64,000 nt of DNA from Macrostomum lignano (GCA_002269645.1 NIVC01003793.1:12557-76556), one strand, 5' to 3'. Shown: positions 1 to 64,000, counted from the first letter of the stretch. A program made the numbers and translations. The notes: generated by a model not told the origin, from the sequence alone.

Positions 1-505
<505 letters not shown>

Positions 506-1092
506 ACAAAGTTGAGCAAAGCAGGCTCATAAGCCTACTAGTTTCAATCAACTAATATCCGCAAAGCTAAACAAGGCACTAACTCTGTCATTCTTGCTTT
601 CCTCAGACGCTGACTGACCGCTGAACTTCCGGGTTATTCATTCACAATGCCAGGCTGAATGAAACTGAAGCAGTGCCAATCAAATTCACTGGATTATCAG
701 CTGATTAAAACTTCCTGAAACGAAAATTATGTGCTGCCACAATTTCCTTTGACTACACCTTTCATAAGGCGGCTTAGCCAGAAGGTTTCAAAGGTTTCCA
801 CCCTTATGATTTATAAGCAATATTCAAACAATATTACATGTACGTCACTTCTAAGGAATCCGCTGACACCTAGCATGACATAATAGGAGCATACAGTCTC
901 CTGACACAATTCTGACAAATTTTAAGGTATTGAGATATTTTATCTTTACTAACACACTTTCTGACACATTTGGAATCCTGACTGAAATCTGTACAAATGA
1001 ACTGACACATTCAGAGACACAACTCCTGACTCATTTTGAAGTTTTCAAAATTTCACTAATTTCTAATTAAGTTCCGACACCTGCAATAACCA

Positions 1093-1250
1093 GCAATAAC
1101 CGCAAGAGGCTGTCAAACGGCTCACATCCTTGATGGCCAACCCCCAGCAATAACCGCAAGAGGCTGTCGAACGGCTCACATCCTTGATGGCCAACCCCCA
1201 TCAATAACCGCAAGAGGCTGTCACACGGCTCACATCCTTGATGGCCAACC
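1093..1250. repeat. 54-bp tandem repeat x3, intronic to the GPCR
   Basis: The unit gcaataaccgcaagaggctgtc...ggccaaccccca recurs at 1093, 1147 and ~1201. It lies just past the GPCR donor site and explains the repetitive tail of ORF 1067..1741. Confidence 0.9.
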
Positions 1251-1291
1251 CAGGAGTCAGCGGAATGCGCCAAGGGTGCAATTAACCTCAC

Positions 1292-1615
1292 CTGTATCCA
1301 TGGAGACAACCAGTAGCCAATGGCCTCCAAATATGGCACAGCATAGCAACCAACGGGCCCCAGCTTCATCGGGTCCAGGTCCCAATAGACAGACACGTAC
1401 AGATAGGTGGCAGCGAACACCAGGTTGATGAGATCGGCGATGGCCAGCGCTGAGAACAGAATCGAGGTTGTCTTCTGGAACACTCGGTACCGGATGATGA
1501 TGAGCAAGTTCATAGCCGTGCCGCAGAATCCCATGAGCAATAGCAGCGGCATGAACCAGGACATGAAGTACCTCTTGAACTGGTAGAATGAATCCCTTGG
1601 CGGCGCTTCTGACAT
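1292..1615 (-). CDS. Rhodopsin-class (class A) GPCR, probably peptide-receptor-like; exon encoding N-terminus to TM3 (partial gene)
   Basis: Translation MSEAPP...FMPLLLLMGFCGTAMNLLII (TM1 Asn), LFSALAIADL (TM2 LAxAD) and GCYAVPYLEAIGYWLSPWIQ (TM3 with conserved Cys). It ends at a CAG|GTGAGG donor (1292/1291). An AG lies 1 nt before the ATG at 1615. Downstream exons were not found in the window. Confidence 0.8.
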
Positions 1616-1842
1616 TCTAATTTCTCTCAAGTTAAACAAGCTGCTGTAGCGATATGAATTTTCTTGTCTTTTCTTTTGGCTGAAGGAATTTCCGAACGCA
1701 CTGCTCCATATTATCTGGAAAATGGCTGAATTTGAGCGCATTTGGATGCTTATTGGTTAGTTGCTAATTGGCAAATCAGAGAGGCGATGAGATCTGCCTG
1801 CAACTTGAAGCTTCTGTGGGAAAAGCGCTAAGGATAAGCACC

Positions 1843-2230
1843 GAGGGTAAGCTACAGGGGTAAGCTCCGAGGGTAAGCTCTGAGAGTAAGCTCCAAGGGT
1901 AAGCTCCGAGGGTAAGCTCCGAGGGTAAGCTCCAAGGGTAAGCTCCGAGGGTAAGCTCCGAGGGTAAGCTCCGAGGGTAAGCTCTGAGGGTAAGCTCCAA
2001 GGGTAAGCTCCGAGGGTAACCTCCGAGGGTAAGCTACAGGGGTAAGCTCCGAGGGTAAGCTCCGAGGTACGTAAGCTCCGAGGGTAAGCTCCGAGGTACG
2101 TAAGCTCCGAGGGTAAGCTCCGAGGGTAAGCTCCGAGGTACGTAAGCTCCGAGGGTAAGCTCCGAGGGTAAGCTCCGAGGGTAAGCTCCGAGGGTAAGCT
2201 CCAAGGGCAAGCGCCGAGGGTAAGCGGTAG
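1843..2230. repeat. 13-bp minisatellite (GAGGGTAAGCTCC)n
   Basis: 13-nt periodicity seen directly. It produces the RSLPSELTLGAYP pseudo-ORFs. Confidence 0.95.
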
Positions 2231-2249
2231 GGGTAAATGCCGAGGAGAC

Positions 2250-2448
2250 AGTAGAGTCGCCAAGGAGGCAGGGTTGTCGCCAAGGAGATAGGGTTGTCGC
2301 CAAGGAGACAGGATTTTTGCCAAGGAGACAATGTTGTCGCCAAGGAGACAAGGTTGTCGCCAAGGAGACAATGTTGTCGTCAAGGAGACAGGGTTGTCGC
2401 CAAGGAGACAGGGTTGTCGCCAAGGAGATAGGGTTGTCGCCAAGGAGG
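2250..2448. repeat. 20-bp minisatellite (GGGTTGTCGCCAAGGAGACA)n
   Basis: About ten 20-nt units adjacent to the 13-bp array. Confidence 0.9.
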
Positions 2449-3063
2449 ACGATGCATATTCCAGTCAATACATATCTGAGTGCCACAATGAAATCTGCGT
2501 GTTTTAGCAAAGCTTAAACTGACCCCACTCTTCCAATTGATGTCTTTTTAACAAAAAGGGGCTCATTCAACAGTCCAATTACGCTGAATCGAATGGGACT
2601 CAAAAATTGCTCAAAAAGATCAATGGAAGGCTTCCTTTTATTCTTCGTAAGTTAAAGCAATTTACAAGAAGGCGAAGGAAAAAAAGGAGGGCTGAGAGAG
2701 CCACTTCAGTGAAAAAATCCCTGCACGAACTTGACCTTTTTTTATGTCCGATGAAGGAGAAAGAGCCGCTGGTGCAGGTGTGGAATCCAGGATTTCGAGG
2801 TCAGTCGAGTTTGAGGGCTCTCCAGTCAGCCGGTCCCTGCAGTCTTGAGCAACTTTGAGTCTTGAGCTCGAATGTCTCATTACTTCCATCGTAACCGAGG
2901 CCGCGATTCCATTAATTGATTTTTGCGGCTCCTTTTTTCTTCATCTCTTCAGCTTTCAATTTTTCCCAATTATTGAGCCCCAACAGCCTCTGCAGCGTCT
3001 GCATGAGATTTTGCGCTTTCTTCTGGCTCGCCTGGTGAAATCTTATTCGAACTCTCTCACTGA

Positions 3064-5222
3064 GACTCACTGATAATCTCCCCGAATCTCGCTGAGAATC
3101 TCCTTGAATCTCAGCTTAATTTCTTCCTGAATCTCAGCTAAGGTTTGAATATCACTGTTAATCTCTCTCTAAATCTCACTGATAATCTCTCACTGTTAAT
3201 CTCTCTCTGAATCTCACTGATAATCTCTCACTGTTAATCTCTCTCTGAATCTCACTGATAATCTCTCACTGTTAATCTCTCTGAATCTCACTGATAATCT
3301 CTCTCTGAATCTCACTGATAATCTCTCTCTGAATCTCACTGATACTCTCTCTGTGAATCTCACTGTTAATCTCTCTCTGAATCTCACTGATAATCTCTCT
3401 CTGAATCTCACTGTTAATCTCTCTCTGAATCTTACTGATAATCTCTCACTGTTAATCTCTCTCTGAATCTCACTGTTAATCTCTCTCTCTGAATCTCACT
3501 GATAATCTCTCACTGTTAATCTCTCTCTGAATCTCACTGATAATCTCTCACTGTTAATCTCTCTCTGAATCTCACTGATAATCTCTCACTGTTAATCTCT
3601 CTCTGAATCTCACTGATATTCTCTCTCTGAATCTCACTGATAATCTCTCTCTGAATCTCACTGATAATCTCTCTCTGAATCTCACTGGTAATCTCTCTCT
3701 GAATCTCACTGATAATCTCTCTCTGAATCTCACTGTTAATCTCTCTCTGAATCTCACTGATAATCTCTCACTGTAAAACTCTCTCTGAATCTCACTGATA
3801 ATCTCTCTCTGAATCTCACTGTTAATCTCTCACTGTTAATCTCTCTCTAAATCTCACTGATAATCTCTCTCTGAATCTCACTGTTAATCTCTCTCTGAAT
3901 CTCACTGATAATCTCTCTCTGAATCTCACTGATATTCTCTCACTGTTAATCTCTCTCTGAATCTCACTGATAATCTCTCACTGTTAATCTCTCTCTGAAT
4001 CTCACTGATAATCTCTCACTGTTAATCTCTCTCTGAATCTCACTGATAATCTCTCTCTGAATCTCACTGATAATCTCTCTCTGAATCTCACTGATAATCT
4101 TTCTCTGAATCTCACTGATAATCTCTCTCTGAATCTCACAGATAATCTCTCTCTGAATCTCACTGATAATCTCTCTCTGAATCTCACTGATAATCTCTCT
4201 CTGAATCTCACTGATAATCTCTCTCTGAATCTCACTGATAATCTCTCTCTGAATCTCACTGATATTCTCTCACTGTTAATCTCTCTCTCTGAATCTCACT
4301 GATAATCTCTCACTGTTAATCTCTCTCTGAATCTCACTGATAATCTCTCACTGTTAATCTCTCTCTGAATCTCACTGATAATCTCTCACTGTTAATCTCT
4401 CTCTGAATCTCACTGATAATCTCTCACCGTTAATCTCTCTCTGAATCTCACTGATAATCTCTCACTGTTAATCTCTCTCTGAATCTCACTGATAATCTCT
4501 CTTTGAATCTCAAAGATAATTTTTCTCTGAATCTCTAAGACAATCTTTTTCTGAATCTCACTGACAATCTTTTTGAATCTCACTGAGAGTCTCTCTGAAT
4601 CTCGCTGAGAATCTTCCTGAGAATCTCACTGACAATATTTCTGAATTCCACTGAGAATTTCACTGAAAATCTCCCTAAATCTTACTGGGAATCTCTCTGA
4701 TATTATCCGTATCTCACTGAGAATCTCTCTGATCTATCTGAATCTCACTGAGAATCTCTCTGATCTATCTGAATCTCACTGAGAATCTCTCTGATATTAT
4801 CCGTATCTCACTGAGAATCTCTCTGATCTATCTGAATCTCACTGAGAATCTCTCTGATATTATCCGTATCTCACTGAGAATCTCTCTGATCTATCTGAAT
4901 CTCACTGAGAATCTCTCTGATATTATCCGTATCTCACTGAGAATCTCTCTGATCTATCTGAATCTCACTGAGAATCTCTCTGATCTATCTGAATCTCACT
5001 GAGAATCTCTCTGATATTATCCGTATCTCACTGAGAATCTCTCTGATCTATCTGAATCTCACAGAGAATCTCTCTGATCTATCTGAATCTCACTGAGAAT
5101 CTCTCTGATCTATCTGAATCTCACTATCAATCTCTCTGATCTATCTGAATCTCACTAACAATCTCTCTGATCTAGCAGAATCTCACTGAGAATCTCTCTG
5201 ATCTATCTAAATCTCACTGAGA
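3064..5222. repeat. Compound satellite: 24-bp (AATCTCTCTCTGAATCTCACTGAT)n grading into a ~31-bp variant
   Basis: Periodic gaatctcactg motif. The 24-bp units (12-bp subunits) dominate ~3150-4500 and tctctctgatctatctgaatctcactgagaa units dominate ~4690-5220. Confidence 0.95.
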
Positions 5223-7969
5223 ATTCGTCTGAACCTCTGCCATAATTCTTGTCAAACATACATTACAAGCAGCCTCAACCGATGGGTTTCAGTGTAATTT
5301 TCCCACACCTCAACCCTGTCATTATGTACCGCAGCGACGCGACCCACCTAAACTGGAACCAGCAAATTGCCCTCGAGCTGGTCGCGTGAATTCCCAATTG
5401 GCTCTCTCTCTACAACGCAACAACTCAAATTTGTCCCCCCCCCATATATTTTCCGCGTAAAACTTCGGAACTCTCTAGCTATAGACACGAGATAAAGTTA
5501 TAGATATATAACAGGTTTTTTCTGGATAACACACTTTGTTGGGAATTTCTCTGCCATGTACTGTGCATATATATGTGCTTATCTACATGTAGCTATTGAA
5601 TTTGCTGCTGTTAGAGAAGAGGAAGAGAATCTGTGACTACATGTGTATAAGGTGTGAGACGGCCCCTACTCAGTGAAGTAATTGAGTAAATTAGATGAGG
5701 AAGGTTGGCGCATTTGCAGGGGGAGCTGAGATCGAGGGGCTTCCAGCTGCATCTTGCAGAGCTGACCTGACGTGCTTAACTGCGTGTTTTCGGTCCAGAT
5801 GTTGGAGCACATTTGATAAAAGGATTCATCATGCACAATGTTAATTGTACATGTACAGACGTACAGTATATATGTGACAGCACATATGTACGTACTGAGG
5901 GGGCTCTCGATCCTTCCCCCCTTACTTTACATGTACTTCGATCCTATACTGTCAGTAGTAGCCATTGCATTTTCTTCTATCTTAACCATTCTAATTCCTT
6001 TCCTCTCTCCTATTTATACCTGCTCTACTTAATTTTCCTCTGTCTTGATGCAATTTTATATTTTCCAATTGGGACTGATCCAATACTCGCAGCATACTTT
6101 TATTTAGAGGTAATTCCAGGACATTTGATCGTTGCAATTGCGACATTTCGTAGCTAGTGTACGTCACCGGCATTCTCGTCGACCCACGCCAGTCAAAACT
6201 CTCGTCAAACATTACGGCAATTCTCAGCAAATTGATTTTACATGAACATTTATTAGCTGCACACTGCACCATAGCAAGAGAAGTGTGTGGTCCAATTTTG
6301 TGCCCACGCACCCATGTGATCAAATTTAAAACGTGTACATACACTCCCTGGGGCTGGAATTAACTTTTGTTATAACGATCGGTCCTCATGGGTCGTCGAT
6401 TTGCGCCATGATTACTGTCGTGCTCGTGCAGGTTTTGCAATATGCCTCGCAGCTGGCGTCGGCGAGCTCCGAGATGCCCTTGCTTGTCGAAATTAGGGAC
6501 GCGTCGTCAAGGACGGCAGGAGAACGCGAACTCGACTACTACGTCAGCTGCACCGTAAATGCACATGGTTTCACTGTACATGAAACAATGCAACACCCTA
6601 GCCTGCAGGTGCCTGCCGGCCGGTTGACAAAACGCTGCAGGTTGACGAATTGCCGCGGTTGACGAATTCAGCAGATACTTTTTTAGATATATGAATTTGT
6701 ACATGTACATGTAGATTTACATTTCTTGCTATAAAGAATACATTCATAGCTTTTATTCACATTTGCACTGCATGTCCATGTACTGTACATTCCAAATGTG
6801 GTAGTATACATGTACATTTATTATATACATGTATCAATATATACACCAGCGATAATTGCGAAATTTAATTTTGAGCATATTTTTCTCGATGCTGCCTTTT
6901 TAGCGATCTACAAAAACAATTCAGCTTTTGTTTTCATTGTCTGCCCATAATGTAAATCAATCATTAAGAACCAGAACGTCTTTTCCAAATCTAGTTGCCT
7001 ATGACTAGATCTGCCTATGATTTAGCAAGGACGATTCTTAAGTCGTCCTGTTGTGATTTAGTTAGGTGAAAAATAGGATATGCTAATTAACAAAATAAAT
7101 TATTTAAATTCTACCCAGTTGCTTAAAAGTAATCTAATGTAGCTTTTGCTGTTTTTAAATATTTAATTATAAGTGAGTATACAAGTCGAAAGCATTTTCT
7201 ACTTTCTGCAATACAAAATATAAAATCACACACAAGACCGGCCCAAGGACGACTTAAGTACTTCTTAAGTACTTAAGTCGTCCTTGGACCGGCCGTTAAT
7301 CGAAATGCCGAACCAAGAACAGAGTTCCAAAATGGGGTTTTTGGTAGTTTTGGCATAGGCCTGAAGCCTGGTTAGTGGCTAATGGCTAACTGGCTTCATT
7401 TAATTCCAATCGTGTCGAGGCTCAACCACCAGATCTTTTTTTACCGATTATATTATTTAGTAGGGCCTATATAGTCCTAGAGCCTAGGACCTAGTCAATT
7501 ACAATTAGTCATTAGTCTGATAATTAATTAATATTAATATATTAATAATAAGTGTTTTGGCAGATTGGCTTTGCTTTGACTTTATTTGTTCCTGACCTTA
7601 GCTTGGTTTCGTGATTGTGCCTAATTTTTTAAAGTAGGCTGGATAGCCCTAGACAGTAAGACAGGCCCTAGGCCCTAGTACCTAGTGGCCTATACCCCTA
7701 GGTAGGTCTAGAAAATTTAATTTCTTAGAAAAAACTCGAATTAGGCGTAGCCTAGCCAAAAAGTTCAAAATAGTTTTTTTGTGATTCAAAAATAAAAATT
7801 TCAGAGGACCTTCCTAGTATCCTACAACTAAGACTAGTACTAGTAGTGACTAGGCTAGGAATAAGAATAGGACCCAACCTTTATGGGACCTCTATAAGAC
7901 CTCTGAATCTAATGCTAATTGATGGGCTTTAGGTAGGCCTCTCAAGTCTAAATAAATCTTTGATACTAA

Positions 7970-8840
7970 CCATAGTCAGGAAGGTGGCAAGTGCACGCGG
8001 GAATCAATTTATGGAAAAATCCTTGGTGCACGCCAATGTATGCCAATTTTTTAAAACCCTTAACATGACGTTTCTGTTGCACGCCAAAAATCTTGAATAC
8101 CAAAAATCATGTAGGCCTACGCCAAAATTGTGTATACCAAAATCCTGTATGCCAAAAGTGGTTACACCGTCTGTTTACCCTACAGTAAATTGTAAAAAAA
8201 AATTGGTAAAATAACTTAAATTTTGTGTCAAAAATAAAACAGAAAACAACTGACTGTGTATTTAACGTAACTTTTATTCTACGTTGACAATGTATTTGCA
8301 TTCTTGATTTGAATATTAACCATATTAGATACTATTTTTAAATAAATTTTCTTTTTACATTAAACAAAGTTTATATAAAAAAAGGAAATTCGCTACAAAG
8401 AACATAGTGAGTATCAAAAACTTTTTCTTCACATTTCAAGAAACAAATAAACTAAAAGTCTACAAGAGTCACAAAATAAGAGCGTTTAAAAGTTAGGCCT
8501 ATTGGATATTTTAATTTTAATGTAGGCTGTAGAGTGTAGGCCTGGCTGTAGGCTAGGCTGTAGCCTCAACTAGTTGGTTTAATCAATATTCAAATTCAAT
8601 TGTTCACGTTTAACTTTATATATTGTATAAATATAGTGTATACATCTATATCTGACTTGTTGATATACTGTCAGTTTGTAATTGCACGCCAAGGTTACAC
8701 GCCAAATAAAAAACTTGTACGCTGAAAATTTAGGCGTGGCTTGAGACCCCTATTTGCACGCCAACTTTGCACGCCAAAATTTTAGCGTGGCTTATGCACT
8801 CGGGAAAATTCCCGCATGCAGGCCATCTTCCTGAGTATGG
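7970..8840. mobile_element. 871-bp non-autonomous DNA transposon with CCA...TGG ends and 8-bp TSD
   Basis: Imperfect ~34-bp TIRs: ccatagtcaggaaggtggcaagtgcacgcgggaat versus reverse complement of the right end ccatactcaggaagatggcctgcatgcgggaat. Perfect TSD gatactaa at 7962-7969 and 8841-8848. Many subterminal GCACGCCAA motifs. Confidence 0.88.
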
Positions 8841-9456
8841 GATACTAAGCCTAGGCTACTGCCACTACTATTCAGTTTGGCAACAAGACATTTTGGTAAC
8901 AAGATGTTTCAGCAAAAATTTTAGGCTATTTTGGCAAATCCTATCTAGATATGGTTATAACTAATTTATAGACTTCAACTTGGACTTGGACTATCTTGAA
9001 CTAGGCCTAATGTATTTTTGGTATTTTCTAATTTATAGACTCGGACTACCTATTTATAGACTAGGCCTAGCCTATGATAAAACTTGAAATTTAACATGTT
9101 AAAATCAATAAAAAATCCTAAATTGGATATTGGTCCTATATCTAATATAATATAGGATATTGGATATAAGTAGGGCCTATGATAGATAAGATAGGTAATG
9201 TTATTCATTGTCATTAATCAATATATAAACCCTATTGGAATAAGTTTCAAAAACCCACAGACATGTAACATGGGTGCCAAAATTATGCCCTCAAAAGCAT
9301 GACGTGACACCAAATTTTGTTGACTGAGGGGTGGCGTCCGTGGCGACGCATGACACAACATTGATGTCTATTGACTAAATGATTGGGGGGGGAGGACGCC
9401 ACAGTAGCCACATTGCAATTGACAATTCCTTTGCCATTCACTCCCAACACCGAGAC

Positions 9457-9729
9457 CATACATGCGCAACAGTCGGCCGAGTCGGCCGATCCGGCCGACC
9501 GATTTGGCGGCCAACCAAGGAAGTCGCAAAAATGCCCACCCGAAAAAACCAAAGTAGTAGTACTAAGTAGCTGACGAGGCATTTTGGCTTAATAGGACAG
9601 TCATAGTTACTCCAGCCGTTTACCCAACGTTGCTCTAATTTTGCTTTAGGGTTTTTTTTACATGTAAGTCGCATTTTTGTTAAAACTAAGTCGCATGGCC
9701 AACCGAATTTCGGAGGTTGCGCATGTATG
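9457..9729 (+). mobile_element. 273-bp MITE (CATACATGCGCAAC family), copy 1
   Basis: Perfect 14-bp TIR catacatgcgcaac / gttgcgcatgtatg. Perfect 8-bp TSD accgagac at 9449-9456 and 9730-9737. Confidence 0.92.
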
Positions 9730-12491
9730 ACCGAGACCATGGGGCAAGGGACAAGAGTATTCTGAGGTAGGGGCGGAGAAAGAAAAATAAGAGGGTGGGG
9801 GATTTGGCAATAAATTTATTTTAGCTAGTTTGCACACAAAAGAGAGCATTGCTGGTTTGCTAACACCAATAAGGTGGGGCAGTTTTACTTTGAACTGCCG
9901 CTGACATTGAATTCGCATGAATTAAATCCGGAAATATTGCACAGACAAATCGCAATGGAATCTTCCTCCTGTTTAACTCCAATTGCCAGGGTCCTCAAAT
10001 TCCAGGGGGAGGGTAGTCTTAGTCGTAGGCAAGTGGTCTTTGTTAAGCGCGAGCATTCAGTGCAAGTTCTCAGACACCATAATTAATGTTCTCTGAATGC
10101 TAGACTAATTACTGTCGATAGAGTAGCGCTGCCACCACTGTAATTTACGTATTATGGAACATAGAAGTCTTAGAGCTTTCTTTGAGATAAGACTGGGTTA
10201 TTTTATGCCCCACGGGCAAATGACTCAAGATAAGCTATGGTCTTAAACAAGCAAGGAGTAATAAGTTAAATTAGTTTATTAATGAAAGTAGGATAAGTTA
10301 TAGATAATTTTTACTAATGTGACAAATTTTACAAGACGCAAGGCGGTGCTGCAAGGCAACTATAAATTAGATACTATTAGTTGTTAATTAACTTGCAAGT
10401 AATTGGGTAACCAAGTATTAAGGTATGAGAAGTTAACGGTTCAAGGTAAAGGAGGAATAGCAACAAACAAAAGAACAAACATCAAACTATTTCGACAGTG
10501 CTCACATTGAGCTATAAATACTATAGAACAGTCTATACAGTGGCATATAACAAACATAAAAAGGGATAAACGTTAATTGAAATGGACATTGCAGACATAA
10601 TTACGACCAAACGAAAATTAAGATGGAGATGATAGGCAAAATTAACAATGAACAAATAAAGGGGCACAAAGGCCAGAACTGGGGGGCGGGAGATGATAGG
10701 AGGGTGACATTAGGGCAGCAACCTAAGGTGGACATAGGAGGGCCAAACCTGGGACAAATGACAAATTAACAACCAAAAACAGGACAAAATTCAAACAGTT
10801 CAGTGGGAGGCACCCACCTACCACAATTCCTTTCAATTTCGCAGAAAAAGAAATAAAATTTAAAAACAATAAACAGTAAAACAACAAGGTACAACACTTA
10901 GAAAAATAGTGCACGCATTGTAACTAACAAGTAACATTTCTAAAAATTATATTTGAAGTATTAGTTACTTTACCATTAAAATAAAAAAAATTCAAGAACT
11001 AATTATTATCAAACATGTTTGAAACATTTAAATACTGAGAAACAACCGTGAACATATTACAATGAAACACAGTTGGCGAGGTTTTGGCTACAGATCCAGG
11101 CTGCAACGTGACACATGATAACACTAGCCGCCAAGTTGCCACTGTCGCGTCACGCGACGTGACATACCACTTGACACCACTGTTGCGTGACGTGACACCA
11201 GGAGAATCCAAAAATGTGATGGACAGTCATCCGCGTTTTGTCAACTTATTCCAATAGGGTATATAGACATAGTATAAGCCTAGATTGTACATAGGCCCTC
11301 TATAAGTAATATGTCTAAATAGATTAATAGAGTCATAGAAACTATATAATAATCCCATGGCTATAAGCCTAGGCCCCTATTGATATATTAAGCCTAGTCT
11401 GATCTAGGTATGTTAATAGCAAAAATATATAATATATATTTAATAATAATAAAAACTGTATTAATAATTAAAAAACTAAGACAAGGCCTAAAAGTAAGAC
11501 AAGAACAAATTAAACAATATTTATCAATGTCAACTTTTCTTTTAAAAGCCTATATAGCTAGGCAGCTATCCTGTGTTATAGTTTTGCTCATTAATTTTTT
11601 TTGTTAAAAATAATAATTGTTGAGCCATAGTCCAGATTATATTGGTTACACATCTAAACAAAAATTGAATAAATGCAAATGTATGCCAGAAAAAAATTGA
11701 GTTCATATCCATTCTCATAACTATGCTAGTGTTGCAATAATAAATGACCTTCTTTACATTGTGAAAATAAATTACTTTTTAAAATTGCATAATGGTTAAT
11801 TTTTATGCTTTTTTGATGATACTATTCATAGTAAAAAATAAATACATGTAAAGATTTGTTTAACTGTTTTTTACAAGCTTAAAAAACCCTAAAAGCTTAA
11901 AATTTATGCTTAAAAATGAACATAAACATTAACAATATACTTCTTTCTACTTTACAATAACTCTTGCATAATTCTATGAAATGCACACCAGGTATGCATG
12001 CATACTATTTTCTTAAGAGTGATGCATGACAATTGTGCATGCCTACATGGATTTATAACTCGTACTTTTGGTGTGCAAGGCCAATGCATGCCTAAATTTT
12101 TAGGTCTAGGGGTAAAGGGTAAAGGGATAAAGGGTAATAAGGAATCAACTATTTAGTTCTGTTAGTCTACAATGAATAATAATGTGACACCTAATAGAAG
12201 TTCCCAAAGGTCTTGTTTGGAAAAGGGCACCAGTGAAAGTAGGGCCTAACTCCTGTAGGTATAACTTTGGTATAGAAAATGATAATAGAATGGTTGTAAT
12301 ATACACATTTAAACAAAAGTGGGTACTTAATAATATGTTACATTTGTTCCTTATTCTTTATTCTACTATTTCTTAAGCTTAAAGTTGCTTAAAAGTTTAT
12401 TATTTTTAACAAAAATAATTTAACATGCAAAACTATAAGATAGTCAGCTAGGCCTAGGCCTATAATAAAGTTCTAACTAACTAATGGTAAA

Positions 12492-13298
12492 CCACACTCC
12501 AGATCAATGAGATCATGTGATATATATTAAAAAAATTAGGCATGCATTAGCCTTGCATGCCAAAAGCTAGGTATACACAATTGGCATGCATTACTTCTAA
12601 GAAAAATAATATATATGCATACAGTATACCTAGTGTGCACTTTATGAAATCATGCTAAAGAGTTAATTTTAAGTAGAAAAAAGATTAAAAACTTCCAGTT
12701 TTCCAGTTTTTTAATCTTATAATAAGGCATTAAAACTAATGTTTGTACATATTGATTTCTGCTATAAATAATATAGGCAAAAAAGAAAAATAATGAACCA
12801 AATTATCAGTCAAAAAGGTCCTTTACACAATGCAAAAAAGGTCATTTTGTTGTAATGCAAAAAATCATTTTTTGTCATAATACCAATGTAGATTTGAGTG
12901 TAGACATGCACTAATTTTTTTGATATGCATTTATAACTATTAAATTTTTGTTTTAGTATGTACCTAGCATGATCCAGACTATAGATCATAAATGACCAAG
13001 TTAAAGCATTTTTAAAAAAGTAATTATTATAAATTTTATACAAAGTATTATGTACTAGTTTGTAGTAGCTGCATTGTAGTAGCTACAAATAAATGTAGGC
13101 CTGTACATTGCAAAGTTTTTTTATAATGTAAGATAGATTAGAATTTGATATTACATTAGATTATTATACTTGAAATCATATTTATGAATATATTAAAATT
13201 CATGCCAAAAGTTAAAGCCAAATATAATGCATAATAAACCAAATATATCTTGTATGCCAATACACTCTGGTATAAATCAATGATCTTCTAGAGTGTGG
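12492..13298. mobile_element. Old, degenerate member of the CCA...TGG element family
   Basis: Ends are ccacactccagatc and, as reverse complement of the right end, ccacactctagaagatc, resembling the right TIR of the 45884 element (ccacacttagaaag). It carries internal gcatgccaaaa/gtatgccaa motifs. The TSD is only partly recognisable. A homologous stretch lies at ~52690-53250. Confidence 0.55.
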
Positions 13299-14009
13299 TT
13301 AGGTAATTTACCATAGTTGGATTAGAAAGGTAATATAGATATGTTAGAATAATTATGTAGTTGAGGATATCTATGCATTCTTTATGTATGTATTATGTGC
13401 TATCATACATGCCTAATACCTGTCTGACCCATCTGAACTAGACAGGTAAAATGGCTGCCGGCCAAGGTAAGTTGCATAATAGAAAAATTTGGGGAAGAAA
13501 AAAAGAAGACAAAAATAAAAGGAAAAGAAAGGAAGAAAAAAGAGGATATGAAAGAGGAAAGAGAAAAAGAAAGAAGAAAAAAAGCAAGAAAAGTCATATA
13601 CAAAGTTAAAATTAAGTCGTAATTGGGGATTCTAAGTTGCAATTAAGAGAAACTAAGGTAAAGTTGTTCGCTTTAACAACCATGCAAATAAAAAAGTAAT
13701 TATCAACATTTTGTAATTTGTAACATTTAAATTTGTAACACATCGCAATGTTACAAATTGCAAAATGTTGATAATTACTTTTTTATTTGCATAAGAGGAA
13801 CTAAGTCACACCAGATGGGTGAAATTTTGAGGTTGGGCCTGTATGTGTTCTATTTGTAGCTAGGCTTAGTTATAAATTGATTATATTTGTCTCTATTTGG
13901 TTATATTTTTGAGCCAAAAATGTATAAGCTAATTGCCAAGAAGACTTATTACCTTTATATTGAAATTTTATATTTTTAAGGGATATATTCATCGTAGCAG
14001 AAAGCAGAG

Positions 14010-15310
14010 TTAGGGCAGTGTTGGTAGCCCTCCAAGCTTCCTAGTTGTGAGCAGACTGGCAGCCAGTTGGTTGGCAGTTAACCTGTTAGTATAGGTATCA
14101 AGCTCCTGGCTTTCAAGCATGCAGCTGAGTAGATAGGCAAGCGCAAGATGCAGGTCAACACTGGCCACTTGCAGTGTACCTGAGTAAATGCTTGATATCT
14201 TGTTGGTCATGGTAACAAGTCTGTCCCTAGGTGCGAGGCCTTATTCAGGCCCTGGGAGACATCAAATCCATAGAGGTGATAGCCCTTGGAATACTCGTTG
14301 AGCACCAAGGAGCTCCATATCTCCTTGGGCTTCACCTCCATTCCCATGATAGTTGCTTCTTGCACCAGCTGGCAGAGGGCAGATAAACCCTGCCACAAAG
14401 TTGGCTGTGCTCTCTTAGGTGTCCCTGTAGGCCTCTAGGATTATTAGGACAATCACCTGGTTGTTGCCTTGACCAAGCACTGGTTCTGTGGTTGAATGCT
14501 GCCCACAAGATAAGTGGTTATCAATGTCCAACCTTTTTGTCTCATCCCCTCAAACCACTGCTGACAAAGATGATTAGCAGTCTTACTCTGACATGGTAGT
14601 GCCCCTGGCTGGTCTGAGGCTGGTGGTGGACAAAATATATCCTGGAACAAGAACAATAAGTCAGGAGAAAACAAGAGAGTATAATAATACAAAAAGTAGA
14701 GGCCAAAAAGCTGGTCAAATTCTTGGAATTTTGGCCTACATAGCACATAATGCATAGTGGATCACCAAGTGCAGAAATCAACACTGATGAAGATATGTGA
14801 TATCTTCTTAAAGTGCTAGAATGGTAATGTGATCTTGATCAATGTTTGGAGCAATTCTTTTTCACTCATTGTCATGCTTTGCCCCTTGATATATTATATA
14901 GGAAGATCCTAAGGCAATGTTAGCCTTAGTTTGCTATCTAAAAAGCTTGCATTTTGTAAGGTAGCTTTATGAAAATGCACACATTGTCTTTCTTGAATTC
15001 CCACTTTTTTGGGCATGCCTTATTGCACCTTGCAGTGAGCCATGATAGTCTCGTTGGCCTGGAAGAAATCTATTACCTCCTTGACAGATAGTGGGTTCCC
15101 CCTCAAAAAGGCGAAGAGAAGCCTCTTCTCAATCTATGATGGCTAGGTGCTCCTTCTTGAGCCTTCTTTGGTCAGTCATAACCCTCTTAATATAGTCTAT
15201 CTTGTTTTGCAATGAAGGTGATACAAGATCTCCAAAGCTTGTTTCTCCAAAACACAGACATCCCAGGTAGATACCTGTGGGCTTGTGATAGGTCAAACAA
15301 GTCAGAGTAA
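14010..15310 (-). pseudogene. Endogenous viral element: decayed RdRp core of a negative-strand RNA virus L gene (Mononegavirales/Jingchuvirales-like)
   Basis: Manual minus-strand translation gives motifs in canonical order: CPKKWEFK (premotif, ~15015-14992), QSMTMSEKELL (14881), FISVDFCTW* (motif A, ~14790-14762), FDQLFGL...FLFQDIFCPP, WFEGMRQKGWTLIT (motif B, EGMRQKGWT at 14551-14525), VLGQGNNQVI (motif C, GQGNNQ at 14474-14457) and GMEVKPKEIWSS..EYSKGY (motif D). Several stops and frameshifts interrupt it. Confidence 0.88.
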
Positions 15311-16693
15311 TTGTATTCTATAAAACTAGTAAACAACAATATGAGGAGTAAGCAATGTATATAGGCGAGTATATTGTTAGTTTATAATCTCATAGCACAT
15401 AATACAATATACTATATACCATATAACTTTATATCAATATAGTATCTTATATTATATGCGATAACATTTTTGAGCCAAAAATGTATAGGCTAATTTCCAA
15501 GAAGACTTATTACCTTTGTGTTGATTAATATTTTTAAGGGATTCATTCGTTTTGTTTTCTATTAGTTTGTTGGCTAATATATGAAATAACTTTTTAGTAG
15601 TATCTGTAATTATTAACTTTGGAATTAACTAATCTAATAAGTTAGTATTTTATTATTAATATTATTTGGTAGATTGCCATCCCTGATATTAATTAGTAGT
15701 AAGAAAAGCAACTTGATCATTATTTGCTATATCAAAGGCACTAGTGTACATGTATATATATACAATTTATAACAGAAATATAATAAAAAAATATTTGTAT
15801 CATTATATAACTAATGTATTTTCAAAAATATATATTTTGAAAATGGATTTTTTTGAAAATTGTATATGGGTCTTAAAAAAATACTTTCAGACAATACTTT
15901 AAAAAATGTTGTATTGCTCACTATTCACATTCATCTTAACAAAAGTAGTATTAATTTTTTAATTTTACCATACATTTTTTCTCTTTTATTTTCTAATTGC
16001 ACTAAACAACCTGCATTGAACACTACACAGCCTATGTTATGCTACAATATTGTGCTATGCCATATGTGCCAATATATTAACTTTAGAAAGCTTCTGTCCA
16101 TTGGAATTTTCTAGACAAAAAGACTTCATTCTAAGTGTAGAGTGTGCACTACGACTATATACCAAATGCAGTAGGGACCCTTTGTGTATACCAGAATTTT
16201 GTTTGGCAAAGGCGATTTTCATTTTAGCTATAAGTTTTATATTGCTATACAATGCAATACGAGTTCTGCAATACAAGTACAATGCAATACAACAGGAAGT
16301 GAAACATAGCTACTGACTGATACTACTTAATAGTAGTATTAAAGTAATACTCGCTCTGAAATTTCTTTGTTTTGTTGAATCTTTAAAATTCTTAATTTTG
16401 AGCAACTCGTGCTAAAATTAGTCCAGTTAAGGTCTAGACAATTTTGTCTGCAATGTGAAATGCATTAATTATTAATGTAAGCATATAAAATGTCTCCATT
16501 TCTTATAAATTTCTTTAGAGTGTCTTATCAAAATATTTTGAGCATGGCACCTTCAACATTATCCCACGATTTAAGTTTCACAGGGAAGAAATTGGCAGAC
16601 TAGTTTTACCAAGAAAATCTCAATAGACTTCAATTCCAGCATTCAACTTTCCTATCTTAACTTCTGCAGATAGAATAACTTCTGCAGACAGTT

Positions 16694-19600
16694 ATGTCTC
16701 ACTTCCTGTCAAAGCAGGCGGTGGAGTCAAGCGATGAAGACAGCAGCAGCGATAGTCTGAGCAGCAGCAGCAGTATTAGTGGCCGGGGCGGCGGTGGAGC
16801 TGAGGAAGCCAGCGACAAGCCCGACCAGTCTCCAGTGCCTTCAAAGAAGCGCAAACTCGATCCGAAATCCTCGTCAAAGCCGCAGAAGAAATCGCCTGAG
16901 CAGCACAAGAAAAAGAAGAAGAAAGATAAAAAGCAATTGGCCAAGAAAGACAAACAAAAGAAGAAGACTAATAAAGCCGCTATAGCGAGTGACAGCGATG
17001 GCGAAGACGGTGATGCGAACAACGATGTCGACAGCGAGGACAGCGAAGATGACGATGACAGCGAAGACGACGTTGAAGAGCTGCGCAAAGTGCAGCAGGG
17101 CTTCATTGTCGATAGCGAAGAGGACGAAGACAATGATAATGAGGACAATGGCGGCGCCGGCGGCGGCGGCGGCGGCAAAGCTGTTGCCGAGAAGCGCGGC
17201 GCTGGCGGCGGCGAAGGGGGCCACGGCGAAGGCGGCTTGAGCTCCGGCTCGGACTCTGAGCTGTCTGAAGATCTCGACGAAGAGGACCACGCCCTGATCG
17301 AGGAGAACACCGGCATCCGGCGTCGAGTTAAAAAACCAAAACGCGTAGTCGGCGTGGTTGATTCGGACGAAGACTCCGACGCTCGAAGCGGCGACTCCGG
17401 CGCAGCGACGGCGCAAGCCGGTGGGGCCAGCGCCGCTGCCGGCGCCGACGAAGCGATCCGGCGGGACATCTTCGGCGAGGACGACGACGACGACGAGGAT
17501 GTCGATGGCAACGACCGCTCCGCGCTGCCTGCGAGCGCCGCCGCCTCCGCTGCGCTGCTGACTCGGCGGCCGGGTGGGTGGCAGAGACTGACAGGCACTG
17601 GAGGCTGGGGCAGACAGACACTGAGACAGACAAGCACTGAGAGAGACAGACACTGAGACAGACAAGCACTGAGAGAGACAGACACTGAGACAGACAAGCA
17701 CTGAGACAGACACACTGAGACAGACAGGCACTGGGACAGACAGACACCGATACAGACAGACACTGGGACAGACAACCACTGAGACAGACAGACACTGGGA
17801 CAGACAAGCACTGAGACAGACAGACACTGGGGCAGACAAGCACTGAGACAGACACACTGGGACAGACAGACACTGAGACAGACAAGCACTGAGACAGACA
17901 GACACTGAGACAGACAGACACTGAGACGGACAAGCACTGAGACAGACAGGCACTGGGACAGACAGACACCGATACAGACAGACACTGGGACAGACAGACA
18001 CCGATACAGACAGACACTGGGACAGACAAGCACTGAGAGAGACAGACACTGAGACAGACAGGCACTGAGACAGACACACTGAGACAGACAGACACTGATA
18101 AAGACAGACACTGGGACAGACAGACACTGAGACAGACAGGCACTGAGACAGACACACTGAGACAGACAGGCACTGGGACAGACAGACACCGATAAAGACA
18201 AACACTGGGACAGACGCTGAGGTAGACAGACACTGGGACAGACAAACACTGAGACAGACAGGCACTAAGACAGACAGACACCGATACAGACAGACACTGG
18301 GACAGACAAGCACTGAGACAGACAGACACTGGGACAGACAAGCACTGAGACAGACAGACACTGAGACAGACAGACACCGATAAAGACAGACACTGGGACA
18401 GACGCTGAGGTAGACAGACACTGGGACAGACGCTGAGGTAGACAGACACTGGGACAGACAAGCACTGAGACAGACAGGCACTGGGACAGACAGACACCGA
18501 TACAGACAACCACTGAGACAGACAGACACTGGGACAGACAAGCACTGAGAGAGACAGACACTGAGACAGACAGGCACTGAGACAGACACACTGAGACAGA
18601 CAGACACTGATAAAGACAGACACTGGGACAGACAGACACTGAGACAGACAGGCACTGAGACAGACACACTGAGACAGACAGGCACTGGGACAGACAGACA
18701 CCGATACAGACAGACACTGGGACAGACAACCACTGAGACAGACAGACACTGGGACAGACAACCACTGAGACAGACAGACACTGGGACAGACAAGCACTGA
18801 GACAGACAGACACTGAGACAGACAAGCACTGAGACAGACAAGCACTGAGACAGACACACTGAGACAGACAGGCACTGGGACAGACAGGCACTGGGACAGA
18901 CAGATACCGATAAAGACAGACACTGGGACAGACGCTGAGGTAAACAGACACTGGGACAGACAGACACCGATACAGACAGACACTGGGACAGAGAACCACT
19001 GAGACAGACAGACACTGGGACAGACAAGCACTGAGACAGACAGACACTGAGACGGACAGACACTGAGACAGACAGACACTGAGACAGACAAGCACTGAGA
19101 CAGACAGACACTGAGACAGACAGGCACTGAGACAGACAAGCACTGAGACAGACAAGCACTGAGACAGACACACCGATACAGACAGGCACTGGGGCAGTCA
19201 GTCACTGGGCAGTTACATTGATGTTGACAGACAAACACGGGGCAGACAAACGCAAGGGCGCAGGCAGTCACGTGACTAAACCAGTAATTACGTCTATCGA
19301 CATTGTCAGGCCACAGCGACGACGACGACGAAGAAGAAGAAGAAGACGACGACGACGGCATGGCGCATTTTATTGTCGACGAGACTCGAGAAGGCGCCGC
19401 TGCCGGCGGCCCGTCGACATCGTCTGCCGGCCAGCGGCGTCCCGGCGGCGGCGGCGGCGGCAGTCGGGCGCTCCGACACGCGCAGGAAATTTTCGGCGTC
19501 GATTTCGACCGAGACGAATTTAATCAGTACGGAGAGGACAGCGCCGACGAGGACGAAGATGAAGACGAAGAAGATGATGAAGAGGAAGACCTCGACGACG

Positions 19601-22600
19601 AGGAAGCTGAGGATGAGGAGGGCGCCGTTGCCAGGCGGAAGCGTCGGAAAGCCGCGGCCACGCTGGCCGCACGCGCCGGTCCACGCGCCGCTGAAGAAGT
19701 TTTCGACCCCTCCGAATTGGAACGATTCCATCTGACTAAGGAGGACACCGAGATTCGAGCTACGGACCTGCCGGAGAGATTTCAAACTATGCGGCAAGTG
19801 GCAGTGAAACAGGCAGCTGACAATGACGAATTGCAGGAGGAAGCCGAATGGATCTACAATAACTGCTTTAGCAGCAGAACTATCACTAATCAGGTTTGGA
19901 TTTGGGGCGCGTTTGCCGATATGTTGAGTTAATCAGGGTTTGGTTTTTTTTCATTTATTTACCAGTAGCCAGCTGTATAACTCTCTCTGGGCAATTCCCT
20001 GTGAGTCTTTTTGCCGTCTCAGCATTCCCTATGACCCATTCTTATCTATCTGAGCGATTCCCTATGACCCATTCTTATCTATCTGAGCGATTCCCTATGA
20101 CCCATTCTTATCTATCTGAGCGATTCCCTATGACCCATTCTTATCTATCTGAGCGATTCCCTATGACCCATTCTTATCTATCTGAGCGATTTCCTATGAC
20201 CCATCCTTATCTATCTGAGCGATTCCCTATGACCCATTCTTATCTATCTGAGCGATTTCCTATGACCCATTCTTATCTATCTGAGCGATTCCCTATGACC
20301 CATTCTTATCTATCTGAGCGATTCCCTATGACCCATTCTTATCTATCTGAGCGATTCCCTATGACCCATTCTTATCTATCTGAGCGATTCCCTATGACCC
20401 ATTCTTATCTATCTGAGCGATTCCCTATGACCCATTCTTATCTATCTGAGCGATTCCCTATGACCCATCCTTATCTATCTGAGCGATTCCCTATGACCCA
20501 TTCTTATCTATCTGAGCGATTCCCTATGACCCATTCTTATCTATCTGAGCGATTCCCTATGACCCATTCTTATCTATCTGAGCGATTCCCTATGACCCAT
20601 TCTTATCTATCTGAGCGATTCCCTATGACCCATTCTTATCTATCTGAGCGATTCCCTATGACCCATTCTTATCTATCTGAGCGATTCCCTATGACCCATT
20701 CTTATCTATCTGAGCGATTCCCTATGACCCATTCTTATCTATCTGAGCGATTCCCTATGACCCATTCTTATCTATCTGAGCGATTCCCTATGACCCATTC
20801 TTATCTATCTGAGCGATTCCCTATGACCCATTCTTATCTATCTGAGCGATTCCCTATGACCCATTCTTATCTATCTGAGCGATTCCCTATGACCCATTCT
20901 TATCTATCTGAGCGATTCCCTATGACCCATTCTTATCTATCTGAGCGATTCCCTATGACCCATTCTTATCTATCTGAGCGATTCCCTATGACCCATTCTT
21001 ATCTATCTGAGCGATTCCCTATGACCCATTCTTATCTATCTGAGCGATTCCCTATGACCCATTCTTATCTATCTGAGCGATTCCCTATGACCCATCCTTA
21101 TCTATCTGAGCGATTCCCTATGACCCATTCTTATCTATCTGAGCGATTTCCTATGACCCATTCTTATCTATCTGAGCGATTCCCTATGACCCATTCTTAT
21201 CTATCTGAGCGATTCCCTATGACCCATTCTTATCTATCTGAGCGATTCCCTATGACCCATTCTTATCTATCTGAGCGATTCCCTATGACCCATTCTTATC
21301 TATCTGAGCGATTCCCTATGACCCATTCTTATCTATCTGAGCGATTCCCTATGACCCATTCTTATCTATCTGAGCGATTCCCTATGACCCATTCTTATCT
21401 ATCTGAGCGATTCCCTATGACCCATTCTTATCTATCTGAGCGATTCCCTATGACCCATTCTTATCTATCTGAGCGATTCCCTATGACCCATTCTTATCTA
21501 TCTGAGCGATTCCCTATGACCCATTCTTATCTATCTGAGCGATTCCCTATGACCCATTCTTATCTATCTGAGCGATTCCCTATGACCCATCCTTATCTAT
21601 CTGAGCGATTCCCTATGACCCATTCTTATCTATCTAAGCGATTCCCTATGACCCATTCTTATCTAAGCGATGCAGTTTAAGTTACGCGCTTTAAATTACT
21701 ATAAAAAGCGCAATTGCCGATATGTATCGTAAAACAACTATCCTAATGACTACTAAATCGATAAAAATCCCCAGCTTATACCCGGTGACGAAGCTTACGA
21801 GCACGGACTTAGCCGACGCCGCGGCGAAACTGTCGCCAAAATCTTTGCCGCCCTCGCCCTGATGCGCAACAAACTCTACGAAGTTCCCTTTATTGCCTTC
21901 TACCGGAAAGAGTTCGTAGAAAAAGAACTGAACCTCACTGACTTGTGGCGAATTTGGCAAGCCGATGAGAAGTGGACTCAATTGTGGCTTCGCAGGCGGC
22001 GGCTGCACGCTCTTCTCTCTCGGATGCAAAAGTACAAAGTTGAACAAGAATTCGCGCGCTACGAAGGCGCCGCCCTGCCGGACAATTATAGGCCACTTAG
22101 CGACGAGGATGTGGCCAGGGCCTTGAAAGTGAGTCAAAGATTTTCTAATGTTTGCATGATATTGTATTAGATCTAAATCTCTTGGCTCAGGATCTGAATC
22201 TCATAGCTTAGGATCTGAATCTCATAGCTTAGGATCTGAATCTCATAGCTGAGGATCTGAATCTCATAGCTTAGGATCTGAATCTCATAGCTCAGGATCT
22301 GAATCTCATAGCTCAGGATCTGAATCTCATAGCTGAGGATCTGAATCTCATAGCTGAGGATCTGAATCTCATAGCTTAGGATCTGAATCTCATAGCTCAG
22401 GATCTGAATCTCATAGCTCAGGATCTGAATCTCATAGCTTAGGATCTGAATCTCATAGCTCAGGATCTGAATCTCATAGCTTAGGATCTGAATCTCATAG
22501 CTCAGGATCTGAATCTCGTAGCTTAGGATCTGAATCTCGTAGCTTAGGATCTGTAAAATCTCAGCTTAAAATCTGAATCTCATAGCTTTTGATATGAATC

Positions 22601-25600
22601 TCATTGCTCAGGATCTGAATCTCATAGCTTAGGATCTGAATCTCATAGCTCAGGATCTGAATCTCATAGCTTAGGATCTGTAAAATCTCAGCTTAAAATC
22701 TGAATCTCATAGCTTTTGATATGAATCTCATTGCTCAGGATCTGAATCTCATAGCTTAGGATCTGAATCTCATAGCTTAGGATCTGAATCTTATAGCTTA
22801 GGATCTGAATCTCATAGCTTAGGATCTGAATCTCATAGCTCAGAATCTGAATCTCATAGCTCAGGATCTGAATCTCATAGTTCAGGATCTGAATCTCTTG
22901 GCTCAGGATCTGAATCTCATAGCTTAGGGTTATAATTAAACTAGGCAGCGATGGCACGTGATATTCAAATTATGTATCAATCTGAACTCTCACAGGTGAC
23001 CAGCCTAGAAGAGCTTGATGACGTCTATCAGCATTTTCTATTATACTATGGCCGCGACATGCAGGCTATGCACGAATACTTTGACGAGCTGCAGCAGCAG
23101 CAGGCTACTCAACAGCAGCAGCAGGCTCGGCGCAATCAGTTACGTCGTCAGGCCAATACTAGGCCTCAGTATCGGCTGTGTCTGGAGGCTAGGTAATTGA
23201 AATTCCCATTTTTATAGTTGTATTAGCACCCCTGTACGAAGCGTGAAATAATCGCCCTTGAAATAGTCATTGAAACCCTGTACATACATTGAACTAATCG
23301 CCTGTACATACATTTAAATAATCGCTCTGTACATACATTGAACTAATCGCCCTGTACATACATTGAACTAATCGCCCTGTACATACATTTAAATAATCGC
23401 TCTGTACATACATTTAAATAATCGCTCTGTACATACATTTAAATAATCGCTCTGTACATACATTTAAATAATCGCTCTGTACATACATTGAACTAATCGC
23501 TCTGTACATACATTGAACTAATCGCTCTGTACATACATTGAACTAATCACCCTGTACACATTTAACCTGTACTTATCGCGTACACACGAAAGAATTTCTA
23601 TGCAAACGCATTAAAAGAATCTTCCATGTGCTCGCCTTAAGTACCTTACCTACCTCATATCCCTTGATTCCTAGACTCGGTGGCCTTGCCCGTCGCTGGG
23701 GCCTCACTCCGGAACAATTTGCCGACAATCTCAAGGAGCAATTCTCGCGACACGAGGTCGATCAGTGCATGGTGGATCCCCTGGAAGCTGCCAGGGAATT
23801 TGTGTCCGAACGATTCCCCACGCCTGAGGACGCACTTGACGGGGCTCGGCTTGTTGTGGCCACTCAGGTTGCCGCGGACCCTACGGTGCGCTCTGTTTCA
23901 ACTTTAGGGTGTTCTGAGTTGTTTTGTATCACTTTATGGTGTTTTGAGTTTGTGTCTAACACAGTCTATAGTGTTCTGAGTTGGTGTCTAACACTTTAGG
24001 GTGTTCCTGAGTTTGTGTCTAACAGTCTAACACTTTATGGTGCTTTGAGTTGGTGTCTAACACAGTCTATAGTGTTCTGAGTTGGTGTCTAACACTTTAT
24101 GGTGTTCCTGAGTTTGTGTCTAACACTTTATGGTGCTTTGAGTTGGTGTCTAACACATTCTATAGTGTTCTGAGTTGGTGTCTAACACTTTAGGGTGTTC
24201 TGAGTTGGTGTCAAACGTATTCTTTAGTGTTCTGAGTTGGTGTCTAACGCATTCTATAATGTTCTGAGTTGGTGTCTAACACATTCTATAATGTTCTGAG
24301 TTGGTGTCTAACACATTCTATAGTGTTCTGAGTTGGTGTCTAACGCATTCTATAATGTTCTGAGTTGGTGTCTAACACATTCTATAATGTTTTGAGTCAG
24401 TGTCTAACGCATTCTATAATGTTCTGAGTTGGTGTCTAACACATTCTATAGTGTTCTGAGTTGGTGTCTAACGCATTCTATAATGTTTTGAGTTGGTGTC
24501 TAACGCATTCTATAATGTTTTGAGTTGGTGTCTAACGCATTCTATAGTGTTCTGAGTTGGTGTCTAACGCATTCTATAGTGTTCTGAGTTGGTGTCTAAC
24601 GCATTCTATAGTGTTCTGAGTTGGTGTCTAACGCATTCTATAGTGTTCTGAGTTGGTGTCTAACACATTCTTTAGTGTTCTGAGTTGGTGTCTAACGCAT
24701 CCCACATCCAATTTTACAGGTGAGACAGATTGTACGCAGGCGCTTCTTCTCATCCGCTAAGTTGACCGTGCGGCCAACTAAAAAAGGCCAACGGGAAATA
24801 GACGAAAGCCACCATTTATATCCGTACAAGTACCTAACCAACAAGGAGGTTGATAGTATCCATGGCGACGCGTTTCTAAAAATTCAACAAGGCCAAAAAG
24901 ACGGGTTAGTGACCTACGAGCTGCATATGGACGATAAGCCTACGAGGCGACAGCGAGTGGACATTGTCACCTATTCGTCCGAAGCCAAGCAGTACTTCTA
25001 TCGGGACGAGTACAGCGCCCTCGCTCGGGCCTGGAATGCTCAACGATTTCAAGCTTTAGATTATGCGCTCGAGAAACTGCTCTATCCCACTCTGCGCCGC
25101 CAACTGGAGGGAAGAATTATTCAAGAGGCTAGAGATGGTTAGTCTTTATTGGCTTGATATTCTTCTCCACGTCTGCGTGTTCCTGACATCTATGTGTTCT
25201 TTCTTAGAATTTGAGTGTTCTTTCTTAGAATTTGAGTGTTCTTTCTTAGAATTAAAGTGTTCTTTCTTAGAATTTGAGTGTTCTTTCTTAGAATTTGAGT
25301 GTTCTTTCTTAGAATTTGAGTGTTCTTTCTTAGAATTTTAGTGTTCTTTCTTAGAATTTTAGTGTTCTTTCTTAGAATTTGAGTGTTCTTTCTTAGAATT
25401 TGAGTGTTCTTTCTTAGAATTTGAGTGTTCTTTCTTAGAATTTGAGTGTTCTTTCTTAGAATTTGAGTGTTCTTTCTTAGAATTAAAGTGTTCTTTCTTA
25501 GAATTTGAGTGTTCTTTCTTAGAATCCAAAAGTTATTTCTTAGAATCCAAAAGTTCTTTCTTAGAATTTGAGTGTTCTTTCTTAGAATTTGAGTGTACTT

Positions 25601-28600
25601 TCTTAGAATTTGAGTGTTCTTTCTTAGAATTTGAGTGTAATTTCTTAGAATTTGAGTGTTCTTTCTTAGAATTTGAGTGTTCTTTCTTAGAATCCAAAAG
25701 TTATTTCTTAGAATCCAAAAGTTCTTTCTTAGAATTTGAGTGTTCTTTCTTAGAATTTGAGTGTTCTTTCTTAGAATTTGAGTGTTCTTTCTTAGAATTT
25801 GAGTGTAATTTCTTAGAATTTGAGTGTTCTTTCTTAGAATTTGAGTGTACTTTCTTAGAATTTTAGTGTTCTTTCTTAGAATTTTAGTGTTCTTTCTTAG
25901 AATTTGAGTGTTCTTTCTTAGAATTTGAGTGTTCTTTCTTAGAATTTGAGTGTTCTTTCTTAGAATTTGAGTGTTCTTTCTTAGAATTTGAGTGTTCTTT
26001 CTTAGAATTTGAGTGTACTTTCTTAGAATTTGAGTGTTCTTTCTTAGAATCCAAAAGTTATTTCTTAGAATCCAAAAGTTCTTTCTTAGAATTTGAGTGT
26101 TCTTTCTTAGAATTTGAGTGTACTTTCTTAGAATTTGAGTGTTCTTTCTTAGAATTTGAGTGTAATTTCTTAGAATTTGAGTGTTCTTTCTTAGAATTTG
26201 AGTGTTCTTTCTTAGAATCCAAAAGTTATTTCTTAGAATCCAAAAGTTCTTTCTTAGAATTTGAGTGTTCTTTCTTAGAATTTGAGTGTTCTTTCTTAGA
26301 ATTTGAGTGTTCTTTCTTAGAATTTGAGTGTAATTTCTTAGAATTTGAGTGTTCTTTCTTAGAATTTGAGTGTACTTTCTTAGAATTTTAGTGTTCTTTC
26401 TTAGAATTTTAGTGTTCTTTCTTAGAATTTGAGTGTTCTTTCTTAGAATTTGAGTGTTCTTTCTTAGAATCCAAAAGTTCTTTCTTAGAATCCAAAAGTT
26501 CTTTCTTAGAATTTGAGTGTTCTTTCTTAGAATTTGAGTGTACTTTCTTAGAATTTGAGTGTTCTTTCTTAGAATTTGAGTGTTCTTTCTTAGAATTTGA
26601 GTGTTCTTTCTTAGAATTTGAGTGTTCTTTCTTAGAATTTGAGTGTTCTTTCTTAGAATTTGAGTGTTCTTTCTTAGAATTTGAGTGTTCTTTCTTAGAA
26701 TCCAAAAGTTATTTCTTAGAATTTAAGTGGTCTTGCTTAGAATTATAGTGTTCTTTCTTAGAATTAGTGTTCTTTCTTAAATTTGAGTGTTCTTTCTTAG
26801 AATCCAAAAGTTATTTCTTAGAATCCAAAAGTTTTTTCTTAGAATTTGAGTGTTCTTTCTTAGAATTTGAGTGTTCTTTCTTGGAATTAAAGTGTTCTTT
26901 CTTAGAATTTGAGTGTTCTTTCTTAGAATCCAAAAGTTTTTTCTTTGAATCCAAAAGTTCTTTCTTAGAATTAAAGTGTTCTTTCTTAGAATATAAGTGT
27001 AAGAGTATAAGTTCTTACAACCTATTTCTCATTTCTTGGAATTCACTTGTACTTTCTTAGAATCAAATTGTACTTTTTAGAATACATGTGCTCTTTCTTA
27101 GAATTTGAGCATTTTTTCATTTCCTGTTCCACTTGAACCTTCGAGATTGTACTAGCGTTGTACTAGCAAATGTCAATAGTTAGAAGTCAGGTCAATCCTC
27201 ATTACACAACAGAGCTTTCCCAAACACCAATCCACAGGCATCAGCCGGTCGTGCAGCCTAAAGATTAGCAATTGGCTCAAGTTCGCGCCCTACCCGGCTG
27301 GCGGCCTGGACGGCGCCGGCGGCGAGCACAGGCATCGAGCCGACTCGTCGAGTCGTAGACGCGACAGGCTCGCTAGAGTTATGGGCGTAGCCTACAGCAC
27401 AGATAGAGAGATTGCCGCCTACGCTTCGGTTATCAATTCAAACGGCGAAGTGCTGGATTTCTTGAGGCTGCCGTTCCTGCTGGCTAGTAAGAAATCGCAA
27501 CGAGAGGAGACGGCGAAGAATAAGGTATGAACTAGACAGACATTATGTATTTGTTTTTAGTATTCCGTGTTATTTAAATTGATTTTTTAAAACAACACAA
27601 TGTTCGTTATAGTCTACTGTTTTGGTCATCATGAAAGTAGTCAAGTAGCGAATTTTAAAGCTATAATTTAACAAAAGATTGATCTTTCTCTGCCAGGCTC
27701 GCGAGCTTCACCTCATCAAGAAGCTAATCGCCAAGCATCGCCCAGATGTTATCGCTGTTGGCACCGAGTCCAAAGAGGCCCTGACTATTCAGCAGGAGCT
27801 TCGCGAACTCGCCCAGGAACTCCTAGCCGAGGGCTTAGCAACTAACTCGAGCGTCCATCTGGTTGATAACGAGCCGGCCAGGGTGTTTGAGAAATCCCGG
27901 CGCGCCGAGAAAGAATTGCCAACTTATCCGGAAATTCTGCGGCAGAGTGTCTCGGTTGCTAGGCGACTGCAGGATCCCCTAGTGGAGCTGGCCGGCTTGG
28001 TTAATGCAGATGAGGATATCCTGTGCTTGAGGATGCATCCTATGCAGGTTGGTTGCTATAAAGCTTTGCTCTTATGCCCTCAGTTGCTGGGCCAGCCTCC
28101 CAGCTCCCCAGTTGCTGGGCCAGCCTCCCAGATCCTCAGTTGCTGGGCCAGCCTCCCAGCTCCCCAGTTGCTGGGCCAGCCTCCCAGCTCCCCAGTTGCT
28201 GGGCCAGCCTCCCAGATCCTCAGTTGCTGGGCCAGCCTCCCAGCTCCCCAGTTGCTGGGCCAGCCTCCCAGATCCTCAGTTGCTGGGCCAGCCTCCCAGC
28301 TCCCCAGTTGCTGGGCCAGCCTCCCAGATCCTCAGTTGCTGGGTCAGCCTCCCAGATCCTCAGTTGCTGGGTCAGCCCTAGATCCCCAGTTGCTGGTCCA
28401 GCCTCCCAGAGAGTGTCAGCTGCTGGGCCAGCCTCCCAGAGTGTCAGTTGCTGGGCCAGCCTCCCAGAGTGTCAGTTGCTGGGCCAGCCTCCCAGAGTGT
28501 CAGCTGCTGGGCCAGCCTCCCAGAGTGTCAGTTGCTGGGCCAGCCTCCCAGAGTGTCAGCTGCTGGGCCAGCCTCCCAGAGTTTCAGTTGCTGGGCCAGC

Positions 28601-31600
28601 CTCCCAGAGTTTCAGTTGCTGGGCCAGCCTCTCAGATCCTAGTTACTGGGCCATTGCCATCCCTTAGATCTCACTCACTCAAAATGACATCTACGATATA
28701 TTTTAGATTCTGAGATTCCCTTCGGTTGCGCCCACAAGATTTCCTATAATTACACCTTCTTAGATCCTCAGATCAGCTGAAATCCTCAATCCATTCAATC
28801 CCAGGACGCGGTGCCCCGCGACCAGCTGTTATCGGCCCTGACCCTGGAATTCGTCAACAAAGTAAACGAAATCGGTGTTGACGTGAACCGCTGTGTGGAC
28901 TTGCCAAACTACGCAGCACTGCTGCAATTCGTATGCGGACTGGGGCCTCGCAAAGCTGGCGATATTGTTAGCAAGCTGCGCTACTCCGGCCAGCGGCTGC
29001 ACAATCGGGTGCCGCAGATTATCGACCTACTGCGGATGGGTCCCGTTGTGTTCATCAACTGCGCCGGTTTCGTACGCATCGACACTGAGGCGGTTGAGAA
29101 CGAAGCGCCGCACGCTCAGACAGACATACTCGACGCTACCCGAGTGCATCCGGAGTCCTACGAGCTGGCTAGGAAGATCGCTATGGATGCCGTTGATGCC
29201 GACGATGCTGTTGACGACGAGGAGGCCGCCAAATCTGCTCTGCTGGAAGTGATGGAGCATCCGGACAGGCTGAAGGAGCTGGATATTGATGCGTTTGCCG
29301 AGGAGCTGAAGCGACAGGTTGGAAACTTGTTTTCTGGTTGGACTTTCGGGGTCATCTGGTTCAGGGTTTGGGTCAGCTGGTTCAGGGTTCGGGTCATCTG
29401 GTTCAGGGTTTGGGTCATCTGGTTCAGGGTTTGGGTCATCTGGTTCAGGGTTTGGGTCATCTGGTTCAGTATTTGGATCAGCTGATTCAGAATTTGGGTC
29501 AGCTTGTTCAGGTTTTGGGTCAGCTGATTCAGGATTTGGGTCAGCTGGTTCAGAATTTGGGTCAGCTTGTTCAGGTTTTGGGTCAGCTGATTCAGGATTT
29601 GGGTCAGCTGGTTTAGGATTTGGGTCAGCTGATTCAGAATTTGGGTCAGCTTGTTCAGGTTTTGGGTCAGCTGGTTTAGCGTTTTGGTCTGCTGGTTAAA
29701 TGCTTAGGCAAGGATTCGGGTCATCTGTGCACAAATCAAGGTCAACTACTTCTCGCCCACCGCAGGAGTACGGCGAGAAGCACATTACCCTGTACGACAT
29801 TCGCAACGAGCTGTGCCAACCCTACAAAGATCTTCGAATTGAATATTCTCCGCCAAATTCCGAGGAGCGTTTCAACCTGGTCACCAGGGAGACTCCAGAC
29901 ACGTTCTACATCGGCAAGCTGGTAGACTGCACCGTGATGGGGTTCGCGCGCAGGCGGCCGAAACCGGACCAACTGGAGAATGCCAACCCTATTCGCAATG
30001 AGGAGACGGGCAATTGGGTCTGCCCATTCTGCGGCCTGTCCAATTTTGTGGAAGTCAACCAAGTCTGGTCGCATTTCGATGGTCAGTCGTGTGAGGGCGA
30101 ACCAGTAGGAGTTCGAGTGCAGCTCGACAATGGATTGTCTGGATTCATTGGCACCAGGAATCTATCGGATAAGACGGTTGTTAATCCTACCGAGCGAGTG
30201 GCCGTGGGCCAGCAACTGCACGCCAGGATTATGAAGATTGATATTGAAAATTTTCGAGTAGATTTAACTAGTAGAAGCTCGGATCTGAAGGATACGGCGT
30301 TTAAGTGGAAACCGCCTAGGGACGCTTGCTTTGATGAAGATGCTGAGGCTGTCGACCTGCAGGTGAGTTGCGGGCACTGAAACCCGTGGAAATGTCCTTC
30401 CAGATAGTTATTCCAAAATACCCCAATAAATTTCTCGAATATACCAATAAGCTCGTGGACTTGTTTAAAATACCCAATTAGATTCCTTTAAAATACCCCA
30501 TCAGCTTCCTTTATAATACCCAATTAGATTCCTATAAAAGACCCCATCAGATTCCTTTAAAATACTTCATTAGATTCCTTTAAAATACCCCATTAGATTC
30601 CTTTCAAATGCTCCATCAGATTCCTTTAAAATACCTTTTTAGCCTCCTATAAAATACCTCATTAGATTCCTTTAAAATACCCCATTAGATTCCTTTCAAA
30701 TGCTCCATCAGATTCCTTTGAAATACCTTTTTAGCCTCCTATAAAATACCTCATTAGATTCCTTTAAAATACCCCATTAGATTCCTTTCAAATGCTCCAT
30801 CAGATTCCTTTGAAATACCTTTTTAGCCTCCTATAAAATACCTCATTAGATTCCTTTAAAATACCCCATTAGATTCCTTTAAAATACCTCATTAGATTCC
30901 TTTAAAATACCCATTAGATTCCTTTAAAATACCCATTAGATTCCTTTAAAATACCCATTAGATTCATTTAAAATACGCTATTAGATTCCTTTAAAATACC
31001 CATTAGATTCCTTTAAAATACCCCATTAGATTCCTTAAAAATATTCCATTAGATTCCTTTAAAATACCTCATTACATTCCTTTAAAATACCCATTAGAAT
31101 CCTTTAAAATACCCCATTAGATTCTTTTAAAATATTCCATTAGATTCCTTTAAAATACCTCATTACATTCCTTTAAAATACCCATTAGAATCCTTTAAAA
31201 TACCCCATTAGATTCTTTTAAAATACCCAATTAGATTCCTATAAAAGACCATCAGATTCCTTTAAAATACTTATATTATATACTATATTAAAGACATTTA
31301 ATACTATATTTAAAATACTATATTAAAGAATCCTCTATAGTACACTATTCGATCACTGTAAGTATGTTGGCAATAACCTTGCAAAGTTAAGCACAATTGG
31401 CTGCGGTTAGTACACAGGTTCTACAATACCATCTCAATTTAGCTTCACAATAATCCTACAAAATATTTTCAGTCCGAGGAGGACAAGCGCAAGGAGACCA
31501 GGCCAACCTACGTGAAACGGGTGATCGATCATCCGAATTTTCACAACGTCACGTATCGCGACTGCGCCAAACTGATGCACAGCTTGGACCTTGGCGATGC

Positions 31601-32910
31601 CGTGTTCCGGCCCAGTTCTAAAGGCACCGATCGGCTGACGCTGACCTGGAAGATTGAAGACGGCATTATTCAACACGTTGAAGTGCAAGAACGAAATAAG
31701 CAGAACGATTTCTCTTTGGGCAAGACGCTCCTTATTGAGGTTGGTGCTTCATTTAAAATGAACTGTGACTGTTGGGTCACTGTTGAGTCACTAGCGCATC
31801 ATGAGTTGCAGAATCGTAAAATAGTCTCGGAAAGAGTTGTCCAGATTGACGCAGATTCGCTTTAGACGCAACTCAGTGATTCTAAGAGTCTAGAGTCACT
31901 TCTTTTCTATTTTACCTGTGCTACCTGCCACGACTCTGAAACTACTATGGGACGCTTCTTGGCTTCTACCTCTTTACCTACCCCTTTACCTACCTCTCTA
32001 CCTACCCCTTTACCTACATCTCTACCTACCCCTTTACCTACCTCTCTACCTATCCCTTTACCTACATCTCTACCTACCCCTTTACCTACCTCTCTACCTA
32101 CCCCTTTACCTACCTCTTTACCTATCCCTTTACCTACATCTCTACCTACCCCTTTACCTACCTCTCTACCTATCCCTTTACCTACCTCTCTACCTACCCC
32201 TTTACCTACCTCTCTACCTACCCCTTTACCTACCTCTCTACCTACCCCTTTACCTACCTCTTTACCTATCCCTTTACCTACATCTCTACCTACCCCTTTA
32301 CCTACCTCTCTACCTATCCCTTTACCTACATCTCTACCTACCCCTTTACCTACCTCTCTACCTACCCCTTTACCTACCTCTCTACCTACCCCTTTACCTA
32401 CCTCTTTACCTATCCCTTTACCTACCCATTTATCTACCCCTTTACCTTCCTATTTACCCACCCCTTTACCTACTACAGGGCGAAGAATTCGAAGATCTAG
32501 ACGAAATAATCGCCCGCTATGTGCAGCCAATGGCGGCCTACATTCGCGACATCAGCATGCACAAGTATTACGTCAGGCCGGCGCCTGGCGCCTCCGGCGT
32601 CGCAGCTATCGACGACAGTTTGCGCCAAGCTAAACAGGCCAGGCCAACTACCATTCCCTACAGTCTGTCGGCTGTGACCAATATGCCTGGCAAATTTCTA
32701 TTGGCCTACCTGCCTAGGAGTAATGTACACCGCGAGTACATCACTGTGCGGCCTGGCGGGCTGCGCTATAGGGGCAGGCAGTTTGCCAGCTTGAATCAGT
32801 TGTTAGCCTGGTTTAAGCAGCACTATAGAGAGCCGCCGCCTAGCGCTGCTAATGCGCCCGGTTCGGCCCTGATGACCCCGGCTGGCTCTGTGATTTCGGC
32901 TAGAATGTGA
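16694..32910 (+). CDS. SUPT6H: Transcription elongation factor / histone chaperone SPT6, 12 coding exons, 1696 aa as modelled
   Basis: Exons 16694-17573, 19310-19893, 21775-22128, 22996-23192, 23675-23885, 24720-25137, 27238-27524, 27697-28047, 28805-29317, 29766-30362, 31473-31739 and 32479-32910. All introns are GT-AG with matching phases, and the total of 5091 nt is divisible by 3. Hallmarks: acidic N-terminus, [54 protein letters not shown]1 region (WVCPFC...LDNGLSGFI) and tandem SH2 (KRVIDHPNF...[16 protein letters not shown]). AATAAA follows at ~32928. Confidence 0.96.
17590..19200. repeat. (GACA)-rich complex minisatellite in SPT6 intron 1
   Basis: Mixed cactgagacagacaga / cactgggacagaca / ccgatacagaca units filling intron 17574-19309. 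Confidence 0.95.
20013..21670. repeat. 33-bp minisatellite in SPT6 intron 2 (~50 nearly identical units)
   Basis: Unit gagcgattccctatgacccattcttatctatct. It is the source of the 594-aa [11 protein letters not shown] pseudo-ORF. Confidence 0.97.
22186..22926. repeat. 21-bp minisatellite in SPT6 intron 3
   Basis: Unit aggatctgaatctcatagct(t/c). Confidence 0.95.
23245..23560. repeat. 25-bp minisatellite in SPT6 intron 4
   Basis: Unit aataatcgctctgtacatacattta. Confidence 0.92.
23905..24700. repeat. 32-bp minisatellite in SPT6 intron 5
   Basis: Unit gtgttctgagttggtgtctaacgcattctata. Confidence 0.93.
25195..27000. repeat. 21-bp minisatellite in SPT6 intron 6
   Basis: Unit ttctttcttagaatttgagtg with interspersed ccaaaag variants. 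Confidence 0.96.
28077..28640. repeat. 28-bp minisatellite in SPT6 intron 8
   Basis: Unit cagttgctgggccagcctcccag(ctccc/atcct/agtgt). Confidence 0.94.
29348..29690. repeat. 21-bp minisatellite in SPT6 intron 9
   Basis: Unit gggtcatctggttcagggttt and variants. Confidence 0.93.
30465..31270. repeat. ~22-23-bp minisatellite in SPT6 intron 10
   Basis: Unit cattagattcctttaaaatacc(c). Confidence 0.92.
31965..32475. repeat. 12-bp minisatellite in SPT6 intron 11
   Basis: Alternating tttacctacccc / tctacctacctc units running up to the 3' splice site (tactacag, 32478). Confidence 0.94.
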
Positions 32911-33194
32911 CACCTGTTTAATTCATTAATAAACTCAACTAAATTGTACTTTGTTTAGCGTTCATCAATCTGAGGATTTATTTGTTGCTGCCTGTGTGTG
33001 TTTTTTAATTTGTTTTTATAGTCGTAGTTTGGTTGTACTTTTGTTGCCCTTTTTTATACAGAAGCTTTGGGAGCATTGAATCAAACAATTCACCTTTATT
33101 GTTTGTAACAAGGTTCCGACCTTGAAATCATCTAGGGTCCTTGGGTCATTCAAGGTCAAGTAAAGTGGGAGATTTAGTGTATGATTTGAGAGTG

Positions 33195-34125
33195 GGGTCA
33201 TCAAGTGGGGTCATTCAAGGTCAAGTCAAGTGCCAGGTCTAGGTGTATGCTTTGAGAACGGGGTCATTCAAGGACAAGTCAAGTGGCAGGTCTAGGTGTA
33301 TGATTTGAGAACGGGGTCATTCAAGGACAAGTCAAGTGGCAGGTCTAGGTGTATGATTTGAGAACGGGGTCATTCAAGGACAAGTCAAGTGGCAGGTCTA
33401 GGTGTATGATTTAAGAACGGGGTCATTCAAGGTCAAGTCAAGTGGCAGGTCTAGGTGTGATTTGAGAACGGGGTCATTCAAGGACAAGTCAAGTGGCAGG
33501 TCTAGGTGTATGATTTGAGAACGGGGTCATTCAAGGACAAGTCAAGTGGCAGGTCTAGGTGTATGATTTGAGAACGGGGTCATTCAAGGACAAGTCAAGT
33601 GGCAGGTCTAGGTGTATGATTTGAGAACGGGGTCATTCAAGGACAAGTCAAGTGGCAGGTCTAGGTGTATGATTTGAGAACGGGGTCATTCAAGGACAAG
33701 TCAAGTGGCAGGTCTAGGTGTATGATTTGAGAACGGGGTCATTCAAGGACAAGTCAAGTGGCAGGTCTAGGTGTATGATTTGAGAACGGGGTCATTCAAG
33801 GACAAGTCAAGTGGCAGGTCTAGGTGTATGATTTAAGAACGGGGTCATTCAAGGTCAAGTCAAGTGGCAGGTCTAGGTGTATGATTTGAGAACGGGGTCA
33901 TTCAAGGACAAGTCAAGTGGCAGGTCTAGGTGTATGATTTGAGAACGGGGTCATTCAAGGACAAGTCAAGTGGCAGGTCTAGGTGTATGATTTGAGAACG
34001 GGGTCATTCAAGGACAAGTCAAGTGGCAGGTCTAGGTGTATGATTTGAGAACGGGGTCATTCAAGGACAAGTCAAGTGGCAGGTCTAGGTGTATGATTTG
34101 AGAACGGGGTCATTCAAGGTCAAGT
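33195..34125. repeat. 53-bp intergenic minisatellite
   Basis: Unit ggggtcattcaaggacaagtcaagtggcaggtctaggtgtatgatttgagaac, with period 53 (e.g. 33260, 33313). Confidence 0.96.
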
Positions 34126-34824
34126 CTAAATCGAAATTTTCCGAATGCAAAAATTTCCAATCCCAAATGTCAATGGGTCATTTAAGGTCAAATGACTTTT
34201 TATTTTAACCACGTTGCCTGCCTTAACTCTTCAAATAAAATTACAAAAAAATCAATAAACCTCGCTGCGTCCTTATTGGTGGGCAAAGTGTAACATTTTC
34301 GTTATCATAGTGTAATATTTGTACTTTTCTCTTCCTAATTAATAAATTTGGCCAGCATTTGCGCTCAGTCAATTCTACTAGAATCCTTATTACTATAAGC
34401 ATGAAAAATTCAATACGAAAGCAAAACTTGAGCTCTGTTAAAGCAAGTTCCCTATTAAAGTGCATTACAACAGTACAACAACACTGAAAGTAATTATAAA
34501 TTTGTGTAATTTTGTATGCCTTGCGTCATTCTTTCTCGATTTTGGTGTTCTGTACAAAAAAACTCGATAAAATAAAAACACAAGTTTTCTGCTGCTATTC
34601 TAATTACTATTATTCCAATTAAGGAATTTTGAGTAGTCGGTGGTTCTCATTTTTTATGCTATCAGTGTACGAGCATAAGTTTATTCGGTCAACTATTATA
34701 TTTAATAAATCCGTTTATCACATGCTTCTACTTCTACTTGGCTTTCAGTTATCAGTAGCAAGTTTCGAACATTTCAAGTATATTTTGGACGGTTCATCCT
34801 TACATCATCTTCAGGTTCATCTCT

Positions 34825-35750
34825 ATGCTGTGGTGTGCGGCTGATGCTATGGTGTGGGGCTGATGCTATGGTGTGGGGCTGATGCTATGGTGTGGGGCTG
34901 ATGCTATGGTGTGGGGCTGATGCTGTGGTGCGGGACTACTATGGTGCGGGACTACTATGGTGCGGGACTACTATAGTGTGGGACTGCTGTGGTGTGGGAC
35001 TTCTGTGATGTGGGACTGCTTCTGTTGTGCGGGACTGCTTCTGTGGTGCGGGACTGCTTCTGTGGTGCGGGACTGCTTCTGTGGTGCGGGACTGCTGTGG
35101 TGCGGGACTGCTGTGGTGCGGGACTGCTTCTGTGGTGCGGGACTGCTTCTATGGTGCGGGACTGCTTCTGTGGTGCGGGACTGCTTCTGTTGTGCGGGAC
35201 TGCTTCTATGGTGCGGGACTGCTGTGGTGCGGGACTGCTGTGGTGCGGGACTGCTTCTGTGGTGCGGGACTGCTTCTGTGGTGCGGGACTGCTTCTGTGG
35301 TGCGGGACTGCTTCTGTGGTGCGGGACTGCTGTGGTGCGGGACTTCTGTGGTGCGGGACTGCTTCTGTGGTGCGGGACCTCTGTTGTGCGGGACTGCTGT
35401 GGTGCGGGACTGCTGTGGTGCGGGACTTCTATGGTGCGGGACCTCTGTTGTGCGGGACTGCTGTGGTGCGGGACCTCTGTTGTGCGGGACTGCTGTGGTG
35501 CGGGACTGCTGTGGTGCGGGACTTCTGTGGTGCGGGACTGCTGTGGTGCGGGACTGCTGTGGTGCGGGACTGCTGTGGTGCGGGACTGCTAACCTGTGGT
35601 GCGGGACTGCTTCTGTGGTGTGGGACTGCTTCTGTGGTGCGGGACTGCTGTGGTGCGGGACTGCTTCTATGGTGCGGGACTGCTGTGGTGCGGGACTGCT
35701 TCTGTGGTGCGGGACTGCTGTGGTGCGGGACTGCTAACCTGTGGTGGGGG
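34825..35750. repeat. 16/19-bp GC-rich minisatellite (TGTGGTGCGGGACTGC[TTC])n
   Basis: Direct periodicity. It produces Cys-rich pseudo-ORFs in all three plus frames. Confidence 0.95.
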
Positions 35751-36453
35751 TAGGCATATGTCTGATGCGGATATCTCTACTTATAAAAATCAAAATAATA
35801 TATAAAGTAGATGTGACACTTCCAATAAAAGTTCAAGTGGAACTTTTCAAAGTTCGGTTTGTTTAAGCGGTTTTGTGCGCTGCGGGGGGTGGGGTGGGCG
35901 GCAGCCGTCACGATTACGTCTCGCACCACCTCGAACTCGTCTTGCTGGCTTCCTTTACCTTGTCCCTCAGTCTTATCTTGTCTTACTCATTTGTGTCTAT
36001 TGTTGCTTTGAAAGGTTAGGCGGTAGAAGCAGCCAATTAGAAATGGACCTGCCCAGCCAGTTCAAGTCGAATCAAGGACACCCTAAACCTGTATTTGGAT
36101 TGGAATACTTTCGTGTTTTTCAGTTTTTGTTTTACTTTACTAGATTTATTATAACGGTAAACTTTGTTAGGTTTTAGAAGTGTTATTTTAAGTACGAGCA
36201 TTTTTATAAATTTCTGAACTTGGAATTCAAAATAGGCCTTTCGTGTAGTTGTAGGTATTGTTGGCCATTCCAGAGTTCTAGAGTTTTTTATGGGTCTCCA
36301 TGGTCGACCACACCCCCTTTAAATGCCCGTACTAGTTTTGCTGTCTGCTTTTCTCTCCTTAAGAGCCAAAGCCTCAGGCCACGCCTCCAATTTCATATAT
36401 CATTCAATCGTACCTAATTTTTTATTCTCAGCCAAGCCGGCCAACCAGCAGTC

Positions 36454-39400
36454 ATGCGTTCAAGCATTAGAAACATACTATCGTTAAATACGACAAAATT
36501 ATCTATTCGGCGTTGCTTAGCAACAACTGACGCCTCAGCCGCGTCGTCTAGTTCGAGTTGTTCAACGTCTTCGCCAAGTGCTGTCGCTGCTGGAAGCTTC
36601 CGTTTCGCTGATCTGTCAATCGAGCGAACCGAACAGCCCAAGCCGAAGCCGCCCAATGACAGTCTGGTGTTTGGCAGCCAGTTCTCCGATCACATGCTGT
36701 TGGCCAGGCATTCCAAGTCTGCCGCTGGTTGGATGGCGCCTCGCATTCAACCCTTGCAGAGTCTGCCGTTGCATCCGGCGTCCAAGTGCTTGCACTACGC
36801 TTTGGAGTGCTTCGAAGGATTGAAGGTTATAAATTTGTGGCTGGGATGCTCAGTTTGATTGTATCAACTTGTAATGGGATTTTGATGTTGTAGGGATGAG
36901 ATTCTGATGCTGTAGGGGTGAGATTTTGATGCTGTAGAGGTGAGATTCTGATGCTGTAGGGGTGAGATTTTGATGCTGTATGGGTGAGTTTTGATGCTGT
37001 AGGGGTGAGACTTTGATGCTGTATGGGTGAGACTTTGATTCTGTATGGGTAAGATTTTGATGCTGTATGGGTGAGATTCTGATGCTGTAGGAGTGAGATT
37101 TTGATGCTATAGAAGTGAGATTCTAATGATGTAAGGGTGAGATTTTGACACTGTAGGGATTAGATTCTGATACTGTAGGGGTGAGCTTTTAATGTTTTAG
37201 GGGTGAGATTTTAATGCTGTATGGGTGCAATTCTGATGCTGTAGGGATGAGATTCTGATGCTGTAGGGATGAGATTTTTGATGCGGTAGGTGAGATTCGA
37301 TGCTTTAGGGGTGAGATTCGATGCTGTAGGGGTGAGATTCGATGCTGTTGGGGTGAGATTCGATGCTGTAGGGGTGAGATTTAGATACTGTAGGGATGAG
37401 ATTCGGATGATGTAAGAGTGGTTTTAATGCTCTAGGAGAAGATTTTGAGACACTGTATGGGATAAGATTTTGGTGATGGGCGAAGTTCCAACCCCAACCC
37501 CACAGGCTTTCCGTGGCGTTGACGGCCGGGTCCGCCTGTTCCGCCCCATGGAGAACTGCAAGCGGATGCTGCGCAGCGCCGAACGCTCAACCCTGGCCTC
37601 GTTCGACCCCGCCGAGCTGCACCGATGTCTGCGCGAGCTGATTCGGCTGGACGCCGACTGGGTGCCGGATTCGCGCGACTGCTCGCTGTACATCCGGCCT
37701 ACCATGATCGCCGCCGAGCCGCGCATCTCCGTCGGGCCCGCCGAGGAGACCCTGCTGTGAGCCGCTCGTGTGTCCTGCTGCCCGCACGAACTCATTTATG
37801 AACTCACTCATGAACTCATTTATGAACTCATTCATGAACTTATTTATGAACTCACTCATGAACTCATTTATGAACTCATTCATGAACTCATTTATGAACT
37901 CACTCATGAACTCATTTATGAACTCACTCATGAACTCATTTATGAACTCATTCATGAACTTATTTATGAACTCACTCATGAACTCATTTATGAATTCATT
38001 CATGAACTCATTTATGAACTCACTCATGAACTCATTTATGAACTCACTCATGAACTCATTCATGAACTCATTCATGAACTTATTTATGAACTCACTCATG
38101 AACTCATTCATGAACTCATTCATGAACTCATTTATGAACTCACTCATGAACTCATTTATGAACTCATTCATGAACTCATTTATGAACTCACTCATGAACT
38201 CATTTATGAACTCACTCATGAACTCATTTATGAACTCACTCATGAACTCATTAATGAACTCACTCATGAACTCATTCATGAACTCATTCATGAACTTATT
38301 TATGAACTCACTCATGAACTCATTTATGAACTCACTCATGAACTCATTCATGAACTCATTCATGAACTTATTTATGAACTCATTCATGAACTTATTTATG
38401 AACTCTCTCATGAACTCATTTATGAACTCATTCATGAACTCATTCATTAACTCATTTATAAATTCACTCATGAACTCACTTATGAACTCATTTGTGAACT
38501 CACTCATAAACTCACGTATAAACTCAACTCATGAACTCACTCGACTGATTGCTTAATCACCCACGCAACCGTCACGGTTTCCTCCTGCGCTTTATTACTC
38601 AGTTTCTTTCGCAGAATCTTTCGCTAACCATTGGTTATAGTTCAACTCCTAAGATGATAAATTCTATTACTATTATGTTACCTCCCGCCACGAAAAATTC
38701 ACTTACAGGTACGTGATCACGGGGCCGGTGGGGCCCTATTATCCAACCGGGTTCAAGCCCGTAACGCTGCTAGCCGATCCAACTTATTGCCGAGCTTGGC
38801 CGGGTAAATTTTATGACTAACTGATTCTAATGCTTTTATACTACTTGTTGATTGCAGCTAGGAATATGAATAAAGTGTCTTATCTTTTAGCGTGTTGTAA
38901 TATGCGTTTTAGTTGGTTTTGCAGCTGCCTGTTAACAGTAGGTGGTACACTTGAATGTTAGAACTCACTGGCTGTTTAATACGGGTTTTATTGTGTTACA
39001 GAACTTACAGCACAGTATGTTTAATGTTGGGTCTCACAGGTGTTATGTGTTATAGCTGGTGTTACACATGTCATTATTTACATGAGTTCATGTTACAGGT
39101 GTTGTTATTGGTGTTACAGGTGTTCTGAATAGTGTTACATGTGTTATAAACGGTGTTACAGGTGTTATGAATAGTGTTACATGTGTTACAAATGGTGTTA
39201 AAGGTGTTATGTTGGTGTTATGATTAGTGTTACAGGTGTTTGAGCATTAGGATAAACCTCTCCCTAACCTGCCCCTATTCTCCTCACCCAACCACCAGGC
39301 GGCGTTGGCAACAACAAAATGGGCGCGAACTACGGACCTACCTGCTACGTACAGTTGCAGGCCGCCGCCCAGGGCTGCCAACAGGTGCTGTGGCTATACG

Positions 39401-39822
39401 GGCCCGAGCACCGGCTAACAGAGGTTGGCACCATGAATTTGTTCATATTCTGGCGCAGCAAAGACACTGGCAAGCCTCAGCTGGTGACGCCGCCGTTAAA
39501 CAGCGGATTAATCCTACCCGGCATTGTTCGGGACAGCCTATTGCGTCTAGCTCGCGAATGGAACGAATGGGAAGTATTAGAACGGGACATCACTATGGGC
39601 GAACTAATTGAAGCTATCGATAGCGGCCGGCTAATGGAAATGTTCGGCTCTGGCACCGCTTGCATTGTTAGCCCGGTTAGCGGAATTAAATACGACGGCA
39701 AAGTGATCCAGGTGCCCACTATGAGCCAGGGCGCCCCGGTTACTATGCGCTTCTTTAAGACGCTGACGGATATTCAGTACGGCCGGATCAAGGATCACCC
39801 CTGGGCCGAGATTGTCGCCTGA
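36454..39822 (+). CDS. BCAT: Branched-chain amino acid aminotransferase, mitochondrial-type, 4 coding exons, 413 aa
   Basis: Exons 36454-36825, 37506-37756, 38709-38803 and 39299-39822 (1242 nt, GT-AG, phases match). Motifs [50 protein letters not shown] (PLP Lys), [27 protein letters not shown] and EMFGSGTAC. The Arg/Ser-rich N-terminus resembles a transit peptide. Confidence 0.96.
36880..37415. repeat. ~22-bp degenerate minisatellite in BCAT intron 1
   Basis: Unit gtgagattttgatgctgtaggg. Confidence 0.9.
37787..38545. repeat. 12-bp minisatellite in BCAT intron 2
   Basis: Units tgaactcattta / tgaactcactca / tgaactcattca. Confidence 0.95.
39040..39240. repeat. Degenerate GTGTTA-rich repeat in BCAT intron 3
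   Basis: Recurrent ggtgttaca/gtgttat motifs. Confidence 0.7.
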
Positions 39823-42800
39823 GTGTTTTTTTTCGTTTCTAAGAAATCGTCACAATAAAATCTCTTCATTTTGTTCATATTTTGCTACTCAATAAACAGC
39901 TGATAGTAGACTGTCGAGCGTTTTGTGTTGCTTTTTTTCATCTACATTCTACATCATTCGGGAGAAGTTCAATTTCGGATTTAATATTGTCGGTCACAAT
40001 TATTTTGTCATCGCATTAAAGACAACTACTGAACTACGATTATGCTAAGTAAACATTTGCTACAAAGCACTACTACTCATTCCCGTGTAAAGCAAGCACA
40101 AGGACAATTGTCTTTTTTGTTGCTGCACTTTTTGCAAAGCACTGCCTGCCCGCTGAATCAAACTGGTTTCCAGTGGTTGGGTTGCTTAGTTTGTTGCTTT
40201 TTCTGTCTTTGCTTCTTTTTAATACAATATTTTTATTTAATCTTGCCCATTTGATTGTAGATCATCGCGTACTGGCTTGGTTTCTGGTCCATTGTGTGCA
40301 TAAATTCTAAAATATTCCGTTTATACTACTAATTTTTTCTTTGAGAAAGTAGCCGACGCAGCTTTTGTTGTCAATTTTCTTTCTGGTCTGTATTTAGTAT
40401 CTAAAAGGTAACTTATTTCACAATTGGTAGTCAATATGATCTTTCTTTGTTAATCTCTAATCGAGATAATTAGGGATTAATGCATACTCTGGGATTTGGG
40501 AAAACTGTTTATTCCCGCCTTTGATCCCCGGATATTACATCCTCAATCTTTAATCAACAGGTAAAACTGCCTTGAATTTTGATGCTGATGGACTTGTCCC
40601 CTATCAGTGGCGTTAGCGTTTATCTAGAGATTCCAATTTATCGTACTTTTTGCAATCCCGATCCCCGAGATTTTTGGCATCTCAATTTCCCGGTGTTTTT
40701 CTTATCCTGTGATCCCCAATCCCTGGTCCTAACGCCTAACAATGCCGGGTACTTTTGATTCAGAGAAATTAGGCTTTTGTATAATACCGGTATTGGATTC
40801 CTTACGTTCTGGGACTGGCATCAACGACTTGATTAAGCATCTAGAAGTCTAGGTCTAGGAGTCCATGGACTGGGCCTGGGAGTCGGGACGGCTGGGTAGG
40901 AATGTATGTAATGTGGGTAAGTTGTAAAACTTGTATCGACAGAAGGTCCAGCTAGACTCTAGAGAGAAAAGAAAGGGCTTGGAAAGCCAGTCGGGTCGGG
41001 TGGGTCGGGTTGTTTTTCGCTTCGGCTGTTGGTTGGCCCATAGGCCATTGGGACCATGGGGTTTGAAGTTGGAGAGCCGAGGCGGGCCTAGACTGGATTT
41101 TAGCTTCGGTAAAAATCCGGTTCTAGCCGGGGTTTTGCGCGCCTAAGCTTCTCATTCCTTTTTTCTCTAGCCTTCTTTCTCTTTGCCTCGGACCTCCCCC
41201 TCAGTCAACCCCGCTTGAACTATTTTTATCAGCATTCCGTCCCCCGCTCGCATCCCTCCGCCCATTGGGTTATGTACATTCCCTCACTGTGACTGTACGT
41301 TAGAGCCATGAGGGTGGGTGGGGGTTATGTATGCGGCAATTACACATATTCAGACCACGTGATGTTTTTCAAGACCTACCCGGCCCCCCACTTTTCCAAC
41401 CTATTAGTATTAATGCGATAGCCAACTTCGCGTCACGTCTTTGGTCCCGCTGGCGTCCATTGAGTACTTAGCTTTCCGGTTTAAATGCTATCGATAGGCG
41501 AACGAAATGTTATTATTATAATTATCTGAACTCTGCAGTTTATACTGAACTTGATACGCCAAAATACTTTAGGAAAACAGTTTTGGTTTTAAGAATAAAT
41601 ATTTTTATGATAATTATATGCGGGAGGTTTTATCTCCACTCTATTCTCGGCTAAGCTGCACTCACACTCAGTACCAGTAGAATATGATATTCTCATTTGG
41701 GTCATTTCGCCTCGCACCATAATTAGTCCCAACTTGAAATATCAGCAATATCTATCTGCTTTAGTAGCCTTTTAATTTAAAAAAAAGGTTAAAAATATTT
41801 CTGTTTTTGTAGCAAGCACAGATTGTACTATTATATTTAGGCGTCGACTTTGCTAAAGCTTTTTCACTGCGAACTTTTTTGCGATTTGTTTTGCTTTTTC
41901 CCAGCAGATTTGAGTTTATCTATTTTTTACTAACTATATATTCTTTGAAAGTGGCAGTTCTGAATATATAAATATTTTTTTTAATTTTATCTGAATATTG
42001 ATATAATAAGTTTAGTAAATAACCATTCTAATTAACTCGTGTCGTGCGTATTTACATATTGCCCAGTGCGTTTCCTTCAGCAGGTGTTGTTGAACAATAA
42101 TAATTATCATCCTTAATTCAAGAATCCTTTATTTTGAGAAAATATTTCCATTCTATAATAGTAGGAGCCATAATAGTTCTAGCTGACGCTAGTGCGCATT
42201 TTTTTCTCTTTCTCGAGTCACCTGCCACCTCACATCACATTGCTAGACAGGCCAGTTTTTATTTACGAGTATTTGGTTTTTTGTCGAATTCCAATCACAA
42301 CTCAACTCAACAAGCTCTTACAATTACAAAACACGTTTAAATACGCAAAATACAAAGACATTCACGCTTTAATTTGTTGTCAGTCAGTCTTAATCTAGAT
42401 TTTTCAATCTACTATTGATAAAAAATAGATATTCTTGTATAGATCCTGTTTGTTTTTTTTCTTAGCTCGTAGCACCTAATTATTGACCTGTAAAAGACAA
42501 GTTTAATGGGTTACATCAGCGGTCGGCAAACTCCGGCCCCTCTTAAACCTCTATCAGTCTCTCTGGTCTTTATGAAACTTCTCAATAGCAATCCGGCCCC
42601 GTCTAAAGTTTGTGTCTCTTTTCAGCCTTCTTCTCCTTTCTCTCCTCTCCCTTCTCTCCTCTCCCTCTCCTGTCCTCTCCCTTCTCCCATCTTCCTTCTC
42701 TCCTCTCCTTTCTCTTATTGGGGGACAAAGCCAAGAATTCAACATGTAACATGACTAAATTCCTACATTTCTATTATTTTGAGAATTCGTATTGTCAGCG

Positions 42801-43054
42801 CTCATTTTGGCGCGGCAGCTATTCCTTTTGGCGCCGCAGGCATTCTTTTAGCGCCGCAGGCACTCATGTGGCGCCGAATGCGCTATATTTTGGCGCCCTG
42901 AAGAAAAATTATTGGTTACCACAACAGGTCACAAGGGGGGTTGGGGGGACAAAGCATTGGCATGTCCCCCATAGCTTTTAATGGGGGGGACATGTCCCCC
43001 CCCCCTGTTCCCCCGGTGGCGACGCGCCTGCTGTACACTGTACAAAGTCTAAAC

Positions 43055-43517
43055 AACGGGTCGGTAAAAGTTTTTACCTTATAGGCCAGATAAAGAATCC
43101 AGATCGTGGCTGCGGGCCTGATGAGAGGCAAGGAGAGAGAAGAGAGGAGAGGCTATAGAGATGAGGATAGAAGAGAGGAGCTGAGAGGTGAGGCTAAAGA
43201 GGGTTGTGAAGAGAGGGGAGACGCTAGAGAGGGGAGAGGCTAGATAGGGGTGTGATAGAGGAGAGGGGGCGCTATAGAGAGTAAAGATGAGAGGGGAGAG
43301 GCCAAAGAGGCATTTATTAGATGTGTTAAGTTGGGAGGTGACAGGCAGGCGAGAATATGAGTGAAAATGAAATGAGAGGAAGGAAGATTGAGGGGAGAAA
43401 AAGAGAATTAAAGAGTTGAAAAGAGAAACCCTCGGAGGGCCGGATTGCTATTGTGAAGTTTCAAAAGGATCCGAAGGCCGAATAAGAGAGGCTTGAGCCG
43501 GAGTTTTCCGACCCCAG
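43055..43517 (+). mobile_element. 463-bp hAT (Charlie-like) non-autonomous element with GA-rich interior
   Basis: Perfect 8-bp TSD gtctaaac at 43047-43054 and 43518-43525. Ends are aacgggtcggtaaaag and, as reverse complement, ctggggtcggaaaactccggc. A truncated inverted copy starts at 42517 (cagcggtcggcaaactccggc), and decayed copies abut at the gtctaaag site (54385-54392). Confidence 0.8.
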
Positions 43518-45682
43518 GTCTAAACGTACATATGTATAACAGTTTAATGAAAAAATCCTTTCTTTGTTTGCCTCGCCAACGGGAGTGGGGCGCAGATGCT
43601 ATAGTGATCAGCTAAAACTATTTTTCATGAGTTTTTTTATTTCACCCAGAACTTTTCATTCCCAGATTTTCAAAATGACCGAAAAAAATCCTATTTGAAC
43701 CTATAATGTATAACGATGTACACGTACAATTACACATTTGCACGTACATGTACATGTTTAAGTTCTATATATAAAGCGCAATTTTTCAAGTTTAAAAAAA
43801 CTGCGAAATGGTTTTTCGATCAAATAATGATATAAAAATATTTCCTCCTGAATACAGTGTGATCGTTAAAGCTGCATGGATTTTATGGTTTTTTTCCATA
43901 GACAGTGGGAACTGGCGGTAAAAAATTACTGTGTGCATGCACATATACATCAGAATAAATTATGACTCAAATACGTGAAATTTCTTTGGAGAGCTCAGTA
44001 TTTCACGCAATTTTCTGTTAAGTTATTCTAATCAAAGTACTTTGGGTGACAAAAATATAGTAAACACGTGACATGTACGAAATACATTCATGCAGCTTTA
44101 AAATTGAAATTTCTCATCTCTGTGCAAATTTATAAATGTATGTGTGCATCTAGAAATGGACGCTCGACCATTCGGCATTCAGTGTCGATCTTTCAAATGG
44201 GCTAAACTTGCAAGGCTTAAAATCGGTTAAAATATTTTTGTACAGCCTACTGTAAATATGCACAAACGTACATTACAGATTCGTGTTCAAAGCTGCGTGC
44301 AATATCTTAAAATGTAGAAAACAAACATGTTCATGTAGTGTACATGTCATGTATCGATATTCATGATTTACAATTTACATGTAGGAAATGAATACTTTAC
44401 AGTAAAATATACGCAATAGATTCCTTCATTACACGAGTGCGTAGGGCGTATATCGTGCGATAAAAATAGCTGTTGAGGATGCATGCAATTTAAATTACTT
44501 TTTAGAGTTTTCTGGAGCAAACAACATGCAATATAATGAATGTATATACAACTGCATGTACATACACCTAGGTCTATTCCAATTCTGAATGCATTTTAGT
44601 TGTTCTTTAACATGTAAGAATTCAAGTTTGTTTCTAGATGAAAATTCTTATAATAATGAATCCGGTAAAATAGAAAGTACTTTATAATAACAAACAGTAC
44701 AGTAAAATTACGTTAGTTTATTTTTTTGTCTCTACTAATGTTGGAAATGCGTTACGTAATAAATTGTATACAGTTTCTGAAAATATCAATGTACTTGTAA
44801 ATTTTCCCGTAGCCATGCTGCTACCTATAAGTAGTCGACGAACTGGTTCCAACCGGTTTCGGCTGGTTTTAGCCACATTTTTGGGAGGACCATAAGAGCT
44901 GTATATGAGACAACATTATTGTAGTTCTGCTTAGTTTATACTGGTATAACAGGGCTGTGGCCTTAAGCCAAGCACATCTAATATTTGGCTTCTACCTGCA
45001 ACCGTGAGCCTGCGTGTAGTAAGGTCGCAGTTTTCACAGGTCGTAACTTGGGCCTTTGTGTAGGCCTAGGCCTAGTCCTAGCCAAAAAGCTGGACTAAAC
45101 TAAAGACAAAGTGAGCCGAGCTTCATACTTACAGCCTAATTAAATTTTTGTTTTTTAGCTTAGCTATTTTTTATGTATTTTTGTTAGATCCAGTAGGTTA
45201 ACATATTACATTACACAATTATGACATTGACATTGTCAATATTAACTAAAAATTGCTCATCTTGAGCTGTTGTCATTGACATTGTCATTAACTGTATTAG
45301 AAAAGGCCTAAGCCCTAAGTCTAAGTGGTATTCAACAATTTATTTATAAAAATAGTAAAAAAGACTAATGTTATCATTATTAGGTTATGGTAGTCCTACC
45401 ATGTGATGTACAAGCAGTGTTTTACTGCTACACCTCTATAGGCCTACCTCTGGTTTCCATGCTTATAAGTTATTTGGTACCTAGCATATGTCTCAATTTA
45501 TGATTTCTAAATTAAAAAAATAGGCCTGGCCTTCTTGAACTTTAGGTAGATAAAAGTTGCAGTTTTAATAAGATCATAATTTTGTTTTTATAGAGGTTTT
45601 TGATGGTGCTGATTTCAAATTTGAGCTTCATTTTTTTGTAGCTTAAAGCCAACCACTTTGGTATGAGAATAAGGGTTTTAAG

Positions 45683-46860
45683 TAGCGTTCCGCCATAGCC
45701 ATAGCTACGGCTACGGGATCCTACAGCAAATACAGTAAAATAAGTGCTTATGGCAGCTACAGATATGCCTATGGTACCTAGCTGCTTTTACAGCTACAAC
45801 TACGGAAGTATGGCTGTCACATTCCGTAGATTCCCGTAGCCATAGTTATTAATGTTAAAAATTGAAAAAATATTAGAAATAGGCCACGGTTCGGATCGTG
45901 TAGTAGTGTACGCCGGAACAAGAATCCTATCTCAGCTAAATGTACGCCAGTGTACGCCAAAAACAAAAAAATGCTCTAAAATGTATGCCAAAAATTCCTC
46001 CTAAAAAGGTCATTCGGTTTTCACAAGTAGAGTTTTCTAAAAAACATTTTTTGTAAAAATTTTTTTTTCAAATTACGAATATTTTCATTTTAAACAAACT
46101 TAAATTAAACCTACAGAAAAAAGAATGCAAAATTTACATTCTTAGCAATAATTTACACAAGTTTTATTCATTGTTAATTGTAAAAAAGCAAAAAGTTTAT
46201 CACTGACTTTCTAGACTATATAAATTTTACATAAAAACTAAAAAGGGTTAATTTTACATTACAATTTTTTTACACGCATCAATTCATTCACCAAAATTGG
46301 TACGCCAAAAATTTCTCAAGCTCAAAATGGTACGCCAAAGTAGTATGCCAAAAAAGCCAAACTTCTCAATGGTACACTAGAAAATTCCGGCTTACATGTA
46401 ACCTTTCTAAGTGTGGGAAATAGGTAGAGTGAAACAAATATACTTTTAGTAAACTATATTATCAACCTAAAAACTTATAAAATATACCTTAAAAAACAAT
46501 AAAACACTAGCAAACTCTAATTTTAATTAATGTGAAAAAGTTTAGTGTTAGTACTTTCAATAACGATTAAATATTATTGCTCTGAAAAAAAACGAAATAA
46601 TAATCTTACAAAGACAATTAAGTGTTTCTTTTATTTTCTAATTTAATTTGCAGTTGTTAAAGCACTAGGTTATCTTCTTGTCAATCTTGATTCGAAGTAT
46701 TTTATTTTTTAGACTTTATTAAAACTACAGCTATGGGAACTATAGGAATATAGTAATTTCGGGGTCCCTACGGCTATAGAATACAGAGAATTACAATAAG
46801 CCATAGTTTTGCTAATGGCTATAGCTACAGTACATGGACCCTCCTTACGGTGGAACATTA
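45683..46860 (+). mobile_element. hAT-like non-autonomous element (TAGTGTTCCGCCAT family), interrupted by a nested element
   Basis: TIRs tagcgttccgccat / acggtggaacatta. TSD gttttaag / gttttagg (7 of 8). It is homologous to 50666-51350. Confidence 0.82.
45884..46416. mobile_element. 533-bp CCA...TGG family element nested in the 45683 element
   Basis: Perfect TSD gaaatagg at 45876-45883 and 46417-46424. The empty site is visible in paralogs (tattagaaacaggtagag at ~48201, and inverted at ~51145). Contains GTACGCCAA motifs. Confidence 0.88.
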
Positions 46861-47041
46861 GTTTTAGGGTAGGGAGATTCTTCATGGGGATTTATTTTAT
46901 GTACCTAAACTTTAATAGAGTTATAAGGGTCTATTGAAGATTAGGTAGATAAATTCAGAGACTAAGGGGGTAAGGGGCAAGTCTCAAGGGAAGGGGGCTG
47001 ACAACTACCATTCCAACAACCAAGGCATAGGGAATGGAGGT

Positions 47042-47209
47042 CATGCTTGGTCGCAACCTTGGGATTCACCTTGCCATTTCTATTGGCAACACATATGTAA
47101 GTCGTTAGTGGCTAAGAGCAGTCATATGACTACTATTTTGTCCAATAGCAACTTACATGTGTGTTGCCAATAGAAACAGCCAGGTGATTCCCAAAGTTGC
47201 GCATATATG
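47042..47209. mobile_element. 168-bp palindromic MITE sharing the CATA.ATGCGCAAC terminus
   Basis: About 52-bp inverted arms. The right end is gttgcgcatatatg. TSD atggaggt / atgggggt (7 of 8). Confidence 0.72.
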
Positions 47210-48689
47210 ATGGGGGTATTAGTGTGAGGAGAATCTTCATGGGGATTTATTTTATGTACCTAAACTTCAATAGAGGCATAGAGGTCTATTGAAGATTAGG
47301 TAGATAAATTCAGAGACTGAGGGGATCCTAGGGGGTAAATTGAAATGAAGCTTTAAAATAATTAAAATTTCAACAATTTATCAAAAACACAACCATAGAG
47401 AAAAAAATTATAATCCTATCAAAATTAATTGTTATTAGCAGCTATAGTGACCTTCAGAATGGAGACAACCCAGATTAGTAGAAATTAGTATAGGTAAACA
47501 AGTAAAGAATATACGGCTATAGTAATCAACAATAAGAAAACAACAGCGAATCAAAAAGTGGGTAGTGAGGGGCAGGTAGCAAACTGTTAGTCAACATTTT
47601 CAAAAAAGTAAACTGATGTGGCACTCTCGCTGCACTATAACAAATTAAATAAAAAATTAGAATAGACAATATTTTTTTAAAGATAAAATTCGAACCTTCT
47701 AAATGTTTTTTTAGAATTAGTTCAAGTTTTGGATATTTTGGAAAATATTTATGTTAGAAAGTTATTGATTCTAAAAAAAGTTCAACTTTCAAACTCCAAA
47801 TTCTCCAAAACTGCTTGGATCAAATTACCATTAGTTTACATAGGAGATTAACAAATCAAGCTCCCATTACCTCTGAAAGTAATTTTTGCAGTTTTTTTGC
47901 TTTATTATAAATTTGGACAGCCTTTAAGACTCTGGCAAAAGTTTTTAAAAAATCCAAAAATTAGAAGTAGGCCCTAACTTTTAATCTTGCAAAAATATAA
48001 TAAGTGTTCTAATGTTTTGCTATAGCTACAGCTATAGCTATGGGATCTTATGTCAAATATAGTAAAATAAGATGCCTGTGGCAACTACAGATATGCCTAC
48101 GGTAGATAGCTATTGTTATGGCTACAACCACAAAAATATAGTAGTTGTTACATTCCATGGATTCTCATAGCCATAGTTATAAATTTAAAAAATGAAAAAA
48201 TATTAGAAACAGGTAGAGTAAAACAAAGATACTTGAACTATATCATGGATTTAAAACCTTTAAATTATACCTAATAGAGTACAATCAAACACAAGGACTA
48301 ACAAATTCTAACTTTAATATTAATATAAAAAGTTTAGTTGGTCTTTCACTTAATTAATTAGAAATGTAAATGTATTAACAAATAAAAAATACTTTATTAT
48401 AGAAAAAGTTCACTAGGTGCTAGTTTGCTCATAATGTATTATATATTTTTTTTATTTGAAAAATTTTTTATTAGATTAAGGTTATATAATTTGGAATCAT
48501 GATTTTTTATAGTGTAAACTGGCAATCTAAAGACTAAAGCCGCCTTTTGGGATGGGTGATAATAAAGAGCAAAATTTATTAAAATCATGATAGCAATTAT
48601 TATGGTGGTGTCACTGGTAACAATAAGCGTGGTGTCCTAAAGTATGAGTACACTTAGAAGACTTGAAACATTTATAAAATTGCTAATCC

Positions 48690-49930
48690 ACATTGCAGAA
48701 TCAGTTTCTAAGAATCTACCAATAATCCCCCAATCAGGTTTGTAATAATCCCAAGTCAAGCTTGCAATGATCCCAGTCAAGTTTGCAATCATACATGCGC
48801 AACCTCCAAAATTCGGTCGGCCATGCGACTTAGTTTTAACAAAAATGTGACGTAGTTTTTGGCCAAAAATGCAACTTACATGTAATAAAAACTGGTAAAG
48901 CAAAATTAACACAACTTTGGGTAAACGGCAAGAGTAACTATGACTGTCTTATTAGGGCAAAATGGCTCGTCAGCTACTTAGTAATACTACTTAGGTTTTT
49001 TTGGGTGGGCATTTTTGCGACTTCCTTGATTGGCTGCCAAATCGGTCAGCCGGATCGGCCGACTCGGCCGACTGTTGCGCATGTATGTTTGCAATGATCT
49101 CCTAATCAGGTTTAAAATGATCCCAATCAGGTTTGCAATGATCCTAGCCAGGTTTAAAATGATCTCCTAGTCAGGTTTAAATTGATCCCTAGTCAGGTTT
49201 GCAATGATCCCCCAGTCATTTTTGCAATAATCCCAGTCAGGTTTGAAATGATCTTCCAGTCAGGTTTGCAATGATCCCCTAGTCAGGTTTAAAATGATCC
49301 TAGTCAGGTTTGCAATTATCCCCTAATCATTTTTGCAATAATCCCAGTCAGTTTTGAAATGATCCAAGTCTGGGTTACAATGATCCCCCAGTCAGGTTTG
49401 TAATAATCTCACAAAAAGGTTTAAAATGATCTCCTAGTTGGGTTTGTAATGATCCCAGTCAGGTTTACAATGATCCTAGTCAGGTTTAAAATGATCCCCC
49501 AATCAGGTTTAAAATTATCCCAGTCAGGTTTGCAATTATCCCCTAATCATTTTTGCAATAATCCCAGTCAGTTTTGAAATGATCCAAGTCTGGGTTACAA
49601 TGATTTCCTAGTCAGGTTTGTAATAATCTTACAAAAAGGTTTAAAATGATCTCCCAGTTGGGTTTATAATGATCCCAGTCAGGTTTACAATGATCCTAGT
49701 CAGGTTTAAAATGATCCCCCAATCAGGTTTAAAATTATCCCAGTCAGGTTTACAATGATCCTAGTCAGGTTTAAAATGATCCCCCAATCAGGTTTGAAAT
49801 GATCCTAGTCAGGTTTACAATGATCCTAGTCAGGTTTGCAATGATCTTCCTGTCAAGCTTGCATTGATCTAGGCCTACCTATCAGATGTGCAAAGATTCC
49901 AGTTAGGTTTGCAATGATAAGTCAGGTTTT
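48690..49930. repeat. ~21-22-bp degenerate satellite (CAGTCAGGTTTGCAATGATCCC)n
   Basis: Periodic gtcaggttt...aatgatc motif on both sides of MITE copy 2. Confidence 0.88.
48790..49087 (-). mobile_element. 298-bp MITE (CATACATGCGCAAC family), copy 2
   Basis: Perfect TIRs. TSD tttgcaat at 48782-48789 and 49088-49095. It is an inverted homolog of 9457-9729, inserted in a satellite unit. Confidence 0.92.
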
Positions 49931-50007
49931 CTCATCTTGTGCAATAATAGTTTTCTTATCTAGTTCAATAATAGTTTTCTTATCTAGTACAATAATAGTT
50001 TTTTCAT

Positions 50008-50289
50008 TATACATGTGCAAGCCACCCTGATTTACACTGGTCATGTACCAGTAACCTACTTTTGGCCAAAAATGCAACTTACCTGTAAAAAAACCTTAAA
50101 GAAAAAATTAATACAATTTTGGGTAAATGGAAGAAATAATGACAACAGTATTATTAAGGCTAAATGCCTCATCATCTAATTAGTACTATGTCTGTATTTT
50201 TTTGGTGGGCATTTTTGCGACTTACCCCTAGTCTATCACAATTTACAGTGACCAGATCAGCCAGGTTGGCTAGCAGTTGTGCATGCATG
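50008..50289 (-). mobile_element. 282-bp MITE (CATACATGCGCAAC family), decayed copy 3
   Basis: Ends tatacatgtgcaag / gttgtgcatgcatg. TSD tttttcat / tttctcat (7 of 8). The interior is alignable to copy 2. It is inserted in a tctagtgcaataatagtt repeat. Confidence 0.78.
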
Positions 50290-50665
50290 TTTCTCATCTA
50301 GTGCAATAATAGTTGTCTAATCTAGTGCAATAATAGTTGTCTAATCTAGTGCAATAATAGTTTTCTTATATTGTTCAATAATTGTTTTTACATCTAGTGC
50401 ATTAATAATTTTGTCATCCAGTGCAATAATTGTTTTAAATCAAATGATTAAAATCTTTATTTATAACTTTTAATTAAAAAAGTTTATACTACAAAGATTC
50501 GAACCCAGGCCCCATATATGCACTCCAATCTGTTCACATCTAGGCTAGCTCTCATTGAATAAATAAAATGAATTGTAGCACTTATATAATTCAACACACA
50601 CAAAGCAGTTTATGAAATAATCAGTTTCTTAGCCAATCAGTATCAGTCTCAGTTAAAGTTAACAA

Positions 50666-51350
50666 TAGTGTTCCGCCATAAGGAGGGTCCATGTACCGTA
50701 GCCGTAGCCATAAGCAAAACTATGGCTTACTCCAATTCTCCATATTCTGTAGCCGTAAGGACCCCAAAATTACCATATTCCCATAGTTCCCGTAGCCATA
50801 GCCATAGTTTTAACAAAAAGTTTAAAAATCAAAATATTTTGAATCAAGAAGATAACCTAATGCTTAAACAATTGCAAATTAAATTAGAAAATAAAAGAAA
50901 CACTTAATTGTCTTTGTAAGATTATATTTCATCTTTTTTTAGAGCAACAATACAGTTGCTTTTATACAAGTACTAGTACTGATTTAGTATAAAATACAAG
51001 TACTTTTGTTATTGAAAGTACAAATGCTAAAGTTTTTCACATTAATAAAAATTAGAGTTTGCTAGTGTTTTATTGTACTTTTTTAGGTATATTTTATAAG
51101 TTTCTGGGTTGATAATACAATTTACTTAAAGTTCTTTGTTTTACTCTACCTGTTTCTAATATTTTTTTAATTTTTAACATTAATAACTACAGCTATGGGA
51201 ATCTATGGAATGTGACAGCAACTACCATATTAGAACTAGCCATAAGAGCAGCTAGCTACTGTAGGCATATCCAAAGCTGCCGTAGGCACCTATTTTACCG
51301 TATTTGTCGTAGGATCCCGTAGCTGTAGCTATGGCTACGGCGGAACACTA
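50666..51350 (-). mobile_element. 685-bp hAT-like non-autonomous element (TAGTGTTCCGCCAT family), best-preserved copy
   Basis: 15-bp TIR tagtgttccgccata / tacggcggaacacta (1 mismatch). Perfect TSD gttaacaa at 50658-50665 and 51351-51358. Confidence 0.92.
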
Positions 51351-54300
51351 GTTAACAATATGGTTATGCAATATAAATCAAGTCTTGTAGAATGCTTCCA
51401 CACTGTGTTTTCAATATTGTGACATAATTCAATTGTGTGTCAGAATTCAGCCAGTTTATTGAGTAAATAACTAAAAAGCCTGGTGTGATGCAATCTATTT
51501 CAGAATCAGAATTCAACCAGTCACTTTTCTCTAGCATTTTTGCAATGCATTTTAAGTCAAAAAAGCTGCTTGGCCTTTGAATAAAGCATTTTTTCTAATT
51601 TTTAATCCCTTTAGCATTAAGCAATTTCTTAGCCACAATGCATGCATTATCATGGAAAAATTTCTGATTGAACAGTGCAAGTTTAAAGAAAATTGGTTGA
51701 GCTATTTTTCTCTAATCAATCTCTACTCAATCTACCTAGATAGATAGATACTAACAGACCATTTTTAGTATATGGAATAAACAAATATAGCCAATTAACT
51801 TCTTAGTGTTTCCTCTGCTTTTAGACATGTTTTTGCAATATCAGTAACATAACTCTTATGTTTAACATTGCTAGTTTGCTGATTTGTTTTGCAAAAAAGT
51901 TTTGTCTTTGCAGTGTTTTAAATGACCCTTGCAATCATTTAAGTACTAGGATTATATCTTCCTGATTCAAAGCACTTTATTTCCAAAAAAATTGTCAAAA
52001 CTATGGCTGTGGCTATGTGAATATGGTAATATTGGAGTCCCTATGGCTACAGAATATGGAGAATTACATTAAGCCGTAGTTTTGCTTAATGGCTATGGTT
52101 ATTGCAAATGAACCCCCCTTATGGCAGAACACTAAAGTGTTCTATAACACTTTTCTTTATTTAATAAAAGCACTAGGCCTTATGCCTATTCATTTGTTGG
52201 AGAGTTGGAGTTGAGTTAGAAAGCTTTTGAGCATAGCAGCTGTCTATCTTGTGTTTCAATTATATACACTGCCACACCCTGGCCATATTGTGGATTTTGT
52301 TACATTTGCCCAATAGTATTTGGCTATGTAGTAAAAAGTGTATGCTAGTAAATTATATCAATTAAGTGTTCTAGTAAATTGCATGATTAACAAGCACATA
52401 ACCAATGCAACAAGTAGTAGACAGATGCAACAAATAATTGCTGCAGAAAAACAAAACACATAATTTTAGAAAAGACTATTACTAAAGCAAAATTAGTTAT
52501 ATATATTATTGATTTAGGCAACTTTTTAATTAGTTGTAGAACTATAGAAAACTATGCTATATTATTTAATAAACATTTATTGTCATAATTTAGAAGTTAA
52601 ATTAATTACAGTAAATGATTGTTTAGTATAATTACACCAAGCTTGAACATTTATAGAGTTGAGAATTGTAAGCCCATGATTGTGCAAAACAATTGTATTT
52701 CTTCCTTGTATGCCATATGTACACTAGCTAAAGCATTTGCATGCCAGAATTTTCTGGCATATACTATACCTTTCACAATATAGCATTGCAGATCATGTAG
52801 TATATGCCCAAAAGTTCAGGCTTGCATTGGCCTTGTAAGCCAAAAGTTAGGCATGCACAGTTACCATGCATTAGGCCTAAGCAAATAGTGTGCATAGACA
52901 CCTGGCATGCGTTTTATAGACTCACAGAAAGTTAGTGTTAAGTGGAAAATAGTTTAAAAAGTAAATTTTAAGTCTAAATTTCAAGCTTTCCAGTTTTTAA
53001 GCTTGTAATAAGGTATTTAAAACTTAAACAAATGTTTGTGCATTTCAATTTTCTGCTATAAATTAGATAAGCAAGAAAGAAAAATAATCAACCAAATTAT
53101 CAACCAAAAAGGTTCCTTTGTAGAACACAAAAATGCCAGAATTTTCCAATGTGCACTTTATAGAAATCAGATGCCAAAAATAATTGAATACACACTTAAA
53201 TTTATGAAAAATCATAAAAAGATAAGTATAAATGTCAATGAAATAAAAAGAACCATTTTATCCCAGAATTAATTTCAATGAAATTAGAGACTTTAAAAAA
53301 TAATGTCAGCTGAACTAAATGAATAATACTTGAGTTATTGAAAATTAAATTAATTAAAAATCATTTATCCACCCAAAAAGCAAACTGGGATACCAAATGC
53401 ACCAAAAAGCATAGATACTATACTATAGTAGCATTGGCATTCCAAATTTTATCATGCCATATTTGTAGTAAAAATTTGTTATGTTTTAGATAATAAAATC
53501 TCTTTATTCTAAGTTTTCTTATAGCCATATAATAAATTAACAAAATTAACAAAAACATCTTATTTCTAAAAGTGAAAAGCAAAATGTAAAGACAAAGTGC
53601 CCTATTAGAAATTTTGAATATGTGCAAATGTGTGGCAAGGGTCTAGCAATAATATGCCAAGAGGTCATTTTCTAAGGTACATGGCCATGTCAAAGGATCA
53701 TTTAAAAAGTTGCTTACAAAAGGTCACAAGTAGCATAGTCTTAACTCCTAGAAATGCTTTTTTACTTACAAAATTTTTTATTCCCATTAATTTGATATTT
53801 CATTTGATATTTTGCTTTTAATTGTTGTTTCTATAATTCATAGAATAAATTTGTTATAATATATTTTACCATGTGGCAATTTTGTTATATTGCTATTTTG
53901 ACATGTCATTTTTCTATGCAGGGCTGTTTTGATATATATTTCAAGCATTGCATTGTGTTACACTGCACTATGTTGCACTAAAGGCTGCTTCACAGAAAAT
54001 GTGCCATGCCACAGGGTCATTTTGAAAACATGCCAGATAGCCATCTGCCATTTAGCAACTTTTTCCAATAAGACCAAAGTGAAAGCAGTCAATCAAAAAG
54101 CAAAAACTCTTTCAAACCTAGTGATTTGTTTACTTTGATACAATAAATATAGATGCACTATATATATGATAGATGATAATGTATCTGTTTATTTAGCCAA
54201 GAAAATAAACCACCATTAGACAAGATCTCTGTAGCTGTAATCTATAACCAAATACAGCTAAAACTGATAAAAGAATGATAGGATAAAAGCAAATTTTACT

Positions 54301-56737
54301 TTTGTTGCATAGTAATAGTGCTGTGGGTCAGACTTGGTGTTGCAAGCCAGATCTGGTCCATGTGCCAGAGTTTTCCAACCCCTGGTCTAAAGCATGTGCT
54401 AGCAAACTCTGGCCTTTGCCTCTTTCTCTCTATCCCTTTGAAACTTCTCTCTTCTTTCTTTCTCCTTTCTTTTCTTATCTTATCTATCATCTCATTTTCT
54501 TTGTCATTTATTCTTTCCTCTTTCTTTCCTCATCTCCTTTCTCCCTTCTCTCTTTTGGTGTCTCTTTCCCTCTTCTCTTTCTCCTTTCTCCTCTCTCCCT
54601 CTCTTTACTTAGGAGTCTATAGCAAACAAATTTTTACATACCCAGGCATACAGAGTTTCCATTTTTAAAGTTGAGATCTATAGCCTCTTAGAATCTATTT
54701 TGACTACTTATATAGTCACCATATCAGTAACAGCTGCCTATTTAAGAGTCAACCTTAGGCTTAGAGGGCATAAGAAAACTGCAGTAATATTTTTCTCAAG
54801 TTTTTTATTATAGTCAATGTCTAACTTTTTCCTCTGATAGTAAATATAGTTTCTATATATTAAATGTTTTTTATTGGGAAACAAAGCTAACCTGTTAAAA
54901 AGTAAAAAAGAAACAATTTTATCATTTGAGTGTATTTACTTAAATATATAGGTTAAGACTTCAAAAAATGTTTATTGTCAAAATTTGTATAAATGTCAAA
55001 ATTTATTTTATAGTACTTATAAAGCATCTAATGTACATATATTGCCTATGTCTATGACTAGTAAGCAAAGACTTAATTTTTAGAACATTCAACTTAGTCT
55101 ATTTCCTGCTTTTGGATCTAGATTTCATTCTTATTATTGTAAAGCAATGTAATACAATAACACAAACTAAAAATAAAGATTGAACATAAGAAATATAAAT
55201 GAGCAAAAAATTTATTCATATAGGTTATCTTTAAGACTAGAAATGTATGCCAATGTACACGACAGTCAAAATAAACCATTATTATTTAGAAAACAGCCCT
55301 ATAAGGTAATTAAAACAAAACCTTAAGCATATACTAGTATAATTTATTTGAAAATATTTTTTAAAAAATTTCTATAATAAAGTACTAGTTTAGTATGTTT
55401 TATGTAGCTGGCACACCTAAGATTTTAAAATAATAGGATATATCTAAAAAATTGCTGTCAAAGAAAGTAGTTTTTTATGATCTTTTGCTTTATATAAATA
55501 GTAAAAAAGTACCTATACCATTAATAATCAAAAATAAAACTACAAGATATCACAAAATCACAATATAGTTCTATTCTACATATTTGTTCAGACATATTAG
55601 TAGCAATATGCCATATATGTGTAGTGTCTAGATGTGTTTTAATTGTGCCTACTTATATGCAAAAATATTTTTATGGTGTACAAATAATATAAAAAACAAT
55701 AAAAGCTATATAAATTAACTGTTGCATTATAATGGTAAAGCAGTTGTCATTTATTTGTATAGTTTTTGTTTTATGTAACATTTGAGCAATATAAAAAAAT
55801 ATTTGGTTAACTATATAGACTTTAGTGAGTCATTTGAAAAAATATTTCTTAGAGAGCTAGATGCTTCATATCTTTATCAATTCTCTATAAAGCTACAAGT
55901 ATTATTTAGAATAAATAAAGTTTTGAGCATAAAAATCAAACACAAGTAGTAAAATGGTCATTGGTCATCAAAGGCATTGCATTTAGGCTAATAGAAGACA
56001 AAAAATGAGATTATAAAAAGTAAACTTTTTTGTGAAGTAATTTTAAATTTTTCTATATTAAAATGATAAAACAATTTTTTCTAAGGGTGTCCCATGTAGA
56101 AAAGGAAAATTTTTTTGTTATAGTTATTAGTATTGCTATTTTAAAACAAATAAGATACTCGTAACTTGATTTTCTGTAGTTAAGATAACATAGTAGAAAA
56201 TAATTTATCTTAGAATTAATTGAACCCAACCATTTTAATGTTAATTTCTAAATAAAGTAATTTTAGCATATCTATTGAGCCATTCATAAATGTATTTTCA
56301 AACATTTAATAGAAAAGATTAATCTTCTTAAAGATAAGATTCTTTTTTCTGTCAGTTAGATTATTAAAACTATATTCTGACAGATATTTTAACTTATAGG
56401 TCTTTCTTAACTGTTAGTATTGCCCTTTTTATTGTCATAATGTCGTTTTGAATATAAAATTTGGAACTTTACAAAAATTAAAATACTCTAGTTGGAAGCA
56501 GCTAATAAATGAATAATGTAGTGTCTGCTTTGTTATGTTTTATTTATGCTACCAGTTGACACGTGGATATTTGAAATTGTAATGTTTAGTTTAGTTTATA
56601 AGTGAAGGCTGATTAAAATATAAAAAATGAATGCTACTGGTTTTAAATGCACAGAAAAACGCATCTAAATACATGTGTTGTTTGCCATATTTCCTTAAAC
56701 ATTTTATTATTTTGTATGTGCTACTTTTAGTAGTTGA

Positions 56738-56989
<252 letters not shown>

Positions 56990-58449
56990 TCCCGGCTTGA
57001 TCTAATGCTCATTGCTTGTTGCTTTTTTCCTATGTATCTTTTGCGTCTGAATAAATACTATATTACTGCCATTGTGACGACAACTGTAATACGAGTACCC
57101 AACTGAAATTGGCAGGTTTATTGGTGTCAATACTGCCAATTATTAACATTTTAATATTACCATTAATATTGCATTCTAACTCAAATTCGTTTTTGTTTGA
57201 CTTTTGCGTAAACTTCTTGTCAATGTTAAGCATTGCTTTTATTTTAATTTTGAAAAGAAAAATAAACTTTGTTTTAACTGAGCAAAAAGGAGAAAAAAAA
57301 TCAAACGTTTTCGACTTCGAATTGGGACACTAGGATTGTCTGCCTAGCTTAGAGAACAGCAAAAAAATACTAAATCTATAATACATCAACTTTAATAGCT
57401 ATGAAGACAAAAAATTATATTTACTAAGGTTTAGCTTATTTATTTATCAACATCCGGTTTAGTGGTTGGTTATTAAATTGGAAATTAATTATTGGTGTGC
57501 TTTAGTCGTTGTTTTTTTAAATAATTTTTTTTAATAATGCTTTCCTTGGTTAAGTGGCCAAACTATCAATTAGCTTCCCAACCGAACATTTGACCGAATT
57601 TCTAAACTAGGCCAGCCTAACTGCCCTCGCTCTGTCCTGCCTGTGTCGTCGGGGTTTGACCCTGTCGTCGCTGCCGCAGGGTCAGTGCAGTACTGGCTAC
57701 GTCAGTGTGACTGCCTCGCTTCTGGCCAAGCCATGTAAGTCGAATCATTAATTTAATATTTTGTTCAAAAGCACTTACAATTTCTTCTTTCGCACGCCTT
57801 GGTCGTAAAATTCCGTGTTAAAACTACATGCCATCATTACACGGTATTGGGTAGCTTACAGTTTCAATGCGGCCTACAAGGTAACGGCACTGGAAGATAT
57901 TTTAGTCGTGTACTTACATGTATACTTGTGCTGTATAAGTAGTATGATACGCTGCGGCTTCTCGGGTACACTCTTTCATCATTCGGCAGTCTAATCGAAT
58001 GTACAAATAAGTGAAATCCATCTTGTCCGTCTCCTATTGTCGGCGTTCGCACATTCACTAGGCCGCGTACAAGTACAACTCGTACAACTCTTTAACCATC
58101 GACGACTTGGACACCTTGGATCGACTCGGGCTGTCTGCAAAGCAGATTTCAACAAATTGTAGGTTTGCGGTCATCCTTGTCTGTCACATACCGAGTTGCC
58201 TTTGTCTGTCCCTCTAGCGTTTATGTCGTGCAGAATTTAAACTTCGGATGTCGTGTTACCCGTGCATGTACGAAATCGCCTCTGGAAGCCGCGTTACATG
58301 TACATGTACGGAAAATCGCCCTTGGTTCTACTGTGAATGTACATATGTATGTCGGGATACACGTACGAAATCGCCCTTAGTTGGATGTCGTGTTACACAC
58401 TTGCACACGTGCCTGTACATCTTGACTGCTCGTAACTATAATTAAGTAC

Positions 58450-58665
58450 ATGTACGCCTTCAACCCATCGACCTATAAAACAGCAAAGAGCACAAAGAAA
58501 AAGTCGTCTGCAACAAGGACATCACCGGAGACCGACGAAACACAATCAGCTGCAGCCAACAATGACACCGCAAAACATGCAAATCAACCCGCGTCGCCTA
58601 CTGCGTCAACAAGCGGCATAAAATCTGCTACTGATAAGCCAGCTGCCAGAGAGAGGAGGCACTGA
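58450..58665 (+). CDS. Possible divergent member of the small Lys/Ala-rich protein family (start uncertain)
   Basis: Coding-like composition. The segment gccaacaatgacaccgca (ANNDTA) resembles gccaacaaggacgccgcc (ANKDAA) of type B. Confidence 0.35.
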   Translation: MYAFNPSTYKTAKSTKKKSSATRTSPETDETQSAAANNDTAKHANQPASPTASTSGIKSATDKPAARERRH

Positions 58666-59566
58666 TTCGAAAGCAACTGATGTCAATCAAGTTAAACTAT
58701 TCTTAATAATTGGCATTCAAAAGTAACCATACCCTACTACACTACTACTACCCATACTACACGAGTCTGTATTATGTTCCATCCGCTCATTTATGCAGTA
58801 CATACATGTATTCTATAATTAGCTAAAGCCAACTTTACAATTACGTTAGCATAAGAAATTTCAGTTAGTCTGCTCATATGCATATCATCTCTCTGTATTA
58901 TTGCATTAAAAATTGCAATAAATTTTGAATAGATTAGACTTAAAGTGAGCATATCTGCAAGTTCCCTTATTTAACTACACCTGTGCGGTACATACAGCCT
59001 AGCCACACTTCTTAACTTCCATTTAGCTTACTCCATCCTTAAGTACATGTACTTCCTTGCCTTAAGTACATTTCTAGACATCTGTAGACCAGTTGCGGCA
59101 GCCATTGTTAAAGCTGCAGCCGGAAGACTTCACTGCGTTTCAATGACACGGTTTATCAAAGCGACCCTAGTCTACAAAAAGAGAGCTATTGAAAATTATT
59201 GGTAGTTCCTTCATTCAGCAATTCAACTTTTCTACACAACTAATCTGTGGAAATGGAGTGTACGGCTCGAAAATGTATAATTTCTAGGCATCCCTTGCGA
59301 GCTGGTCGGGTCATCAGGTTTATCAATGCAACCAGCGTCGATCATTAGTTGTATGAGTAGAAAGAGTGAAATTCCTTTGGTATTTAGCTAAGTTATACTC
59401 TGGTTGGTAGCACTTAAAAATTCTAGCTAGCTACTTGATTAAGATGCACGCAGACTTCGTTCGCTGCTGTGTGTGTGTTGTTGTTGTGTGAGCACTATAT
59501 GACTTGCTTACTGTCGCCCCGATTGCAGCTCTAAGCAGCTTTCAAGCACAAAAAGCAAAACACAGA

Positions 59567-59707
59567 ATGCCAGCCAAGCAGAACCAGCAGCAGGGAGCCG
59601 GCAAGCAGCAGGCAGCCGATGCCAACAAGGACGCCAAGCAGCAAAAGCAGCAGCAACAACAACAGCAGGCTGGTGGCGCTGCCGCCAAGGCCGGTCAGAA
59701 GAAGTGA
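59567..59707 (+). CDS. Small Gln/Lys/Ala-rich protein type A, copy 1 (46 aa)
   Basis: MPAKQNQQQGAGKQQAADANKDAKQQKQQQQQQQAGGAAAKAGQKK. GC3-rich codons like SPT6/TMA7 exons, A-rich start context, upstream ttgcag acceptor-like site, and paralogous to type B. Confidence 0.7.
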   Translation: MPAKQNQQQGAGKQQAADANKDAKQQKQQQQQQQAGGAAAKAGQKK

Positions 59708-60430
59708 TGCGATTTCAGAGAGATCAATTGTTAGGTGTGCTCTGCACCGCATGACAGCCAGGCCTACTATTGGCGTGACTGAGTGGAACTCTGAGCTCTC
59801 TCTATACCTGTACAGTATACTATAATCTGTCCGCATTAGCGTATCGTCTTTGTTAGGGCTAAAGAGTCGCTGCATCCAGCTCTGAAACTGCAATTAGGTT
59901 ACTTACTGTATTCTGTACTGTACTAACCTTACTCACGTGCTGACGAAAGCTTATAGTTGTAAATTGATCCTTTGAAAAAAGTTGTTTGATTGTAGAATAA
60001 TTACAGTAGCATTTCCTAATTACATATTGGACAGTATTTTTAAAGCAAGCAGGTGTTTTCGGCTCTCGTTCTTTAAATGCTCTCTGTTTCCCTATATGCT
60101 TAGGATGTTTTGTGTTAGATCAGCAGTTGCAGACAGAGAAAGGGGGCATTACTTGCATTTGGCTTGATATAGCATCCTCTAGATTTCGTTGTCCAGCACA
60201 TCCAACTAGAGGCTAGATATGCACCAATGTTCCTTGTAGAGCTGCACTGCTCCAATAAGCGGTTAAATAAGAAGAAGTGCCCTTTAGGACATATCTAGAT
60301 AGTTTTTCTAATGAGGATGTACAGCCAGCTAGCTATACTTGAAGTTGACGTTGGTCACCTTGCAAACCGCAGCTGCTCGCTTCTCAAATTGCAGCTTCAA
60401 GCATCAGCTTCCTAATCTCAACAGACAAAC

Positions 60431-60556
60431 ATGCCTGCCAAGAAAGCCGCCGCCGACAAGAAGGCCGCCGATGCCAACAAGGACGCCGCCAAGCAGCAGC
60501 CGGAAAAAGCCGAGGGCGAGCAGGCCGCTGCCAAGGGCGGTCATAAGAAGAAGTGA
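60431..60556 (+). CDS. Small Lys/Ala-rich protein type B, copy 1 (41 aa)
   Basis: MPAKKAAADKKAADANKDAAKQQPEKAEGEQAAAKGGHKKK. It was missed by the ORF track. It shares MPAK, AADANKDA and AAAKxG..KK with type A. Confidence 0.7.
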   Translation: MPAKKAAADKKAADANKDAAKQQPEKAEGEQAAAKGGHKKK

Positions 60557-61443
60557 TCGATGTGCGTTGCGGATCGCGCTATACCAACCTGTATGCTGGC
60601 TTGATCGCGGCGCTCCTACCGACCTGTACGAGTTGCTGGATGCCTGCTGATCAAACTGCAACTTATAGCGAATTGTAATTACATGTGCTGGCCGGATACT
60701 AATCAATGTTGCATCATACTCAGTTATTACATACTACACAACTGCAGTCTCTACAGCTCTGCACTGTAAAGCGCAGACGCATTTTATACAGTACGTAAAT
60801 CGTAGCCTGTCAGCCATGCTCTATACTATGGTACCAGCTGCTCTGTTCTGACGGGCAGTCATGTACTTGTCGTAAATTACATTGTTGTACTGGGTGCATC
60901 AGTTACTTACAAAGTTGTTGCAACAACCAACAATCGTTTTTCGGCTTGAGCTCTACTTTTACCAATATTTTTGCTGCTTCCTAGTCACGTATATAGTTTC
61001 ATGCTCCTCAAGGCTTAGGGGCCTCTCGCTCACAGGCTGACAGTGGGGCTGTTTCAGTTTATGTATAAGAGTTAGACATTTTGCAGTGCAATAATTAGCT
61101 ACTGGGCTTTTGTAGACTAATCTGTGGAAATGGAGTATACGGCTCGTAAATGTATAATTTCTAGGCATCCCTTGCGAGCTGGTCAGGTCATCAGGTTTAT
61201 CAATGCAACCAGCGTCGATCATTAGTTGTATGAGTAGAAAGAGTGAAATTCCTTTGGTATTTAGCTAAGTTATACTCTGGTTGGTAGCACTTAAAAATTC
61301 TAGCTAGCTACTTGATTAAGATGCACGCAGACTTCGTTCGCTGCTGTGTGTGTGTTGTTGTTGTGTGAGCACTATATGACTTGCTTACTGTCGCCCCGAT
61401 TGCAGCTCTAAGCAGCTTTCAAGCACAAAAAGCAAAACACAGA

Positions 61444-61584
61444 ATGCCAGCCAAGCAGAACCAGCAGCAGGGAGCCGGCAAGCAGCAGGCAGCCGATGCC
61501 AACAAGGACGCCAAGCAGCAAAAGCAGCAGCAACAACAACAGCAGGCTGGTGGCGCTGCCGCCAAGGCCGGTCAGAAGAAGTGA
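61444..61584 (+). CDS. Small protein type A, copy 2
   Basis: Same translation as copy 1, offset by 1877 bp. Confidence 0.7.
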   Translation: MPAKQNQQQGAGKQQAADANKDAKQQKQQQQQQQAGGAAAKAGQKK

Positions 61585-62307
61585 TGCGATTTCAGAGAGA
61601 TCAATTGTTAGGTGTGCTCTGCACCGCATGACAGCCAGGCCTACTATTGGCGTGACTGAGTGGAACTCTGAGCTCTCTCTATACCTGTACAGTATACTAT
61701 AATCTGTCCGCATTAGCGTATCGTCTTTGTTAGGGCTAAAGAGTCGCTGCATCCAGCTCTGAAACTGCAATTAGGTTACTTACTGTATTCTGTACTGTAC
61801 TAACCTTACTCACGTGCTGACGAAAGCTTATAGTTGTAAATTGATCCTTTGAAAAAAGTTGTTTGATTGTAGAATAATTACAGTAGCATTTCCTAATTAC
61901 ATATTGGACAGTATTTTTAAAGCAAGCAGGTGTTTTCGGCTCTCGTTCTTTAAATGCTCTCTGTTTCCCTATATGCTTAGGATGTTTTGTGTTAGATCAG
62001 CAGTTGCAGACAGAGAAAGGGGGCATTACTTGCATTTGGCTTGATATAGCATCCTCTAGATTTCGTTGTCCAGCACATCCAACTAGAGGCTAGATATGCA
62101 CCAATGTTCCTTGTAGAGCTGCACTGCTCCAATAAGCGGTTAAATAAGAAGAAGTGCCCTTTAGGACATATCTAGATAGTTTTTCTAATGAGGATGTACA
62201 GCCAGCTAGCTATACTTGAAGTTGACGTTGGTCACCTTGCAAACCGCAGCTGCTCGCTTCTCAAATTGCAGCTTCAAGCATCAGCTTCCTAATCTCAACA
62301 GACAAAC

Positions 62308-62433
62308 ATGCCTGCCAAGAAAGCCGCCGCCGACAAGAAGGCCGCCGATGCCAACAAGGACGCCGCCAAGCAGCAGCCGGAAAAAGCCGAGGGCGAGCAG
62401 GCCGCTGCCAAGGGCGGTCATAAGAAGAAGTGA
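62308..62433 (+). CDS. Small protein type B, copy 2
   Basis: Same translation as copy 1, offset by 1877 bp. Confidence 0.7.
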   Translation: MPAKKAAADKKAADANKDAAKQQPEKAEGEQAAAKGGHKKK

Positions 62434-63318
62434 TCGATGTGCGTTGCGGATCGCGCTATACCAACCTGTATGCTGGCTTGATCGCGGCGCTCCTACCGAC
62501 CTGTACGAGTTGCTGGATGCCTGCTGATCAAACTGCAACTTATAGCGAATTGTAATTACATGTGCTGGCCGGATACTAATCAATGTTGCATCATACTCAG
62601 TTATTACATACTACACAACTGCAGTCTCTACAGCTCTGCACTGTAAAGCGCAGACGCATTTTATACAGTACGTAAATCGTAGCCTGTCAGCCATGCTCTA
62701 TACTATGGTACCAGCTGCTCTGTTCTGACGGGCAGTCATGTACTTGTCGTAAATTACATTGTTGTACTGGGTGCATCAGTTACTTACAAAGTTGTTGCAA
62801 CAACCAACAATCGTTTTTCGGCTTGAGCTCTACTTTTACCAATATTTTTGCTGCTTCCTAGTCACGTATATAGTTTCATGCTCCTCAAGGCTTAGGGGCC
62901 TCTCGCTCACAGGCTGACAGTGGGGCTGTTTCAGTTTATGTATAAGAGTTAGACATTTTGCAGTGCAATAATTAGCTACTGGGCTTTTGTAGACTAATCT
63001 GTGGAAATGGAGTATACGGCTCGTAAATGTATAATTTCTAGGCATCCCTTGCGAGCTGGTCAGGTCATCAGGTTTATCAATGCAACCAGCGTCGATCATT
63101 AGTTGTATGAGTAGAAAGAGTGAAATTCCTTTGGTATTTAGCTAAGTTATACTCTGGTTGGTAGCACTTAAAAATTCTAGCTAGCTACTTGATTAAGATG
63201 CACGCAGACTTCGTTCGCTGCTGTGTGTGTTGTTGTTGTGTGAGCACTATATGACTTGCTTACTGTCGCCCCGATTGCAGCTCTAAGCAGCTTTCAAGCA
63301 CAAAAAGCAAAACACAGA

Positions 63319-63459
63319 ATGCCAGCCAAGCAGAACCAGCAGCAGGGAGCCGGCAAGCAGCAGGCAGCCGATGCCAACAAGGACGCCAAGCAGCAAAAGC
63401 AGCAGCAACAACAACAGCAGGCTGGTGGCGCTGCCGCCAAGGCCGGTCAGAAGAAGTGA
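63319..63459 (+). CDS. Small protein type A, copy 3
   Basis: Same translation as copy 2, offset by 1875 bp. Confidence 0.7.
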   Translation: MPAKQNQQQGAGKQQAADANKDAKQQKQQQQQQQAGGAAAKAGQKK

Positions 63460-64000
63460 TGCGATTTCAGAGAGATCAATTGTTAGGTGTGCTCTGCACC
63501 GCATGACAGCCAGGCCTACTATTGGCGTGACTGAGTGGAACTCTGAGCTCTCTCTATACCTGTACAGTATACTATAATCTGTCCGCATTAGCGTATCGTC
63601 TTTGTTAGGGCTAAAGAGTCGCTGCATCCAGCTCTGAAACTGCAATTAGGTTACTTACTGTATTCTGTACTGTACTAACCTTACTCACGTGCTGACGAAA
63701 GCTTATAGTTGTAAATTGATCCTTTGAAAAAAGTTGTTTGATTGTAGAATAATTACAGTAGCATTTCCTAATTACATATTGGACAGTATTTTTAAAGCAA
63801 GCAGGTGTTTTCGGCTCTCGTTCTTTAAATGCTCTCTGTTTCCCTATATGCTTAGGATGTTTTGTGTTAGATCAGCAGTTGCAGACAGAGAAAGGGGGCA
63901 TTACTTGCATTTGGCTTGATATAGCATCCTCTAGATTTCGTTGTCCAGCACATCCAACTAGAGGCTAGATATGCACCAATGTTCCTTGTAGAGCTGCACT

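What the first reader, a model, noticed from the sequence alone, without database searches (positions are those of the whole stretch)
59239..64000. Recently amplified tandem array of a two-gene cassette encoding paralogous 41-46 aa charged disordered micro-proteins
Seen: each complete ~1876-bp unit carries type A (MPAKQNQQQGAGKQQAADANKDAKQQKQQQQQQQAGGAAAKAGQKK) and type B (MPAKKAAADKKAADANKDAAKQQPEKAEGEQAAAKGGHKKK). The two share MPAK / AADANKDA / AAAKxG..KK* but have unalignable flanks. Conservation confined to the reading frames suggests selection on the peptides after an old A/B duplication, followed by a very recent amplification of the pair. Both have GC3-rich codons, A-rich start contexts and an upstream TTGCAG. 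Neither has a signal peptide, Cys or aromatic residues. I do not recognise the family. Inference: these could be hydrophilin/stress-protectant-like, ribosome-associated or chromatin/sperm basic peptides needed at high dose.
Basis: partly seen in the sequence, partly recalled or inferred. Interest (0 to 1): 0.7.

Follow-up and report, generated by a model that had tools for sequence, protein, structure and literature searches.

The report
Flatworm tandem array of microprotein genes
The end of this Macrostomum lignano (flatworm) contig is a real head-to-tail array of a 1.9-kb unit carrying two related, transcribed 41-46-codon genes for tiny lysine/alanine/glutamine-rich peptides with no known relatives; the layout looks built for mass production from one long spliced transcript, but what the peptides do is unknown.

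Summary
The window is M. lignano contig NIVC01003793.1, and its last 4.76 kb (59239-64000, ending at the contig end) holds 2.5 copies of an 1877-bp unit. Each unit carries ORF A (46 aa) and ORF B (41 aa).

- **Other copies:** two further contigs of the same assembly end in the same array, with at least 11.5 and 5.7 units.
- **Paralogy:** A and B are true paralogues. Their similarity exceeds composition, 0 of 2000 codon shuffles reach the observed score, and it stops at the stop codon.
- **Splicing:** each ORF sits 37-39 nt downstream of TTGCAG, the species' spliced-leader acceptor motif. RNA-seq-derived gene models splice an upstream leader exon (57611-57735) and a donor in B's 3' region onto the A acceptor.
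- **Age:** units show no substitutions within an array but 30 fixed differences between arrays that share one junction. This indicates concerted evolution, not only recent amplification.
- **Relatives:** no homologue, Pfam, PDB or Rfam match was found.

Best reading: a homogenised, probably polycistronic, trans-spliced array making abundant small basic helix-prone peptides. Translation and function, possibly hydrophilin-like, remain untested.

The parts
57611..57735 (+). Leader exon (non-coding, G+C-rich island in A+T-rich DNA). It is followed by the donor T|GTAAGT at 57736 and is cis-spliced to the A acceptor in NCBI model Mlig001540g3.
   Evidence: tblastn of the P0003 N-terminus gives 100% at 57611-57733. 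The sequence reads ...gccaagccat|gtaagt, and the codon split T+CT gives Ser exactly as in P0003.
59239..64000 (+). Tandem array, 2.54 units of 1877 bp, cut by the contig end.
59239..61115 (+). Unit 1, the edge unit. It carries 3 private or ancestral differences in its first 70 nt.
61116..62992 (+). Unit 2
62993..64000 (+). Unit 3, partial
59523..59528 (+). TTGCAG acceptor of gene A; the exon starts at 59529. Copies lie at 61400-61405 and 63275-63280.
   Evidence: The motif [T/C]TNCAG is from PMC8629364. Gene models splice onto it or start 0-8 nt after it.
59567..59707 (+). Gene A CDS: 46 aa, 4.8 kDa, pI 10.2. Copies lie at 61444-61584 and 63319-63459.
60254..60271 (+). Two AATAAG hexamers, a possible poly(A) signal of gene A about 125 nt upstream of the B acceptor (inferred).
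60389..60394 (+). TTGCAG acceptor of gene B; the exon starts at 60395. A copy lies at 62266-62271.
60431..60556 (+). Gene B CDS: 41 aa, 4.2 kDa, pI 9.8, closed upstream by an in-frame TAA at 60413. A copy lies at 62308-62433.
60791..60796 (+). Donor A|GTACGT in the 3' region of B, cis-spliced to the next A acceptor in NCBI model Mlig030344g1 (intron 60791-61405). A copy lies at 62668-62673.
   Evidence: The P0002 sequence and its position, L003 10001-10879 = window 60706-61584.
61090..61095 (+). AATAAT, a possible poly(A) signal of gene B just before the unit junction (inferred).

Best explanation
This is a tandemly amplified, continually homogenised array of a two-gene cassette specific, as far as can be seen, to Macrostomum lignano.

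**Proposed mechanism**
1. Transcription starts at or just upstream of a leader exon about 1.8 kb before the first cassette and runs through many units as one precursor.
2. Each cistron (A, then B, then A again) is preceded by a TTGCAG acceptor. That acceptor receives the 35-nt spliced leader. In minor products it is instead cis-spliced to the leader-exon donor or to a donor in the preceding B 3' region.
3. Polyadenylation between cistrons releases many identical mRNAs of about 0.7-0.8 kb.
4. Each mRNA is translated from its first in-frame AUG into a 4-5 kDa basic peptide rich in Lys, Ala and Gln, fully hydrophilic and helix-prone. The AUG carried by the leader opens only a 2- or 7-codon upstream ORF.
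5. The array raises dose, and unequal exchange or gene conversion keeps the units identical.

**What is shown and what is inferred**
- Shown: the array, the paralogy, the acceptor and donor sites, their use in RNA-seq-derived models, and the homogenisation pattern.
- Inferred: a single promoter, SL addition at both acceptors, translation, and the peptides' role.

My low-confidence (about 0.25) guess for the role is an abundant cytosolic or nuclear hydrophilin/'Hero'-like protectant or nucleic-acid-associated polycation in this intertidal worm.
For: **Array is real and recurrent**
- It appears in three contigs, all ending inside it or cut by the 10-kb fetch limit: the window with 2.5 units, L002 with at least 11.5 and L001 with at least 5.7.

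**Concerted evolution**
- There are 0 substitutions among 13 W/L002 units and 0 among 4 L001 units.
- There are 30 fixed substitutions plus 15-24 indel columns between the two arrays, which share the same unit junction.
- The edge unit keeps G at 59260, as L001 does.

**Transcription and splicing**
- The Mlig_3_7 annotation is built only from RNA-seq and cuts genes at SL and poly(A) sites (PMC5730564).
- Its models include a 58-aa 5'-partial CDS starting 2 nt after TTGCAG.
- They include a 56-aa model starting 8 nt after it.
- They include leader exon -> A acceptor (P0003).
- They include B 3' donor GTACGT -> next A acceptor (P0002).
- The acceptor matches the published SL acceptor motif, and A-to-B spacing fits the published operon criterion of under 1 kb (PMC8629364).

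**Coding**
- A/B similarity runs from the acceptor to the stop codon and ends there.
- All A/B indels inside the CDS are multiples of 3: 12, 6 and 3 nt.
- The L001 B variant differs by an in-frame 3-nt deletion plus N15S, while A is identical.
- Codon bias is stronger than in SPT6/BCAT exons of the same window: AAG 17/19 vs 18/32, p = 0.015; GCC 20/24 vs 29/64, p = 0.0016; GCG 0/24.
- Position -3 is A in both start contexts.

**Peptide properties**
- GRAVY is -1.8 and -1.5, and Gly is 10.9% and 7.3%.
- AlphaFold2 predicts helices 8-42 (A) and 4-22 plus 24-37 (B), with pLDDT 76 and 71.
Against: - I saw no SL-containing read, no expression value and no peptide evidence. Transcription is known only through the deposited gene models.
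- The deposited annotation never calls the 41- or 46-aa ORFs as such. A appears only inside longer 5'-extended ORFs, and B only in a frameshifted copy.
- No canonical AATAAA or ATTAAA lies in the unit.
- Purifying selection is not shown: 1 substitution in 267 ORF nt against 4.3 expected, p = 0.07. Equally long substitution-free stretches occur in the UTRs.
- The 21-nt block identical between A and B, synonymous sites included, could reflect gene conversion or an RNA-level constraint.
- No homologue was found anywhere.
- The helices are not amphipathic. This removes one common mode of action of LEA-type protectants.
- Identity between units may be inflated by consensus polishing of a PacBio assembly.
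Confidence: 0.55

Rival explanations
1. The unit is an expressed repeat or long non-coding RNA locus. The A and B ORFs are incidental, G+C- and CAG/GCC-rich segments kept similar by gene conversion, and they are not translated into functional peptides.
For: - ORFs of 40 or more codons are common by chance in this unit, with dozens listed.
- Composition-adjusted BLASTP of A vs B gives E 0.055.
- The ORFs show no significant deficit of substitutions.
- A 21-nt block is identical at synonymous sites.
- No homologues were found in 1.84 billion representatives.
- The annotation pipeline did not call the micro-ORFs themselves.
Against: - Similarity begins near the acceptor and ends exactly at the shared stop codon.
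- All CDS indels are multiples of three, including the allelic or paralogous 3-nt deletion.
- Codon-specific bias (GCC 20, GCG 0; AAG 17, AAA 2) goes beyond plain G+C richness.
- B's AUG is the first in-frame start after an in-frame stop, and both starts have A at -3.
- There is no Rfam match or other RNA feature.
Confidence: 0.22
2. The genes are real, but each unit, or each gene, has its own promoter. The cis-spliced models joining the leader exon or the B 3' region to A are rare read-through by-products, so the array is an ordinary tandem gene cluster and not an operon-like polycistron.
For: - Intergenic distances of about 690 and 850 nt from stop codon to the next acceptor exceed the roughly 100-bp mode of M. 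lignano operons.
- Multi-mapping of identical units makes the long models (10001-32742 in L002) unreliable as to which copy is joined.
- Only two models were placed in an 11-unit array.
Against: - Both gene types carry the SL acceptor motif with no upstream cis donor inside their own outron.
- A donor in B's 3' region is spliced to the next A acceptor, which requires transcription across the B-to-A spacer.
- A leader exon 1.8 kb upstream is spliced to A.
- Pairs of SL genes under 1 kb apart are classed as operons in this species.
Confidence: 0.25
3. The peptides act as basic nucleic-acid binders, either chromatin or sperm nuclear proteins or ribosome-associated factors, and not as protectants.
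For: - Net charge is +6 and +5, and pI is 10.2 and 9.8.
- Lys/Ala-rich N-termini resemble histone and ribosomal-protein tails (my own recollection, not tested).
- High gene dose is typical of histone and ribosome components (established knowledge).
Against: - Only 17-27% of residues are basic, there is no Arg, and there are several acidic residues. This is far below protamines and protamine-like proteins.
- No match to any histone, ribosomal, TMA7 or SERF family appears in Pfam at E up to 10 or in PDB sequences.
Confidence: 0.2
4. The array is an assembly artefact, a single cassette over-expanded by the assembler.
For: All three contigs break in the array, and unit-to-unit identity is suspiciously perfect.
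Against: - Three independent contigs carry it, one as a distinct sequence variant with 30 fixed differences and the same junction.
- Unit-length variants (1877/1875/1870) occur at specific positions inside arrays.
- A 1.9-kb period is well within PacBio read length (established knowledge).
Confidence: 0.03

Closest known systems
Alternating alpha/beta-tubulin tandem arrays of trypanosomes (polycistronic, resolved by SL trans-splicing); from established knowledge
   Same: Two paralogous genes alternate in a head-to-tail array. The units are near-identical. The likely route is one long precursor cut into monocistronic mRNAs by spliced-leader addition and polyadenylation, with gene dose set by copy number.
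   Different: This is a metazoan (flatworm). The products are 41-46-aa orphan peptides, not conserved structural proteins. Cis-splicing onto the same acceptors also occurs. Polycistrony is inferred here, not demonstrated.
SL trans-spliced operons of Macrostomum lignano and C. elegans (PMC8629364, PMC5730564)
   Same: The genes share one orientation, gaps are under 1 kb, each cistron is preceded by a [T/C]TNCAG acceptor, and precursor-like transcripts exist in the annotation.
   Different: Known operons hold 2-9 mostly unrelated, conserved genes about 100 bp apart. Here identical copies of one orphan gene pair repeat at least 11 times with spacers of 0.7-0.85 kb.
Hydrophilins, small LEA-like and 'Hero' heat-resistant proteins (definition of Garay-Arroyo et al. 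2000; from established knowledge)
   Same: Gly is above 6% and mean hydropathy is below -1. There are no Cys or aromatic residues and no signal peptide. The peptides are highly charged and predicted helical or disordered.
   Different: They are much shorter than known members. There is no LEA, KGG, CsbD or Hsp12 Pfam match and no amphipathic periodicity. Stress induction is unknown.
Tandemly amplified small Ala-rich helical protein genes, such as flounder type I antifreeze arrays, and concertedly evolving histone or rDNA arrays (established knowledge)
   Same: Small helix-prone Ala-rich products are encoded in many near-identical tandem units. Identity within an array is far higher than between arrays.
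   Different: Ala is only 24-32%, there is no Thr periodicity and no signal or pro-peptide. The habitat gives no reason for antifreeze.

Membership tests
SL trans-spliced operon (M. lignano criteria of PMC8629364) | Adjacent genes on the same strand, less than 1 kb apart | tested here: met
   A stop 59707 to B acceptor 60389 is about 680 nt. B stop 60556 to the next A acceptor 61400 is about 845 nt. All lie on the + strand.
SL trans-spliced operon (M. lignano criteria of PMC8629364) | [T/C]TNCAG acceptor at the 5' end of each downstream gene | tested here: met
   TTGCAG lies 38 nt (A) and 36 nt (B) upstream of the AUG.
SL trans-spliced operon (M. lignano criteria of PMC8629364) | RNA-seq reads carrying the 35-nt spliced leader at that acceptor | not testable with these tools
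   Support is indirect only. Annotated 5'-partial CDSs start 2 and 8 nt after the AG, and the pipeline cuts genes at SL peaks.
SL trans-spliced operon (M. lignano criteria of PMC8629364) | One promoter and one precursor for all cistrons | tested here: inconclusive
   Models join the leader exon to A and the B 3' region to the next A. No precursor spanning several units was seen.
Hydrophilins | Gly content above 6% and hydrophilicity index above 1 | tested here: met
   A: Gly 10.9%, GRAVY -1.81. B: Gly 7.3%, GRAVY -1.47.
Hydrophilins | Accumulation under water deficit or osmotic stress | not testable with these tools
   No expression data were reachable. The gene IDs are absent from the paper library and from four supplements.
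LEA, KGG, CsbD and Hsp12 stress-protein families; TMA7 and SERF small basic proteins | Match to the family profile | tested here: not met
   Pfam-A gives 0 families at E up to 10 for both peptides. PDB sequence profile search gives 0 hits.
Class A amphipathic helix (LEA group 3-like mode of action) | Hydrophobic moment at 100 degrees above that of shuffled sequence | tested here: not met
   muH is 0.03-0.23, and 36-97% of shuffles reach the observed value.
Protamines and sperm nuclear basic proteins | Very high Arg/Lys content (roughly half of residues or more) | tested here: not met
   Lys is 8/46 and 11/41, Arg is 0, and Asp+Glu is 2 and 6.
Concertedly evolving tandem gene array | Units more alike within an array than between arrays that share the same unit structure | tested here: met
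   0 substitutions within arrays, 30 between them, with the same junction. Caveat: assembly polishing may contribute.

The most novel reading that the evidence does not exclude
A flatworm-specific 'microprotein factory': dozens of identical A/B cistrons are transcribed as one precursor and released by spliced-leader trans-splicing. They yield very abundant 4-5 kDa basic single-helix peptides that form a previously unseen class of cellular protectant or ribosome/chromatin cofactor. The class has stayed invisible to annotation and protein databases because the products are shorter than the usual ORF cut-offs.
Probability: 0.12. Interest if true: 0.7.

Novelty: new variant of a known kind. Interest (0 to 1): 0.4.

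Why it matters
If the peptides are made, they would be an unannotated, lineage-restricted and probably very abundant microprotein pair in a transgenic regeneration model. In that model, RNAi, in situ hybridisation and reporter lines can test function quickly.

The locus would also be a metazoan example of the trypanosome-style strategy of repeating the same cistrons inside a trans-spliced polycistron to raise dose. It would be a clean case of concerted evolution between homeologous arrays in a neopolyploid genome.

It also shows a blind spot. The deposited annotation and the protein databases searched here hold only artefactually extended or frameshifted versions of these ORFs.

Tried and rejected
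- **Spliced-leader RNA or 5S array:** the SL sequence is absent from the window. There is no Rfam hit at gathering score over the whole window, nor at E up to 1 on 57400-61500. No tRNAs were found.
- **Homologues:**
  - Two word-indexed searches and a full HMMER profile search of 1.84 billion representatives returned only three M. lignano models of this same locus family.
  - A JGI metagenome scan found nothing.
  - Exact look-ups of A and B found no called gene.
  - Caveat: the 56- and 58-aa models seen on the contigs were not returned, so these databases seem to lack very short proteins. Absence of homologues is therefore weak evidence.
- **Known domains:** Pfam at E up to 10 and PDB sequences gave nothing for A and B. 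Pfam on the seven other ORFs of the unit, including antisense and alternative frames, gave only a sub-threshold SH3_2 hit at E 0.033. That hit is rejected.
- **Amphipathic-helix idea:** rejected.
- **Expression or function from the literature:** gene IDs Mlig030344, Mlig029044 and Mlig001540 are in no searchable paper. They are also absent from the supplements of four M. lignano transcriptome papers. A fifth paper had no supplement held.
- **General literature search:** one search on small disordered proteins in M. lignano was uninformative. The subgenome paper does not mention tandem repeats.
- **Frameshifted B copy (P0001) as evidence of decay:** rejected as weak. It is a single-G loss in a GGG run within 700 bp of a PacBio contig end, and the other five B copies of that contig are intact.

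Full report
**1. Where we are**

The window is eukaryotic. It carries SPT6 exons (YqgF, HHH, S1 and SH2 domains, 27.7-32.9 kb) and a class IV aminotransferase exon at 39.3 kb. It has many intronic minisatellites.

- A search with peptide B returned one protein, from Macrostomum lignano.
- Fetching the contigs that encode the hits showed that window 50706-64000 is 100% identical to the last 13,295 bases of contig NIVC01003793.1 (76,556 bp) of assembly GCA_002269645.1, Mlig_3_7.
- Window position 64000 is therefore the contig end, and the array is truncated by the assembly.

**2. The observation**

It is correct in every particular.

- Units begin at 59239, 61116 and 62993.
- The 2.5 units differ by three substitutions, all in the first 70 nt of the edge unit, and by one 2-bp change in a (TG)n run.
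- Comparing the A half of the unit with the B half gives one significant match, 59607-59713 vs 60459-60561. It lies inside the two ORFs.
- The nucleotide alignment shows weaker similarity from the acceptor AG through the 5' UTR, and none after the stop codon.
- The peptides are compositionally biased, so composition-adjusted BLASTP gives only E 0.055.
- Shuffling tests show the similarity is real. No codon shuffle out of 2000 reaches the nucleotide score, and the protein score has z = 6.7.

**3. The array elsewhere**

Two more contigs of the same assembly hold it.

- L002 is the end of the 1.24-Mb contig NIVC01000056.1. It has 12 A and 11 B copies, identical to those of the window, running to the contig end.
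- L001 (NIVC01004846.1, 33.5 kb) has 5 A and 6 B copies in the 10.7 kb fetched, at about 97.5% identity.
- Aligning 17 A-to-A units shows 0 substitutions among the 13 window/L002 units and 0 among the 4 L001 units. There are 30 fixed substitutions and 15-24 indel columns between the two groups.
- Both groups have the same junction between the end of one unit and the start of the next.

The unit structure therefore predates the 1.6% divergence. The identity within each array reflects homogenisation by unequal exchange or gene conversion, or renewed amplification. It does not reflect a single very recent burst.

The window's edge unit keeps G at 59260, the state found in L001, while all internal units have A. 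This is what concerted evolution predicts for array edges. One caveat applies: consensus polishing of a long-read assembly can erase differences between units.

**4. Transcription and processing**

The Mlig_3_7 annotation is derived purely from RNA-seq. Its TBONE step cuts transcriptional units at mapped spliced-leader and poly(A) sites. ORFs are then called by TransDecoder (PMC5730564). Its models at this locus are informative.

- A 58-aa 5'-partial CDS in L001 begins 2 nt after the AG of TTGCAG.
- A 56-aa one in the window's own contig begins 8 nt after it.
- P0002 (Mlig030344g1, window 60706-61584) joins an ORF in the 3' region of B to the next A. The donor is A|GTACGT at 60791 and the acceptor is TTGCAG|CT at 61400-61405. 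The split codon A+CT gives the Thr seen in the protein.
- P0003 (Mlig001540g3) joins an exon at window 57611-57735 (donor T|GTAAGT) to the A acceptor.

The spacer between B and the next A is therefore transcribed. So is the 1.8 kb between an upstream leader exon and the first A.

TTGCAG is an instance of [T/C]TNCAG, the top motif at M. lignano SL acceptor sites. Same-strand SL genes under 1 kb apart are classed as operons in that study (PMC8629364).

The SL ends in AUG. Joined to these exons it opens only ML* (A) or MLQASAS* (B), so the main AUGs remain the first in-frame starts (by reading the sequence). B is also closed upstream by an in-frame TAA.

No AATAAA is present. AATAAG (60254, 60266) and AATAAT (61090) are the only near-consensus hexamers. 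I did not see SL reads themselves, so trans-splicing and the single promoter are inferences.

**5. Coding or not**

*For coding*
- The A/B similarity ends at the stop codon.
- The CDS indels between A and B are 12, 6 and 3 nt.
- The L001 form of B differs by N15S and an in-frame 3-nt deletion, while A is unchanged.
- Codon use is more extreme than in the conserved exons of the window, and it is codon-specific, not merely G+C-rich: GCC 20, GCT 3, GCA 1, GCG 0; AAG 17, AAA 2; Fisher p = 0.0016 and 0.015.

*Against, or neutral*
- One substitution in 267 ORF nt against 4.3 expected is not significant, p = 0.07.
- UTR stretches of similar length are equally unchanged.
- The 21-nt identical block could be a conversion tract.
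- One B copy in L001 is frameshifted (P0001). It has lost one G of a GGG run close to a contig end and is most simply a sequencing error.

**6. The peptides**

- A is 4.8 kDa with pI 10.2. It has 16 Gln, 11 Ala, 8 Lys and 5 Gly.
- B is 4.2 kDa with pI 9.8. It has 13 Ala, 11 Lys and 6 Asp+Glu.
- GRAVY is -1.8 and -1.5, which meets the two numerical hydrophilin criteria.
- Single-sequence AlphaFold2 predicts one helix in A (8-42, pLDDT 76) and two in B (4-22 and 24-37, broken at Pro24, pLDDT 71). 'Helix-prone' is a fairer description than 'disordered'.
- The helices are not amphipathic.
- Pfam at E up to 10 and PDB sequences give nothing. A profile search of 1.84 billion representative proteins returns only the three M. 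lignano models. A metagenome scan is empty.
- The short models known to exist were not returned, so the databases evidently omit such small products. 'Orphan' is therefore provisional.

**7. Interpretation**

The well-supported part is this: a concertedly evolving tandem array of two paralogous, transcribed micro-ORF genes, each behind an SL-type acceptor, downstream of a leader exon.

The most economical mechanism is a long precursor resolved by trans-splicing and polyadenylation into many identical small mRNAs. This is the logic of trypanosome tubulin arrays, placed in a flatworm whose genome is known to use SL operons.

The role of the peptides is open. I rank a hydrophilin/Hero-like protectant or a general polycationic cofactor first, at about 0.25. 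A ribosome or chromatin binder comes next. Protamine-like and antifreeze-like readings are disfavoured by composition.

**8. Literature**

No paper in the library mentions the three gene IDs. Four supplements of M. lignano expression studies lack them. I found no prior description.

Noticed in passing
window 54000-59238 vs L002 6230-11628: The window's contig and the 1.24-Mb contig NIVC01000056.1 are only 92-93% identical further upstream in blastn pieces. In 400-nt windows of a direct alignment, identity climbs from 94.7% to 96.5%, 98.6%, 99.7% and then 100% on approaching the array. This looks like a gene-conversion gradient between homeologous or allelic loci centred on the array, or an assembly or polishing artefact.
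   Followed up: partly
window 16694-33000 (+): An SPT6 transcription-elongation-factor gene: an acidic N-terminal exon, then YqgF, HHH, S1 and SH2 exons. Its introns are filled with long minisatellites (about 17.3-19.3 kb, 19.9-21.7 kb, 28.0-28.7 kb, 31.9-32.6 kb), which create huge spurious ORFs on both strands.
   Followed up: partly
window 39319-39822 (+): An exon of a class IV (branched-chain) aminotransferase, PF01063, E 3e-17. Further minisatellites lie at 34.9-35.8 kb and 37.6-38.6 kb.
   Followed up: no
window 59607-59627 and 60471-60491: The 21-nt block GCCGATGCCAACAAGGACGCC is identical in A and B. It contains an out-of-frame ATG that opens alternative ORFs starting MPTRTP (68 aa at 59619-59825, and inside the 103-aa ORF at 60339-60650). 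Their similarity ends where the main-frame stop lies, so they look like by-products.
   Followed up: partly
L001 442-657: The only database 'homologue' of B (P0001, 71 aa) is a B copy with one G missing from a GGG run, so it reads on into the alternative frame. It lies within 700 bp of the contig end, and the other five B copies on that contig are intact.
   Followed up: yes
window 59460-59490, 61337-61367, 63214-63242: A (TG)n/(TTG)n microsatellite about 40 nt upstream of each A acceptor is the only length-variable site between units: 2 bp within arrays and 3 bp between arrays.
   Followed up: no
window 58450-58665 (+): A 71-aa hydrophilic ORF (MYAFNPSTYKTAKSTKKKSSATRTS...) lies inside the intron between the leader exon and the first A. 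It has no Pfam match and no obvious acceptor motif.
   Followed up: partly
L002 17552-27111: An annotated 153-aa gene model starts 12 codons before one A start codon and ends at the stop of an A copy five units downstream. It was not retrieved by the protein searches, so its exon structure is unexplained and may be a multi-mapping artefact.
   Followed up: no
window 1067-2510 (-) and 50290-50436: An ORF with a membrane-protein-like N-terminal part runs into a degenerate repeat and has no Pfam match. A separate 24-nt tandem repeat of 6 copies lies at 50290-50436.
   Followed up: no
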